DNA of 64,000 nt from an uncultured delta proteobacterium (lineage in GTDB: Bacteria > Myxococcota_A > Polyangia > Polyangiales > Polyangiaceae). A program made the translations under genes and the position numbers. Numbering within the stretch: the first letter of the stretch is position 1; every line of letters starts with the position of its first letter. Shown one piece after another: positions 1-64,000 of the stretch. The notes beneath the pieces were generated by a model. It had not been told where the DNA came from, did no database searches, and saw only the letters and a list, made by a program, of their open reading frames with translations. Location: the NCBI GenBank assembly GCA_963716725.1, contig CAVQUB010000005.1:704001-768000 (forward strand). Direction: 5' to 3'.

Positions 1-512
1 CCGTTCTGGGTCGCCCCGGTGCCAGCGTCGTTCATGATGACTCCGTGGTCGCTGACGCAGGTGATGCCGACGATGATCGAGTTGCCTGCGTTTGGCGCGG
101 TGGCAAACGTGATCGTGGAAGTGAGCTCGCCCGGCATGCTGAGCTTCAGAGGCGAAGCCTGAACGACGACGATGGGCGGAGGGCCCGCGTCCGAGGCCGC
201 GTCGGTGCTGCCATCGACGGTTGCGTCGCCAGCCGAGCCGTCTGCCCCCGCGCTGCCGCCGGCTCCGCCGGCTCCGCCGGTGGCGCCTCCGGTGCCGGCA
301 ACTCCGCCGCTGCCTGCTGCGCTGCCGCCGGTGCCTCCCACGCTACCTCCCGATCCGCCGACGGTGCCCCCCGATCCGCCGACGGTGCCGCCGGTTCCCC
401 CCGTGGCGCCGCCGGTGCCCCCGGAGTTCTTTGCGTCGTCCGAGAACTCCTCGCCACCGCAGGCGTGAACGATCAAGACCAGTGCCGAAAGCAATGCGAC
501 CCGCGCGCCCAT
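1..512 (-). CDS. Lipoprotein with Gly/Thr-rich linker; N-terminal part only, runs off the window edge
   Basis: Reverse complement from 512 reads MGARVALLSALVLIVHAC-GGEEFSDDAKNSGGTGGATGG, a signal peptide with lipobox Cys followed by a low-complexity linker. Not in the ORF track because no stop lies in the window. Confidence 0.75.
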   Translation of the reverse strand, partial: MGARVALLSALVLIVHACGGEEFSDDAKNSGGTGGATGGTGGTVGGSGGTVGGSGGSVGGTGGSAAGSGGVAGTGGATGGAGGAGGSAGADGSAGDATVDGSTDAASDAGPPPIVVVQASPLKLSMPGELTSTITFATAPNAGNSIIVGITCVSDHGVIMNDAGTGATQN

Positions 513-582
513 TCGACAAGTGTGACACAGCGACGGGGTGGCTGATAGCCGCCGACAAGTCATCGATCGATGCGCAGTCGGT

Positions 583-1380
583 TCAGCTCGTGCCCACGGC
601 CTCCGGGGTTGGGCCCCGTCCGGTGATGCGCGCCACGCTGAACCCCGCGGACCTCCCCAAGCCTTCTGGGGACGGGCGGCCGCAACCCGAGCAGCCCCGA
701 CAGTGGACGGGCAGCCCGCCCGCTACCGGCGGGCCCCCGTAGCGGGCCAGCCCCATGCCGCGGAGCGCCTTCGCTTCGTCCGCGGGCAGTTCGCGGACCT
801 GCCCGAGCTGTCGCGCGGCCAGGAGCACCTTCGCCGTGTGCTCCATGGTCTCGAGCTTGCAGAACGCATCGAGCAGACTCTTGCCCACGCAGACGGCCCC
901 GTGGCGATCCATCATCACGGCGTCGTGGGTGCGGATCGCGTCGCCCACTTGGTGAGCGAGCTCCTGCGTGCCCGTTCGTTCGTAGCCAAGGGTGGGGATG
1001 CTGCCCATGGTGAGCACGACCTCGGGCAGCACGCACTGCGCGAGGGAGACTCCGGCGACGGTGAACGCGACGCAGGTCGGGGGATGCGCGTGCACGACGG
1101 CTTGGGCATCCGGGCGGGTCTCGTAGCAGGCAGCGTGCATCGCCATTTCGCTCGTGGGCTCGCCGCGGCCGCGTACTTTCCGACCGCGCAGGTCGATGAC
1201 GACCAAGTCGTCGTCGGTCAGGAGCCCTTTGTGGCAGCCCGCGCGCGTGCAGAGCAGGAGCCCGTCGCTCAGGCGGACCGAGAGATTTCCGTCCAGCCCC
1301 ACGAGCAGCTGGCGCTCGTAGCAGAGGCGCGCGAAGCGCACGATCTCGCGCCGCAGCGCCGTCTCTGGAAGCGGAAGCAT
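583..1380 (-). CDS. Class II aldolase/adducin family protein
   Basis: DGNLSVR, PTSEMAMH, VVHAHPP and DRHGA motifs (Zn-binding His residues). Start placed at MLPLPE; the ORF is open to 1533. Confidence 0.85.
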   Translation of the reverse strand: MLPLPETALRREIVRFARLCYERQLLVGLDGNLSVRLSDGLLLCTRAGCHKGLLTDDDLVVIDLRGRKVRGRGEPTSEMAMHAACYETRPDAQAVVHAHPPTCVAFTVAGVSLAQCVLPEVVLTMGSIPTLGYERTGTQELAHQVGDAIRTHDAVMMDRHGAVCVGKSLLDAFCKLETMEHTAKVLLAARQLGQVRELPADEAKALRGMGLARYGGPPVAGGLPVHCRGCSGCGRPSPEGLGRSAGFSVARITGRGPTPEAVGTS

Positions 1381-1952
1381 CGAGGGGCGGATGCTAACAG
1401 GCAACCGGACCGAGCGGAATTGATCACGAAGCTCGGCGCTCGCCGGCATGGGTCGCCGGCGGGCTAGGGCGGCACGAGCCACTTCTGGGACTGCGCCGGG
1501 AGGCAGACGTCCTGGGCGGCCCGCCGGACGCACGTCTGGTGCTGCGGCTGGACCAGGCGAACGCCGATCCGGTGTACGGCGGGCCCGCCACCGCCTACGA
1601 CAAGCGCAGCGCCTCGGATCCAGAGCTCGAAGCGCTGTTCCGGGACGTCAAAACCATCGAGCTCTGGTTCGTCGTCATTGTCGCCTGGACGGCGCAGCCG
1701 GGGTCCCGCCTCGTCGAGCAGGCGCCACGCGTGGCAAGCTTCTTCATCAACGGCGTGAGCGGAGGCGGCGGGTGAACGCATCCACGAAGGATCGAGCGCG
1801 CGTCGAATCCCTCTGGGCGGCCCGGGCACGCCTGGTGAGGACCTTCTTGGTCGCGCGCTCGACAAACACCGCCAGTCCCTTCGGTGCCTTGCTCGACTCC
1901 TTTGTCGATCGTTTCGCCGTCGCAGCGCGTGATTTCGCAGCGGCTCGCCGAC

Positions 1953-2699
1953 TCAGTCTTCGCAGGGGATGGTGCAGATGCAGATGTGGTTGTCCAAGCA
2001 CTTGAAGTTCTTGGGACAGGGCCCCATCGTCTCGCAGGCCATCGGGAAGCCGCGATCGCCGCCGCATGCGTCCCGGCACTTGGGCTTGCCACCCGCGCTC
2101 TTCGCCGCCGTGCCGTCGTTCGCGGACTGGTCGAAATAGATCCCCGGCGCCGGTGCGCCCTTGGGCCAGGTTGCCGTCAGCACTCGCGTTCCCCGCTCCG
2201 TCCAGTTGAACGCGACCTTGGCGTTCATGGCCTCCCGCAGCGGGAGCACGATGGAGGCCACTCCCTTGTTCTCGTAGGTGAAGTACTCCGGGTTCTTCTT
2301 CGCCGGTTCGCGAATGGCCACGGTCTGGATCTGCGGCCCGCTCTTGCCGGGCGTGCGACAGCTCACTCGCAGCCACTCGCGGACGCGTTTGGTCTCGCAG
2401 CCCAACGGGCCGGAGTGGCGCACGCTGATTTCCGATGCCGCATTCCACTCGGCGACCGTGGGCGGCTTGCTGCGCTCCGTGGGGATGCCCTGGGGCACCA
2501 TCTCTTTGGCGATCTTTTCGATCTCGGGATCCAGCGCCGCGCTGGCAGCGGGTGAGGGCGCAGCCCCACTGGCAGCGGGTGCGGGCGCGCTGGCGGCGGG
2601 TGCGGTTGCCGTGGGCGAGGCTTCGGCGGAGCCTTGCTTGCACGCCGGCAGGGCGGCGAGCACCAACGTCAGGGAAACAGCGGCGGAAAGTCTGAGCAT
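1953..2699 (-). CDS. Hypothetical lipoprotein with Cys-rich C-terminus
   Basis: Signal peptide ending LPAC, Ala/Pro linker, C-terminal Cys cluster. Confidence 0.7.
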   Translation of the reverse strand: MLRLSAAVSLTLVLAALPACKQGSAEASPTATAPAASAPAPAASGAAPSPAASAALDPEIEKIAKEMVPQGIPTERSKPPTVAEWNAASEISVRHSGPLGCETKRVREWLRVSCRTPGKSGPQIQTVAIREPAKKNPEYFTYENKGVASIVLPLREAMNAKVAFNWTERGTRVLTATWPKGAPAPGIYFDQSANDGTAAKSAGGKPKCRDACGGDRGFPMACETMGPCPKNFKCLDNHICICTIPCED

Positions 2700-2839
2700 G
2701 ATGGCAGACGCTAGCCTTCCCGCTGCCGCCCGAAAATGGCTTTTCGGCGACCTCGCCCAGGAGACCTCGCCCCAAGGTCGGGTCTGCGCCGAAGAGCGCC
2801 GCCGCAGCTGATCCTACGCATCCTCGAGCGTGCGGGACT

Positions 2840-5800
2840 TCACTCGCCCGGACTCTCGGCGGGAGCCAAGGCCGACGCGGAGAGCGGCGTCGGCGCGCGC
2901 CTGCGCGACAGCAGCGCGTACGTGCCCGGCACCACGAACAGGGTCAGCAGCGTGGACAGCGTGAGGCCGCCGACCACCGCGACGCCCAGGCTCTGGCGGC
3001 TGCCCGATGCGCTGCCGAGCGACAGGGCGATGGGCAAGATGCCCAAGACGGTGGTGAGCGTGGTCATCACGATGGGGCGGAAGCGCGCGACCGCGGCCTC
3101 CAGGACTGCGTCTTTCGGCAGCAGGCCTTCGGCTTTCTGGTGGTTGGCAAACTCGACGATCAAGATGCCGTTCTTGGTCACGATGCCGACCAGCATGATG
3201 ATGCCGATCTGGCTGAAGATGTTCAGGGTCTGACCGGTGAGCCACAGGCCCAACAGGGCGCCGAGCAGCGACATGGGCACAGTGAACAAGATGATGAGCG
3301 GATCGATGAAGCTCTCGAACTGCGCCGCCAGCACCAGGTAGATGAGCAAGATGGCGATACCGAAGGCGAAGTACAGGCTGGTCGCGCTTTCGGAGAAGTC
3401 CCGGGCCTCACCCGCCAGCGCGGTGCGGTAGCGCTGATCCAGCGTGGTCGCGGCCACCGCGTCCATGGCCTTGATGCCGTCGGCGAGGGCGTAGCCCGGG
3501 GCGATGCCCGCCGAGAAGGTCGCCGAGACGTAGCGATCGTAGCGATAGATGGCGGCGGGTGCGGTGCCTTCGTCGATGCTCACCAGGTTGTCGAGCGGGA
3601 CCATCTGCCCGGAACGCCCGCGCACATGCAGCTTGCGGACCGCTTCCGGGGCGCTGCGGTCCGCCGCTTCCACCTCGCCGATCACCTGGTACTGCCGCCC
3701 GTTCATCACGAAGTAGCCGTAGCGGCGCCCGCCGTAGGAAAGCTCGAGCGAGCGGGCGATGTCGGCCACGCTGATGCCGAGCTCGGTGGCCTTGGCGCGG
3801 TCGATGCGGATCACGCCCTCGGGACGGTTGAACTTCAGATCCGAGTCGACGAAGCGCAAGACAGGGCTCTTCGAGGCCTGCTCGAACACCTTCGGGAGGA
3901 CCTCGGCCAAGGCCTCCAGGTCGGGAGCCTGAATCACGTACTGAAGCGGCAAACCCGAGAAGCGCGCGCCGATGGTGGGCGGCTGGGCGGGGAAGGTGCG
4001 GAGCTCGGTGAAGCCGTTGAGCTTCTGGGACAACGACTGGAAGATCTGCTCTTGCGAGCGCTGCCGCTGGTTCGGTTCCTTGAGGTAGAGGTTCTGCACG
4101 CCGGTATTCACCGGACCGCCCCAGAGCCCGGTGATCGAGTACGTTCGCGACAGCTCCGGAACGCTTTCGGTCAGCAGCACCGCCAGCTTGTCGAGCTGCG
4201 CGGCGGTGTACTGGTAGGTGGCGCCTTCTGGAGCGCGCACCCCCACCCGAATGTTGGAGCGGTCTTCGAGCGGCGCCAGCTCGCTCTTGAGCTTGCCGCC
4301 GACGAAGACGGCGAGGGCCACGACGCCCACGACCAGCGGCGCGGACACGATCCGAACGCGCAGAAAGGCGCCGAGCGCGCGGCGGTACAGGCCATTGAGC
4401 CCCGCGAAGAAGGGCTCCGTCACGCGGTAAAACCAGCTGGGTTTCGCCTGGCGCTTGAGCAAAAAGCGGCACATCACCGGCGACAGCGTCAGCGCCACGA
4501 AAGCGGAGATGAGCACCGAACCGGCCACCACGATGGCGAACTCGCGGAACAGACGCCCGGTGAGCCCCTCCAGGAACACGATGGGCAGGAACACCGCGGC
4601 CAGGGTGATGGTGGTGGAGATCACCGCAAAGTAGATCTCCCGGGAGCCCGCCATGGCTGCGTCGAAGGGCGCCATGCCCTCCTCGATCTTCGCGTAGATG
4701 TTCTCGAGCACGACGATGGCGTCGTCCACCACCAGGCCAATGGCCAAGACCAGCGCCACCAGCGTCAGGATGTTGATGGTGAACCCCGCCACGTACATCA
4801 CGAAGAAGGTGGAGATGATGCTGACCGGGATGGCGATCAACGGGACGAGCGTCGAGCGGAAGCTACGCAAGAAGACGAAGATGACCGCACCGACCAACAT
4901 GAACGCGGTGCCGAGGGCCTCCTCCACCTCGCGGATGGAGCGTCGCACGTAGGTCGTGAAGTCGTAGCCCACCTCGACTCTGAAGCCCGGCGGCACGGAC
5001 TTCTGGATCTCGGCGAAGCGGCGGTAGAACTCGTCGGCAATCTCGATGGCGTTGGTGTTCGGCTGCGGCACGACGGCGACGCCGACCATGGGCACGCCGT
5101 TCTGCTTGACGCCGGTGCGCAGGTTCTCGGCGCCGAGCTCGGCGTGGCCGATGTCGCGAAACTCGATCTGCCGGCCGCCCTCTTGGCGGATCACCATGCG
5201 ATTGACCTCCTCGGCCGTGGTCAGGCGCCCCACCGCCCGCAGGCCGATCTCCACCGCGCTGCCCTCGACGCGTCCCGCGGGCAGGTCCACGTTCTCGCGC
5301 AGCAGCGCGTCCTGCACGTCTTGCGGCGTGACGCGGTGAGCCGCCATGCGCTCGGTATCCATGCCAAGGCGCATGGCCCAGCGTTTCTCGCCGAAGATGC
5401 GCACCGTGCTCACGCCGGGGATGGTCTGCATCCGCTCCTTGATCAGCGTGTCCGCGATGTGGTTCACCTCCAGGATGCTCTTGTCGTCGCTCTGGACCGT
5501 CATGAACACGATCGGCGATGCGTCGGCGTCCGCCTTCTCGACAATGGGCGGATCGACGTCGGCGGGCAGGCGGCGCACCGCCCCGGCGACCTTGTCGCGG
5601 ATGTCGTTGGCGGCGGCGTCTACGTCGGTGCCAATGGTGAACTCGACCCGGATCACGCTCTGACTCTCCCGGGAGGTGCTCGCGATGTTGCGCACGCCGG
5701 CCACTCCGTTGACCGCCTGCTCGAGCGGCTCCGTGATCTGAGAATCCATGACCTCCGGGTTGGCGCCCGGGTAGTTGGTGGTGATGGTGACGATGGGCGG

Positions 5801-5923
5801 GTCCACCGCGGGGTACTCGCGCACGCCCAGGAAGCGGAAGCCCACGACGCCCAGCACGACCAAGATCAGCGACGCCACCAGCGCGAGCACCGGGCGGCGC
5901 AGGCTGATTTCTGCGACGTTCAC
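2840..5923 (-). CDS. RND efflux transporter permease (AcrB/AcrD/AcrF family)
   Basis: 1027 aa; GLVVDDAIVVLEN, KNGILIVEFA and RFRPIVMT motifs. Confidence 0.95.
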   Translation of the reverse strand: MNVAEISLRRPVLALVASLILVVLGVVGFRFLGVREYPAVDPPIVTITTNYPGANPEVMDSQITEPLEQAVNGVAGVRNIASTSRESQSVIRVEFTIGTDVDAAANDIRDKVAGAVRRLPADVDPPIVEKADADASPIVFMTVQSDDKSILEVNHIADTLIKERMQTIPGVSTVRIFGEKRWAMRLGMDTERMAAHRVTPQDVQDALLRENVDLPAGRVEGSAVEIGLRAVGRLTTAEEVNRMVIRQEGGRQIEFRDIGHAELGAENLRTGVKQNGVPMVGVAVVPQPNTNAIEIADEFYRRFAEIQKSVPPGFRVEVGYDFTTYVRRSIREVEEALGTAFMLVGAVIFVFLRSFRSTLVPLIAIPVSIISTFFVMYVAGFTINILTLVALVLAIGLVVDDAIVVLENIYAKIEEGMAPFDAAMAGSREIYFAVISTTITLAAVFLPIVFLEGLTGRLFREFAIVVAGSVLISAFVALTLSPVMCRFLLKRQAKPSWFYRVTEPFFAGLNGLYRRALGAFLRVRIVSAPLVVGVVALAVFVGGKLKSELAPLEDRSNIRVGVRAPEGATYQYTAAQLDKLAVLLTESVPELSRTYSITGLWGGPVNTGVQNLYLKEPNQRQRSQEQIFQSLSQKLNGFTELRTFPAQPPTIGARFSGLPLQYVIQAPDLEALAEVLPKVFEQASKSPVLRFVDSDLKFNRPEGVIRIDRAKATELGISVADIARSLELSYGGRRYGYFVMNGRQYQVIGEVEAADRSAPEAVRKLHVRGRSGQMVPLDNLVSIDEGTAPAAIYRYDRYVSATFSAGIAPGYALADGIKAMDAVAATTLDQRYRTALAGEARDFSESATSLYFAFGIAILLIYLVLAAQFESFIDPLIILFTVPMSLLGALLGLWLTGQTLNIFSQIGIIMLVGIVTKNGILIVEFANHQKAEGLLPKDAVLEAAVARFRPIVMTTLTTVLGILPIALSLGSASGSRQSLGVAVVGGLTLSTLLTLFVVPGTYALLSRRRAPTPLSASALAPAESPGE

Positions 5924-5930
5924 CCTGCGC

Positions 5931-7017
5931 TCACTTCTCGAGGGTCACGGGAGCGCCCTCGCGCAGCCGGAGCAGGTTGTTCACCAGCACCGTGTCCCCG
6001 GCGGAGAGGCCGGAGACGATCTCGACGTCGTCGGCCGTGCGCTGGCCGATCTCCACGGGGCGCAGGCTGGCTTTGCCGTCGGTGAGCACCCAGATCCCGT
6101 GGCCCTTCACGCTGGGCACGAGCGCTTGGGCCGGGACGGTCAGAGATCGGTTTGTCCGCGCCGATGGGGACCTCGACGTTGGCGAAGGCTCCGCTCGCGA
6201 GCTCGCCCTCGGCGTTTTCGGTCAGGCCGCGCACGCTGACGCTGCGGGTCGCGCGGTCGATCTCTGGCTCGATGGCGATGACCTGCCCCTTGAAGCGCTC
6301 CGGGCGCCCCGTCACTTTGAAGAAGAACTCGTGTCCCACGCGCACGTCCGCCACGTAGCGCTCGGGCAGTGCGAAGTCGACCTTCAGCTTCGAGGTGTCC
6401 GAGAGGGTGGTCAGCACCGTTTCGGGTGTGACCCAGGCGCCGGCGCTCACCCGTCGAAGGCCGACCTTGCCAGCAAAGGGAGCGCGGATGCGCGTCTTCT
6501 GCAGGGTGACACCGCGCATGCCCATTTCCGCCCGAAGCTCATCGAGCTCGCTCTTGACTCGGTCATACTCGGCCTGGCTGAGCAGGTTCTGTGAGAGCAG
6601 TTGCTTCGAGCGTGCCTCCTGGGAAGCCAGGAGCTTCTTCTTGACCTCGAGGCGGCGGAGGTCAGCGCCGAGATCCGAGGAGTCCAGGCTGAACAGCAGC
6701 GCGCCCTTCTTGACCAGGGCGCCCTCCTCGACGTGGACTCTGGTCAAGCGTCGCGAGATCTCGCTCACGACTTTGATGGATTCGTTCGCTGCCAGCGTGC
6801 CGACCGTGGGCACAGTGACGCTGACGGTCTTCGGGCTGACCACGTGCCCTCGGGCCAAGAGTGGGGCCCCCGCCGCTCCGCCGCGCGCGCTGGCCGAGCC
6901 TGCCGTGGGCTCGGGCTTGGTCGCCGGCGCCTGGTTGCACCCGTACGCGGCGAACACCGCGCAGGCGAGTACGTTACGAAAACCTGCTGAAGTCACCACG
7001 GCGGCCGGCTCTCTCAT
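5931..7017 (-). CDS. RND periplasmic adaptor (MFP), with a frameshift near 6145
   Basis: IRAPFAG hairpin/barrel motifs. After ADKP the alternate frame continues SLTVPAQALVPSVKG...VEIVSGLSAGDTV to the stop at 5931. Confidence 0.85.
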
Positions 7018-7206
7018 AGCACCCGGCGCCGCCGAACGGCACCTGCCGGATGCTCGGCACCCCTGCGTTTGCGCCAATTTCAGTGCCTTGCGCGCCCCCG
7101 CCCAGGGTGGCAGCGCCGCGCAAGCGCGACGAACGCGGGCAAGATGGGAATTGTCGCTGACGAGGTGGGAGCACGGAGCTTTCGAGTGCTGCTATCTTGA
7201 GCAGCA

Positions 7207-8355
7207 ATGCGCCGCTCCTTCGCCTGCGTGATCTCGCTCCTGCTCTCGATCGCGTGCTCGTCCGACGACTCGACACCGAAAGCGACCGGGACCGGCGGGG
7301 CAGGTGGGGCCGGCGGGGCGGACTCCGGCGTGGGCGGAGGTGCGGGCGCGGATGCCGGTGCGCTTCCGTACTCCGTGTCCGCCTTCGACGCGATCCGCAT
7401 CCGGAGCAAGAGCGAGCAGCCGAACTTTCAGCGGGCTAGCGCGACCCTCGATTTCGGCGCCGGACCCTTCCAGAAGGCGACGCTGGTCGTCGATCTCGCC
7501 ACGACGTGCTTCCCTTTCGAGAAGTGGAAGGCAAATCCGCCCCCGCCAGGTCAGAACTGGCCCGCGGACTGCGACGCCTTCGATCGCAACTTCGAGTTCG
7601 TGCTCGATCGTCCGGCCGATCCCAAGGCGGGCCCGCCCGGCATCGAGTTGGTCCGCGCCATCACCCCTTTCGGTGGCCCCATGCACCTAGAGATCGACGT
7701 GACCGACGTCGTCAACGGCCGCCCGGGCAAGCACACGCTGGACGTCCACATCGGCACCTGGTCGGACGGTGCCGGCAAGGTCTCGGGCTCGAACGGCGGC
7801 TGGAACGTGACCGCGCGCGTCGACCTCGTGCCCGGCGCCCCGCCGCGGAAGGTGCTCGCCGTGCTGCCGCTCTTCGATCACTCGAACGGTGACCCCGCTC
7901 CGCTCGCGCCCGTGCACTTCGAGGTCCCGGCCGGAACCAAGGGGTCGCGGCTCGAGTACCGTGTGACGGGGCACGGCGGGGTGACCGGCGCGGCCGGCTG
8001 CGGCATGGCGCCGGCCGAGGAGTTCTGCTCGCGCACGCACGCGCTCTACGCCGACGAGATCGAGTTCGACAGCCTGAACCCCTGGCGCGACGACTGCGCC
8101 ACGTTGTGCACGATCGCGCATCAGGACGGGTCCAACGGCGGCTTCGACTACTGCAAGGAGAACCCCTGCGGAGCGATCTCCAGCGTCAAGGCGCCCCGCG
8201 CCAACTGGTGTCCGGGGAGCGTGACCCCGCCGCTGGTCTGGGAGCCGCCCGCCTGGGCAACGCCAGGCCAGCACAGCTTCCGCTATCAGGTGGACGACAT
8301 CGCGAGCGGAGGCTCCTGGCGTGTGTCCGCGGTGTTGTTCGCGTTCGGCGCCTGA
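7207..8355 (+). CDS. Peptide-N-glycosidase F-like lipoprotein
   Basis: Lipobox SIAC; IELVRAITPFG, TGHGG, EEFC and RANWCPG motifs typical of PNGase F-family proteins. Confidence 0.8.
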   Translation: MRRSFACVISLLLSIACSSDDSTPKATGTGGAGGAGGADSGVGGGAGADAGALPYSVSAFDAIRIRSKSEQPNFQRASATLDFGAGPFQKATLVVDLATTCFPFEKWKANPPPPGQNWPADCDAFDRNFEFVLDRPADPKAGPPGIELVRAITPFGGPMHLEIDVTDVVNGRPGKHTLDVHIGTWSDGAGKVSGSNGGWNVTARVDLVPGAPPRKVLAVLPLFDHSNGDPAPLAPVHFEVPAGTKGSRLEYRVTGHGGVTGAAGCGMAPAEEFCSRTHALYADEIEFDSLNPWRDDCATLCTIAHQDGSNGGFDYCKENPCGAISSVKAPRANWCPGSVTPPLVWEPPAWATPGQHSFRYQVDDIASGGSWRVSAVLFAFGA

Positions 8356-8419
8356 CGCGCCCGACGCGCCTGACGCGCCTGACGCGCCCGACGCGCCCGA
8401 CGCGCCCGACACTCCCGAC
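8354..8419 (+). repeat. 9-bp tandem repeat GACGCGCCY, six copies plus one degenerate copy
   Basis: Directly visible; starts within the TGA stop of the upstream gene. Confidence 0.9.
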
Positions 8420-8629
8420 GGCCGCTCGGTGACCCAGGCGAGGCACCGATTCTCGCGTGCCGATCTCCGAATCACGCCCATCGAACAGACACCCACACTG
8501 CCCGACATGAGGGGCTCGTGTCAGCTCGGACGGCGCGCGGCGATCCGACATTGGTGCGCTCAAGCGGCGTCGCGTTGGTGTAGATTTCCAAGTTGGCCCT
8601 GCGCTCAGTTGCGCGGCCAAGGAGTCCGC

Positions 8630-11600
8630 ATGCTTGGCTTTCAATTCGCGCGCCGTGTCTCGGTCCTCACGCTCTTCGTCTTGGTCGTCGGCTGCGGAGG
8701 GAATCCGGAGGTCGCGAGCACTGACACCGGAGGCACGGGCGGATCGACGGGTGGCGCGGGAGGTGCCGGCGGCAACGGCGGCTCCGGCGGAGGTATCGTT
8801 CTCGACGCGGGGCCGGACGCCGACGATGGCAGCGCCGGCGACGCCTGCATCGATTGCGACGCCGCCCCCATCTGCGGCGATGGCGTGATCGAGTCGCCGG
8901 AGCTGTGTGACGACGGCAACGCCACGCCCGGCGACGGATGCTCCGGCATCTGCGCGATCGAACCCGGGTACAGTTGCCCCACGGCCGGCCAGCTCTGCAT
9001 TCCCGTCCAGGCCGTGTGTGGCGACGGGAAGATCAGCGGCGCCGAAGCCTGCGACGACGGCAACGCAACAGCGGGCGACGGCTGCAGTGGCACCTGCGAC
9101 GTGGAACAAGGCTATGCGTGCCAGACGCCCGGGCAGCCCTGCACCCCGGTGCAGACGGCCAAATGCGGCGACGGCGCCGTGAACTCCGGCGAGCAGTGCG
9201 ACGACGGGAACACGACACCGAACGACGGTTGCGATGGGAGCTGCAAGCTCGAGCAGGGCTACATCTGTCCGACGCCGAACCAAGCCTGCGTGAAGAACGA
9301 GTACTGCGGCGACTCGATCGTTCAGCCGAGCAAGGGCGAGACCTGCGACGACGGCAACGGCACGCCCGGCGACGGTTGCTCGGGGATCTGCGCTCTCGAA
9401 CCCGGCCACGTTTGTCCGAACCCCGGCAAGCCCTGCGTGTCGATCTGGGTCTGCGGCAACGGCAAGGTCGATCCGGGAGAGACCTGCGACGACGGCAACA
9501 CGAGCCCGAGCGACGGCTGCGCGGCCGATTGTACGCAAGTCGAACCGGGCTATACCTGCCCCGCCACGGGCGGCCCCTGCATCAAGGTGCCGCCGAATAC
9601 TTGTGGGGACGGCATCGTCGCCGGCCTCGAGCAGTGCGACGACGGCAACACCGCTTCGAGCGACGGCTGCTCGGCCACCTGCCTGGCGGAGCCCGGCTTC
9701 AACTGCCCGACGCCGGGCAAGCTCTGCGTGCCAATCGCGGTCTGCGGCAACGGCAAGCTCGAAGCCGGTGAGGGCTGCGACGATGGCAACACGCTGCCGG
9801 GTGATGGTTGCGGCGTCGCTTGCCAGATCGAGCCGCTCTACGTCTGTCCGACGCCGGGTCAGCTCTGCGTGTCCACGGTGAAGTGCGGCGACTCGGTGGT
9901 GGCGGGCAGCGAGCAGTGCGACGACGGAAACACCACGAGCCTGGACGGCTGCGGCTCGACCTGCAAGCTCGAACCCGGCTGGATCTGTCCAAATGCGGGC
10001 GCCAAGTGCGTCGCCAAGCAATGCGGTGACGGCATCATCGCCGGGCTGGAGCAATGCGACGACAACAACACCGCGGCGAGCGACGGGTGCAGCCCGACCT
10101 GCAAGCTCGAGCAGGGCTGGGCATGCCTGACCGTCGGCACCAAGAGCGTGTGCCATGCGACGACCTGCGGCGACGCGGTCAAGGAGGGCTTCGAGCAGTG
10201 CGACGACGGCGGCAAGATCCCCTATGACGGCTGCTCCCCCTACTGCAAGGTCGAGCCCGCCTGCGCCAACGGGCAGTGCACCCCGGTCTGCGGCGATGGC
10301 CTGAAGTTCCCCCAAGAGGCCTGCGACGACGGCAACAAGTCGAATGGCGACGGCTGCAGCGCCAGCTGCCAGATCGAGAGCGGCTGGACCTGCAACGTCG
10401 AGATCGAAGCGCCGCCTCCGAAGCTCGATATTCCGATCCTCTACCGTGACTTCTTGTACCGAGGCACCTCGAGTCCCGGCGCCGGACATCCCGATTTTCA
10501 GTGGAACATCGCGGCGGCAACCGGCCTGGTGAAGGCCGCGCTCGGCGTCGATGGCAAACCGGTCTTCAATTCATCGACCGGCAGCGGCTCGACCCAGCTG
10601 ATCACGGACGCGACCTCGCTCTGCTGGTGGTACCACGACACCGGCTGCTCCGGAGCCGGCTCGACCAACCCGTATTCCAAGCTGGTGTACACCACCAACG
10701 GGCTGCCCAACGGTCCACCGACGCTGCTCACCCTGAACCAGGGCACCGGCAACACCTATCAATTCAGCAGCACCGCGTTCTTCCCGGTCGACGGCTTGGG
10801 TTGGGGCAACGCGCAGACCTACAACAACCACAACTTCGCCTTCACCAGCGAGCTCCGCTATCAGTTCACTTACCAGGGCGGCTCGACCCCCGAGGTATTC
10901 GACTTCACGGGCGACGACGACGTGTACGTCTTCATCAACGGCAAGCTCGCCGTCGAGCTCGGCGGAGTGCACGGCGCGACCAACGGTAGCGTCACGCTGA
11001 ACGCAGCCCAGGCGACGGCGCTCGGCCTGACGGTTGGCGGCATGTACGAGATCGCGGTCTTCCAAGCGGAACGTCACACCACTCAGTCGAACTACAAGCT
11101 GACCCTGAGCAACTTCGTGCACGCCAAATCCGTGTGCAAGACCTTCTGCGGCGATGGCATCGTCGCGGGCATCGAGGTGTGCGACGACGGGACCGCCAAC
11201 AACACCGGCGGCTACGGCAAGTGCAAGCCCGACTGTTCACGGGGCCCCTTCTGCGGCGACGCGGCGGTGCAAAACCCGCCCGAGACCTGCGACGACGGTT
11301 CGAACGCGGTCACCTACGGCGGCAGCAGCAAGCAGTGCGGTCCGGGCTGCGGCTTCGCGGCGTATTGCGGCGACGCGGTGGTCTCGAATGGCGAGCAGTG
11401 CGACGATGGCACCGCCAACAACACCGGCGCCTACAACAAATGCGGCCCCGGCTGCACACTGGGACCGCGCTGCGGCGACGGCGCGCTCCAGGCCGGCAAC
11501 GGCGAGCAGTGCGACGAAGGCGCAAACAATGGCGCGACGAGCAGCAAGTGCACCAGTGCCTGCCAGCTCAAGTGCGGCAACGGCGTCGCCGATCCGGGCG

Positions 11601-12409
11601 AAGAGTGCGACAACGGTGCGGCCAACAACACCGGTGGCTACGGCAAGTGCAACCCGGACTGCAGCTCTGGGCCGCGCTGCGGCGACGGTGTCAAGAACGG
11701 CGCGGAGCAGTGCGACGACGGCAAGAACGACGGCAGCTACGGCGGTTGCAACCCCGGCTGCACGCTGGCCAACTACTGTGGCGACGGCCAGCTGACCAAC
11801 CCACCCGAGACCTGCGACCAAGGCGCCGCCAACAGCGCCACCGCCTACGGCAAGTCCCTCTGCACCAACGCCTGCAAGCCGTCGCCCTACTGCGGCGACA
11901 AGGCCGTCGACGCGGTCTTCGGCGAGACCTGCGACGACGGGGTGAACAGCGGCCAGGCGGGCTCGTGCACCACCGACTGCAAGGGCTTCGTGCCGCTGGT
12001 CAGCTGCGGCGATGGCGTGGTGCAAGCTCCCGAGCAATGCGACAAGGGCGCCCAGAACGGAACGCCCGCGAGCAACTGCGACACCCACTGCCACATCCGC
12101 TGCGGCAACGGCGTCAAAGAGAGCGGTGAGCAGTGCGACAACGGAGTCAACGACGGCAGCTACGGCACCTGCAACCCGGACTGCTCCCTGCCCGGGTATT
12201 GCGGTGACGGCATCAAGAACGGGACCGAAAAGTGCGACAACGGCGGTGCAAACGCCCCGGTAGGTTCGGCCTACGGCAGCGGAACCTGCACCCTGATCTG
12301 CCAGTGGGCCCCCTACTGTGGTGATGGCTACGTGCAGGCCGGCTTCGGAGAGCAGTGCGATGGCCAGGCCGGTTGCGGCCCGACCTGCAAGTGGACCAAC
12401 CCCAAGTGA
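8630..12409 (+). CDS. Large lipoprotein with Myxococcus Cys-rich repeats (DUF4215-like) and a central fibro-slime (PA14-like) domain
   Basis: Many CGDG...E.CDDGN...DGCS..C repeats; YRDF...HPDF, FFPVDG, HNFAFTSE, FTGDDDVYVFINGKLAVELGGVH, FQAERHT. ATG at 8630 follows GGAG. Confidence 0.9.
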   Translation: MLGFQFARRVSVLTLFVLVVGCGGNPEVASTDTGGTGGSTGGAGGAGGNGGSGGGIVLDAGPDADDGSAGDACIDCDAAPICGDGVIESPELCDDGNATPGDGCSGICAIEPGYSCPTAGQLCIPVQAVCGDGKISGAEACDDGNATAGDGCSGTCDVEQGYACQTPGQPCTPVQTAKCGDGAVNSGEQCDDGNTTPNDGCDGSCKLEQGYICPTPNQACVKNEYCGDSIVQPSKGETCDDGNGTPGDGCSGICALEPGHVCPNPGKPCVSIWVCGNGKVDPGETCDDGNTSPSDGCAADCTQVEPGYTCPATGGPCIKVPPNTCGDGIVAGLEQCDDGNTASSDGCSATCLAEPGFNCPTPGKLCVPIAVCGNGKLEAGEGCDDGNTLPGDGCGVACQIEPLYVCPTPGQLCVSTVKCGDSVVAGSEQCDDGNTTSLDGCGSTCKLEPGWICPNAGAKCVAKQCGDGIIAGLEQCDDNNTAASDGCSPTCKLEQGWACLTVGTKSVCHATTCGDAVKEGFEQCDDGGKIPYDGCSPYCKVEPACANGQCTPVCGDGLKFPQEACDDGNKSNGDGCSASCQIESGWTCNVEIEAPPPKLDIPILYRDFLYRGTSSPGAGHPDFQWNIAAATGLVKAALGVDGKPVFNSSTGSGSTQLITDATSLCWWYHDTGCSGAGSTNPYSKLVYTTNGLPNGPPTLLTLNQGTGNTYQFSSTAFFPVDGLGWGNAQTYNNHNFAFTSELRYQFTYQGGSTPEVFDFTGDDDVYVFINGKLAVELGGVHGATNGSVTLNAAQATALGLTVGGMYEIAVFQAERHTTQSNYKLTLSNFVHAKSVCKTFCGDGIVAGIEVCDDGTANNTGGYGKCKPDCSRGPFCGDAAVQNPPETCDDGSNAVTYGGSSKQCGPGCGFAAYCGDAVVSNGEQCDDGTANNTGAYNKCGPGCTLGPRCGDGALQAGNGEQCDEGANNGATSSKCTSACQLKCGNGVADPGEECDNGAANNTGGYGKCNPDCSSGPRCGDGVKNGAEQCDDGKNDGSYGGCNPGCTLANYCGDGQLTNPPETCDQGAANSATAYGKSLCTNACKPSPYCGDKAVDAVFGETCDDGVNSGQAGSCTTDCKGFVPLVSCGDGVVQAPEQCDKGAQNGTPASNCDTHCHIRCGNGVKESGEQCDNGVNDGSYGTCNPDCSLPGYCGDGIKNGTEKCDNGGANAPVGSAYGSGTCTLICQWAPYCGDGYVQAGFGEQCDGQAGCGPTCKWTNPK

Positions 12410-12424
12410 CGCCCCTCGGCATGC

Positions 12425-12523
12425 ACCACGGCCATCGACCTCGAACCGCTCTCGTTGCTCTGTCGACTCGCGGCATCGGTGCCACCGCCGCGCACGCATC
12501 GGGTTCATTACGCTGGGGTGGTC
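12425..12523 (+). pseudogene. IS91-family transposase C-terminal fragment
   Basis: Translates TTAIDLEPLSLLCRLAASVPPPRTHRVHYAGVV, matching the L.RLAA.VPPPR.H.VRY.GV motif of IS91/ISCR-type transposases. Not shown in the ORF track. Confidence 0.75.
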
Positions 12524-12602
12524 ACCGACGCCGAGGAGACCGACGCGCCCCGTGACGCTCCTTGAAAGTCCCCGACGGGCCGACGGGGGATCCCCGGAGG
12601 GC

Positions 12603-12809
12603 TCATGATTGATCGGATCCCATCTGGGACCGGGCGGCTCGGAAGCCAATCTCGTAGTCGAGGAGCTTCTGGTAGCCCCGTCCTAACGTTTGCCACCCGG
12701 GTGCGCCGTTGTTCTTAAGATGCTCGCCGAGTCGCGCGACAGCGAACGGCGCTTGCTCAATGGTCTGCGGGACGGCCGGGAGGCGGAGCTTGAACCCCAC
12801 GAGGAGCAA
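12603..12809 (-). pseudogene. IS4-family (IS50/Tn5-like) transposase C-terminal remnant
   Basis: VARLGEHLKNNGAPGWQTLGRGY resembles the ARLGG...GPPGWQTLWRG signature. Confidence 0.75.
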
Positions 12810-12884
12810 CTGGGGCTCACTCAGGATCGTTTTCGCCGGTTGCTCGGGTGCGCCCGGGCTAACGAGCGCATGAGCAACAGGGTG

Positions 12885-13445
12885 TCACTTGGGCGGAGGG
12901 AGCGACTGCCACCAGGGCCGGCAGCAGTACTCGCCGCCGTCGAGGTGGCTGCAGCCGGGCGACTCCGGCGGCTTGTATCCCAGCTCGGGATCGAAGTGGC
13001 TGCTACAGTAGTAGCGGTCCGGCTGCTCGTCCGGACACGCGCCCTGCGCGAGGGAAGGGAACCGCTCGCACTCGCTCATCGCCTCGGCGGTCTCGATGGC
13101 GGCCTGGTCGCACCCTTTGACGCTCGGAAGCTCGCCAAAACCGCAGTCGATCTGCTTGCTGAGAATGCAGAGGTAGAGCGAGCGATACTCGGGCGGGTTG
13201 CTGAGGACGAACTCCTCGCAGCTATCGGCGTCGCAGTTGGGTTGTGCGACGTAGTCGACTGCTGCGTGAAAGTCCCCAAGCGTGGCGCACCCCCCCGACT
13301 TGAAGTCCGCGCAGAAGCGGGCGCAGAGCTCGTGGAGGGAAGCGGGATCCGATTGCGTCTCGCCGGAGCATGCGGCAAGCGCCACCCCGAGGGCCAGCCC
13401 CGCAGCGCCGAGCGGGCGCGTGTGTCTAGCTGCCACCGGCGCCAC
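12885..13445 (-). CDS. Cys-rich hypothetical lipoprotein
   Basis: LAAC lipobox, many Cys; overlaps the end of the upstream gene. Confidence 0.7.
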   Translation of the reverse strand: MAPVAARHTRPLGAAGLALGVALAACSGETQSDPASLHELCARFCADFKSGGCATLGDFHAAVDYVAQPNCDADSCEEFVLSNPPEYRSLYLCILSKQIDCGFGELPSVKGCDQAAIETAEAMSECERFPSLAQGACPDEQPDRYYCSSHFDPELGYKPPESPGCSHLDGGEYCCRPWWQSLPPPK

Positions 13446-13869
13446 CCATCGGCCCTTCGGAGATGTAGTTGAAAGTGAACCTCGCTTCCGTGAACGCGCA
13501 GCCGGACCTGGTCTTTGTGCGCCCAGCCTCTTTGGCGGTGTAGATCACCTTGCCGTCGGCATCGAGCGCAGCGAGCGTGACGACATCGAAGTACCCCTCG
13601 ACCGGGATGTTGAGCCGAACCGTGCCCGTGTCGCAATTCACGCTCGAGACCGCGCCCTCGACCACCTTGCACGCACGGGTGAGAGCGACGCACTGCTCGC
13701 CGAAGCAGATCCGGACGCGGTCGAAATCGACCGCGGGCTCCGCCGTGCCGTCGAACAGCCAAACCTCCAGGCGGTTCGGGCAAGGCTCCGCCGGCTGGCC
13801 GACGCCACACGCCACCAGAGCAAACGCCAGCAGGCTAGTTGGCAACCGGTGCGTTCTTCTTGGCCACAT
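13426..13869 (-). CDS. Hypothetical lipoprotein
   Basis: LVAC lipobox; operon-like overlaps with neighbours. Confidence 0.65.
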   Translation of the reverse strand: MWPRRTHRLPTSLLAFALVACGVGQPAEPCPNRLEVWLFDGTAEPAVDFDRVRICFGEQCVALTRACKVVEGAVSSVNCDTGTVRLNIPVEGYFDVVTLAALDADGKVIYTAKEAGRTKTRSGCAFTEARFTFNYISEGPMGGAGGS

Positions 13870-16546
13870 TCTGCCACCCACAGATCGGAGAGTTGACCAC
13901 CGTTGTCCACGCGGGCGCCCGGACGCCCTGCCCGATGAAGCCCATGGGGCCGGACCCGAGAGGTTTCAGCGGATCCCCGAGGTCGCTGTCCACGGCCTCG
14001 GGGTTCAGACCGCCCACCACCTCGTCCCGCGAAGGGAAACAGCCAGGCGCATCGAAGCCCGGCGCGGCCAAGCCGACCCCAAACGTGCCCGCCAGCGCCA
14101 CGAGCTCGCTCCAGAACACCGCGGCGGACTCTGCGTCCGTCGCGGCAGCGACGTTCGCGACTCGGCAGGGCGGCGAGGTCCCGTTGGGGCAAGGGAAGGC
14201 CTCGGCCAACACCGCGTCCAGCCGGTCTGGTTCGACCTCGAAGCGCGAAAACGGGAGCCGCAGCGCGCACCGAGCCGGGGTGGTGATGCGAACGTCGGAA
14301 GGGACACCGAGCAGGACGTCGCTGGCGTTCGTCGCGTCGCAGGTGGGCTCGGGGTTGACCGTTCCGACCGGCGTTCGGCAGTAATCGGGCGCGTCGAGGC
14401 ACGCTGCCACCTTGGCTTTGAGCTTCGGAGCCGCGGCCAAGGCCCCTGGCGTGACCGGCGACGTGAATTCGAGGCACGGGGCGCACGCAAGATAGGTCGC
14501 CGCGGTCTGCTGCATGGGCACGCACATGGAGTTGCGTTCGCTTCCCTTTGTAAACGGCCCGGGGGGCGGCCCGGGGTGGAACCGAGGAACGCAAACCGCC
14601 GAGGGAGGAGCGCCGGGTGCGAGCTTGCAGGACACCTGCGGTACCGGTGGCGTCGCGTACCCGATGAACGGCGGTCGGTCGATGGACGTCGCCAGGCAAC
14701 CCTCGGCACGGAGTTGGGAGATGTTGCAGTGAGTTCCGCCGTCCTGCTTGGCGAAGCAGGCCTTGCAGTGCGTCCCCCCACCCTTGGTCAGGCAGCCCTG
14801 GAAGATCTCACCGTCGTGAGCGAAGAGGCGAGCAGCCTCGCTCGGGTCACATCCGCTGATGAACGTGGCGAAGGTCCGTTCGCTCCCGTTTGGTTTTGGC
14901 ATTGGCGGACTCCAAAACGCCTTGGCGTGGGTGGCGTCGCCTCGAATTGGCCGACACTCCAGCATTTCCGGGTTGCTTTGGATCAGGTTGGTCACCGCAG
15001 CGGCGAGACGTGGACTCAGCTCCTGCAGCCGGGCCAGCACCGGCGCGATCGACGCGAGCGTGCACATGGTGTTGTCGGGTTGGCGCAGATCGGGCGCCAG
15101 GCAGGACGACGCGGGCCCCGCCGCAGCGGCGTGAAGCGGCAAGCTCACCTGGCGGTGGTCCTGCCACTCCTCGAAAAAGGTCTGGGGGAGCGGGGCTCCG
15201 ACCCCGAGTCTCAGCGCAACCACCGATGGAACGGGCATGACCAGCGCTTCATTCAGCTCCGATTCCAACTGGCGGAATTGCGACATGATGTCGCCGCGCA
15301 GCTGCTTTCCGCTGACAAACCCGCTGACCAGATCGTTCAGATTGACCGTGACGTTGCCGAGGGTGAGAAGCTTGGTGATCGAATCCGTGAGCGCGAGGAG
15401 GAGATTCGTGGCGGTGCTTCCGCTGCAGCCGGACAGGCTAACGTACGGTTTCTTGTCGTTGACCTCGAGCTTCACGCGCTCGAAGTACGGCATTGCGCTG
15501 GGCGATGCGACGAGGCTGAACCCGACCTGGCAAGTGGCGCTGAACTTGCAACTCACGTCCGAACCGAGCCAGGTCCCCGTCCCGACGCCCTTCGCGTCGA
15601 CCCGAACGTCGACTCCCTCATCGGCGGGCGTGCGGAAGGGGCTCGTGCCGGGTGCATCGGGGGAGAAGCTGGGCACATCGGAGAGCCGAGGCACCAGCAC
15701 GGTTCGAATGTCGTTGATGCGAATGGTGACGGTGTCGCCCACGCCGGGGAAGCTGTCTCCGGTCGGCACCTGGCGAGGGGCGGCGGCATCGTCGAGGGCT
15801 GTCTGAACGAACTTGCTCAGCCGCGCGCTCGCCGAGCACGCGCCGAGGTCATACTGCCGCAGATACCGAAGGTGTCAGCCTGGGGCTTGAAGAAGAAGTA
15901 GTCGCCGTACATCCCGAAGTGGGGCGGGTCGGTCGTGAACAATCCGCCGCCGAGTTCATGGCACTGGGTGACACCGACACCGCGCTTCACGGCGATCGGG
16001 TCGAACTCGCCGAGATGATCGGCTGCGTTGTCGTTCGCAAACAAGACCGAGCGCCACGAGTACTTCACGAAGGAGCCTCGCTTTCGGCTCCGGTCCCCCG
16101 AGGCCATCGCAAGCGCGTCGGCGATCGTGGGACTGATCCGACCGGATTTGTCTGTTAGATCCCACTGCCCCTTGTCGCTCTTCGTTGGCATCTCGACCGC
16201 GACGAGCAGGCCAGCCCCGTCGCCGGCCCACTTCAGGTGGTACCCGTCTTCGGCTTGCTCGAGGTATCCATCGATGGTCGGCCCGACGCCGTTGCGCCCC
16301 CGCAGGTCGATGCCGATCGTTTGCCCGAGCGGGAGCAGCCAGTTCTCGTCGATCGACGTGCGCAGCGCGAGTCTGCGAGCCGTCAGATCAGCCCCCCCCC
16401 CCCCCGGGGGAACCGCCGCAATCGCAGCCGCTGGGGGAAGTCGTTCTCCACAGCGGTGTGTAGTGGTCGCTGTATGCGGCCAGCAGCCCAGCTGCCACAA
16501 CCGTTGCCGCCGCGACACGAACGCGCCCCACTCCGTTTCGTCCCAT
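13835..16546 (-). CDS. Large Cys-rich secreted protein of unknown function; frameshifts at the G14 tract (16392-16405) and near 15860
   Basis: ATG 16546 gives MGRNGVGRVRVAAATVVAAGLLAA. The frame then switches to ADLTARR..., and near 15860 switches to QYDLGACSAS..., which is continuous with ORF 13835..15769. Confidence 0.6.
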
Positions 16547-16748
16547 TTCGTTCCCTCCCGGATCGAATGCCCAGACACGCTAGCACGGTCGGTCGCGCAT
16601 CGGGAGGCGGAGGGTCGAAGGCGTCGAAGGCGGGCGAGATCAACGCCTGTGCCTGGCGGAGGCCCGGGGCTCGGAGTGTTGTGACTCCGAGCCCTACTCT
16701 TTGGTGGGCGGCCCGGAGATCGTCGGCGGCCTGCCACACCGGGGCCAA

Positions 16749-17140
16749 CTACGCCGTCAGTTCGGGCTGCTCAGAATTCCGCGGTTTCCGCTGGCTGCCG
16801 ACACGGTACTCGCGTGCCGCGAAAAAGCTGCTCCTGATGTAGCGGATCGCACGTTCGACGCGGCCCTTTTCGTTGCCACGCGCCACCGCCACTGGGCGCG
16901 GCTCGTAGCGATAGTGCGCGGACAGTTCTAGCAACATCGGGCTGAAGTGGACCGCGTCGCCCTTGCGCTCCAACACCGCGCTTTTCAAGTTGTCGTACAG
17001 AAGCACGCGCGGGACGCCGTTCCAGAAGTCAAACGCCGACACGTGGCCGTGCAAGAAGCTCGACATGGTTGCGTTCAGGTAGAAGCGGAGGAAAACCATC
17101 CGCGACCAACTCAGCAACCATCACAAACGCCATCATCAGT
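16749..17140 (-). pseudogene. istA: IS21-family IstA catalytic-core fragment
   Basis: [20 protein letters not shown] and [15 protein letters not shown] (DDE region). Confidence 0.9.
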
Positions 17141-17330
17141 TCGAAGCGTTCGAGCTTGGAGCGCTTCTTGCGTCTGGCGAGGCCGCGCACCGCGCGGTCC
17201 TTCTCCTCGATGTCCGCGATGTGCTCGAGCAGCTCGGTGGCACCCCAGCGCTTCTCGGTCGCGAGCGCGACGATGTCGGCGAGCGCGGCGGCCGTGGCGA
17301 GGAGTCCGAGGCTGCGCATGTGCGTAGCGA
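17140..17330 (-). pseudogene. istB: IS21-family IstB N-terminal fragment
   Basis: LATHMRSLGL...ATEKRWGATELLEHIADIEEKDRAVRGLARRKKRSKL, truncated before Walker A. Confidence 0.7.
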
Positions 17331-17339
17331 GGCCGGTCC

Positions 17340-17636
17340 TGACGGGTCCCTTTCGTTGGGGTTGTTTGTTGGCGCGCTGTCGTCGTCGATCCGCGTGGGA
17401 GTGGTGCGTCCGATGCGGTCGTAGGTGTCGAGCGAGTGGGGCGTGAGCACGAGGTCGCGCACCCGTGGATCGGCCGGCAGCACGACGTCGAGCGGCACGG
17501 GAGCGCCGCGAACGCGCCGCCGCTGGTCGAGCACGTGAGCCACCGAGTGCGCCGCGAACGCGCCGCGCTGGTGAGCCTCGTGCAGGGCGGCATCCAGCTC
17601 GACGGCGCCGTACTGATCGAGCAGGCGGAGCAGCAC
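17340..17636 (-). pseudogene. istA: IS21-family IstA C-terminal fragment
   Basis: LLRLLDQYGAVELDAAL...HSVAHVLDQRRR...PHSLDTYD, directly preceding the istB piece. Confidence 0.7.
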
Positions 17637-17709
17637 TCATCACCGTCGATAACACGCTGCATTTCGGCTTCGCCCGCGTTTGGCACGCGGCGTGCGCTTG
17701 GGCGCGCTG

Positions 17710-18480
17710 ATGGCCGCCGTGCAGCCGCTCTTGGACTCGGGTTTGGACTCGGACGGTGCCGGTGTCTCGTACCGTCGGCGCCGGCCCGAGCTCAGCGCGC
17801 TCTACCAGATCATCGCCGACAACTTCCGCACGCTGGAAGCCGCGGTCGATCAAGGCATTGTCGCGCCATTGCCGTCGTTCGTGAGGGATGAACTCTTGGG
17901 CTATCTCGATTGCGGCGTCCCCGCGCGAGGCTTCGGATTTCTTCAATGCCAGAACCCGGAATGCCGCGAGAAAATTCTCGTCGCTTTTTCCTGCAAGGGC
18001 CGCGGTTGGTGCCCGTCCTGCCTGGGCAGAACGATGGCCGAGACGCCAGCAAATTGGATCGATCACGTTTTGCCGTTGCAAGCACAGCGTGCTCGGCTTC
18101 TACCGCCGCACGATGCGCGACCTTCACCTCGTGGGCAAAGGGCAGAGCGGGGCGATCACCGTCTTGCAACGCGTAGACTCTGACTCGCGACTGAACCCCC
18201 CATCTTCATCTGATCGCCTTAGATGGCGTCTTCGTCGAGAGCGAACCCGAAGGGGGACATCGTCGGGTTCCTCGAGCGTCACGGCGTGGTCGAAAGGGAC
18301 GTCGCGCTCCGTCTCACCGACGACGGCTTTGCCGAACGCGAGCCGGAGGTCGCCGCGCTCGCCGCCGCTGCCGTCACCGGCAACCCTCCCGCAGGGCCCG
18401 AACACCGGCAGCGTCCCGCCATCGCCTACGACCCGCCGGGCGCGCTCGGCCGATGCGCTGAGCCGGCGCCGAGCTCGCGC
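17710..18480 (+). pseudogene. IS91-family transposase N-terminal part (zinc-binding domain and HUH motif), degenerate
   Basis: YLDCG...C..PEC...VAFSCKGRGWCPSC; GQSGAITVLQR; frameshifted LNP/HLHLIALDGVFVE. Confidence 0.85.
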
Positions 18481-18483
18481 GGA

Positions 18484-19116
18484 TCAGTGAGCCGACGGAC
18501 TCGGGGAAACCGGCGCGGGGTCGGTGGGCGGAACAGCTACACTCGGCTGTGTCCGCGGCGCGGGCGGCGGCTGTGGGTCTGCAGTTCCGGGCGGCGCACC
18601 GGGTGGGGGAGGGCCCAATGCACCTTCGCGAGTGGAGTCCGTGTTCAGCACCCACGTGCACTGCTCCGACCACACGTCGTGGTCGTGCGGGCAACGTGAC
18701 ACGTAGGTCGCGCGCCGGCCACACCCCGCAACTCCCGTCGACAATTGATCGAGCCACGTGAGCTGGAGTTGTGCAGGACCGCATTGCAGGTCGTAGGACG
18801 CGCGACGCTTGAGCGCGTCCGCGCTCAGCGCTGAAGACGAGAACCACGAACACTTGGAGGAATTCTGCGCCACGCCCGACGGACAGCGTTCGACGTAGAT
18901 GACCTCCTTGCCGCACCCCGTTGCAATTCGATGATTCGGCAATCGCGCGATGTCCGCGTGCATTGCCTGAAGTTGCGTCTGGTGCGGTTTGCGCACCTTG
19001 ATTCCCGATTCGGGGCACCCAAGCTCGGTAGTCGCTTGGGAGCGAATCTCCGTCGCCACCGGATGGCACGCAGCCGCTGTCGCCAGTGCCCACGCGCCCC
19101 CCAAGATCAGTCGCAT
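18484..19116 (-). CDS. Hypothetical lipoprotein with a duplicated Cys-containing domain
   Basis: AAAC lipobox; two repeats of A..L.C...GCG....YV..CP; Pro-rich tail. Confidence 0.7.
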   Translation of the reverse strand: MRLILGGAWALATAAACHPVATEIRSQATTELGCPESGIKVRKPHQTQLQAMHADIARLPNHRIATGCGKEVIYVERCPSGVAQNSSKCSWFSSSALSADALKRRASYDLQCGPAQLQLTWLDQLSTGVAGCGRRATYVSRCPHDHDVWSEQCTWVLNTDSTREGALGPPPPGAPPGTADPQPPPAPRTQPSVAVPPTDPAPVSPSPSAH

Positions 19117-19259
19117 CTGGGTTCAGTACTTCGCGCGTGCTGCTGGCGCAACCCCGTGCGGCGCGCCTCGCTCGCGGTGCGCGGATCGCCCGTCAGGCCC
19201 CACGCGAGCGTGATACGTCTGGGGCCGGAGGCCGCATGGGTGGCGGCCCGTCGGCACGA

Positions 19260-19556
19260 ATGAACAAGCTCCGCTCGCTCTCGATCTTCGTCCTCGCGCT
19301 CGGACTCGTGCCGTGGCTGCCGCTCTACGTCGAGCGCACGATGACCCGCGCCTCGGTCGTGGGACACGGCGGCGACGTCATTACCTACGGCTGGAGGCTC
19401 CGTGCCCTGGTCGGATTCTGGCAGGACCTCGGTTACATGCGCGCCGAGCAGTCGCCCGCGGTCTATTTCGGCTTCAACCTTGCGTTGGCGCTGGCCTATG
19501 CGGCAGGCGCGACGGCCGCCGTCCGCGCGCTGCTCCGCCGCGCGTCCAAAGCGTGA
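19260..19556 (+). CDS. Small membrane protein
   Basis: Two hydrophobic segments; ATG at 19260. Confidence 0.55.
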   Translation: MNKLRSLSIFVLALGLVPWLPLYVERTMTRASVVGHGGDVITYGWRLRALVGFWQDLGYMRAEQSPAVYFGFNLALALAYAAGATAAVRALLRRASKA

Positions 19557-19858
19557 GCTGCGCTCGATCTCGACGCGCGAAAATGACCAGTCGCCCGGAA
19601 CTCACCACCACCGAGCCTGAGGACCATCGACGATGGCGTTAGCCCGGCGCCACCAGACCCCGCGCGATCTTCTTCCAGGCCCGGGCGTAGAGCTTCGGCG
19701 AGCCGAAGAGACCGAGGGTGAGCACGGCTCGGCCGTGGACCACTGCGAGGCCGATCTGCCCCGGTCGCGGTTCCAGCAGCGCCCTTCGACGCAGCTCACG
19801 GGCACGTCGACCGGCTGACCTGGGGCTCCGCTCCGCATCCCGTAGTATCCTCGCGCCC

Positions 19859-21540
19859 GTGTCCGCCACCGGGCTCTTTCCCCGCGGTGCGCCGCGCCCG
19901 ACCAGCAGTGCTGGGGAGCAGGCCCTGCATCGCGCGCTCGAGACCGGCCTGCCGCAAGGCTGGACCGCGTGGCACTCGCTTCGCGTTCGCTCGGAGTCGG
20001 GTTGGGAGGGGGAGGGCGACTTCGTCGTGGCGATCCCCGATCGCGGCTTGCTCGTGATCGAAGTGAAGAGCGGCGCCATCGAGGTGCGCGACGGGCAGTG
20101 GCTGCAGAACGGCAAACAGATGGACCGCGCGCCGCGGGAACAGGGCCACTCGTTCGCGCGTCTGCTCGTGCGAAAGCTCGAAGAGCGCGGGCTCGCACAT
20201 GCGCCGCCCTTCGAGGTCGCCACCGCGTTTCCGAGTTGCCCGTTCAGCAATCCGCCGAGGCAAGGCGATCTCGAGGGCGCGGTGCTCGGTCAGCAGGATC
20301 TGCCCTACCTGCGGCGAGGCCCTCGAGGCGATGCGAGAGCGGCTGTTCGGCACGCGCCCGCCGCCTCGGGATCGGCGTTTCGTCCATGCGCTCCACGAGC
20401 TCTGGGGCGAGAGCTGGACCCCTCGCCTCGCGCTCGGGCGACCACGCACGGCTCCGCGCGCAAGAGCTCGTGCCGCTCGATGAGCAGCAACTGCACGTGC
20501 TCGACATGCTTCGCAAGAACCAGCGCTGCCTCGTGACGGGCGGCCCGGGCACGGGCAAGACGCTTGCTCGCGTGCGAGATGTGGCGACGGCTCCGCGAGC
20601 GCGGTGCCCGTCCCGTGCTGTTGTGCTGGACGACCGCGCTGGCGAGGGCGCTGCGCGCGACTGACATTGGTGAGGCGTTCACCGTGCGCGAGCTGGCGGC
20701 TGAGCTGGTCATGAACGCCGGGATCGATCTTCAGGACGGCGCTCCGCCGAGCGCGTGGACCTCGGAGACCTGGGACGCGGCTCCACTGTACGCCGCGGCC
20801 GACGCGCTCGACGGGGCGCGAGTCCGCTTCGATGCGGTCGTCATCGACGAAGCACAGGACCTCTCTCCGAACGACTGGGAGCTCGTGCGAAGTCTCGCCG
20901 AAGGTCGGCCGCTCTGGGGTTTCGCCGACGACGGTCAAGGGTTCTGGAGCGACCGCCACGTTCCGAAGGAGACGTTCGGGCGCTGTTCGAGCTGTGGGAG
21001 CGCTACCGTTGCCCCGAGCCCCTCGCGGCCTTTGCCGATCACTACCGAGTGAGGCGCACTCCGTCGGTACCGCCGCCGGGCATGCCGCCGCGAGTTTCTT
21101 CGGCGCCCCCGCCCGGACCCGTCGAGCCCTTCGACGAGCTCCGGGTGGTGCGCCTGCCCAGCGCGACCGCGCTCGAGCAATACGTGGCGCGCGAGATCCA
21201 CAAAGCGCTCGCGGACGGCCTGCCCGCAGGGTCCATCGCCGTGCTTTCGCTCGGGGGCCAGCTCAAGACCGAGCTCTGCACCCGCGACCGTATCGGCGAT
21301 GTGCCCGTGCGCCGAGCCGATGCCTCCGACGCCGATGAGCACGTCGTCGCTGACACGTTCCTGCGCTTCAAGGGCCTCGAGCGACCGTTGGTCTTGGTGG
21401 TGGAGCTCGACCGCGGGCGGCATCGGTACGACGTGCGGATGCACGTAGCGCTCACGCGCGCGAACGTGCGCTGTGTGGTCTTGGCAACGAAGGAAGAGAT
21501 CGAGGCGGATCCCAGACTCTCGGCGGCCGTGGGGACGTGA
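19859..21540 (+). CDS. NERD nuclease plus SF1 (UvrD-like) helicase, split by about four frameshifts
   Basis: EGDFVV...VIEVKSG (NERD), GGPGTGKT, VVIDEAQD, YRCP, FKGLE and VALTRA occur in successive frames (shifts near 20312, 20438, 20568, 20980). Confidence 0.8.
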
Positions 21541-21989
21541 TGCGCCTCTATTTCGCCTACGGCTCCAACATGGGCCTCGATGAGCTGAGCAAGCCCAACC
21601 GCTGCCCGAATGCGCGCCAGGTGGGCATCGCTCGGATCGACGACTCTCGGCTCGGTTTCACCCGGTATTCGGAGAAACGCGGCGGCGGCGTTGCGGATCT
21701 CGTCGAGGCGCCGACCGGGGTCGTGTGGGGCGCGCTGTTCGAGATCAGCGACGACGAGCTCGGGCAGCTCGACCGGGTCGAGGGGCATCCGCGCGCGTAT
21801 GTGCGACGTCCTTGGACCGTCACTAGGCCCGACGGGGTCGCCATGGAGGCCTGGGTGTACACCGTCGTCGACAAGAAGCTCGAACAAAAGCCCAGCCACG
21901 AGTACTGGCGGCTGCTCGTCGACGGTGCCACTCAAGCCGGACTGCCCGCCGCTTACGTCGCAGAGCTCGAGAAGCTCGACCACCTCTGA
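21537..21989 (+). CDS. Gamma-glutamylcyclotransferase family protein
   Basis: YFAYGSNM, VWGALF and LDRVEG motifs; 4-bp overlap with the helicase stop. Confidence 0.9.
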   Translation: MMRLYFAYGSNMGLDELSKPNRCPNARQVGIARIDDSRLGFTRYSEKRGGGVADLVEAPTGVVWGALFEISDDELGQLDRVEGHPRAYVRRPWTVTRPDGVAMEAWVYTVVDKKLEQKPSHEYWRLLVDGATQAGLPAAYVAELEKLDHL

Positions 21990-22122
21990 AAGTGCGGCGA
22001 CCCCGAGGAATCCCTGACCAGGGACGCGCGCGTGCTGCTCCGAGCCCTGGTCACCGCCGCCAAGACCGACGCGCTTCGTGACGAGTCGGCGTCGAGCTGC
22101 AGGCGCTCAGCTACCACCGAGC

Positions 22123-23250
22123 CTACGGCGTGGGGCAACCGGTGACTACGTGGTCGGCGCCGGCAACGCGGTCGACGCCCGAGTCCATCTCAACGACCAA
22201 AGATCCGTCCTCGAGCCGATTGCACACGAAGCTCGAGGGTTTCGCGGATGTAGCCATCATGAATAGTAGTTTTCCGTTCCAGCCGGGTTGGTTCATTTGT
22301 TGGAATCCTTGCGCGAACACGTTGTGTTTCACGAGACACTGCGAGTCGCCGCCGCAGCGCAGGGTCTTTAGCCCCCAAATGGCGAAGAAGTTATCCTCGA
22401 TGACGATTTGGTTTTTCGCGTGAGTGGTTGCGAACATGACGTCGGTCTTGCCGCCGGTCGCGTCCGGGTCGATGTGGTTGCCACGGATCGTGATTTGTCC
22501 GGTTGTGGCAGAGGCTTCGCCGACCTGGAAGCCATCTGCGTGGGCGTCGGAAGTCAGGTTCAGCGTGTGCATGTAGTTGTAGGTAACGTTCAGGCCGTCC
22601 ACTTTGCCGCCGACGAAGAAGAAGTCCTCGCAACCGGTGATCTCGTTCCGGTTTACCGTCATGTTTTGGTAGTCTTGCACCAAGAACACCTTGGACATGC
22701 TGCTGCATTTGATGGTGCTGTATTCGATGGTGAGATTCTTGTGGCCGGTGGCTTTGACGGGATACAGGCCGTTGCAGTTGATGACCACATTGCGAATGGT
22801 CACGTCGTCGGAGTTGACTTCCAAGCAGCCGTTGATGACGACGTTTTCGATGACCGCGGGGCTGGTGACGGTCATTGGCCCTGAGTAGACGCTCGTCGGT
22901 GCTGCGCCGGTGACACCGGAGCCTAGAGACACGCCCACGTCGCTTGGCTTTACGTGACCGTAGGGTTTTCCAGTGGCGCCGCCTGCTCCGCCGCTTCCGC
23001 CCGCCGTTCCACCGCTGCCCGCCGTTCCACCGCTTCCGCCCGCCGTTCCACCGCTGCCCGCCACACCGCCGCTTCCGCCCGCCGTTCCACCGCTGCCCGC
23101 CACACCGCCGCTTCCGGCGCCGCTCGAACCTGCCGCGCCACCTATGCCGCCCCCTGCCGTGCCCCCGGTGGCACTCGGACCTGAATCATCCCCAGAACAG
23201 CCGAGAGTGAACGCCAAGAGCAATGTCGCGGGCAGGAACGTGTAGCGCAT
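22123..23250 (-). CDS. Lipoprotein with Gly-rich repeat linker and pectin-lyase-like beta-helix domain
   Basis: TLGC lipobox; GSGGTAG repeats; VTIRNV/LTIEYS/HADGFQ strand pattern. Confidence 0.75.
   Translation of the reverse strand: MRYTFLPATLLLAFTLGCSGDDSGPSATGGTAGGGIGGAAGSSGAGSGGVAGSGGTAGGSGGVAGSGGTAGGSGGTAGSGGTAGGSGGAGGATGKPYGHVKPSDVGVSLGSGVTGAAPTSVYSGPMTVTSPAVIENVVINGCLEVNSDDVTIRNVVINCNGLYPVKATGHKNLTIEYSTIKCSSMSKVFLVQDYQNMTVNRNEITGCEDFFFVGGKVDGLNVTYNYMHTLNLTSDAHADGFQVGEASATTGQITIRGNHIDPDATGGKTDVMFATTHAKNQIVIEDNFFAIWGLKTLRCGGDSQCLVKHNVFAQGFQQMNQPGWNGKLLFMMATSAKPSSFVCNRLEDGSLVVEMDSGVDRVAGADHVVTGCPTP
22990..23117 (-). repeat. Intragenic tandem repeat of about 39 bp encoding GSGG(V/T)AGSGGTAG
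   Basis: About three near-identical units visible. Confidence 0.8.
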
Positions 23251-23410
23251 ACCGCCCAGGTTAGCTCAGCGCTGGTGGGGGCTACTTACGAAGCCTGCGC
23301 GCATTTCTCTGCCGCGCCCAGATCCGCAGCAACTGAGGCACTTTCCGCAGGATCGCGGCGGTCGCTGGTACAGTCCAGCCATGCCGATGCGGCCCAGGGG
23401 CCACGGCCTC

Positions 23411-24937
23411 TCAAAACGAACCCTGGAGACCAAAGCTGCCCGCGCTCGGTCCCAGCAGCAGCGTGGGAAAGACCCGGGGGCGCGCCAGCTCCGGGCGCTC
23501 GTGGGTATAGCGATCGGGATCGTCACCGGTCAGGAGCAAGACCGACCCCGTCACCAAGGCAGCGGCCCCCACTCCGATCCCGAGGTAGCCGTAGAGATCT
23601 CGCGCCTTGGCCTGGTCGTAGTCGTCGAGCGCGAGCCCCTTTCGGCGATTGCACTCTTCCGCCGAGGGAGCGCTGATGACTGGTGGGTTGCACTGCTTCT
23701 TGTCGATCTTGTCCTGCCAGCCCTGGGCTTCCGAGATCAAGTCGTCCTTCTTGCCCTTGTTCCAGATCAGGTATCCGGCGCCGGCGCCTGTCACCACCGC
23801 GCCACTGATCACGCCGACCCAGCCCCAAGTCTTGAACAGCCTCGCCTTGTTCTCGTAGCGCTGTCGGTACTCGGGCAGCGGCTCGAGCGCGATGCGAACG
23901 GTCGTGGTTCGCCCCCTGGCCACCTCCACCCGACGCTCGACGGGCTCGAAGCCGTCGCGTTCGACGCGCAGCAGGTGGGGGCCCGCCGGAACCGCGAGCG
24001 CGTTCAGGTACTTGCCTTGGGTGACGCCGTCGACGCCGAAGGTGCAGTCGGGCTCGCTCAGGTCCAGGGCCAGCTGGCCGCCTTCGCTGGGCAGGGCGCT
24101 GCTGTCCACGCTGGGCTCCAGAGTCACCTCGCCGCGGACTGCTTCGCCGAGCTCGACCGCCTGAGACACGGTGACGTAGCCCGCGCGCCGGAGCGCGATG
24201 CTGTGCTTGCCCGGCGCGACTACCAACGGAGCTGGGAGCGGCGTCGTCCCGGCCCGCTTGCCGTCCACGAGCACGTCTGCCCCTACGATCCGCGATTTGA
24301 CCCCGAGCTGCGCGAGCCGACCTTCGAAGGCACGCAGCTCCAACGACAGCGTCTTCTGGGTGGCCCCGGCCAGCGTGATCTCACGCCGTTCCGGGATGTA
24401 GCCCGGCGCCGTCACACCCACTACGCGTGAACCACTGGTGACCTTGATCGGTTTGCTGAGCGGCAGCTTTCCGACCGGCAGGCCGTCGATCTCGAGCTCG
24501 GCGCCTTCCACGTTGGCCTTGACCTCGAGCTCCGCAATGCGCTGCGCCTGCTCGTCGCGGGTGCGTCCGGCCCGCTCGAGCTTGTCTCTAGCCAAGGTGC
24601 CAGGGTTCTTGATCACCTCGTCGAGGGTGGCCACGGCTTCGACCGCGCGACCCATCGCGGCGTAGACCAAGCCGATGTTGTAGGCGACGACCGGATGCGG
24701 CGAGAGCTCGTTGGCACGCTTGAACTCGGCGAGGGCGCCCGCGTTGTCACCGTCGTTGAACAGGCGAAGCCCGCGGCCGAAGCGATCACGGGCCTCGGTC
24801 TTTGCATCCGGAGCCTCGTCGGCGTGGGCAGGGGTGGAAACGAAGAGCAGGCAGGGCGAGAGCGCGAGCCCGAGCGCGATCAGCAGAGCGCGTGATGAAG
24901 CCCACCGATTGGATCGGCGCACAGGTTCGTCACTCAT
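23411..24937 (-). CDS. TPR plus PEGA-domain protein
   Basis: N-terminal TPR (ALAEFKRANEL...YNIG), three PEGA repeats, C-terminal hydrophobic segments. Confidence 0.85.
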   Translation of the reverse strand: MSDEPVRRSNRWASSRALLIALGLALSPCLLFVSTPAHADEAPDAKTEARDRFGRGLRLFNDGDNAGALAEFKRANELSPHPVVAYNIGLVYAAMGRAVEAVATLDEVIKNPGTLARDKLERAGRTRDEQAQRIAELEVKANVEGAELEIDGLPVGKLPLSKPIKVTSGSRVVGVTAPGYIPERREITLAGATQKTLSLELRAFEGRLAQLGVKSRIVGADVLVDGKRAGTTPLPAPLVVAPGKHSIALRRAGYVTVSQAVELGEAVRGEVTLEPSVDSSALPSEGGQLALDLSEPDCTFGVDGVTQGKYLNALAVPAGPHLLRVERDGFEPVERRVEVARGRTTTVRIALEPLPEYRQRYENKARLFKTWGWVGVISGAVVTGAGAGYLIWNKGKKDDLISEAQGWQDKIDKKQCNPPVISAPSAEECNRRKGLALDDYDQAKARDLYGYLGIGVGAAALVTGSVLLLTGDDPDRYTHERPELARPRVFPTLLLGPSAGSFGLQGSF

Positions 24938-26366
24938 ACGGGTTCTTCTCGTCCAGACCTGTCTTCTTCGCTTTGGACGACGGCGCAGGCGCTGGTTCCT
25001 TGCTGGGCGCCGGACCTGCCGGGAGCGGTCTCGGGGTGGGTTCGGCGCTGGCCGAAGCCGACGGTGGAGCCATGGGTTCGGGGGCAGGGCTCGCTGCCAG
25101 GCCGGCGGCGGGCAGGACCGGCCCGCTGGTGGCTGGCACTGTCGCCTCCGCGCTGGCCGAAGCTCCATCGCTCGAAGGATGGGATCCGAGCGCGAGCAGC
25201 CCGATCGCAACGACGCCCGCCAAGGCGGCGGCCACAACCGCCACCACTCGCCCACGCGACGTCCCGCTGCCCTGGCTCAGGGTGCGGCCCAGCGCCGCGG
25301 CGTCGATCGATGACGGGCGTCCGGCCGCGTTGACGGGGACGGCGCTCGAGTGCGGATCCGCCGTCATGGCCCGCGCTGGCGGCATGGCCAGCATTCCTGA
25401 GGCCGCCATCGACGCCGGGGCGTCGGCTGCGGCGGGCGTGACCGCGCTCTCCTCTGCCAGGATGGTGGCCGCGTAGGCAGCGCGAGCTTCGGCGCGCTCG
25501 AAGGGCTCCAGTGCAGCGGAAAGATCTGCGGCGGTGGCGAAACGCTCTTCGCGATCGCCCGCCATGGCCTTTTCCACCAGCCGATGGAAGGCGAGGGGCA
25601 GCTCCGGACAAAAGTCGCTGAGGGGAGCGGCCTTGCCCTCATGGATTCGGAGCGCGAGCTCGGGCAGCGTTTCAGCGTCGAAGGGCCGGCGTCCGCTCGC
25701 GCATTCGTACAGGATCACGCCCAGCGCGTACACGTCTGCGCGTGCGTCGAGATCCTTCGCACCGCGCACCTGCTCCGGCGGCATGTAGTAGGGCGTGCCC
25801 AGCATCGAGCCCTCGCGGGTGACGGCGTGATCGTCGGTGAGGGCGCTGGCGAACTTCGAGATGCCGAAATCCAGGACCTTCACGAAGGGGCGGCCGTCGC
25901 GCTCGGTGACGAACAGGTTGTCGGGCTTCAGATCGCGGTGCACGACGCCCGCGTCGTGGGCTGCCTGGATCCCGCTGCAGGCTTGACGCATCAAATGCGC
26001 CAGGTGGTCGAGGGCGAGTCTTCCGCGCGCTGCAATCTGTCGAGTCAGCTCTTCGCCGCGCAGGAGCTCCATGACCAGGTACGGGTCGCCGGTTGGGAGC
26101 GTCCCGGCGTCGTAGGTCTCGACGATGTGTGGGTTTCCGATGCGGCCGGCGGCGGAGGCCTCGCGGAGGAAACGCTCGACCACCGAGGCATTGCCCAGCA
26201 CGTTCTTGTGCAAGAGCTTCAGCGCGCGGCGGTGGTGAGTGAAGACGTGCTCAATCTCGTACACGGCGCCCATGCCGCCGCTGCCGAGCTCCCGGATGAC
26301 CTTGAACTTCCCTCCGATGACGCTGCCGGGGGCCGGCGTTTCCGCGGGCGTGTTCACGGCTGGCAT
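24930..26366 (-). CDS. Ser/Thr protein kinase, membrane-anchored
   Basis: LGSGGMGAVY, HRDLKPDN, DFGISK, GTPYYMPPEQ; transmembrane segment and Pro-rich tail. Confidence 0.95.
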   Translation of the reverse strand: MPAVNTPAETPAPGSVIGGKFKVIRELGSGGMGAVYEIEHVFTHHRRALKLLHKNVLGNASVVERFLREASAAGRIGNPHIVETYDAGTLPTGDPYLVMELLRGEELTRQIAARGRLALDHLAHLMRQACSGIQAAHDAGVVHRDLKPDNLFVTERDGRPFVKVLDFGISKFASALTDDHAVTREGSMLGTPYYMPPEQVRGAKDLDARADVYALGVILYECASGRRPFDAETLPELALRIHEGKAAPLSDFCPELPLAFHRLVEKAMAGDREERFATAADLSAALEPFERAEARAAYAATILAEESAVTPAAADAPASMAASGMLAMPPARAMTADPHSSAVPVNAAGRPSSIDAAALGRTLSQGSGTSRGRVVAVVAAALAGVVAIGLLALGSHPSSDGASASAEATVPATSGPVLPAAGLAASPAPEPMAPPSASASAEPTPRPLPAGPAPSKEPAPAPSSKAKKTGLDEKNPYE

Positions 26367-28840
26367 TTCACCAGGCGCGCCCTCAGCGCGCCATCTTGGT
26401 ACACGATGGCGAAGCTCGAGGCGTCCACCGGCGCGATGCTGATGCCGCTCATGGTGCTGGCCGGCGCCAGATCCGTGAAGATCAGCGACGCAGCGTCCAG
26501 GCTCTCGGGGATCCAGAGGTAGGAGAGGTACAGGCCGCGGGCCGCGGTCAGCGCCACGCCGCCCGCCACCGCCGCGACCCGCAGGTCGCCGCCGCCCAGC
26601 GGGGATACGAGCGAGATCGTCTTCAGGACGGCGCCGGTGGTCTCGTGGAAGCGCGTCAGGCCGAGCGTGGTCCCGTGCTGCCAAGCGACGATGAAGCTCG
26701 AGCCCACGTGGGTCACGCTGGTGGGGAAGGTAGAACCCCCCGTGCTCTCCCAGGCTTTGAGCGGTGGGGTGGTGAGGCTGGCCAGGTTCTTCTGGGCGAC
26801 GGCGGTGCAGAGGTGCCAGCCGCCGGCGTCGGGGCACGACCAGGCGACCAGCGCTGACGAACCGCCCACCGCAACGGCGGGCTGCGCCAGGGACACCGTG
26901 TAGGAAGTCACCGCGAGCGGAGACACCGGGTCGAGCAGGTGCTGCGTGGAGACCAGGCCGGCCGGGCTCATGGTCGCGGCGTAGAGCCGGTGGGTCGTGC
27001 CGTCCGCGTGGCTGTCCTGCCAGACCAGCACGTAGTCGCTGCCGTTCCATGCGAGAGCGGGCCGCGAAGCCCCGATGAGCCCCCCGCTCGTGTAGTTCCA
27101 GTTCGCCAAGGTGTTGAGTGCGGTCGTGGTCGGAGTCCCCAGCGCCGAGTCGGTTCGGAACACGGTGGTCTTCTGGGTGACGACGGTGGTGGTGTTCACC
27201 ATCGCACCGAAGGCGATCCCCGTCCCGTCCGTCGCCGCCGTGAGCCCGGCGAAGAAATTGTTCCCCGAAGCGAACTCAACGGCAGAGCCCTGGACCGCCA
27301 GGTTCGCGTCGAGCTTGAAGGCGCGGATGCTGGTGGTGCCCGTGCCGTTCTGATTCGGGCCGTCGTTCAACGCAAAGACTCGGAAGCTGCCGTCTGGCAG
27401 GCGGATGAGCACCGGCGCACCCGGCACGTTCTCGAAGACCTGTTTGCCGGCGTACTCGGGGCCCGTCGCGATCGTCGTCGCGGCCTGGGCCTTCCACAGC
27501 CCTTCGTCCACGTGGCCGTTGCAGTTGTTGTCCTTCTGATCGCAGAGCTCCGGCGCGCCGCCATAGACCTTGGGGTCGGCGTCGTCGCAGTCGTCCGCGC
27601 CGCTCCCGCAAGCCACCGCGAAGTGTCCGTCCTTGTCGACGTCCTGGGGACCGGTCGGGGTGTGGGTGCAGCCCGCCGTCTCGCTGCAGGTGTCGGCGGT
27701 GCAGGGGTTCAGATCGTCGCAGGGCGGCTCGCCGAGGTAGCAGTAACCCTTCACGCACTGCTCGATGCCGTTGCAGAGCGAGTTGTCCTGGCACTCGAGA
27801 TCACCCCCGCAGGTCTTGCCCGTGCTGGCGTCCGGCGGCGGCCCGCCGTCGCCGGATCCGGCGTCGGCGTTGCACAGCGCACCGCCCTTGAGGCACGAGT
27901 TTTGCGCGCAGCAGTAGCCCGCGTTCACGTTGCAATCGAGGTTGTTCACGCACTCGAACACGCAGGCGCCGGAGATGCAGTAGAGCCCGCCCGGGCATTG
28001 GCTGGTGAGCGCGCAGGCTTGACCGTACCCCGGCGGGGCGCCGACCGGCGCCTCGAACAGGCAGCGATTGCCGACGCATTGCTTGCCGGGCGGACAATCC
28101 ACCGCGGTCTTGCACTCGAGCTCGCAGGATCCGACGGAGCAGATCAGCGGCGCGGTGCAGTCGCTGTTGAGCTTGCAGGGGGCGCCCGTCTGCACCGGTG
28201 AGTCGGCGCTCGCGTCGGAAGGCCACCCCGCACCGCATACGTTCCCGACGCAGCTGGTGCCGGGCGAGCAGTCCTTGTTGCCCAAGCACTGGAGCACGCA
28301 GCTTCCGCTCTTGCAGATCTGATTACCCGGGCACTCGGAGCTGTACGAGCACGACGCCCCCGGCGGCGCCGAGTCCTGGCCGCCGTCTCCCAGCTTGGAC
28401 GGGAGCTTGCCGTCCACCAGCTCGACCTTGTCCGCGCAGAGGCCCTGGGTGCAGATCTGGCCCAGGACGCAATCGTTGTCGCTGCTGCATTTGTCCCGGC
28501 ACTCGCCGTCCGGTCCGCAGGCCAGCTCCTCGGGGCACGAAGCGCTGGACTTGCACGTCTGCTCATCAGGCAAGAGACAGACGTGCTCGGGCTTGGTGCC
28601 GAGCACGCAGCGCAGGTCCTTGTCGCAGTCTGCGCTGGTGTTGCACTGGACGTGACACAGCCTGAAGGCGCAGATCAGCGGATCGGGCTTCTGCCCGCAG
28701 TCGCTGTTGACCACGCAGCCTTCGGCCAGCTTGCCCCGCCGCAGAGCGTCGGCCGCGTCGTCACCGCCACACGCAGTGGGCAAGACGAAGGCCAGAACCA
28801 GCACACACCCGAGCTCCCGACCCCAGCGCCCCGTTCGCAT
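26354..28840 (-). CDS. Cys-rich lipoprotein with a putative metal-binding (MopE-related) repeat
   Basis: PTAC lipobox; Cys repeats; DKDGH...DCDD...PELCD.KDNNCNG.VDE. Confidence 0.8.
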   Translation of the reverse strand: MRTGRWGRELGCVLVLAFVLPTACGGDDAADALRRGKLAEGCVVNSDCGQKPDPLICAFRLCHVQCNTSADCDKDLRCVLGTKPEHVCLLPDEQTCKSSASCPEELACGPDGECRDKCSSDNDCVLGQICTQGLCADKVELVDGKLPSKLGDGGQDSAPPGASCSYSSECPGNQICKSGSCVLQCLGNKDCSPGTSCVGNVCGAGWPSDASADSPVQTGAPCKLNSDCTAPLICSVGSCELECKTAVDCPPGKQCVGNRCLFEAPVGAPPGYGQACALTSQCPGGLYCISGACVFECVNNLDCNVNAGYCCAQNSCLKGGALCNADAGSGDGGPPPDASTGKTCGGDLECQDNSLCNGIEQCVKGYCYLGEPPCDDLNPCTADTCSETAGCTHTPTGPQDVDKDGHFAVACGSGADDCDDADPKVYGGAPELCDQKDNNCNGHVDEGLWKAQAATTIATGPEYAGKQVFENVPGAPVLIRLPDGSFRVFALNDGPNQNGTGTTSIRAFKLDANLAVQGSAVEFASGNNFFAGLTAATDGTGIAFGAMVNTTTVVTQKTTVFRTDSALGTPTTTALNTLANWNYTSGGLIGASRPALAWNGSDYVLVWQDSHADGTTHRLYAATMSPAGLVSTQHLLDPVSPLAVTSYTVSLAQPAVAVGGSSALVAWSCPDAGGWHLCTAVAQKNLASLTTPPLKAWESTGGSTFPTSVTHVGSSFIVAWQHGTTLGLTRFHETTGAVLKTISLVSPLGGGDLRVAAVAGGVALTAARGLYLSYLWIPESLDAASLIFTDLAPASTMSGISIAPVDASSFAIVYQDGALRARLVKCQP

Positions 28841-29012
28841 AGCGGTCCAGACTAGCCAGTTTCACGGACACGGACCACTGCTGGCCCACGTCGAATCCGA
28901 TCGGCGTCTGCCAGGTTGCAGCGCTGCCAACCTCTGGTTGGCGGCATCGGCAAAGAGCACCCGAAAAAGGCTGGAGTACGAGCTGGTCCGTTGCTTGCTC
29001 AGTGGTGCGCTG

Positions 29013-29891
29013 ATGACTGCGAATCCGCCTTGGAGATGCGCAAGCTGGCTGATCCTGCTGGGGATCCTGGCCGGGTGTCGGCAGGAGCCTCAGGAGCAGA
29101 CCCTGGAGGAGCCGGAACCCGCGGGCTGGAGCTCGGGGCGACTGGGCGGAGAGATCCTTCAAGACCTGCGGGAAGACGGCAGCCGCCTGTTCGCGCGGGT
29201 GCAACCGGTGCCGCCCAACTCGGATGCGCCGCGCGCGCTGGTGGTGCGCTGGCTCGGAGCTGCGGGAGCGCCTGCGAAGTGGGAGTTCGCCGACCAGGCC
29301 GTGTTGGACGCTCGCTTGGTACCGCGCAGCGGGGGCGCGCTCGTGATCACGATGGCACGCAAGTTGTTCTGGCTGGCGTCACCCGAAGCCCGACCGAGCG
29401 AGCTGGACTCGCAGGTGAACGCGCCGCTGAGTCTGTCGGCGGACGGGCGCTTCGTGGCCTACGCACGGGGCGAGATCCCGGATCTGGAGATCGTGCGCTT
29501 TGGCCTAGAACATCGGGCCGTCGACGCCGTGACCGAAGGCATGGCTCCGGCGTGGAGTCCGGCGTTGTCCGAGGACGGATCGCGTTTGATCTTCGTCTCC
29601 GGCGCCCGCGGGTATCCAGACTTCTGGGAGATGAGCCGGGGAGGGCAGGTCGCGCGCCTCAGCGATCGCCAGATCGATCCGCTGCCCTTTCCCTCGGGGC
29701 CGTCCGCGCCCATCTGGACCGCGAACGCCCTGACCTTCGAAGACGCCGAGCGCGTGCACGTGGTGGCGCTGGGGCCCCTGCGGCTCTTGCGATCGATGCC
29801 AGGCAGCTTGCCGGTGGCCGCTCCCCAACGCAACGCGCTGCTGCTCCAGGGGCGCGCCGAGGCTGACTCGCGCTGGGAGCCGGTGCAGTGA
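29013..29891 (+). CDS. TolB-like beta-propeller lipoprotein
   Basis: LAGC lipobox; PD40-like SLSADGRFVAY and SPALSEDGSRLIFVS. Confidence 0.7.
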   Translation: MTANPPWRCASWLILLGILAGCRQEPQEQTLEEPEPAGWSSGRLGGEILQDLREDGSRLFARVQPVPPNSDAPRALVVRWLGAAGAPAKWEFADQAVLDARLVPRSGGALVITMARKLFWLASPEARPSELDSQVNAPLSLSADGRFVAYARGEIPDLEIVRFGLEHRAVDAVTEGMAPAWSPALSEDGSRLIFVSGARGYPDFWEMSRGGQVARLSDRQIDPLPFPSGPSAPIWTANALTFEDAERVHVVALGPLRLLRSMPGSLPVAAPQRNALLLQGRAEADSRWEPVQ

Positions 29892-32086
29892 GCCGCGGCA
29901 GCCTTCTGCTTTCGCTGAGCCTCGCTGGGCTGGGCCTCGCGACGACGTTGCCGGCTTGGGCGACCAAGGTGCGCCGACCCTTCGCCGAGGCCAAGACCTT
30001 TGGCTACGGTTTCGACAACAACGGCTCAGCTGGCGGCTGTACCGATCACGAATGCGGCGGCCGCTGCTACGACGGTCACGGGGGCACGGACTACCCGGTG
30101 GTCGTGGGCACCCAAGTGCTGGCCGGGGCCGATGGCAGCGTCGTGGCGACCAACAACGGCTGCGCCAACACCGGCGGCCTGGGCAACACCTGCGGTGGCG
30201 GCTGCGGCAACTACGTGAAGATCGCGCACGCCGACGGCCACTTCACCCTGTTTTGCCACCTGCAGCTGGGCTCCCTGAAGGTGGCGACCGGTCAGGCGGT
30301 GAAGTGCGGTCAAGCGGTGGGCAACTCCGCGAGCTCGGGCAACTCCAGCGGCCCGCACCTGCACTTTGCCTGGCGCACCAGCGGCAACGCCAACATCAAC
30401 TCTTACAGCGGCAAGTGCTCCAGCTCTCTCAGCGCCTGGGTCGAACAGGGCAGCTACAACGGGCCGACCGGCGCCCAGTGTGAATGCGCGGCGGGAACCG
30501 AGACCTGCAACGGCAAGGACGACGACTGCGACGGCCAGGTGGACGAAGGCGACGTCTGCGAGATCCAGATGCTGCAGCGATCGCAGTTCTGGCTCGCGCC
30601 CGCGCGCACCACGGACATCGATGGAGACGGCCGGGCAGACGTGTGTGGCCGGGGAGGCGCAGGAGTCTGGTGTCACCTTTCGCAGGGCAGCAGCTGGTCC
30701 GACAAGGGACCCACCCTGGCACTCGCTGACAGCCAGGGCTGGGACGACGCGACGAACTGGGGCACCCTGCGCATGGGCGATCTGGACGGCGACGGCCGAG
30801 CCAATCTGTGCGCCCGCGCCAACGCCGGCGTGACTTGCTGGAAGTCGGACGGCGCCGGACTGAGCACGAAGATCGAAGGGCCCGCCTGGGCCGACGACAA
30901 GGGCTGGTCCGGCGTCCAGTTCTACAGCACCATGCGTTTGCTGGACGTCGACGGCGATCACAAGGACGACCTGTGCGCGCGCGCGGCCAAGGGCATCGTC
31001 TGCCTGAAGTCCACGGGCAGCGCCTTCGGTGAGGCCTTCGACGGACCCGCCTGGTCCGACGACGCCGGCTTCGGCGCCGCACGCTACTACGCCACCCTAC
31101 GGACCGGCGACGTCAACGGCGACGGGATGCAGGATCTCTGCATCCGCACCAAGGACGGCATGGAGTGTCGGCTGTCCGAGGGCACGGGCTTCGGCGACGC
31201 CGTGGCCGGCCCCGCCTGGAGCGACGACAACGGCTGGGGCGCCATGAAGTACTGGAGCACCATTCGCCTGGTCGACGTCGACGGCGACGGTCGCGCGGAT
31301 CTGTGTGCGCGGGACTCCAAGGCCTTGCGCTGTCACCTGTCGACGGGCACGTCGTTTGGCGAGGCCATCGAAGTGGCGCCGCTGGGAGACGACACGGGGT
31401 GGGACGACGAGTCGAACTACCTCACGCTGCGCAGCGGTGACATCGACGGCGACGGAGCCCAGGATCTGTGCCTGCGAGCCGACGCCAAGGTGCTGTGCTT
31501 TCGGCTGAAGGCCGGCGTCTTCGAGAAGGTGGAGGGGCCCGCCTGGTCCGACGAGAGCGGCTGGAACAAGCCCGAGTACTTCCACACCATCCAGCTGGGG
31601 GACATGAACGGCGACGCCAAGGCGGATCTGTGTGCTCGTCACTCGGGGGGATCGATGTGCCTGCCTTCCACCGGTGATGGCTTCGGAGCGCCGGTGCAGC
31701 TGGATGAGTTCACGGACCAAGGCGGCTGGGCCGCCGAGCGCTATTACGCGACCATCGCGATTGGCGGCCCGGTCTGTGTGCCCCAGGACGAGATCTGTAA
31801 CGGCAAGGACGACGACTGCGACGGCCAGATCGACGACGGCGTGTGCACCATCGACGCCAGCCCCTCCACCGGAGGCAGCGGCGCCATGGATGCCGGCCTG
31901 CCCACGGGAGGCAGCGGTGGGAGCAGCTCCGGGACCGATCCCGGCAAGGAGAACGCGGAAGGCTCCTGCAGCTGTCGCGCTGTTGGCGGTCGAGACAAAC
32001 CGTCCGGGATCGCCGGCGGGGTCCTGGCCTTCGTCGCCCTCGCCCTGGGTCGGAGCTCGCGAACGCGACGACGACGCCCGAGCTGA
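29888..32086 (+). CDS. M23 peptidase with FG-GAP/VCBS repeats and a MYXO-CTERM-like tail
   Basis: HGGTD and GPHLHF M23 motifs; seven D(I/V)DGDG.ADLC.R repeats; SCSC...hydrophobic...RRRR C-terminus. Confidence 0.9.
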   Translation: MSRGSLLLSLSLAGLGLATTLPAWATKVRRPFAEAKTFGYGFDNNGSAGGCTDHECGGRCYDGHGGTDYPVVVGTQVLAGADGSVVATNNGCANTGGLGNTCGGGCGNYVKIAHADGHFTLFCHLQLGSLKVATGQAVKCGQAVGNSASSGNSSGPHLHFAWRTSGNANINSYSGKCSSSLSAWVEQGSYNGPTGAQCECAAGTETCNGKDDDCDGQVDEGDVCEIQMLQRSQFWLAPARTTDIDGDGRADVCGRGGAGVWCHLSQGSSWSDKGPTLALADSQGWDDATNWGTLRMGDLDGDGRANLCARANAGVTCWKSDGAGLSTKIEGPAWADDKGWSGVQFYSTMRLLDVDGDHKDDLCARAAKGIVCLKSTGSAFGEAFDGPAWSDDAGFGAARYYATLRTGDVNGDGMQDLCIRTKDGMECRLSEGTGFGDAVAGPAWSDDNGWGAMKYWSTIRLVDVDGDGRADLCARDSKALRCHLSTGTSFGEAIEVAPLGDDTGWDDESNYLTLRSGDIDGDGAQDLCLRADAKVLCFRLKAGVFEKVEGPAWSDESGWNKPEYFHTIQLGDMNGDAKADLCARHSGGSMCLPSTGDGFGAPVQLDEFTDQGGWAAERYYATIAIGGPVCVPQDEICNGKDDDCDGQIDDGVCTIDASPSTGGSGAMDAGLPTGGSGGSSSGTDPGKENAEGSCSCRAVGGRDKPSGIAGGVLAFVALALGRSSRTRRRRPS

Positions 32087-32127
32087 CGGTCCGAGGGCGC
32101 CGTCTGCATTTGCGCAGATTGTCGGCG

Positions 32128-32820
32128 TCAGCTCTCGCCGGCGCGCGTGCTGCGTGAGCCCTCGGACGGCGCGGCAGACCAGCCCAGCGTGAGCACGAAG
32201 GTGCTGTCGGTCTCAGCGTAGACGTCGTGGGGCAGACCGGCCCCGAGCACGATCAGCTGCCCGGCCGAAAGCTCCGCGCTGCGGTCCGCAAGCTGCAGGC
32301 GAAGATGCCCGGTCAGGGTCTGCACCGAAGCCGTCACGTTGGCGTGGTGTTCTGCCATCCTCTTGCCTGCTCTGAGGGCAATCACCACGATTCGCAAGTC
32401 CGGGGCGCGGACCAGCGTGCGGGCCGCTTGACCCTCGCGCAGATACGATGGTTCGTCTTGCAGATCGCGAGCCAGGGCGAGCAGGTCGAAGGTAATTCCA
32501 TGCTCCGCTGATTCTGGTTTATTCATGGGCGGCCTCTCCTTTTCGAGCGAGATGGTGATGTGTGGACGGTCGACAACCAGCGCGCGACCGCAGCGGTCAC
32601 GCGCGTTCTTCTCGAATTGCTCCCAAGCTCTCACCAAGGACTCGAGGGCAGAGGAGTCCACGAGCGTGGCAAAGAGCTCGGCCGGGCATTCGTGGGGGGA
32701 GCCGGGGCAGCCGTGCACGAGCAAGTGCTGGCTCTCGGCGATGACAGCCGCTGAAACGCTGAACTCTCCGCACTGCTCGCAGCGCACGTTCACGTCGAGC
32801 TGCTTGAGAATGTCGGTCAT
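32128..32820 (-). CDS. Cupin-domain protein with an N-terminal four-Cys domain
   Basis: MAEHHA...PHDVYA cupin motifs; N-terminal CEQC...CPGSPHEC. Confidence 0.75.
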   Translation of the reverse strand: MTDILKQLDVNVRCEQCGEFSVSAAVIAESQHLLVHGCPGSPHECPAELFATLVDSSALESLVRAWEQFEKNARDRCGRALVVDRPHITISLEKERPPMNKPESAEHGITFDLLALARDLQDEPSYLREGQAARTLVRAPDLRIVVIALRAGKRMAEHHANVTASVQTLTGHLRLQLADRSAELSAGQLIVLGAGLPHDVYAETDSTFVLTLGWSAAPSEGSRSTRAGES

Positions 32821-32861
32821 TGCAGGTTCTCCCACCGGGTGGGCACCCACGCGGCTGGCCA

Positions 32862-33686
32862 TCATGGGGAAGCTCCGTCCTGCCTGCGGGCAATCAGCGT
32901 GACCGCGCACATCTTCGAGGCGTACTTCCTGAAGACCGAGCGCATCGCGAGCACTCGCCGGCGGGCATCGGGAGTCCGGAGGATGTTGGCCGTGATGCGC
33001 AGCGCGCCGAGCGCCCCTTCATCGGCGACCAGCCGGCTGGGCTCGAGCAGGCGCATCGGCGCAGTCGCGCTCGAGGTTACCTTGAAGCCGTTCTCCTCCA
33101 GAACGCGTCTCCAGTCGCTCACCGTGAGCGGACGCGCGCCGATGTGGATGACCTCGGAGAGCTCTCGCTGGATCTCCGTCTGCTCATTCTCCGCCAGATC
33201 GTCCGGTGTCAGCGCGAGCTCGTGGATCCCGTAGCGTCCGCCCGGACGAAGAACCCGGTGGGCCTCCCGGACGATGGCGGTCTTCTGGGCTGCCGTCTGC
33301 ATGGTGAGCATCGCCTCTCCGAACACGACACTGGCGGACGCCGGGTCGAGACCCGTCTCGGAGGCAACGCCGTGGCGGCACTGGTCGCGATCGGGGCGCA
33401 ACACCCGCCGCGTCGCACGCGCGGCTGTTTCATCGCGCTCGATCGCGACGATGGACGCAGGCGAGCGGGCGAGCACCAGTCGCGTCGTGATGCCCAAACC
33501 AGGTGCGAACTCGACGACGTCGTCTCCCGAGCCGATCGCGAGACCGTCGAGCATCTTGTTGGTCAGCTCCAGCCCTCCCGGCCGCAACACCCGCTTGCCC
33601 ATGCGTGCGAGCAGCCAGTGGCCCGGCATTCGGCCAACGTCGAGGTGTGCGCCTGGAAACTCGAGCGAGAGGTCATGCGTGGTCAT
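32862..33686 (-). CDS. Class I SAM-dependent methyltransferase
   Basis: GKRVLRPGG, VVEFAPGLG, HRVLRPGGRY. Confidence 0.9.
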   Translation of the reverse strand: MTTHDLSLEFPGAHLDVGRMPGHWLLARMGKRVLRPGGLELTNKMLDGLAIGSGDDVVEFAPGLGITTRLVLARSPASIVAIERDETAARATRRVLRPDRDQCRHGVASETGLDPASASVVFGEAMLTMQTAAQKTAIVREAHRVLRPGGRYGIHELALTPDDLAENEQTEIQRELSEVIHIGARPLTVSDWRRVLEENGFKVTSSATAPMRLLEPSRLVADEGALGALRITANILRTPDARRRVLAMRSVFRKYASKMCAVTLIARRQDGASP

Positions 33687-33703
33687 GGGAGGCCTTTCTG
33701 ATA

Positions 33704-33720
33704 ATGCGACTCATTCGCAT
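33704..33720. promoter_or_regulatory. Palindromic operator ATGCGA-N5-TCGCAT (Fur-box-like) upstream of the methyltransferase
   Basis: Perfect 6-5-6 inverted repeat within GATAATGCGACTCATTCGCAT; a second copy lies upstream of the Fur gene. Confidence 0.7.
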
Positions 33721-33757
33721 AACATATCCCGGCAGGGCTTTCTGTCAAGGCCAGCGC

Positions 33758-34255
33758 TCAGCTGCGACTACGCCGCTCGCGCTTCCGGCAATCGCCGCAG
33801 ATGCCGAGCAGCTCGTGGATGTGGCCAGTCAGCTCGAAGCCGGCCCTCGCGGCGACGTCCTGCTGAAGCACCTCGATCGCCTCGAACTCGAACTCGACGA
33901 CCTTGCCACACGAGGTGCAGATCAGGTGGTCGTGGTGCTGTCGCTCGAAGGCACGTTCGTAGCGGGCGCCCTCTCGGCTGGAGACCTGCGTCAACTGCAG
34001 GAGCCCGGCCTCGACGAGGAGTGGGAGCACCCGGTAAACCGTCGCCGCGTGCACGTCGCTCGAGCCGCGCTTCTTCAGGTCGGTGAGCAGCTCATCTACC
34101 GAGAAGTGGCCGCGTCGGCGCAGCGCCACGCGTGCGACCGTGTCGCGCGCCGAGGACGACTTGAGTCCGCGCTCTTTCACCAGCGTGTTGAGGCGCGCCA
34201 GCGCTCGCGCGACCCCGGCTTCGTCGAGCGCCGACCCAGCACGCAGCAGTTGCAT
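33758..34255 (-). CDS. Fur-family transcriptional regulator
   Basis: ATVYRVL, HHDHLICTSCG and CGDC motifs. Confidence 0.92.
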   Translation of the reverse strand: MQLLRAGSALDEAGVARALARLNTLVKERGLKSSSARDTVARVALRRRGHFSVDELLTDLKKRGSSDVHAATVYRVLPLLVEAGLLQLTQVSSREGARYERAFERQHHDHLICTSCGKVVEFEFEAIEVLQQDVAARAGFELTGHIHELLGICGDCRKRERRSRS

Positions 34256-34264
34256 GGCAGCATT

Positions 34265-34281
34265 ATGCGAACTCCTCGCAT
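34265..34281. promoter_or_regulatory. Palindromic operator ATGCGA-N5-TCGCAT just upstream of the Fur start
   Basis: Arms identical to the 33704 site; about 10 bp from the ATG. Confidence 0.7.
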
Positions 34282-34324
34282 GATTTGCAAATCGGTCGTG
34301 GCTCGCGGCATGGCCAGCGCCCCG

Positions 34325-35237
34325 TCAGGTTCTCGTGACTTCCGCGCCCCAAACCTCGGGGCCGTCGCCGGTCTTGCGGAAGGCGAAGGTCCCAGCGGGC
34401 TCGCTCTCTTCGAGCGCGTAGTACATGCAGCTGGGATCGTGGTCGAGAGTGATTTTCAACGTCTCGCCGCGCGGCAGCGCACGAAACGCGCCCAGGATGG
34501 TGCTCAGTCGATCCCTCGGCTCGACGTCGCGCACGTCGACGTCATAGGCCCCCGACGGATGGGCCGAGCCGCAGCCCGCGCTCTTCTGTGACGCGAGCCA
34601 CTCGCGCCAACGTGGCAGCTGCGCCGCCGTGCTTGGCAAGAGGACGATTGGGCCGCCGTATCCCGGAAATCGCGAGGTCGACGAACACCGCGCCGACGCC
34701 ACGTCCGTCCTGATCGTGCTGCTCCGGACCGCCACCGTGCAGGCGCACCAGGCGCAGGTGCTCGCGGACGGTGAGCAGGATCGCGCCGGACGTCGCGAGC
34801 CCCTCCACGCTGGGCCGTAGCTCCCACGCCAGTCCCAGGGATGGCGGATCACCGGCGCTTCGCAGGGCATTGGTCAACGCGACGACCTGGTCGAGGTCGG
34901 AGCCGAAGCCGAAGAGCAGCGTCCCGCCGGCCTTCGCGAACAGCTGGGCGAGGTTCGGAAGCGAGCCCCCGCTGGCCGCGCTGAGCGGGGTGGAGAGCGG
35001 GACCGCGAGCTCCCCCGACAGGCGCGCGAGGTCAGCCGCGGCGAAGTCGTCGAAGCGCTCGGCGCGAAGGGCGACGATCCGGGCCCCGGACGCGCGGACT
35101 TGCGCGGCCAGGGCCTGAGTGTCGTCGCCAGTCTCGATCACGAGCTCGATCCCGTCGAGCCCCCGCGCCTGGCACGCGACGTCCAGCGCGGCGAACGCGA
35201 CTCCGGGTGCGGCCGCCGCGCTCAGTGACAGCGTCAT
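34325..35237 (-). CDS. Xylose-isomerase-like TIM barrel fused to a C-terminal DUF2249 domain; frameshift near 34663
   Basis: GLDGIEL, LAWEL, VRLHG, then GYGGPIVL...DVRDVEPRDR...DHDP...GPEVW after removing one G. Confidence 0.65.
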
Positions 35238-35467
35238 GCCGTGCTCTTCTCGATCAGAACGCGCCAGACCGCGGGTCCCTGTTCGACGTAGGTCCATGAG
35301 AACTTGCCGGCGCGCGTCGCCTCGAACTGCCTGCGCAAGGGGAAGGGATCGTGGTCGTTGATCAACGTGAAGGCTTCGCCGGCGCCGAGCGCGTCGAAGG
35401 TGCGAAAGATCGCGGGGTGTTTCTCGGGCGGGGGAACCACGCGAATGTCGAGCTCGATGTTGGCCAT
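35234..35467 (-). CDS. DUF2249 domain protein
   Basis: LDIRVVPPPEKHPAIF...INDHDPFPL...GPAVWRV. Confidence 0.85.
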   Translation of the reverse strand: MANIELDIRVVPPPEKHPAIFRTFDALGAGEAFTLINDHDPFPLRRQFEATRAGKFSWTYVEQGPAVWRVLIEKSTA

Positions 35468-35487
35468 ATTCTCTTGGTCTCTCTTTC

Positions 35488-36279
35488 TCAATCGGGTTTG
35501 TGTCGAATGAACAGCCGAACCAGGTCAGCCGACTGCTCGCGGATTTCGTAGACGAAGCCCCGCTCGTCGAGCTTGGGCAACAAGAACTGCGGCACGCGGA
35601 CGTTGAGCTGCATCAGGGTCTTTCCGCGCGGCATCGTCGCGAGCAGCTCGAGCGTTTGGACCATCGGCTCCGGTGGCTCGAGGTCGCGTACGTCGAGCAC
35701 GATCACGTCCTCCGCTTCGGGCGCAGCAGCTTCCTTCGGGGACGGGAGCCTGCCTTCGCCGGGGAAGAACCAGACACGCCAGTCGTCGGCCGCCAGCTGC
35801 TCGGTGAAGTGCGCCAGGCCCTTCTTCGCGAACACGCCGTAGAGCGGCGCTGGCTCGAAGATGGCGCGGAGGCGCAGCACTGAATCTGGGGGCAAGGTCC
35901 GCGCGGTGCTCATGATCCGCGCGAAGGGCTCGATGCCGGATCGCAAATCCTCGCGGACGTCGAGGTCGACCAGCCGCTCGGGCGGCGTGGCCAGGAGCGC
36001 GGCGGGCACCGGTGTCGGCGCAAACGCCGGCGCTGACCGTGCGGGTGGCGCTGGCAGCGGCTCTTGATTTGCGAGGGCGCTATTGAGACGATCGACCAAC
36101 ACCGCCGCATCTAGCCCAGCGATCTGCGCGGCCTGTTCGACGGTGACCCGCGGCGCCATGCTCTTGCGCAGCGAAGGACTCCGCAGACTCTCGAAGGCCG
36201 GCGCGGCGGCGGCGAGCAGATCGACGAGCCGCTCGTCGCGGGCAAACACCGCGGACAGTCTGTCGCCGGCCCGGATCAT
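35488..36279 (-). CDS. DUF1858-like domain plus two DUF2249 domains
   Basis: FESLRSP..RK....VTVEQAA; LDVREDL...EPF...[19 protein letters not shown]. Confidence 0.8.
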
Positions 36280-36572
36280 AGAGACCCCCTGCGCGCGAGG
36301 CCGGGGTGCCAGCGCGGATGCCAGACCAGGTTCGGGACCACCTCGCGGACACCGGGCACGAGGCTCACGGCGCTCACGATGCCGTTGGTGATGACGCCCT
36401 CCATTGGGCAACCCGGCGTGGTGAGTGAAAAGGTCACCTCGACAGAGTCGTCGTGGATCTCTACGTCGTAGACCAGCCCGAGGGTCACGATGTCTAGTCC
36501 AATCTCCGGATCGATGACGTCGCTCAGGGCGGAGTAGATCGGCTCAGTCGTGAAAAGTTGGGGGGCACTCAT
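36276..36572 (-). CDS. DUF59/SufT-like metal-sulfur cluster assembly factor
   Basis: [31 protein letters not shown]. Confidence 0.9.
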
Positions 36573-37873
36573 GCGACCTTCTTCAGCGCGATGCGCGCGA
36601 TGACGATGACCTGAAGCCAAGCGCCCGCCGCGAACACGATCGCAGCTGCACGCGCGAGCACTGCCGAGCCGAAGATCGTGGCCGCCGCCAGACCGACCAG
36701 GCCGGACACGAGCAGCGCGGCATCGACGGACGCGACGCGCTCGGAGAAGAGCTCCGCAACCTTCGGTACCTTGCGCTTACCGAGCAGCGGCCCATAGCGG
36801 TGGTTCCAGACCAAGAAGGGGATGATTTTGTAGTAGTGGCCGGCGACGAACAAGGTGAGGGCTCCCAGCAAGACGACGAAGTAGGTAGTGAGCAGGCGAG
36901 GGTCCGCTAGGCCTCGGGTGAGCGCGAAGGGAGCGAGCAGGACCGCGAGGCCGAAACCGATCAGGCCGGATGCAGCGAGGCGCATGCCCGGATCGAGCCC
37001 GCGGCGCTTGCGGTGCTTGAAGAAGGCCGCGGCCTGCACCATGAACGCCACGACGCCCGCGCAACCGAGGGCGCCGGCCACGGCGGACTTTGGCTCGCCG
37101 CCCCAGGGCAGAGTGAGCAGACCCGCGCTGCCGAAAAAGAGCCCGATGGCGAGCCATGCCGCGCGCTCGCTTGCGCCATGGCTGAGCAGGAACATTGGCA
37201 AGAGTCGGTGTGCGACGCCGACGACGACCATGAGCACGAAGCCGATGATCGCGATGTGGGCGTGCTGCCCAACGGTGGCAAAGCGGGCGGTGAGCCCGCC
37301 ATCGTGCAGGTTGAATGCGAGTACGACGCCGTACGCTGGCGTGACGAGCAGAAACACCGCCGCCCCGGCCAGCGCCCAGTAGGTCAGGTTCCGCTCACGA
37401 ACGGGGATCAACGTCGCGGCCAGGTTCACCCCGAAAGTCACAAACGCGAGCGCGAGGCTGAAGGCGCCAAAGAGCAGGAGCGAGCGGTTCGAGACGACCA
37501 AGGCGACCACCAAGCTGGCGACGCCCAGGGTCTGGGCCGCAAATGACAAGTGGGCGAGGGCGGAGAAGCGGATCGAGCGACCGACGGCGACCGGCAGAAA
37601 CTGACAGAGCGCGCCGAAGATGGACAGCGTGATCCAGCCAAGCGTGAAGAGGTGTACCAGCGCGACGACGCGGGGCAGGAAGAAGAGCCCCCGTGAGAGG
37701 TCGGGTGCCGCGAGGACGAGCCCGCCAGCGCCGAGCGCGTAGCAGGCGAGCGCAGCCACGAAATGTCGACCCGGGAGCCAGGGCGGAACGAGCATCGACG
37801 AGAAGGACCCGGCCGCGGATGGCGCCGCTCGTGGAGCTCGCGCCGTCAAGGCGCCGGCCGTGGTCGGGAGCAT
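36569..37873 (-). CDS. Multi-pass membrane protein with conserved His residues (haem-copper oxidase subunit I-like/NnrS-like family)
   Basis: About 12 hydrophobic segments; [24 protein letters not shown]. Start uncertain (37873 or 37795). Confidence 0.7.
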
Positions 37874-37888
37874 GCTGCCCGCGTGCAA

Positions 37889-37904
37889 TGCACGGGGGAT
37901 GCCA
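37889..37904 (-). promoter_or_regulatory. sigma54 -24/-12 promoter for the membrane protein/DUF59/DUF2249 operon
   Basis: TGGCATCCCCCGTGCA: GG-N10-GC in the intergenic gap. Confidence 0.65.
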
Positions 37905-37913
37905 GGCCGCGCG

Positions 37914-39251
<1,338 letters not shown>

Positions 39252-39358
39252 GATGCCATATTTGGCAGCCGTGGCAGAGCGGACCTGTCAATTTTGGCAC
39301 TTGCTGCTCAGCTTGACCCCTGGAGCGCCTGCGGGAGCCCGCCTCCGAGCCTTCGGGC

Positions 39359-39373
39359 TGGCACGGCCCTGGC
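39359..39373 (+). promoter_or_regulatory. sigma54 -24/-12 promoter
   Basis: TGGCACGGCCCTGGC, about 80 bp upstream of ATG 39453. Confidence 0.6.
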
Positions 39374-39452
39374 TACGGGACGCCGCAATGGTGAGTCAAG
39401 GTCCAGATCTGTTGAGCGCTGCGGTCACGCTCGGCCCAGAGGAACGAAGCGC

Positions 39453-40052
39453 ATGACCCTCCCGGAAGTGACCATCTCCGAGGTCGCGCTGCGCGCCATT
39501 CGCGACGCGCGGTCCGAGGCTCGGGACGGCGACGCGCTTCGACTGTCGATCGACGCGAAGTTCCACAACGACTTGTACTTCTCCCCGATCGAGCCGAACG
39601 ACATCGTCGTCCATGTGAGCGGGCTCCAGCTCGCGATGGATGCACGCACCGCGCGACGGGCGAACGGGCTGAAAATTGACTTCGTCGAGGGCGCCTCTGG
39701 CCCAGGCTTCAAGCTCGACAACCCCAACGAGTCGAGCCCGATCAAGGGCATCCACCCGGTCGACCTGCTGCGAGTGCTCGAGGCGCAGGAGGCGCTCCAG
39801 CTCATCGACGTGCGGCACGAAGTGGAGCACAAGAAAGCCAAGCTCGAGATCGCCCGACGCCTCGACCCTGCGTATCAGGCCGAGCTCGACTCAATGCCGA
39901 AGGACGCGAGACTCGTCTTCCTGGCTCATCACAGCACCGGGGCGCAGGCCGCCGCGCGACGGTTCTACGACCGGGGATTTCAAAATGTCTGGTACGTGGT
40001 CGGTGGCATGGATGCGTGGGCGACGATGGACCCGGACGTTCCGCGCTACTGA
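39453..40052 (+). CDS. HesB/IscA-like plus rhodanese-like fusion lacking cysteines
   Basis: GLKIDFV...GFKLDNPN; LIDVR...GGMDAW...DPDVPRY; active-site position reads FLAHH. Confidence 0.8.
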   Translation: MTLPEVTISEVALRAIRDARSEARDGDALRLSIDAKFHNDLYFSPIEPNDIVVHVSGLQLAMDARTARRANGLKIDFVEGASGPGFKLDNPNESSPIKGIHPVDLLRVLEAQEALQLIDVRHEVEHKKAKLEIARRLDPAYQAELDSMPKDARLVFLAHHSTGAQAAARRFYDRGFQNVWYVVGGMDAWATMDPDVPRY

Positions 40053-40075
40053 GGCCGGAGTTTGGCGACACGCCT

Positions 40076-40714
40076 TCACCGCAGCGAGGTGATGTAGGCC
40101 ACGAGATCGCTCATGGATCGATCGTCTGGCAGCGTGAGCGCTACGGAACGCATGATCGCGCCCGACCTGTCGTCCGGGTGTGTGCCCCGCAGGCCTCGCC
40201 TGAACTTCCCCAACTGCGTGAGCAGATACCAGTCGTCGGTCCTGTCGAGAGGTGGGGCACTGTTCGCCGGATTGCCCGAGCCGACGGGTCCGTGACAGCC
40301 TACGCACCGCGCCCACAGCTGGCGCCCGCGCGACGAATCGCCTTCGATCACTGCCGGTGTGGGCGTCGGCGGCAGCCGGGCCACATATTCGGAGACGGCG
40401 GCGATCTCGCGCTCAGACTCCAGGCCCTGTGCGATTGACTGCATCTGTGAGCCCCCCAAGTCGTCGGGATGCGAGCCGCGCACGCCCCGCTTGAACTTGT
40501 CGAGCTGGACGTCGACGTACCAAGCGTCGATGCCCGCGATCGCCGGAGCTCCGAGGGCGCGGTTTCCCGAGCCGTCGAGGCCATGGCACGGCGCACAGAG
40601 CTGGTACACGGCCCTTCCTCGCGCCGAATCGCCGGCGGAGCGGTCGCGGCCGCAGGAAGCCACGACAACGACCAGCACCAGCGCAACTACGACCAATCCG
40701 CCCAATCTCTGCAT
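40076..40714 (-). CDS. Dihaem c-type cytochrome (c4/c553-like) lipoprotein
   Basis: CAPCH and CVGCH, each followed by a Y...QL..F..G.R...M pattern. Confidence 0.9.
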   Translation of the reverse strand: MQRLGGLVVVALVLVVVVASCGRDRSAGDSARGRAVYQLCAPCHGLDGSGNRALGAPAIAGIDAWYVDVQLDKFKRGVRGSHPDDLGGSQMQSIAQGLESEREIAAVSEYVARLPPTPTPAVIEGDSSRGRQLWARCVGCHGPVGSGNPANSAPPLDRTDDWYLLTQLGKFRRGLRGTHPDDRSGAIMRSVALTLPDDRSMSDLVAYITSLR

Positions 40715-40728
40715 CGGCACCTGGCCAA

Positions 40729-41463
40729 TCAGAAGTTCACCCGGCGCATCACCGCCCGCGGCAGACGCCGAACCACCACCATGATCGCGGCCCAGGGTGA
40801 AGGCGCGTAGACCACCGGCGTGCCGCGGTCGATGGCCGAGAGCACGCGAGCAGCGACGGCGTCGGCTTCGCCGGCGAAGGGCGGCGGCTCGAGCCCCGCC
40901 GTCATGCCTGTGCGCACGAACCCCGGCTTGACGCACACGACCCGGAGGCCGAGCGCATGGAAGCGGTGGTCCAGGCCCTCCAGATATGCGGCCAAGCCGG
41001 CTTTCGCAGCACCGTAGAGCACGACAGGCTTTCGACCGCGATCACCCGCGACGGATCCGAAAACACAGAGCGTGCCACCGCCACGGGCGAGCAAGCGCCT
41101 GCGAGCGGCTTCGCAGAACAAGATGGTCGAGGTGAAGTCCACGTCCAAGAGTCGGCGCGTCAGGGCCGGGTCTTGCTCGAGCAGCGTCTGAGGCGCAAAC
41201 ATGGCGGCGGTCACCACCACCGTGTCGAACTCGCCCATGCCCTCTTCTATCGTGTCGAGTGCGGCTTCGAACTGCTCCGGATGCTCGAGATCGCAGTGGG
41301 CTGTTGCGACCGAGCCTGCCCCGCGGATCTCGAGGTCGCGAGCGCTGCGCTCGAGCTCTTGGCGATTCCGTCCCAGCAGGCCGATCGTATCTCCGCGTTC
41401 CGCCATGCGCCGAGCCAGCGCACGACCCATGCCTTGAGTGGCGCCCAGGAACAGGGCTCTCAC
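40729..41463 (-). CDS. SDR oxidoreductase, DprE2-like
   Basis: GATQGMG, SVAGDRGR, YGAAK, VKPGFV.T.MT. Confidence 0.85.
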   Translation of the reverse strand: MRALFLGATQGMGRALARRMAERGDTIGLLGRNRQELERSARDLEIRGAGSVATAHCDLEHPEQFEAALDTIEEGMGEFDTVVVTAAMFAPQTLLEQDPALTRRLLDVDFTSTILFCEAARRRLLARGGGTLCVFGSVAGDRGRKPVVLYGAAKAGLAAYLEGLDHRFHALGLRVVCVKPGFVRTGMTAGLEPPPFAGEADAVAARVLSAIDRGTPVVYAPSPWAAIMVVVRRLPRAVMRRVNF

Positions 41464-42839
41464 GAGTGATCTCCCAGCAGGCGCTCGGATTGGGCGCTGC
41501 GAATCGAGTGCGTTGGGTCCCAGGCGTCCCGCACCGACCTCCAGGTGTCCAGTCGAGGTTCCATCTTGGCGAAGTGCTCCGGTCGGCTGAAAGCGTCCTT
41601 GGCAAGGTAGATGCGTCCGCCTGCCCGGATGACGGCCTCATTGAGCGCCGAGACCAGCGTCGGAGTGTTATCGCGGATGGGAAGATCGAGCGCTACCGAG
41701 ATGCCCGGCATCGGAAAAGACAGGAGCCCAGCTCCCTCCGCTCCACAGTCCTTCACCACGCACAGAAATGAGGCGCCACCGTGCTCGGACAGCGTCTCGA
41801 GCACGCGGCGTGCCGCGGCTCGACCGGAGGCGCGAGGCAGCACGCACTGATACTGCGTGACGCCCCGCCGGCCGTACAGGCGATTCCAGTGCGCAACGGC
41901 ATCCAATGGATAGAAGAAGGATTGGGGATGGACGATGCGCCTCCGAGGTGAACGCCCGTGAGCTGCATAAAACAACGAGTTGAACAGGCGGACCAGCGGT
42001 CCGCGCATCAAGCCATCTGGCATGGTGAACGGGACCGACGGCCGCCGGTAGGGCTCGGGGGCGCCCGTTTGCGCTTCTCCAGGCTCCGCCCAGCGCCCGC
42101 GGATCAGGACGCCGCGGCCGAGGCGCTGGCCGTGCGTGAGGCAGTCCACCCACGCGACCGTGAAGGGCCATTCGCGCGCGGAGCGTTCCAGACCGGAGAT
42201 CAGCTCCTCGATGTTGCTCAGGCGGAACTGCTCGGACACTATCCACGGCGAAGGAATGCGCTCGAGCTGTAGCTCGACCTCCAGGATGTGGCCGGTGAGA
42301 CCCATGCCACCGAGCGTGGCGCGGAACAGGTCGGAATTCAGCTGACGCGAGCATTCCAGCACGCGTCCATCTGCGACGCGCAGCAGCAGCCGGGTGACGT
42401 GTTCGCCAAAGCAGCCGGCAACGTGATGGTTCTTGCCATGCACGTCCGCGGCCACCATCCCGCCCAAGGTGACGTTCCAGGTTCCCGGCGAGACCGGCGT
42501 GAACCAACCCCGGGGCAGGAAGGTCGCGAAGAGCGCCCGCAGGGTAAAGCCCGCTTCGGCTCTCAGCACGCCGGTCTCGGGGTCAAAAGCGAGCAGTCGA
42601 TCCGCGAGCATTGTCGCGACCACCTCGCGGCGATCGGACGGCGGGAGCGACGAGTCTCCGTACGACCGCCCCAGCCCGCGGCTGAGGACGGCACCTTGGG
42701 TCGCGCGCGCGAGATCGGTCGGGCATACCTGCCGTGCGCGCACGGGCTGACCGCCCCAGCCGGAGATCAGCTCGTAGCGTTGCTCATGGACCGGTGCCTG
42801 GGCCAAGGACGAAGCGAGTGCAAGGGTCGGAGAATCCAT
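41460..42839 (-). CDS. FAD-binding oxidoreductase, DprE1-like
   Basis: RGLGRSYGD, DVHGKNHH, FFYPLD, QYQC, GGRIYLAKD. Confidence 0.9.
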   Translation of the reverse strand: MDSPTLALASSLAQAPVHEQRYELISGWGGQPVRARQVCPTDLARATQGAVLSRGLGRSYGDSSLPPSDRREVVATMLADRLLAFDPETGVLRAEAGFTLRALFATFLPRGWFTPVSPGTWNVTLGGMVAADVHGKNHHVAGCFGEHVTRLLLRVADGRVLECSRQLNSDLFRATLGGMGLTGHILEVELQLERIPSPWIVSEQFRLSNIEELISGLERSAREWPFTVAWVDCLTHGQRLGRGVLIRGRWAEPGEAQTGAPEPYRRPSVPFTMPDGLMRGPLVRLFNSLFYAAHGRSPRRRIVHPQSFFYPLDAVAHWNRLYGRRGVTQYQCVLPRASGRAAARRVLETLSEHGGASFLCVVKDCGAEGAGLLSFPMPGISVALDLPIRDNTPTLVSALNEAVIRAGGRIYLAKDAFSRPEHFAKMEPRLDTWRSVRDAWDPTHSIRSAQSERLLGDHS

Positions 42840-42902
42840 CTCGCGCCCAGGTGAGCAGGAAGTGTGCCGCCGGACTGGGGTTGCTCGAAGGCGAGGGTGG
42901 TT

Positions 42903-42917
42903 TGGCACGCAAGATGC
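42903..42917 (+). promoter_or_regulatory. sigma54 -24/-12 promoter
   Basis: TGGCACGCAAGATGC, 40 bp upstream of ATG 42957. Confidence 0.65.
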
Positions 42918-42956
42918 GTTAGAATTGCTCGTGCCCAAGCGCAGCCGAGCCGAGAC

Positions 42957-43217
42957 ATGATCGATCCGCGGTGGCTGAATCCGGCTCATCCCGAACGCGT
43001 CTGCTGGGGGTGTGACAAACTCTGCCCGGCGAACGATCTGACGTGCGGGAACGGCACCGAGCGAACGATGCACCCGGCGGAGCTATTCGGCGAGGACTGG
43101 CAGGAGTGGCGGCCGCCCGAAGAGGGGTGCACGGGCGACGACCCTGCCCCGGAGGTGAACGAGCCCCGCACTCCGATCGAAACGACATCAGCGACCTCGC
43201 CCCCGACACGGCCCTAG
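42957..43217 (+). CDS. DUF3079 family small four-Cys protein
   Basis: PAHPERVCWGCDKLC....CGNG.ERT.HP.ELFG.DW. Confidence 0.85.
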   Translation: MIDPRWLNPAHPERVCWGCDKLCPANDLTCGNGTERTMHPAELFGEDWQEWRPPEEGCTGDDPAPEVNEPRTPIETTSATSPPTRP

Positions 43218-43227
43218 TCCCTGACGT

Positions 43228-43767
43228 TCAGAATACCCAAAAGACATCCAGCTCCGGGATCAGCGTCTTCTTGGGAAGCACGAAGTTCACGGCGGCGTCC
43301 CCCCAGGCCACCGGGTCCAAGCCCCGCTCGGAGAAGTTCACTCGCAGCGAGAGCGAACCGTTCTCTGGCGCTGGAGAAGGGGTCGCCTCCCAGCCGGCGC
43401 AAATGCGCTTGATTCCGAGGGTGCCGTTCGCCGCCAAAGACAAAGCCTGCCGCTTTACTCCCGTGGGAGTCACGTCGGTAGATAGCGCAGCGCTCTGTGT
43501 CTTCTCGCTTTCGCTGAGCGCCTCGCTGAGCGCGGCCTGAACGGCGTCCACGACGTCGATGTGTAGGCCCACCTCGTTGATCCGTATCGCCAGAGCCGCG
43601 TAGTCCTCGAGGATCCGCTTGGCGCCCGCCTGATCGAAGACCCCGTCCGGCTGCTCGAAGCGCCGCACGACGTCGCTCATGTCCGGTGGTGTGGGTTTGT
43701 CAATCGGCTCGGGCCTGTCGGCGCACGCACCCACCAGAAGCGCGGCCAATGCGGTTTGAATACGCAT
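43228..43767 (-). CDS. Hypothetical lipoprotein, possibly truncated
   Basis: VGAC lipobox; abrupt C-terminus against the convergent gene. Confidence 0.55.
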   Translation of the reverse strand: MRIQTALAALLVGACADRPEPIDKPTPPDMSDVVRRFEQPDGVFDQAGAKRILEDYAALAIRINEVGLHIDVVDAVQAALSEALSESEKTQSAALSTDVTPTGVKRQALSLAANGTLGIKRICAGWEATPSPAPENGSLSLRVNFSERGLDPVAWGDAAVNFVLPKKTLIPELDVFWVF

Positions 43768-43910
43768 GAGCAGCAAGTGTAGCGTGGTCGGGCTAGCTCG
43801 GGCCGCCATTTCGCGCGATTGAGCGCCGGCCTTGCCGGGCTGAGCGTGCTACCAGCACCAGAGTCATCCATGAGCCCCACCGCCCTCGCCCTGCGTCCCG
43901 GAGTTAGCTG

Positions 43911-44459
43911 TTGAAGCACGTTTGCGGATCGCTCTTCGTCGACTACGTGCGCCTGATCCGATCGCGCAAGGACATTGACTGGTCCCGCTATCTCGAGCCC
44001 GAAGACTCCGGGTTCCTCCAAGGGCGCGTTGATGATTCGGCCTGGTACCCCATCGCGACCTACGAGCGTTTTGGTGTTGGCATTTTGAGCGCGGTCGCTG
44101 GCAACTCGCTCGCGACGGTGCGCATGTGGGGTCAATTTCAAGTCGACGCCATGCTCCGACTTCGACCCGATATCTTGGAGGTGGGCGATCCGCGCGAGTC
44201 GCTGATGCGCGTGGTGGTGCACCGCAAGGGCTTCTTCGACTACGACGTGCTCACGGTGAAGGAAATCCTGGACGATCATGCGCGCCTGGAGCTCAACTAC
44301 GCCATGAACGGCGTGGCCGAGCTGGCCGCGTGCTCGCAGACCTTGGGCGCCCTGGAAGAGTTGGTACGACGCGCCGGCGGCCAGAACGTGCGCGCTGCTT
44401 TCACGGAGCGCACCTGGGAAGGCGACCCCCGCACCGTGCTCGAAATCAACTGGGCGTAG
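43911..44459 (+). CDS. Myxobacterial DUF2378-like protein
   Basis: V.G.LF.DYV...WYP...G.LEEL....G pattern; TTG start after GGAG. Confidence 0.6.
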   Translation: MKHVCGSLFVDYVRLIRSRKDIDWSRYLEPEDSGFLQGRVDDSAWYPIATYERFGVGILSAVAGNSLATVRMWGQFQVDAMLRLRPDILEVGDPRESLMRVVVHRKGFFDYDVLTVKEILDDHARLELNYAMNGVAELAACSQTLGALEELVRRAGGQNVRAAFTERTWEGDPRTVLEINWA

Positions 44460-44492
44460 CGCGCGGGTGGGCCAGCGACTTGCGCGGATCAG

Positions 44493-45116
44493 TCAGTCAC
44501 GAAGGCCCTTCTTGGCGCGGATTTGCGGCACCCATTTGTCGACCCTGGCCGCCCGCGTCTCGGACTTCTTGGCGCCCGAAAAGTGGAGATTGTAGGCCCG
44601 CTGCCGTCCGGGCGTCAGCGCTGCGAACGCGGCCCGCAGCCCGGGGTCGCCTTTCAGACGGACCTGGAGCTCGTCGACGAGCACGAGCTTGGGCGCCTTG
44701 GGAAGCGCCAGCCCCGCCGTCTCTGCGGCGATGGCATGGCGAACATAGTCTCGAAGGACAGCCTCCCGCTTCACGACCTGAGCCGCCGTGGTGAAGCAGA
44801 CGCGAAGCGCCGAGCGTGTATTGTCGCCTTGCTTCTCGAGCAGGCCGTGCGGGTCTGGCAATAGCGCTCCCTTGAAGAACAGCAGGGCGACGAATGCCTT
44901 GAACTCCTGGATGATGGCGACGTTGTTGCCCTCGTGCGCGTAGCAGGGCTTGCCCCATTTCAACGCCTCGCTGAGACCGCAATCGAGCATGATGCTCCGC
45001 AACCGAGCGCACTCCTTCGGCCATCGCCTGCCCTTGGCCAGGTAGGCGTCGACCTCGGGGCTCTTGCTCGCTCTCGCTGCTCGTCTTGCGGGCACGCCTT
45101 CGTCTCCTACGCCCAT
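44493..45116 (-). CDS. YdeI/OmdA family protein (DUF1801)
   Basis: LKWGKPCY, FFKGALL, LTPGRQRAY...AK...TR. Confidence 0.9.
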   Translation of the reverse strand: MGVGDEGVPARRAARASKSPEVDAYLAKGRRWPKECARLRSIMLDCGLSEALKWGKPCYAHEGNNVAIIQEFKAFVALLFFKGALLPDPHGLLEKQGDNTRSALRVCFTTAAQVVKREAVLRDYVRHAIAAETAGLALPKAPKLVLVDELQVRLKGDPGLRAAFAALTPGRQRAYNLHFSGAKKSETRAARVDKWVPQIRAKKGLRD

Positions 45117-45317
45117 GGATGTGGCCAGAGCGCCGCCGTGGGGTCAAGGGTGGCAGCCGGAACTCGTCAACGCGGATGCGACCTGCGAACCCGGTCGAGT
45201 GGCACATGAGCACGGACGGTCCGCGCCCTGAGCCGGCGTCGCGCTCGGCTCGTCCGACCGCATTTGCGCTCGCGCTCCGCCTACGCCGCCGATCGTGAGC
45301 TAGAGTCGGATCGGTCC

Positions 45318-47306
45318 ATGCACGACCCGCTCGATCCATCCGCGGTGGGCACGCAGACCCGCCTCGAAAACGAGCTCCGCCAGGCGGAGCAGCGGTTCCG
45401 TGCGGCTTTCGACAACCCCGCCCTCGGCGTGGCCATCGTCGGCTTGGACGGTCGCTTCCTCCGCGTGAACGGCTGCCTCTGCGAGCTGACCGGATGCTCG
45501 GAGCAGGAGCTGCTCGGACTGACGTTCTCGGAGATGACGCACCCGGACGATGTCCAAGTCGGCGTCGATCATCTGGAGCGCTTGCTGCGGCGCGAGATCC
45601 TGTCCTGCTCGTTCGAGAAGCGTTACCGACGCAAGGACGGCGGGCACGTCTGCTTGCTGGTCAGTCCCACGTTGATCTTGGACGCCGAAGACACTGCGGT
45701 CTACTTCATCAGTCAGTTCCAAGATCTCACGGAGAGCAAGCGAGCGGACGCCGCGCGACGGGAAGCGGAGGCGCGATTCCGCGTCTACGTGGACAACGCC
45801 CCAGATGGGCTGTTCGTGATCGACCGAGAAGGACGTTACGTGGAGGCGAACTCCGCGGCGTGCGCGCTGGTCGGGTACTCCCGCGAAGAACTCTTGCGCC
45901 TCTCGATAGTCGATCTAGTCCCCCCAGCTAGGAGGCAGCTCGCCGCGACCGCGCTGCACGCTCTCAACGAGGGCGAGGACCTACAACGTGAGGCGTTCCT
46001 GCAGGCGAAGAATGGCGAGGTCGTGCCGGTCGAAATGCACGCCGTGATGCTCGGGGGAGGCCAGCTGATGGCCCTCTGTCGCGACATGCGGCCACGCCTT
46101 CGCGCCGAGGCAGAACGCGCAGCCCTCAACGCGAAGCTGCAGCAGGCCCAGAGGCTCGAGAGCTTGGGCTTGCTCGCTGGCGGAGTTGCTCACGACTTCA
46201 ACAACCTACTGGTCGGCATCTTGGGAAACGCGGAGCTCGCCAAACGCGCTCTCGCCCCCGAGGATCCGCGTCGATCGGTCATCGACGGGATCCGTGTCGC
46301 CGCGACGCGAGCCGCCGCGCTGTGCAGTCAGCTCCTGGCGTACACTGGGCGCGGGCGGCGCGAGATCGGGGCGGTGGACCTGGGACAGATCGCGCGGGAG
46401 ACGCCCGAGGTCATCCCGACTTCGACCCTTGGGAAAGCCGAAATCGTCTACGACTTGGCTCCAGGGCTTGCGCTGCTCACGGGTGACATCACTCAGATTC
46501 GGCAGGTCGTGACCAACCTGCTGACCAACGCCTGCGAAGCGCTCGCGGAGGGACGGGGCACGGTCCGAGTGTCGACGGGTCGATGCGAGATCTCGATCGA
46601 CGACGCGCGGGAGATGGGACTGCCGAACGACGCTCCGTCCGGGCCCTATGTCTACCTGGAAGTCGCCGACGATGGGGTGGGAATGGACGAAGCGACGCGC
46701 TCCGCGATGTTCGATCCGTTCTTCACCACCAAGTTCACCGGGCGAGGGTTGGGGCTTGCCGCGTTGCAGGGGATCGTCCGGAGCCACGGGGGCTGCGTGC
46801 AGGTGGTGAGCGACCTCGGGAAAGGCACTTCCGTTCGTGTGATCTTGCCCGCAGGAGCGGCCCCGACGACCGCTGAGGCCAAGCGTGAACTGCGCCCAGG
46901 GACGGACGTGGCCAGAGGCCATCTGCTCTTGATCGACGACGACGCCGCGGTCCGGGATGCGACGCGGGCGATGCTCGAAGCCATCGGCTACGAGGTGGTC
47001 GCGGCTGCAAACGGGGGCGAAGCCGCCGGGATCTTGCACGAGAGCGGTGCGCGAGTTCAGGGCGTGATCATGGACCTGACGATGCCGGATGTCGCCGGAG
47101 AGGACCTGTTCGGCGAAGTGCGGCGCGCACAACCGGGGATCCCCATCGTGATCGCGAGCGGCTACAGCGCGCACGCCCTCCCGGAACTCATGCTGACCGG
47201 TCCGGGAGTCGTCTTCCTCCAGAAGCCATACTCCATCGACCAGCTCTCGACCGCTGTCGCCCGCGCCCTCGATGCCGGGCCGCCGACGCCGTCGCCGACC
47301 GTCTGA
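45318..47306 (+). CDS. Hybrid sensor histidine kinase (two PAS, HisKA, HATPase, receiver)
   Basis: AHDFNNLL, NLLTNA, DDGVGM, FFTTK..GRGLGL, LLIDDD, DLTMP. Confidence 0.95.
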   Translation: MHDPLDPSAVGTQTRLENELRQAEQRFRAAFDNPALGVAIVGLDGRFLRVNGCLCELTGCSEQELLGLTFSEMTHPDDVQVGVDHLERLLRREILSCSFEKRYRRKDGGHVCLLVSPTLILDAEDTAVYFISQFQDLTESKRADAARREAEARFRVYVDNAPDGLFVIDREGRYVEANSAACALVGYSREELLRLSIVDLVPPARRQLAATALHALNEGEDLQREAFLQAKNGEVVPVEMHAVMLGGGQLMALCRDMRPRLRAEAERAALNAKLQQAQRLESLGLLAGGVAHDFNNLLVGILGNAELAKRALAPEDPRRSVIDGIRVAATRAAALCSQLLAYTGRGRREIGAVDLGQIARETPEVIPTSTLGKAEIVYDLAPGLALLTGDITQIRQVVTNLLTNACEALAEGRGTVRVSTGRCEISIDDAREMGLPNDAPSGPYVYLEVADDGVGMDEATRSAMFDPFFTTKFTGRGLGLAALQGIVRSHGGCVQVVSDLGKGTSVRVILPAGAAPTTAEAKRELRPGTDVARGHLLLIDDDAAVRDATRAMLEAIGYEVVAAANGGEAAGILHESGARVQGVIMDLTMPDVAGEDLFGEVRRAQPGIPIVIASGYSAHALPELMLTGPGVVFLQKPYSIDQLSTAVARALDAGPPTPSPTV

Positions 47307-47423
47307 CGGAGGCTCCCACCCCGGGCGCAACGCTACGGGGCGCAGGCGTCCATGCTCTGCTGCCCCGCGCTCCGGCTCAGCGTGAAGAGCACGGGGGCGT
47401 GGCGGCAAAGTCCGGGGGTCTGA

Positions 47424-48014
47424 TCACCAGGTCAGCGCATCGCCGCCGATCGTGACGCCCACGGCGGCCATCGGTATGTCAGCCTCGACAATCAGCCCAA
47501 GGCGCCCCTCGAGCCCGACGCGCACCCGTGACCGCACCAGGAACCAGCCGCTGACTGCAAACAAGTAGCCTCCGTCGAGCTCGGCCGGCGTGATTGTCTC
47601 GCCGAGCACGGTGGAGCGCACTTGCAAGCGGTACGCGCCCATCCCCGCCCGAAGGCGCAGATGCCAGAAGTCGAAGGCGGGCCCCGCGACGAACGCCAAG
47701 GTCGACATCGAGCTGGTCGAGTGGAGCGTCCCGAACGGCGGCCCGACATCCCTCGCCTCCTGGCTCGCGTAGAGTGGGTAGTACCCCACGTCGATGTAGG
47801 GCGAGAGGAAGTACGGCGAACGAAAGAGCGCGTACGCTGCGAAGGCTTCCCCCCCGTTCTTCGACCAGACGCGCTGTTCATTCTCGGTGTGCACACGGAG
47901 CGACCACGAGTGACCGCCGAACAGGTTGACCTCCAGGGCGTGGCGCGGTCCGCTTTCCGCATGCGCGCTCGATGCCAGCGACGCGACGAAAAACAAACAA
48001 CGAGCGCGCTTCAT
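47424..48014 (-). CDS. Secreted, probable small outer-membrane beta-barrel protein
   Basis: Signal peptide ending AHA; alternating beta-strand pattern; terminal Trp. Confidence 0.6.
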   Translation of the reverse strand: MKRARCLFFVASLASSAHAESGPRHALEVNLFGGHSWSLRVHTENEQRVWSKNGGEAFAAYALFRSPYFLSPYIDVGYYPLYASQEARDVGPPFGTLHSTSSMSTLAFVAGPAFDFWHLRLRAGMGAYRLQVRSTVLGETITPAELDGGYLFAVSGWFLVRSRVRVGLEGRLGLIVEADIPMAAVGVTIGGDALTW

Positions 48015-49297
48015 GGTCCGAGCCCGATCTCGTTGCCCAGGCTCTGCACTCGGTGTTGGAGCAAGCCGGGCCGGTTGCTGAGCATGCCGTTGGGCCGTCC
48101 CTCCCGCAGGAAGAGATCCATGAATTCGACCTCGTCGATGGTCCAGTACACGACGGCGTGCCCGTCTGCTTGCAGCGCCTTCACCTCGGACGCGCTCGGA
48201 CCCTGGGTCCAGCGCGGAGCCCAAACGTGACATCCTGTGCTGCGCACATCGCTGGGATCGAGCTCGACGACGCAGTGCGGCCCCTCGGGTCGCTTGGCCT
48301 CGCGGAAGGCGTCCAGGATTTCCGGCTCTCCGAGCCCGACGGCGATCTGAAGCTTGCGCCCTTTGTCCTTGGCGAGCTTCCAGTGCTTCGCCGCGAGATC
48401 GAGCGCCGGCTGAACAGCCGCCGGCCGCTTGATGTCCAGCCAGATCCCTTCCAGATCGGTCTCGTCTATCACTGTCGTCAGGGCATCTTCAACGGTCGGG
48501 ATCGGCTCGCCGTACTCCAGCGTGCAGAGCGCCCGCACGTGCGCGAACGTGTGTTCGTCGAGCGAGCCCCGGCAGTATGTGCCATTGACCAGCCGCGCGC
48601 TGAAGCCCGGTTCGTGGAACAGAATGGGCACGCCGTCCTTGGTGAGCTGCACGTCCACCTCGACGGCCGTCGCGCCGAGTCCCTCCGCCATGCGGATCAG
48701 AGCGAGGCTGTTCTCGGACGCCCCGCAGTCGTCAATGGTCCGGCACCCGCCGCGATGCCCGACGATCATGAACTTGCCCGCGGTATCGAGCAGTGGGCGC
48801 TCGCGCTCCACCGACAGCGCGGCGTCGGGCAGCTCCCCGCCCACGCCGCTCTGGCCCACGAGGCTCGGCATTGAGCCATCGGTGATCGCCGGCCCGATCC
48901 CGCACAGCGCGCGGGCGTGGGCCGCCGGCTCTACGAACAAGCGGATCAAACCCGTGTCAGCGGACGCCGCATAGCGGTAGTACCCCTCGAGCACGAGCCG
49001 CTCCCCCGCGTCGATGCAGCCCGCTCGGAGCACCGCGTACGCGGCGTTCTTGGCCGCAAACAGCGAGACCGCGCGACGCGTCGAGCGCACCACGACGCTC
49101 GACCCGAAGCGCCCGGTGCCGTCGCCGACTCGGTACACGCCCGAGAGGCCCTGCAAGAGCTGCGGATCCGCGGGCGTCGCGGCCGCAAGAAGCCCGCCGT
49201 TCGGAAAGGTCGGGTGCAGGACTTCTTCGCGGGCCGAGCAGGAGAGCCCGAGTCCGAGCGCCACCACGGCCAGAGCGAGGTATCGATCAGAACGCAT
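48011..49297 (-). CDS. Glycerophosphodiester phosphodiesterase lipoprotein
   Basis: GHRGG, ENSL, EVDVQLTKDG.PILFH, YWTID. Confidence 0.9.
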   Translation of the reverse strand: MRSDRYLALAVVALGLGLSCSAREEVLHPTFPNGGLLAAATPADPQLLQGLSGVYRVGDGTGRFGSSVVVRSTRRAVSLFAAKNAAYAVLRAGCIDAGERLVLEGYYRYAASADTGLIRLFVEPAAHARALCGIGPAITDGSMPSLVGQSGVGGELPDAALSVERERPLLDTAGKFMIVGHRGGCRTIDDCGASENSLALIRMAEGLGATAVEVDVQLTKDGVPILFHEPGFSARLVNGTYCRGSLDEHTFAHVRALCTLEYGEPIPTVEDALTTVIDETDLEGIWLDIKRPAAVQPALDLAAKHWKLAKDKGRKLQIAVGLGEPEILDAFREAKRPEGPHCVVELDPSDVRSTGCHVWAPRWTQGPSASEVKALQADGHAVVYWTIDEVEFMDLFLREGRPNGMLSNRPGLLQHRVQSLGNEIGLGP

Positions 49298-50015
49298 AGC
49301 CCGCCAAAAATCTGGGGTACCAAAGGTGTGAACGCGAATCCGAGAAGGCGATCCACGCCTGGTAGTCCGGCTGGGCGTACATCGCCGCGACGCCGTAATA
49401 TACGTCGCCGCGCTTTCCCACGAAATTTTCCACGACCAAAGTCAACGAGGCGCCTGCTAGGGTGATGTTCTGCCGGCTGACGTGCGTCGTGTCACCGAGC
49501 CTCACGTGCTGGGCAAGCATGATGATGCCCTCGACGGCGAGCGAGAAACGGATGTCGCCCATCGGGACGCCGAGGTTCACCCCCGGCTGGTTGAGGTAGC
49601 CCCAAGCCGCGGCGTCGAAGCCCTGCATATCGAGGATGCCGTACCAGACACCGAAGTGGTCCATCACGCCGAAGGAAAGATCCCCGACTCGGTGGGACCA
49701 CGCGGCGCCGAGCTCCAGCTGGTTGGTGACGTAGATGACGCTGGCACGCGCGTCGGCGGAGAATCCGGCGGGCAGCCCGACGCGGACGGCGCCCGTGAGC
49801 TGCGGGACCGTGCGCAGCTCGGATTCGACGGTCTGGCGCGGCAGGATGTCCACCAGTGCCCCGGCCGCCGTCCGGACTCGGTACTCGCCGGGACCGTCGG
49901 GGTGGAAGAGCGGCCCAGGCGACTCGCCGGTCCCAGCGCGAGCCACGCCCGTCGAGGCGACGAGCAGCACCGCCGCGCATGACGCGCGTAAGACATTCGA
50001 ACTCTGGATCCCCAC
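49287..50015 (-). CDS. Secreted, probable outer-membrane beta-barrel protein
   Basis: Signal peptide ending ARA; C-terminal AGYAF; start uncertain. Confidence 0.6.
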   Translation of the reverse strand: MGIQSSNVLRASCAAVLLVASTGVARAGTGESPGPLFHPDGPGEYRVRTAAGALVDILPRQTVESELRTVPQLTGAVRVGLPAGFSADARASVIYVTNQLELGAAWSHRVGDLSFGVMDHFGVWYGILDMQGFDAAAWGYLNQPGVNLGVPMGDIRFSLAVEGIIMLAQHVRLGDTTHVSRQNITLAGASLTLVVENFVGKRGDVYYGVAAMYAQPDYQAWIAFSDSRSHLWYPRFLAGYAF

Positions 50016-50223
50016 CGGCCCCGAGGCTACGCGCTTGGTCGGCGATGCAGCAGACCAACGAGCGGCGTAGTGCTGCCCCGCCGCTCTAGAATCGCCACTC
50101 ATCTGCGCGAGGCTACCTGCAATGCGCCGCGCCCGCAGCTTGCAGTCGCTCAGCCGCGCCCCCTTCGCGCGGCCGCGTTGGATCGGCCCAATCGCCGGCC
50201 GCGCCCGTCGGACTCCGGCGCGA

Positions 50224-52383
50224 CTACTTGCTGATCTTCGTGAGCCCCGTCCCGGTCAAGACAACGCTGGTGAACGGCGAGAGGTCGAAGGAGCCGGTCA
50301 CCGGTTGGCCATCGACGCGCGTTGCCACTGCGCCGTTCAGGTAAAAGGTTTTGTTGAACATCGTGGTGTTGTAGAAGAGCGCTTCGCTCTCTCCGGCTCC
50401 CAGCGCAGACAAGTCACAGCTGGATGTGGCGTCCTGTCCCGTCTGCGACTTCCAGCCGGCGAAACTGTAGTTCGTCACGTCGAGCCTGAAGATGTCGGCG
50501 CTCTTGTAGTGAGCGACGTACGTGTTGCCGTTGATGGTGATGGGGCCACCGCTTCGCGAGACCAGGCGGGCGGTCTGGGAGTCACCGATGTCACGGGCCA
50601 GAGCGTAGATGAGGTTCTTACTGATTGAGGTTCCGCCCAGATCGCCGTTGATGAGCAGCCCGCTCTTCGTGTTGAAGACCGTGTTGTTGGTCACGGTCTC
50701 GTTGTAGCTGTCGTGCAGGTAGATGCCGTTGGCCGTGCAGTTCGCGACGGTGTTGTGATCGACGGTGACACCGCCAGCGCTCGTGTCGAGGTAGATGCCC
50801 TCGCCATAGGGGATATTCCATTTCGACCATCCCGCCAGGGTCCCAGTGACGCCGTCCACGATGTTGTGTCTGATGATGGAGCCATTGGTGGCGGCGCCCG
50901 GATATGCCGCAGACGAGGACGTGTAGATGCCGCCGCCGTCGTCCTTGGTCAGGCAAGCGTTGTTGATGAAGTTGTACTGGACCACGTTCCTTTGGGCGAA
51001 CTGGATCCCGTTGTATCCGCTGTCGATCACCCGGTTGTGCTCGATCGTGTTGTCGTTCCCTTCGACATAGACGCCGGAGCCGGAGAACCAGTACTTGCCG
51101 ACCCCTGTGATCCCCAGGTTGTCGAACCTGCAGGTGTCGCTGACCCGGTTCCCGGAGTATGCGGAGTTCTTCGTGAAAGCGTAGATTCCGAAGTGATTGG
51201 AGCCTGACACGGTGTTGTCAGACACGGAGATCTCCGAGCCATAAGTGAGGTAGATGCCCATCGAATCGAAATCCGAAATGATGTTGTTGGCGACGATGTT
51301 GTTCGTTCCGCTGAGCTTGAGCCCCTCCTTCGATCCCTCCAGGAGGTGAAGGTCGCGGATCGTGACGTAGTTCCTGTCGCTCACGGACACGCCGTTGTCG
51401 TGCACCGAGCCCCTCACCGTATGGGCCACAGGCGAATCGCCAGCAGGGAGCCAGAGGTAGATGGTGCTCGTGCCGGGGTCGAAGTACCACTCGCCCGCCG
51501 CGTCGAGAAGCTCGAGCTTGTTGGTGAGGATGAAGCCTTCGTCGACGTTCAGGCTGGAGTAGGGGGCGGAGGGCAGGGTGATGGTCTTGCCGGTGGACGA
51601 GGCGACCTTCACCGAGACGGTCGCATAGGCCGTGGTCCGGCCGGTCCATGTCGCTCCGGTGTAGTCGATTCCGGCGTCTAGCCCGGCGGAGGTGAATGAC
51701 GTGGACGAATTGACCGCGCTGATGGCAGCGTAGCCCGTGTTGGGGAACCTCGCGGATCGCGCTCGCGTCCCGTCGATGAACAGCTGGGTCACCTCGGCCC
51801 CAGCCGTCGCCTTGTAGATGTTGCCCGCGTGGGGGGTCCAGCCTGTGATGACCTTCGACCCGTAGATCTTGGGGCGCAGTCCGGAGCCATACGCGCCGAT
51901 AGTGATGGGATTATTTGCAGAGCCCGAGGCCCCGACCACGACGCTGCCTTCCCATTTTCCGCCGCACTCGAAGGCCACGATGTTTCCGGGCTTCAGGCTC
52001 GCGGCGTTCACCTTGTCGATGGTCGCCCAGGCGGCTGCGGCTGTGAGCCCGTCGTTTCCGTCATTGCCCGACGGACTGACGAAATAAGTGGGCGCGTAGG
52101 TGGGCGTGATCTGATCGGTCGCAGCGGCATCGGGGCCCCCGCCGTCGCTCGGAGCGGCATCGGGGCCACCGCCGTCGCTTGGAGCGGCATCGGGGCCCCC
52201 GCCGTCGCTTGGAGCGGCATCGGGGCCCCCGCCGTCGCCCGGAGCGGCATCGCCCTGGGTGGCGGCGTCGTCTGGCGCGGTGGAGTCACACGCTAGATGG
52301 GCGAGGCTGCCAAGGAGGGCCAGGGCGAAGAGCAACGGCTGGGCCGCGATTCTGGGTGCCCGTAATTTTGCGAGGAGTGCCAA
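50224..52383 (-). CDS. Right-handed parallel beta-helix lipoprotein (putative polysaccharide-active)
   Basis: YFVSPSGND.NDG, ARFPN, GEWYFD, DGGGIY, repeated N..I..N strands. Confidence 0.85.
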   Translation of the reverse strand: MALLAKLRAPRIAAQPLLFALALLGSLAHLACDSTAPDDAATQGDAAPGDGGGPDAAPSDGGGPDAAPSDGGGPDAAPSDGGGPDAAATDQITPTYAPTYFVSPSGNDGNDGLTAAAAWATIDKVNAASLKPGNIVAFECGGKWEGSVVVGASGSANNPITIGAYGSGLRPKIYGSKVITGWTPHAGNIYKATAGAEVTQLFIDGTRARSARFPNTGYAAISAVNSSTSFTSAGLDAGIDYTGATWTGRTTAYATVSVKVASSTGKTITLPSAPYSSLNVDEGFILTNKLELLDAAGEWYFDPGTSTIYLWLPAGDSPVAHTVRGSVHDNGVSVSDRNYVTIRDLHLLEGSKEGLKLSGTNNIVANNIISDFDSMGIYLTYGSEISVSDNTVSGSNHFGIYAFTKNSAYSGNRVSDTCRFDNLGITGVGKYWFSGSGVYVEGNDNTIEHNRVIDSGYNGIQFAQRNVVQYNFINNACLTKDDGGGIYTSSSAAYPGAATNGSIIRHNIVDGVTGTLAGWSKWNIPYGEGIYLDTSAGGVTVDHNTVANCTANGIYLHDSYNETVTNNTVFNTKSGLLINGDLGGTSISKNLIYALARDIGDSQTARLVSRSGGPITINGNTYVAHYKSADIFRLDVTNYSFAGWKSQTGQDATSSCDLSALGAGESEALFYNTTMFNKTFYLNGAVATRVDGQPVTGSFDLSPFTSVVLTGTGLTKISK
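52122..52252 (-). repeat. Intragenic 30-bp tandem repeat encoding DAAPSDGGGP (about four copies)
   Basis: Directly visible. Confidence 0.85.
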
Positions 52384-52658
52384 ACGCCAACTTCATCTCC
52401 TTGGGTCACGATGGCTGGAGCGCCGCCCGGCCTGGACGAGGAAGTCGCCCTTGCTTCGCGAGTTCGCCGACACGTATCGCCCTGAAGGCGTCGACTTGTA
52501 CGAGTTGGCTCTCGAACTTCTTCCTTCGCCCAACTTTGCCCGGTGGTTTGAGTTCACTGGTCTCGCGCGCGTGCCGTGCGATCAGCTCGCAGGCAGGCGG
52601 GCAGCTCACGGAGCGCCTGGAGCCACTGCGAGGCAGCATCCGTCACCGAGTTGCTCGA

Positions 52659-52903
52659 TCACAACGTCGCGTACCCTTCCTGCGTTGCGGGGGCTTCGTT
52701 CTGACTTTGGGCACGATGCGTGTAATACCAAAGAGAGGCGTTGAACACGACGGCGCCCATCACGTTGCCGATGGTGACGGGGATCTGATTCCACACCCAC
52801 CATTCGACAATCGTGACTTTGGCACCTGCGAGAATGCCGACCGGGAACACGAACATGTTCACCACGCTGTGCTCAAAGCCCAAGGCAAAGAATGTGGCGA
52901 TGC
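52659..52903 (-). pseudogene. Formate/nitrite transporter C-terminal fragment
   Basis: FFALGFEHSVVNM and PVTIGNVMG FNT motifs; the N-terminal part is missing. Confidence 0.85.
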
Positions 52904-52915
52904 CCCCTCAGGGCG

Positions 52916-53527
52916 TCAGCGTAGGTTCGGAGGAAGGCGCTTGACGAAGCGGCTGCCTTGGAGCGGGTACGTGAAGCCCTCCAGGTCGCGCAGGGCGCCG
53001 CGCCGCTTCTTCCCGAGCAGGCGCAACTGATACGCATCGACCGCGCCTACCCAGCGAAGGCAGTCCTCGCCGCGCAAGAACAAGAAATAGCGCCAGTAGT
53101 CCACGGAGGTGTAGACGAGGACAACGTCAGCGTCGCCATCGCCGTCCAGGTCGCGATCGACACCGAACCCCGCTGGTGAACTCGGCCCAAGTTGCCCCTC
53201 CAAGATCGGCGCGTCCTCCAAGTCGGCGAACGTGGCGTGACCGTCCTCGGGGTGAAAAGCGTCCTTTGGTAGCTGGCCAAGAGTCTTCTCCAGCGCTTCG
53301 GAGGAACAGACGAGTACGGGAGGGGCAGCTTGTGCAGCGGGGGTCGGCGTGGATGGAGCGCTCGCTGGGCGTGGCCAGTCCGCCGCTTTGCTTCGAGCCT
53401 CTCGTATCGGCGCCGAGAGCGCCGCCGAGGGCGCAGGGGGGAGCGATGGTGTCACTCGCGCCCGAGTCGAAGACGATCCGGGAGAGCAGGCGACCGCCAC
53501 TACGGCGAGCAGCGCGGCCTTGTACAT
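52916..53527 (-). CDS. Hypothetical lipoprotein
   Basis: AVAC lipobox; DLDGDGDAD motif. Confidence 0.65.
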   Translation of the reverse strand: MYKAALLAVVAVACSPGSSSTRARVTPSLPPAPSAALSAPIREARSKAADWPRPASAPSTPTPAAQAAPPVLVCSSEALEKTLGQLPKDAFHPEDGHATFADLEDAPILEGQLGPSSPAGFGVDRDLDGDGDADVVLVYTSVDYWRYFLFLRGEDCLRWVGAVDAYQLRLLGKKRRGALRDLEGFTYPLQGSRFVKRLPPNLR

Positions 53528-53753
53528 GATGCCAGACGGAACGCTTGACCGCTGCGTGGTCTTCCGCGATCTGAAAGTGGGCATTCGGTACGTTTCCCAC
53601 CGCAAGCGCGATGCTGAGCGACACGCGGATCTGCGCGGCATTCAGGTCTTGGTGCTCGCGAAGGGGCGCGATGGTCACGTGCGGCGCGAGCACGTGCGGC
53701 GCTTGGAAGCTGGCCGCTTGACGCGACCCCTGGTTGGAGTCCTAAAAGGGAAG

Positions 53754-54836
53754 ATGACCGGACGGTTTTGGGTCTCAGCGTTGGTGCTTTCCCTCCTCGG
53801 CTGCTCGAAGAGCCCATCCTCAGAGCAGCAAGCCAAGCCGGAGGGCTCATTGCCGGCGAAGTCCGCAAGCGCCCCCACCGGGTCCACCACGGCCCCGCAG
53901 GCCCCCGCGACCCTCGCGTCGGCGGCGCCGTCAGCCTCAGCTGCGCCGCGCTTCACGTACCCGATTGAGTTTTGCGGTAAGAAGCATGGCGAGGACACGA
54001 CCCGCGTCTACTGCGAAACCTCCGAAGTCGTGGACGGGATCAAGGACCTCGGTCCGCTCGCCGGCCTCAAGAAGCTGAGAGTACTGATCATCCTCCCGGG
54101 TCCTGCGGGTACGCCAGCCGATGATCTCTCGCCTCTCAGGGAACTCACGGAACTCAGAGAAGTCGTCCTCGCGGACATGAGGGTGAAGAGCATTGAGCCG
54201 CTGGCTGGACTCACCAAGCTGGAGACGCTCTCCCTCGGGAACAGCGGAATGCGCGACCTCACGCCGCTGGCCAAGCTCACCCGGCTTCGGAAACTCGATC
54301 TTTCCTGGGCTCGAGAAGTGAGCGATCTGACACCACTCTCGGGCATGACAGAACTCCGAGAGTTTCGGGGAGTCCCGGTCAGCGATCTGAGTCAACTGGA
54401 GCCCCTGCAGAAGCTGGAGATCCTCGATATCGGAAGCTCGAAAGTGACCGACCTGACTCCGCTGCAGAAGCTGCCCGCACTGCGCGAACTCAACCTGAAC
54501 AACTGCGAGAAGCTTGCAGATGCCTCTCCTCTGTCGAAGCTGAGCAAGCTGACGCGCCTCGATCTGGGCCGTACGAAAGTGACCGACCTAGCTCCCTTGG
54601 CGAGCCTCAGCGATCTCACATACCTCCGGCTCGCCAACTGCAAGCTGGCGGACATCTCCCCGCTCGCCAACCTTGGCAAGCTGGAGTTCCTGGACATAGG
54701 CGACACCGGTCTCATGGATGTGGCGCCGATCTTCGGCCTTGCGAAGCTGAAGACCGTCCAGCTCTACGGCACCCGCGTGCCGGAGCCGCAGCGGGCGGAA
54801 CTCAAGACCAAGCTGCCTGGATTGACCGTCCGGTAG
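53754..54836 (+). CDS. Internalin-like leucine-rich-repeat lipoprotein
   Basis: LLGC lipobox; repeated D(L/I).PL..L..L..L.L units. Confidence 0.9.
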   Translation: MTGRFWVSALVLSLLGCSKSPSSEQQAKPEGSLPAKSASAPTGSTTAPQAPATLASAAPSASAAPRFTYPIEFCGKKHGEDTTRVYCETSEVVDGIKDLGPLAGLKKLRVLIILPGPAGTPADDLSPLRELTELREVVLADMRVKSIEPLAGLTKLETLSLGNSGMRDLTPLAKLTRLRKLDLSWAREVSDLTPLSGMTELREFRGVPVSDLSQLEPLQKLEILDIGSSKVTDLTPLQKLPALRELNLNNCEKLADASPLSKLSKLTRLDLGRTKVTDLAPLASLSDLTYLRLANCKLADISPLANLGKLEFLDIGDTGLMDVAPIFGLAKLKTVQLYGTRVPEPQRAELKTKLPGLTVR

Positions 54837-54839
54837 CGA

Positions 54840-54870
54840 GCGCGCGCGGGCGGAGGGGACGCGTTGTGCC
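54840..54870 (+). repeat. Intergenic repeat, 3' end of module B
   Basis: GCGCGCGGGCGGAGGGGACGCGTTGTGCC matches the ends of the copies at 56706, 57738 and 63420. Confidence 0.75.
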
Positions 54871-54946
54871 GGGGCTGGCGGCCACGCGTGCACCCAGGCT
54901 CGCGGCAGTCGTGGCTCAACCTCGCAGGAGGCGCTATGGTCTCACC

Positions 54947-55159
54947 GTGACGATCATCGATTGGAACGGAACGGACGTCCCCGAAGCCCTTCGCCATCTG
55001 CCTGCAGGACGGTACGCGATGGAACCACTCGACGAGGCCCTCGAGCTGAGCGCGGACGAGGAAGAGGGTCTGGTGAAGGCACTGCAGTCCCTCCGCGAGG
55101 GCCGCGGTGTTCCCCACGATCACGCCTGCGCATTGTTGCGCCGGCGTGACGCACGGTGA
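54947..55159 (+). CDS. Small acidic protein, putative antitoxin-like
   Basis: ELSADEEEGL..AL.SL..GRGVP resembles addiction-module antitoxin components; GGAGG upstream. Confidence 0.5.
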   Translation: MTIIDWNGTDVPEALRHLPAGRYAMEPLDEALELSADEEEGLVKALQSLREGRGVPHDHACALLRRRDAR

Positions 55160-55497
55160 GCAGCTTCAGCTCGACGCCGCGGGTGAACTGCGCGCCGCCC
55201 GGTTTCTTCCGGACCAGGCCCGGGGTCGCGCAATGGCAGGCGGTCGCGGCGTCCGCGGCCGCGAAGAACGGTCGCGTCCACCATCGCGTGCGGCAGTGCC
55301 TCGCGGGCGGCTCGACCTGCGTCGCGAGCACCACGGCGGCGGTGCCGGCGTACGTAGTGCTCGACCTGCCGCCGGGAGGGTGCAACAGCGAGCAGTGCAC
55401 CGCTTCGCAGCGGCGGAGCGGCTCGACCTGGCCTTGGCTGGCCGCCGGTCTCGCGCTCGCGAGCGCGCTCTTCCGGAGAGGCCGGAGGCGCGCGTGA
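55156..55497 (+). pseudogene. C-terminal fragment of a surface protein with a MYXO-CTERM-like tail
   Basis: GGC...C...WLAAGLALASALFRRGRRRA; no signal peptide. Confidence 0.45.
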
Positions 55498-56441
55498 GGC
55501 TCTTCGCGGTGCTGCTGCTCGCACTGGTCGCGGCGTGCGGCGGGCAGACCGCGGAGGATCGCCCGCGCTCCCCCTGGCCCGAGAGCGGCTGCCCGCCCAG
55601 CCACGAGCTGCGCGACGGCCGCTGCACGATGCGCGAGATCCACGTGCCGGGTGGAGGCTTCATGATGGGCCGAGGCTTCTGTCCGAAGTCGGGATCCGAA
55701 AAGACGCCGCCGGACCTCGAGTGCCCGTTCGCTGACCAGCCGCACTGGGTCGAGGTCGCTCCGTTCTGGGTGGACGTGACGCTGTTCACCTACGCGGACT
55801 ACGGCAAGCTCGGCTTGCCCTACGACGACGCCGCGGACTGTCCGAACCGCGAGATCGAGTGCGCCGCGCCGCTGGCGTATATGCCGGCCGATGGCGGCCT
55901 TGGCGGCCTTCTCGGTAGCCCCCCAGGGAATCTGTCCGACACAGACCTGGCATGTTCCCAACACGGAAAGCGAGCGATCCGCGAGGCTGAGTGGGAGTGG
56001 CTGGCCACCTGGGGCGGCACCCGAACCTATCCCTGGGGGGAGGCGGAGCCGACCTGCGAGCGCGGGCACATCGATTCATCGGAGTGTCGCCTGGTCAACC
56101 CGGTCGAGTGGTACACGGGCATGGACGTTCCGGTTTCGAAAGTGGCCTCCCACCTGCCCACCCCGGAGGGCGTGTACGATCTCACGGGCGGTGGCGGCGA
56201 ATGGGTGCTGCCTTCGCCCAGTGTGGTCTACACGGACGGATACCCGGAGCCGATGGCGAAGCTCCCCGCCTGCCCGAATGGGCAGAATAACTGCGGGTGG
56301 ATTTCAGGCGGCTGGGTCGCCGGACTGCGCGGAGGAGCAACCGACAGCCCCGCGCGCCACTTCGGAGGTGCATATCGAGGCGCGAACCGGAGCCCCCGCA
56401 AACTCCCAACCGGCTTCCGCTGCGTACGCCCCGCGCTCTGA
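55494..56441 (+). CDS. FGE-sulfatase (SUMF1-like) domain lipoprotein
   Basis: VAAC lipobox; GGFMMG, EAEWE, YPWG, GVYDLTG..EW, GFRC. Confidence 0.85.
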   Translation: MRLFAVLLLALVAACGGQTAEDRPRSPWPESGCPPSHELRDGRCTMREIHVPGGGFMMGRGFCPKSGSEKTPPDLECPFADQPHWVEVAPFWVDVTLFTYADYGKLGLPYDDAADCPNREIECAAPLAYMPADGGLGGLLGSPPGNLSDTDLACSQHGKRAIREAEWEWLATWGGTRTYPWGEAEPTCERGHIDSSECRLVNPVEWYTGMDVPVSKVASHLPTPEGVYDLTGGGGEWVLPSPSVVYTDGYPEPMAKLPACPNGQNNCGWISGGWVAGLRGGATDSPARHFGGAYRGANRSPRKLPTGFRCVRPAL

Positions 56442-56477
56442 GCCGGCGTCGGGATCGGCTTGCCCGATCTACTTCGA

Positions 56478-56717
56478 CGCCTCGGTCTCCCCCCCCACCA
56501 TCACGATCCCGGTCGCTTCACCGGCTTCTCCAAACACAGCCGCGCCGCGGGCTTGAAACCTGCTCTCTGTCTTTGTGCCTCCCCTCGTCTCGCTTCGCTC
56601 GCCGGTCCCCTCCTTGCCCGGTGCGCGCGAGCGAAAGTGTCTTGCCGAGATCACGGGCGCAGTGCCGATGCTCGCGCGCACGCGGACGGAGGGGACGCGT
56701 TGTTCCGTGCCCGACGC
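56478..56717 (+). repeat. Intergenic repeat, modules A+B
   Basis: 56508-56706 aligns with 57541-57738; 56478-56555 aligns with 59462-59538. Confidence 0.9.
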
Positions 56718-56778
56718 TCTGTCGAGCTCCGGCGCTCGCCCGGTGGACTTGCCATGCGACCGCGCCTATCGTCCCGTC

Positions 56779-57474
56779 ATGTGGGTACGCTCTAGAAACA
56801 TCTTCGCGTTCTGTGCGGCCGGTGTTGTGGCGTGCACCGCTGCGGATCGTCCCATCGTTGCTGGGCCCGCAACCACGGGTGCGCCGTCGCCGGACGCTGC
56901 GCCCCCGACTCCCAGCAGGGATACCGCCGACGCCGGCGGGATCCCTGCCCCATCGCCGGGGATTGCTCTGGCCGACTTTCCGCGCGCGGTCGCCGGATTT
57001 CCATTCGGCCAGACGGAGGCCCAATTCCGCGCCGCATGCGAAGCCGCCGGCGGTGGGGGCACTTCGTCCCCCGGCGAAGCGACATGCTCGAAGGCGCCCG
57101 TTCCCGTGGACTTGGACCTGGGGTTCAAGGTCCTCACCGTGACCGCGATCTTCTGCGGCGGCACGGTGTGTGAGATCGGGCTGGGCGGCGTCGCGGATCC
57201 CGAGACCGCCCGCAGGGCGGCATCGCGGCTGGAGGGGAAGTACGGCCGGCCTGGTGATCCCGGACCGAACGGGCAGTGCGACGTGGACTGGCAGGACGCG
57301 CGGTTCCGGCGGATGTGGATATGGCCGGGGACTCAGCGCAAAGTCGAGGGCGCGTTGCTTCTCGTGTATTCGTGCTTGGACTCCCTGGTCCCGACCTTGC
57401 ACGTCTTCTACCAGAACGAACGGGCCGTGGAGCGTCGGCGGGGCGACATGTCGGAACGCCAGCGAAACTGGTAG
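56779..57474 (+). CDS. Hypothetical lipoprotein
   Basis: VVAC lipobox, Pro-rich linker, paired Cys; flanked by direct repeats. Confidence 0.7.
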   Translation: MWVRSRNIFAFCAAGVVACTAADRPIVAGPATTGAPSPDAAPPTPSRDTADAGGIPAPSPGIALADFPRAVAGFPFGQTEAQFRAACEAAGGGGTSSPGEATCSKAPVPVDLDLGFKVLTVTAIFCGGTVCEIGLGGVADPETARRAASRLEGKYGRPGDPGPNGQCDVDWQDARFRRMWIWPGTQRKVEGALLLVYSCLDSLVPTLHVFYQNERAVERRRGDMSERQRNW

Positions 57475-57540
57475 CGCAAAGTCGTCCGTGCCAACGCACG
57501 GCGCCTGGGCGTAAGGGTCCTCGTTCCGCCGCCCTACCCC

Positions 57541-57860
57541 CCCGGCCGCTTCACAGCCTTCTCCAAGCACAATCTCGCCGCGGGCTTGAAGCCGGCCCGC
57601 TGTCTTTGTGCCTCCCCTCATCTCGCTTCGCTCGCCGTCCCCTCCTTGCCCGGCGCGCGCGAGCGAAAGTGTCTTGCCGAGATCACGGGCGCAGTGCCGA
57701 TGCTCGCGCGCACGCGGACGGAGGGGACGCGTTGTTCCAGACGGGAGCGCAACTCGTGAGTTGTCGATATCGATCGCGGCACCTGGGACAGAGCCGGGCA
57801 CCCTGCGCGGTTGCGCGAGTTCGGCGCTGATCAAGGTGCGGCGGTTCTCGCTGATCGCTT
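57541..57860 (+). repeat. Intergenic repeat, complete A+B+C copy
   Basis: A+B matches 56508-56706; C (57745-57860) matches 59546-59661 with 14 differences in 116 nt by manual count. Confidence 0.9.
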
Positions 57861-58230
57861 ACACCAAGCGAACAGGACGTTGAGTGCAACGGTGTGACTC
57901 GCCTTCAGTTCGGTACCGAATTCCCGCGACAGTCCCAGCGCCGGCAAGCGATCCCTGAACCCCCTCGATCCCGCCTCGCTGAGCGGCTGAATTTCTTCCG
58001 TTCGCGATCGGCGCTCAACGAGAGCTGAAACCAGTCGGTTGGGGAACAAGGACGTTCCCTCTCGCCCCCGCCAGTGGCCAGCGACCCTTTCGCTGCCGCC
58101 GACCCCGGCCGAGCCGCTGCGAGCAGGACCACGAGACCGGTCACAGTGCTTTGCCAGGGGTCTGCACCATCGCCCGAGTCGGGGAGGTCACCATCGTCCG
58201 ACGCAATCCTCGCCGAACAGCGCGCGAACA

Positions 58231-59040
58231 CTACATCCCAGCGCTTCTCATCTCACGGTCGGCGTCATCCAGGGACTTTTGAGCGTTACCACACATGCGC
58301 TCGGTGGGTTCAACGCATGCCGACGTGCAGATTCGGACCAAGTAGGCGCCACTCCTCAATGCGCTGACCCCTGGGATTGTGAGCGCCATCTTGTCGAGCT
58401 CACTCCGAATCGGGTCGACTTTCTGCCACTCCGAACGCGCGAGTTCCATACACTCGACTGTGTGGCTGTAGTCTTCGCTCCACTTCGCGAAGCGTGCTCG
58501 GGCGACGATCTGGCGAAGGTCGCCGAGGAGCACCCTCGCGCGCTTGCGTGCGGCACCCTCGTGCACATCGCGGATCTTTTTCAACTCCGCCCGTTCAGCT
58601 GACGAATCGGCAGCGCTGGTGAGGACTTCAACTGCATCGTCGTCACAAATGCCGCTGGAAAAACATTCGCTGCGGAGGCGGTCTCGGCGCTGTTCGCGTG
58701 ACATTGTTCGTGCTGACTCGAGAGTGAGCGCCGGAGGTTCCGGCGGCTCGGCCGGCGTTGAATTCACCGGTGAAGATGCGAACCCGCTCCGGCTGCGCGC
58801 GATGCGAACCCCGAGGCCGGCAACCTCCGGACGCCGATCTGATTCACAAGACTGCGACGCCCGCGTCAACGCCGTGTCGGCTTCCTCAAATTTCCCAGAA
58901 GCGGCTGCCAAGTGCCCGGCGTTCAGACTTCGTTGGCACTCGTTTTCAGCGGTCCTGCCCGATGAATAGACGATGGCGGCGGCCACGAACAGCGCCCCCA
59001 GGGCGATGCCCACGCCCACCCAGATGCCAAGTCGGTCCAC
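58231..59040 (-). CDS. Membrane-anchored hypothetical protein
   Basis: N-terminal transmembrane segment, helical Cys-containing body; GTG start inferred. Confidence 0.6.
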   Translation of the reverse strand: MDRLGIWVGVGIALGALFVAAAIVYSSGRTAENECQRSLNAGHLAAASGKFEEADTALTRASQSCESDRRPEVAGLGVRIARSRSGFASSPVNSTPAEPPEPPALTLESARTMSREQRRDRLRSECFSSGICDDDAVEVLTSAADSSAERAELKKIRDVHEGAARKRARVLLGDLRQIVARARFAKWSEDYSHTVECMELARSEWQKVDPIRSELDKMALTIPGVSALRSGAYLVRICTSACVEPTERMCGNAQKSLDDADREMRSAGM

Positions 59041-59461
59041 GACAATTCTCCTCCCAGAACCTCTGCAATCATACAGCAGGATCGGAGGACCTCGGACGCG
59101 GGCACTCGCGGAAAGAAAACGCGGCCCGAATGGGGCGCGACACCGCAAAAAGGCGTCGCAACTCCCTCCGCCGCGGGGACGGCAGCCGGGCGTGCCCCGC
59201 TCGGGTCCGCCCAACGTCGGAGGCAAGCCAAACCGAGGCGTTTGGGCAAGGCCAGGCGCGTGGGGCGCGGGGGAAGAAGTCGACAGATCACGTGTCGTGC
59301 GCCGTGCCTGACCCGCGACGGACCACGCAGGCTTGCTGGACCTCGGCCGCGCATCCGCAACCGGCGTGCCTGCGCTCTACGCCTAGGACTATGGCAACTC
59401 CGCGTGTGCACTGGGGTGGCGAAGCCACCTTCGCCGGTGGTGATCGCCGCTCCGGTCGCGG

Positions 59462-59661
59462 CGCCTCGGTCCGTCTCGCCAAGCGTACGACACCGGCGGC
59501 CTCACCGGCTGCTCCAGACACAACCGCGCGGCGGGCTTCGGTGCTGAGCGCAACCCCTGTGTCATCGATGTCGATTGCGGCACCTGGCACAGAGCCGGGC
59601 ATCTTGCGCGGTTGCGCGAGCTCGACGCTGATCAAGGTGCGGCGGTTCTCGCTAATAGCTT
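59462..59661 (+). repeat. Intergenic repeat, modules A+C without B
   Basis: A-like 59462-59538 is joined almost directly to C-like 59546-59661. Confidence 0.85.
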
Positions 59662-59704
59662 CCAGTGTCCGGCAGGAAGCAGATCTGCCATACTTAGAAG
59701 CGCG

Positions 59705-60664
59705 ATGGCGCGTTCGGATCTTCTCCTCAATCTCGTCCGAGCAGGGTCCCTTGGGGACCAGGTCGGCTTTCGGCGCACGGTCGAGGCGCTGATCGCAGAG
59801 GAGCGAGAACGCCAGCATCACGTCGTCGCGGACCGGCTCGTGGAGTACCTTGCGAACAAGGGCAATGGTGCGCGTGGCCCGTCCGCAGATGCGCCCGTCG
59901 GCTCCTACGACGAACGGCATCCGGAGCGCGTCCTGGCCGACCTCGTTCTTCCCGAAACCGTCTCCAACGCGTGCACGGAGCTTGTCGAGGAACAACAGCG
60001 TGCGGACCTGCTTCGGTCGCATGCGATCGAGCCTCGCCACCGGATCCTTCTTGCGGGTCCCCCCGGCAACGGGAAGACGTCTCTCGCGGAGGCGCTGGCT
60101 GGCGAGCTCGCGTTGCCCTTGCTCGTCGTTCGCTACGACGGCGTGATCGGGAGCTTTCTCGGGGAGACTGCCGTTCGGTTGGCGCGTCTCATGGAGCACG
60201 TTCGGTCTCGTCGCTGCGTCGTCTTCTTCGACGAGTTCGACGCGATTGGGAAAGAGCGTGGAGACGAGCACGAGACGGGGGAGATCAAGCGCGTGGTGAG
60301 CTCGCTTCTGCTCAACATCGACGCACTCCCCTCGTACGTCGTCGTGGTGACGGCCACCAATCATCCCGAACTCCTCGACCGCGCGGTGTGGCGTCGGTTC
60401 CAGCTTCGCTTGGAGCTCCCGCCGCCGAACCGAGAGGCCATTGCCGAGTGGCTCCGAAGGTTCGAACAGCGAAGTGCCCTAAAGTTGGGGCTCACGGCAA
60501 AGCAAATCGACGAGCATCTCACCCGCCTCAGTTTCGCGGAGCTCGAGGAGTTCTGCACCGACGTTCTTCGACGCCTCGTGCTGCAGGGCGCGAAGCGCGA
60601 CGCGAAGTCCGTGGTGGCATCGCGCCTGTCGCAGCTGTCGGCTCGGTTTCAGGTTCGGAAGTAG
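59705..60664 (+). CDS. ietA: AAA+ ATPase of an IetAS-type system
   Basis: GPPGNGKT, FFDEFD, GEIKRVV, ATNHPELLDRAVWRRF; directly upstream of an S8 protease. Confidence 0.88.
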   Translation: MARSDLLLNLVRAGSLGDQVGFRRTVEALIAEERERQHHVVADRLVEYLANKGNGARGPSADAPVGSYDERHPERVLADLVLPETVSNACTELVEEQQRADLLRSHAIEPRHRILLAGPPGNGKTSLAEALAGELALPLLVVRYDGVIGSFLGETAVRLARLMEHVRSRRCVVFFDEFDAIGKERGDEHETGEIKRVVSSLLLNIDALPSYVVVVTATNHPELLDRAVWRRFQLRLELPPPNREAIAEWLRRFEQRSALKLGLTAKQIDEHLTRLSFAELEEFCTDVLRRLVLQGAKRDAKSVVASRLSQLSARFQVRK

Positions 60665-60667
60665 GAG

Positions 60668-63226
60668 ATGCCGTCGCCGTCGCGACCGCTTCTCATTTCG
60701 CCGCCGGGGTCGAGGCAAGCCTTCACTCCGCAACCGCCGCGGGGCGGCGGACCAAGCAATCCAAAGAAGGCGCGGCAGGTCGAGCTCCTTGCGCCGAAGT
60801 TCACTGAGCTGCAGCAGGCGCTCGCCGCACGTCGGGGTGCGCTTCGGGGCGACGCAGCAGGGGTGGCTCTCGAGCAGGTGCTGGTGTTCGAGACGAACGG
60901 TCCCGTGAAAGACCTTTGCGACACGGTTGCGAAGACGCCCGGTCTCGAATGGATGGCCGACGAGGACGTCCGCGACCTCGCGCCCGACGAGGACTTCTTC
61001 GTCGCAGACAAACCTGACAAGCTGGTCAACGCGCAGCTCTACCTCGTGCTCTTCAACCAACAGGCGGTGGAGCAGCTGTTGTCCCTTTGGCGCTTGTGGA
61101 GCACCAATGCTCGGCTGCCGGAGGAGCACCGCGGCTGGCTCGACGTCTTCCGACGGTTGCGCGACATCCGGCGCTGGGGCGTTCGCGATCGCCTCGAGGA
61201 GACCGGCGTCCTCGCCTACTGGCGCGATCGTGTCGAAGCCGGCTTCGAGACCGTCGGTGTCGAGATCGACCTCTGGTTTCGGCAGACCGAGCAGCGGTCG
61301 ATGGCGGAGGGGCGCATTCGCGATTTCGTCACGCGCGCGAACGGCCAGGTCCTGGCGAGCTGCAGGATCGACGAGATCGCGTACCACTCGCTCGTGTGCA
61401 AGCTCCCAATCGCGGCGGTCCAGGGCATGCTCGACAACCCCGAGGTCGAGCTTCTGCAGTGTGACGAGGTTCGTCTTGTTCGTCCCATTGGACAGGTCGG
61501 CGCCCCCATCGTCGCGGACGAGCCGGAGCAAGAGGAAGAAGCCGGTGGAGGCCAGGAAAGCGAGCTCAGCGATCCTCTCGTCGCACTCCTGGATGGCCTG
61601 CCGCTAGAGAACCACCGACGGCTTGCCGGCCGCCTCGTGGTCGACGACCCAGACGAATGGGCTGAGACCTACCCCGTGGCGAGCCGCTGTCACGGCACGG
61701 CGATGGCGTCGCTGATCCTGCACGGCGACCTGGGCGCGAGCGAGGAGCCCGCGCGCCAACGTCTTTACGTTCGGCCGATCCTGCGCCCGGACAGCTTTGG
61801 CGGACGATCGGAGCAAGCGCCCGAGGATCGCTCTTGGGTCGATCTGATCCATCGAGCGGTTCGCCGCGTGGTTGCGGGTGACGGGAACCTGCCCCCAGCC
61901 GCGCCGTCGGTGCGCGTGATCAGTCTGTCGGTCGGGGATCCATACCAGCCGTTCATCCGATCGATGAGCCCGCTCGCGAAACTGCTGGATTGGCTCTCGT
62001 GGCGGTATCGCGTCCTGTTCATCGTCAGTGCCGGAAATCATCGGGCGCCGATCATCGTTTCCGGACGCGCGGACGACGTGAAGCCTGAGACGATCGTCGC
62101 GGCTGTTGCCGGCGGGAAGCGACACCGTCGAATTTTGTCGCCGGCGGAGGCGGTGAATGCTCTCTCGGTCGGCGCGACCGCAGAGGACGCTAGCGGGACG
62201 TGGAAGCCCCGCGCTTCGAACGAACACGACCTTGCGCTGCCCGACGGACTCCCGAGTCCGATCAGCGGCCTGGGCCGCGGATATCGACGCGCCGTGAAGC
62301 CCGATGTTCTCGCGCCGGGCGGACGTGTCGTGTTCCTCGCCGGTGACGGCGCGAACGGCGAAACCCGGTTCGAGCTTGCCGAGCCGCGCCCACGTATCCC
62401 GCCCGGCCACCGGGTCGCCGCCCCGAGCGCAACGCAGGGCGACCTGTCCGGTGTTCGGTACTCGGCCGGAACCAGCAACGCGGCGGCGTTGGTCAGTCGA
62501 GCGGCGCTCCGCATCGCCGACGCACTACGAGACCTCGGCGAACAACCGAATGCGGCGCAGCTCGAACGAGTACCGATGGCGCTATGGCTGCGAACGCTCC
62601 TGGCCCACAGCGCGAGCTGGTCATCCGAAGCAAGCAAGCTGGCGGAGCGCGCCCTCCGAACGGAGAGCAACAAGCACACGTTCACCGACGAGGTGTCGGC
62701 GCTCCTCGGGTTCGGTACGATTCGTCCCGAGCGCGTGGTCACTTGCACGGAGGAGCGCGCCACCATCCTCGTAGGCGGCGACATCGCTGCGGACGAGCGA
62801 TACGTGCATCGCGTCCCGCTGCCACCGTCATTGAACGCGCACACGGCGTGGCGACGCCTCACCGTAACCCTGAGCTGGTTCTCACCCATCAACCCGACGC
62901 ATCGGAAGTATCGTCGCGCCGCCCTGTGGTTTGAGGCTCCCGGCCAGCGGGAATTGTTGGTGCAGCGTCGCGGTGTCGACTGGCAGGCCGTGAGGCGGGG
63001 GACGCTGCAGCATGAGGTCCTCGAGGGAGCCCGCGGAGCCATCAACATCCAAGCCGATGGCCATCTGGAGATCCCCGTGACGTGTCTCGCTGAAGCGGGC
63101 TTGCTCGACGAACGCCTCCCGTACGCGATGGCCGTTACGCTGGAGGTCGCTCCCGGCGTGAACACGAAGATCTACGACGAGGTTCGCGCACGCATTGCGC
63201 CGCGCGTGTCGGTCCGTCGCGCGTAG
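60668..63226 (+). CDS. ietS: S8 subtilisin-like peptidase of an IetAS-type system
   Basis: LLDG, HGTAMASL, SAGN and GTSNAA catalytic motifs; no signal peptide. Confidence 0.88.
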   Translation: MPSPSRPLLISPPGSRQAFTPQPPRGGGPSNPKKARQVELLAPKFTELQQALAARRGALRGDAAGVALEQVLVFETNGPVKDLCDTVAKTPGLEWMADEDVRDLAPDEDFFVADKPDKLVNAQLYLVLFNQQAVEQLLSLWRLWSTNARLPEEHRGWLDVFRRLRDIRRWGVRDRLEETGVLAYWRDRVEAGFETVGVEIDLWFRQTEQRSMAEGRIRDFVTRANGQVLASCRIDEIAYHSLVCKLPIAAVQGMLDNPEVELLQCDEVRLVRPIGQVGAPIVADEPEQEEEAGGGQESELSDPLVALLDGLPLENHRRLAGRLVVDDPDEWAETYPVASRCHGTAMASLILHGDLGASEEPARQRLYVRPILRPDSFGGRSEQAPEDRSWVDLIHRAVRRVVAGDGNLPPAAPSVRVISLSVGDPYQPFIRSMSPLAKLLDWLSWRYRVLFIVSAGNHRAPIIVSGRADDVKPETIVAAVAGGKRHRRILSPAEAVNALSVGATAEDASGTWKPRASNEHDLALPDGLPSPISGLGRGYRRAVKPDVLAPGGRVVFLAGDGANGETRFELAEPRPRIPPGHRVAAPSATQGDLSGVRYSAGTSNAAALVSRAALRIADALRDLGEQPNAAQLERVPMALWLRTLLAHSASWSSEASKLAERALRTESNKHTFTDEVSALLGFGTIRPERVVTCTEERATILVGGDIAADERYVHRVPLPPSLNAHTAWRRLTVTLSWFSPINPTHRKYRRAALWFEAPGQRELLVQRRGVDWQAVRRGTLQHEVLEGARGAINIQADGHLEIPVTCLAEAGLLDERLPYAMAVTLEVAPGVNTKIYDEVRARIAPRVSVRRA

Positions 63227-63259
63227 GAGCGTCCAGCTGCCAAGACCGACCGAAGCTCA

Positions 63260-63320
63260 GGGCACGCGCCGCGGTTCGAGGTGCGTGATCAATGTGAGGC
63301 GGTTCTCGCTGATCGCTTCC
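63260..63320 (+). repeat. Intergenic repeat, partial module C
   Basis: TGATCAATGTGAGGCGGTTCTCGCTGATCGCTTCC matches the C 3' end. Confidence 0.8.
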
Positions 63321-63365
63321 GGATGTGCACAGTGGTCAGCGCCGACGGAACTGCACCAGGTGCCT

Positions 63366-63431
63366 CGCGGGCGCCTTGCCGAATCTCGCGCCCGCGCGGG
63401 CGGAGGGGACGCGTTGCTCCGCGCCCGATGC
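63366..63431 (+). repeat. Intergenic repeat, 3' half of module B
   Basis: Aligns without gaps to about 56652-56717, including GGAGGGGACGCGTTG. Confidence 0.8.
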
Positions 63432-64000
63432 ATGCTCGTTCCCGATGGCATGCCGCTGTGTCGTCCGCGACCGCGCTCGCTTCCACGACCGCCTCGTGAG
63501 CTTCCGAGCACACGGCTGCCGCCAGCGCCGCGGCCGGGCCCCGCCCAAGCGGCGCACGAGGCGCGCCAAGCACTTTGGTTTCACCGATGGGTGTCTCGAC
63601 GCCGCGGCGCACGCGCGTCGCAAGCGCCACGCAGCCCCCCCAATGTTGGTCAGCTTGGCGCTCGGCGCTGCCGCGGCCGAGGCAGCCGTGCTCATCGGGC
63701 GAGCCATCGCGCGTCTTCGGCGGCCTGCGGGCACTCGACTCCAGTCTTGACCGATGTCATATTGTTCGGGAGTTTTGCGGAGTACATTGATCGGACAATG
63801 AGGTCCACCGACAGTGCCGGGCGTGCCCCCCCCCCATCCTCTATGGCCCGGAATACGGCGGGAATGGCGGGAATGCAGGACCACAAGGATGGCTGATCCG
63901 GGTTGGGTACGACACCTACAACCTCGGCTCGGTCGTACCTTAGGGCGCGGCCATCGCGTCGAGAGGTGCGGCATGGCAGATGACCTGGGCCATCGCAGGG

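Follow-up and report, generated by a model that had tools for sequence, protein, structure and literature searches.

What assembles an island of unrelated genes that are separated, again and again, by pieces of the same repeats in one orientation? The question is raised by the right-hand part of the window, the 64,000-nt stretch of DNA analysed here, where an anti-phage gene pair and several lipoprotein or membrane protein genes lie between copies of three repeat modules, A, B and C. The sequence-only reading took these modules for one repeat family, noticed no copy elsewhere in the window, and proposed either a gene-capture array or the scars of serial integration at one hotspot. Sequence comparison recovered all of the reported repeat pieces on the plus strand at about the same places, and a search with a B profile found no further copy of B in the window. 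The three modules are, in our analysis, of different origin: A is host gene sequence, B appears to be the end of an element, and C is a local passenger. The source genome is called G000 below, and the genomes of its relatives G001 upward.

The A+B segments at 56508-56706 and 57541-57738 are 93% identical over 199 nt, the two plus-strand copies of C (57745-57863 and 59546-59664) are 87% identical over 119 nt, and a third A (59459-59538) is 75% identical to the first over 80 nt; right halves only of B are found at 54837-54871 (B') and 63365-63431 (B''). At the left edge, the stop codon of an LRR lipoprotein gene (53754-54836) directly precedes B', a broken plus-strand B that consists of a stem arm and motif 3 and has lost its junction end. 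The cargo of the leftmost unit (54947-56441, plus strand) comprises a 70-aa ORF, a 104-aa ORF and an FGE-sulfatase-domain lipoprotein gene (55494-56441, plus strand). Neither short ORF has a family match, the 70-aa ORF is unlike one small ORF common in such islands, and the gene that had been called antitoxin-like has no match in Pfam, NCBIfam or PADLOC. Then follows A1 (56501-56569, minus strand), an orphan copy of the last 22 codons and stop of a GNAT gene (QRAGFKPAARLCLEKPVKRPGS), and a 6-nt spacer, TCTTTG (56570-56575, plus strand), which separates this host copy from B1 and stands where the intact GNAT gene has GAAGAA. B1 itself (56576-56696, plus strand) is composed of a TG, motif 1 (56578-56585), a small hairpin, motif 2 (56606-56613), a long hairpin and motif 3 (56688-56695).

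A lipoprotein-like cargo ORF without a family match (56779-57474, plus strand) leads to the next orphan GNAT tail, A2 (57534-57602, minus strand; QRAGFKPAARLCLEKAVKRPGG), which differs from the intact gene at 12 nucleotides, 10 of them at third codon positions. The spacer (57603-57608) and B2 together occupy 57603-57728 on the plus strand, with motifs 1 to 3 at 57611-57618, 57638-57645 and 57720-57727. The first copy of C, a module with only three copies in the DNA searched, partly resembles the oriIS-proximal sequence at 63260-63318. It is followed by a membrane-anchored cargo ORF (58231-59043, minus strand) with no family match and an uncertain start, and by a decayed stretch (59325-59448, minus strand) that corresponds to the leader and start of an IS91-like transposase; it is 75% like C34:85611-85734, and no coding remnant was detected in it. 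In A3 (59471-59538, minus strand) the GNAT tail is decayed and shortened; B is missing, and the second C comes almost directly after. The cargo at 59705-63226 (plus strand) is the anti-phage pair IetA (AAA ATPase) and IetS (S8 peptidase), an identification that PADLOC confirms (E 1.9e-143 and 2.4e-295). The ietS stop is abutted by an IS91-like oriIS end region (63219-63320, minus strand), and the oriIS end proper (63219-63281) overlaps the supposed repeat piece C'. B'' with its linker spans 63365-63624 on the plus strand; in other copies this linker leads to a DUF559 gene, and none is present here. The last cargo block (63814-64000, plus strand) extends beyond position 64,000 as far as the intact parent GNAT gene. 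No tRNA or tmRNA was found at the island, the promoter analysis gave 0 sigma-70 promoters, the count of terminators (9 against a shuffle mean of 5.0) is uninformative, and Rfam had nothing above cut-off, its one match being a chance match that scored 20 bits where 153 are required.

There is also a fourth A, which is intact; it is located 3.4 kb beyond the window (C5:771378-771446, equal to L001:15378-15446) and forms the 3' 69 nt of the minus-strand GNAT gene (C5:771378-771866; L001:15378-15866), the parent of A1-A3. The DNA past position 64,000 holds five cargo ORFs, this gene and, upstream of it, a benzoyl-CoA reductase operon; a recombinase, which the sequence-only reading had proposed to look for there, was not found. 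Module A consists of copies of the last 22 codons of the GNAT gene. In 40 copy-parent pairs examined by codon, the mismatches are distributed 134/55/361 over the three positions, with 344 synonymous and 120 non-synonymous codons. Since the A copies differ mostly at synonymous sites, they are likely derived from other strains, and local duplication followed by neutral decay of the copies was rejected because of the third-position bias. The cargo at the GNAT end varies between genomes, with other B units in G002 and G005 and none in G001, G003 and G004, rather than keeping one order in relatives.

The same architecture recurs far beyond this locus. Our set contains 207 B starts from 12 genomes (the whole genome for G000 and fetched stretches for the others), including a few false or reverse-strand matches of a sequence-agnostic scan. 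G000 alone has 46 starts in 22 clusters, so B is not restricted to this region. Neighbouring copies within 10 kb of each other form 20 pairs, all on the same strand (random mean 2.6), which agrees with the predicted arrays and serial integration at hotspots and not with the even, two-strand scatter of ordinary REP or MITE sequences. An uninterrupted homologue of the left flank was found for 143 of the 207 starts, rightward on the same stretch in 96 of these; for the other 64 no parent was found in the DNA searched. The usual order is A|B-cargo-A'-gene, with the intact gene mostly to the right of B. Copy and parent are 0.77-0.96 identical at positions -16 to -7 and 0.25-0.34 identical at -6 to -1 (n=142), and their alignment stops exactly at -6 in 82 of 143 cases and at 0 in 7. 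The spacer between the host copy and B is always 6 nt long and variable in sequence. At an A|6 nt|B junction, B is joined to a direct duplicate of host sequence whose intact gene lies farther right.

The 78 distinct target sites have no shared core and no arm symmetry. The first displaced base is a purine in 62 of them (p 1.5e-5) and the next an A or T in 56 (p 9e-5), both against a codon-phase background. In G002, G003 and G005, B copies of different subtype and with different spacers are joined at the identical nucleotide; a single gene can also hold several target points, as in the GNAT gene at 69 and 396 nt from its end. For parent sites in called genes, the 3' end faces B in 43 of 51, and A' homology mostly ends near the stop codon. 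Guide-like pairing of the spacer, or of the first 10 nt of B, with the target showed no covariation (best z 3.1 in 832 tests). No duplication is seen at some B, which come after a stop codon or after G/A-rich microsatellites. In other genera parents were found for only 17 of 49 B, some of these 17 not being true parents. A B is also carried by G004, and viral contigs gave one match to the B pattern. Contigs from four DNA runs span the region and contain no joint between repeat copies, rare circles being invisible in contigs.

B is probably a family-wide element end built on three covarying motifs that combine a mirror and an inverted repeat. On one strand the arms follow in the order pyrimidine, complementary purine and mirror third arm, which is the order that characterises PIT and TM sequences, and the minus strand of B1 is predicted to form a class II purine-motif triplex. 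Predicted membership is in the class of intrastrand triplexes that includes BoxC, PIT and TM, here with long hairpin loops. The mirror rule is obeyed by 130 of 140 B in a test that left positions 3 and 6 unconstrained; shuffles gave a mean of 35.5 and a maximum of 52, a contrast whose significance is overstated by the relatedness of copies within lineages. In a separate test, with positions 1-7 fixed by the scan, a canonical triplet stands at the unconstrained eighth position in 163 of 172 cases (G.G-C, A.A-T and T.A-T being allowed). Compensatory changes occur in 8 of 32 predicted pairs, and the sequence-agnostic triplex scan finds 38 sites in G000 and 0 in the reversed genome. Folding z-scores of single copies of long B are modest (-1.1 to -2.3).

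The most consistent neighbour of B is a conserved DUF559 gene, which encodes a nuclease of the Vsr/I-Bth0305I fold. In G000, 7 of 9 DUF559 genes are preceded on their own strand, at 350-530 nt, by a B, as are 37 of 66 DUF559 matches in the fetched DNA. Among further loci picked by DUF559 alone, 7 of 20 have B upstream; the other 13 lack it by the strict scan, and in three of these inspection by eye shows a B with one mismatch. DUF559 ranks first among the families adjoining B, in the genus with 9 genes in 4 genomes and likewise in other genera with 8 genes in 5 genomes. The 29 B-linked copies retain the D...ExDGxxH motif, and their single-base codon changes are 446 synonymous against 118 non-synonymous. 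The protein is a single domain of ~105 aa without a separate DNA-binding domain; a model (pLDDT 85) made for a protein from relatives, absent from the window, resembles 3hrl, I-Bth0305I (3r3p, TM 0.71) and Vsr, and the profile match to 3r3p has an E of 1.7e-5. A predicted triplex lies upstream of 8 of 66 DUF559 loci in metagenomes (shuffle 0.05), and in a viral collection DUF559 is near only 3 of 80 compact-BoxC loci, on 2 contigs (control 1/400). No DUF559 gene occurs within 1.2 kb of 169 of the 207 B, and the present island contains no DUF559 remnant. DUF559 matches also occur among plasmids. The mostly open-access literature searched held no paper that joins DUF559 to triplex repeats or describes the junction.

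These observations are best read as one-ended capture, with the island as a series of DNA units stacked at the GNAT 3' end, a reading to which we give just short of an even chance. Both intact units begin 6 nt before B, and three units end in a gene-tail copy. That the architecture combines a fixed B end, a loose host end and homology-driven insertion is very probable. In the proposed sequence of events, the strand opposite B would fold into a purine-motif triplex on single-stranded DNA, and DUF559, acting in trans for this island, would cut 8 nt past the third strand; a second cut would fall at a loose host site, D-N|R-W on the strand of B, in the first conserved gene to the right. Both ends might then be joined into a circle of B-cargo-A', or the B end might be joined directly to the target within a RecA D-loop. 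Host ligase and RecA are assumed for these steps, since a nuclease of ~100 aa has no evident joining activity. Having entered another strain, the unit would integrate by homology through A', leaving the gene whole and its old tail as an orphan, and repeated rounds would build the array and stack cargo such as IetAS. For DUF559 as the cutting enzyme, a predicted role, the balance tips slightly to the negative side, and for this island we infer the enzyme from other loci. The proposal as a whole, in which a stand-alone Vsr-fold nuclease without transposase or integrase reads a triplex as the element end, cuts at a measured distance, and captures DNA up to the next conserved gene, whose end serves as homology arm for harmless insertion, so that it would be both the mechanism of BoxC/PIT and an island builder, is tentative, its chance lying clearly below even.

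It is unlikely that B is instead the terIS-side end of IS91/ISCR-like rolling-circle elements, whose Y2 transposase would make circles that homologous recombination then rescues, the course known from ISCR1 complex integrons. Such a link is suggested within the genus, where an IS91-like transposase starts at most 1.5 kb downstream on the strand of B at 12 of 93 B and never on the opposite strand, and where oriIS ends within 6 kb downstream of B number 15 on the same strand and 1 on the opposite; the window also contains an oriIS end and a transposase leader remnant. However, the same-strand downstream transposase is found at 0 of 49 B in five other genera, searched with genus-type queries, and the island has no Y2 transposase gene. 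Near-identical fixed-oriIS elements in G002 start 80 nt before the transposase without B, or traverse B and stop ~150 nt past it, and B as a terminator of local IS91-like elements was therefore rejected. The fixed end of ISCR is oriIS, with B on the other side, the window's own oriIS end and B point in opposite directions, and oriIS ends differ from B in sequence and do not lie directly next to host DNA that is duplicated or displaced. Simple insertions bounded by B on one side and, on the other, by an oriIS next to the displaced target were looked for without success, and neither oriIS nor another conserved end was found to mark the left edge of A' or to border the displaced gene. In favour of the IS91 reading, the target set, read on the other strand, includes GTTC, CTTC and GTAC, all present in the IS91 target table (PMC13181058). 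The loose consensus overlaps the IS91 tetranucleotides (CTTG, GTTC, GTCC and minor variants) but is far broader (PMC13181058). Equally improbable in our estimate is a host-only process, in which replication would be stalled, or incoming single-stranded DNA marked, by the triplex; trimming at a fixed distance would be the work of a host nuclease and the rest that of RecA, with DUF559 as a passenger or a spreader of B. This would account for the absence of DUF559 from most B and from the whole island, and in E. coli triplex motifs go together with local rearrangement, and they block polymerase in vitro (PMC4666352). Of the 22 clusters, 15 have B on the G-rich strand (p 0.07); this hints weakly at a connection with replication and does not establish a strand bias, skew being too noisy for such a reading in the short stretches of relatives. 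Against it, DUF559 is co-oriented with B and under purifying selection beside it across genera, and the nucleotide-exact break at -6, together with the target preference, suggests a dedicated cutter.

Integrative elements typically restore the 3' end of a gene, as the direct repeats do here for the target gene, and the coupling sequences of Tn916 and Tn554 offer a model for a 6-nt non-homologous overlap. B as the attachment arm of elements mobilised in trans by a tyrosine recombinase would fit the variable 6-nt spacer and the products at both -6 (82) and 0 (7) of 143. We nevertheless regard this as decidedly improbable: no integrase is present in or beside the island, the 78 targets lack a common core or arm symmetry, and the conserved feature of B is a single-strand fold. 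A hand comparison in 7 genomes gave, among the matches listed, one tyrosine recombinase within 2 kb of B, and no serine recombinase was found in G000 (84% complete). Elements of relatives that combine a tyrosine recombinase with Y2 were considered and show no linkage to B. The cassette model of the sequence-only reading, in which A+B+C would be an integron-like site and a recombinase would shuffle the cargo, is scarcely credible. Unrelated cargo is indeed separated by same-strand repeats, and the genome has two integron integrases, one of them 5.4 kb from a B cluster; both intI genes, on C7 and C8, lie away from the island. A is host coding sequence, neither RYYYAAC nor GTTRRRY occurs around B1 or B2, as the claim that the repeats are unlike attC had implied, and the hairpin does not include the junction. 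The repeats of the two integron arrays also differ from A, B and C, and the island shows neither the R boxes nor the adjacent intI of integrons and CALINs. With repeats of 70-200 nt placed 1-5 kb apart around genes, it does not resemble a CRISPR array either, as had been stated.

The join of A, 6 nt and B is the same at dozens of genes in related myxobacteria, and a putative triplex motif with natural three-way covariation marks a nucleotide-exact recombination junction at 78 targets. One-ended capture, if true, would give the triplex-repeat class a role in gene capture and would account for the accumulation, at ordinary gene ends in these bacteria, of islands that lack an integrase, among them islands with anti-phage cargo such as IetAS. 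It would provide a working mechanism behind BoxC/PIT repeats, which have been known from the 1990s on with neither a function nor an enzyme assigned to them (PMC4666352), and a builder of accessory and defence islands in Polyangiaceae-like myxobacteria. The question of triplex repeats becomes open to direct assay, the protein and the substrate strand being named and the cut site predicted, and a compact structure-guided nuclease might be of use for DNA insertion.

Among known systems, ISCR1 complex class 1 integrons share with the B units i) a fixed and a loose end that enclose captured neighbours and ii) re-entry by homology that leaves direct repeats and tandem build-up (PMC7707992). They differ in that the fixed end of ISCR is the oriIS of a Y2 transposase (PMC7707992), whereas B is not an oriIS, usually has no transposase beside it and takes as its homology arm the end of any chromosomal gene (78 targets). 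The EDxHD homing endonucleases (I-Bth0305I) and Vsr have the nuclease fold and a related active-site motif, and a cut followed by homologous recombination likewise spreads an element (PMC3239194, PMC3424549). In contrast, the B-linked protein is a bare catalytic domain with no intron, no intein and no target that is both long and specific, and the result is a duplicated target flank. In REP/RAYT systems, many folded repeats without an enzyme accompany a few beside a nuclease gene, and the repeats are recognised as single strands. B resembles them in these respects, single-strand recognition being inferred, and differs in its predicted triplex fold, its kilobases of cargo, and the lack of a GTAG tag and of a nearby Y1 enzyme, the nearer of two Y1 matches in G000 being ~19 kb from B. 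REP/RAYT are named in PMC5714925. Integrative elements that restore 3' ends also leave displaced gene tails as direct repeats around tandem islands, unlike B units in having an integrase, a fixed att core and no variable break points per gene.

The closest likeness is to BoxC/PIT/TMECO, which have the same arm order and G/C-rich stems of 8-9 nt, mixed T-A-A and T-A-T triplets, and an intergenic location at unstable loci (Holder et al. 2015, PMC4666352). The main text of Holder et al. gives TM no function or enzyme, does not contain the word 'duplication', and reports that neither duplex DNA nor footprinting in vivo gave a stable triplex (PMC4666352). The TMECO/BoxC consensus proper has 9-nt stems and loops of 3-6 and 3 nt (PMC4666352), and B departs from it by loops of 17-73 and 19-124 nt that form long hairpins. 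B further differs from these repeats by its fixed TG start and by the 6-nt spacer through which it is joined to duplicated host sequence.

The five repeat pieces that the sequence-only reading had described in the island (54840..63431) are present, all on the + strand. The A+B piece at 56508-56706 is 93% identical to 57541-57738 over 199 nt, and the C copies at 57745-57863 and 59546-59664 are alike at 87%. The third A is 75% similar to the first A, and B' and B'' each consist of just the right half of a B. Their treatment as one repeat family did not hold, as A is host sequence, B is a predicted triplex motif, and C is local and read as a passenger. A fourth A copy, 3.4 kb beyond the window, forms the 3' terminus of a complete GNAT gene adjoining a benzoyl-CoA reductase operon, and the translations of A1 and A2 share a near-identical 22-residue tail with one change apiece. 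With a slash marking junctions, the island order is B'-cargo-A1/B1-cargo-A2/B2-C-cargo-A3-(B lost)-C-IetAS-oriIS-B''-cargo-A4-GNAT. The FGE-sulfatase protein and the IetA/IetS pair were confirmed among the cargo, as was the lack of attC-like R boxes (none around B1 or B2). No recombinase is in view, and none of the tyrosine or serine type was found beyond 64000; Y1 and Y2 transposase genes are likewise absent from the island and beyond, and no Rfam family was found for the repeats.

B is joined at the same nucleotide of the GNAT orthologue in the related genome G005 and 396 nt from the gene end in G002, and no B was found at this orthologue in G001, G003 and G004. The cargo at the GNAT end is different in each genome compared, as expected of a capture array. 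The LRR lipoprotein gene at 53754-54836 is matched by homologues of 67-72% at differing positions in G002, G003 and G005; in G003 the homologue lies on the opposite side of the GNAT gene, ~13 kb away. A 103-nt non-coding piece at 59186-59288 is 78% like C5:372488-372587. Elsewhere in the window, repeats in the coding sequence of large cysteine-rich surface proteins and a 30-nt tandem repeat (8869-12360, 30728-31638, 52085-52264) are ordinary for the group.

The source genome G000, in which the window is C5:704001-768000 and which is 84% complete, contains 46 B starts in 22 clusters. The predicted clustering in arrays was borne out, since all 20 of 20 neighbour pairs within 10 kb are on the same strand (random mean 2.6 pairs). 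We surveyed 207 B starts in 12 genomes, the relatives being a non-random set chosen via B or DUF559 matches and the genes called with our own dicodon model. An uninterrupted homologue of the left flank was found for 143 of the 207, and for 96 such a homologue is found on the same stretch, to the right of B. Copy and parent agree at 0.77-0.96 identity up to a point exactly 6 nt before the TG that starts B, and at 0.25-0.34 from there on; alignments end at this position in 82 cases and at the TG itself in 7. The targets include hemB-, purC-, ArsA-, adenylate-cyclase- and RHS-like genes (names read from translations) and a tRNA gene. Among the 51 parent sites located in called genes, the 3' end points towards B in 43, 27 of these at a codon boundary, and over 78 distinct targets the break prefers a purine followed by A/T, above the codon-phase expectation. 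Third positions account for 361 of 550 mismatches across 40 copy-parent pairs, which suggests that the copies are working alleles from different strains rather than fresh local duplicates. Neither a second element end nor a simple insertion was found.

Against generality, no parent was found in the DNA examined for 64 of the 207 B, and many B of other genera come after a stop codon or a microsatellite, with no duplication to be seen. Seven of nine public-record loci with B belong to Polyangiaceae or Myxococcales and two to Phycisphaerales. The stop codon of one and the same gene is followed by a short B in four genomes (G000 C3:150559, G001 C235:52029, G002 C1:295490, G005 C176:49779). What lies downstream differs among the four, and a paralogue of the gene (G000 C2:243186) lacks a B. 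Orphan tails of one 538-aa gene occur on the same strand in G000 C8:400407-423888 and C5:1-35805, so these contigs may adjoin in one island of ~60 kb.

Module B, from its TG start through motif 1, a small hairpin, motif 2, a long hairpin and motif 3, is predicted from sequence to be an intrastrand triplex motif. Motifs 2 and 3 would form the stem, with compensatory changes; motif 1 mirrors motif 2, and all three covary over five common subtypes. The mirror rule is kept in 130 of 140 copies (shuffle mean 35.5), a figure that exaggerates independence because the copies are related, and the case rests on ~8 subtype switches. A geometry-only scan yielded 38 sites in the source genome vs 0 in the reversed genome and added further subtypes. 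A T in motif 2 at triplet positions 4-6 is mostly accompanied by A in motif 1, which fits T.A-T triplets on the strand opposite B but not a pyrimidine triplex on the strand that carries B. At G001 C149:93026 and 98727, G005 C151:27793 and 30020, and G000 C34:147770, an inserted 27-nt hairpin unit separates motif 1 of B from the small hairpin; the unit also occurs in frame within IS91-like transposases.

IS91-like transposases were the maker of the B junction that we favoured at first. Such a gene lies just downstream of 12 of 93 B within the genus, and IS91-like ends (oriIS) after B are on the same strand in 15 cases vs 1; however, a search with genus-type transposases found no such link for 49 B in other genera, and the IS91-like elements of G002 either lack B at their start or extend across it. 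The three copies of C seen in the DNA compared all lie in the island. C' overlaps a genuine minus-strand oriIS end, and the decayed leader of an IS91-like transposase occupies 59325-59448; we read all of these as passengers. At least nine near-identical IS91-like copies in G002 C2:67000-152000 (stretches L089-L091 and L140-L142), with fixed oriIS and variable left ends, are clear recent one-ended transposition; no target consensus was found in the base after their conserved end.

DUF559 is the gene that remains associated with B: 7 of its 9 copies in the source genome are linked to a B, as are 37 of 66 in the retrieved DNA and 7 at another 20 loci chosen by DUF559 only, the gene lying on B's strand and mostly ~200-550 nt downstream. 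It is under purifying selection with its D...ExDGxxH motif intact, and its predicted fold is that of Vsr and I-Bth0305I (PMC3424549, PMC3239194). Of 66 DUF559 loci on metagenome contigs, 8 are preceded by a triplex motif, and at two of these (L221, L222, in contigs of lower GC content) the gene is flanked on both sides by compact triplex motifs in inverted orientation; near compact BoxC motifs of viral contigs it is rare (3/80 loci). B'' extends into the linker that precedes DUF559 in other copies and ends before the gene. Since only 38 of the 207 B carry DUF559, and none in the island, it would act in trans. Apparent group II intron 3' ends were seen within the hairpin of B or in the linker that leads to DUF559 (G002 C2:125809, C2:1272189, C3:827207 and C1:485727; G001 C132:16336).

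Other recombination systems were also observed. Two integron integrases above the TIGR02249 cut-off (G000 C8:384000-395144, stretch L008, and C7:149800-158215) have toxin-antitoxin-rich cassette arrays, and C34:145-160 kb has similar 150-nt repeats without an integrase, CALIN-like, with interspersed short B copies. Elements with a tyrosine recombinase and a Y2 transposase (L103-L107, from G001, G003 and G004) lie among attC-like repeats in G003 and were not found in G000.

Overall, the island is a real, decayed case of a widespread capture architecture whose fixed end is the predicted triplex motif. That the architecture captures genes from one end is highly probable; that DUF559 is the cutter is plausible at slightly under even chances, and a new class of mobile system is rather doubtful. 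We found no paper tying DUF559 to triplex repeats or describing the A/6 nt/B junction. The architecture is a new variation on kinds already known. By its T.A-T pattern, B matches the class II purine-motif triplex described by Holder et al. (PMC4666352), who permit both T-A-A and T-A-T in stems of this kind and state that RNA forms no purine triplexes. Its long hairpin loops distinguish B from the compact TMECO/BoxC repeats. In the simplest geometry, a unit B-cargo-A' with junction A'/B would enter via a crossover in A, the same logic of insertion through homology as that described for ISCR1 (PMC7707992).
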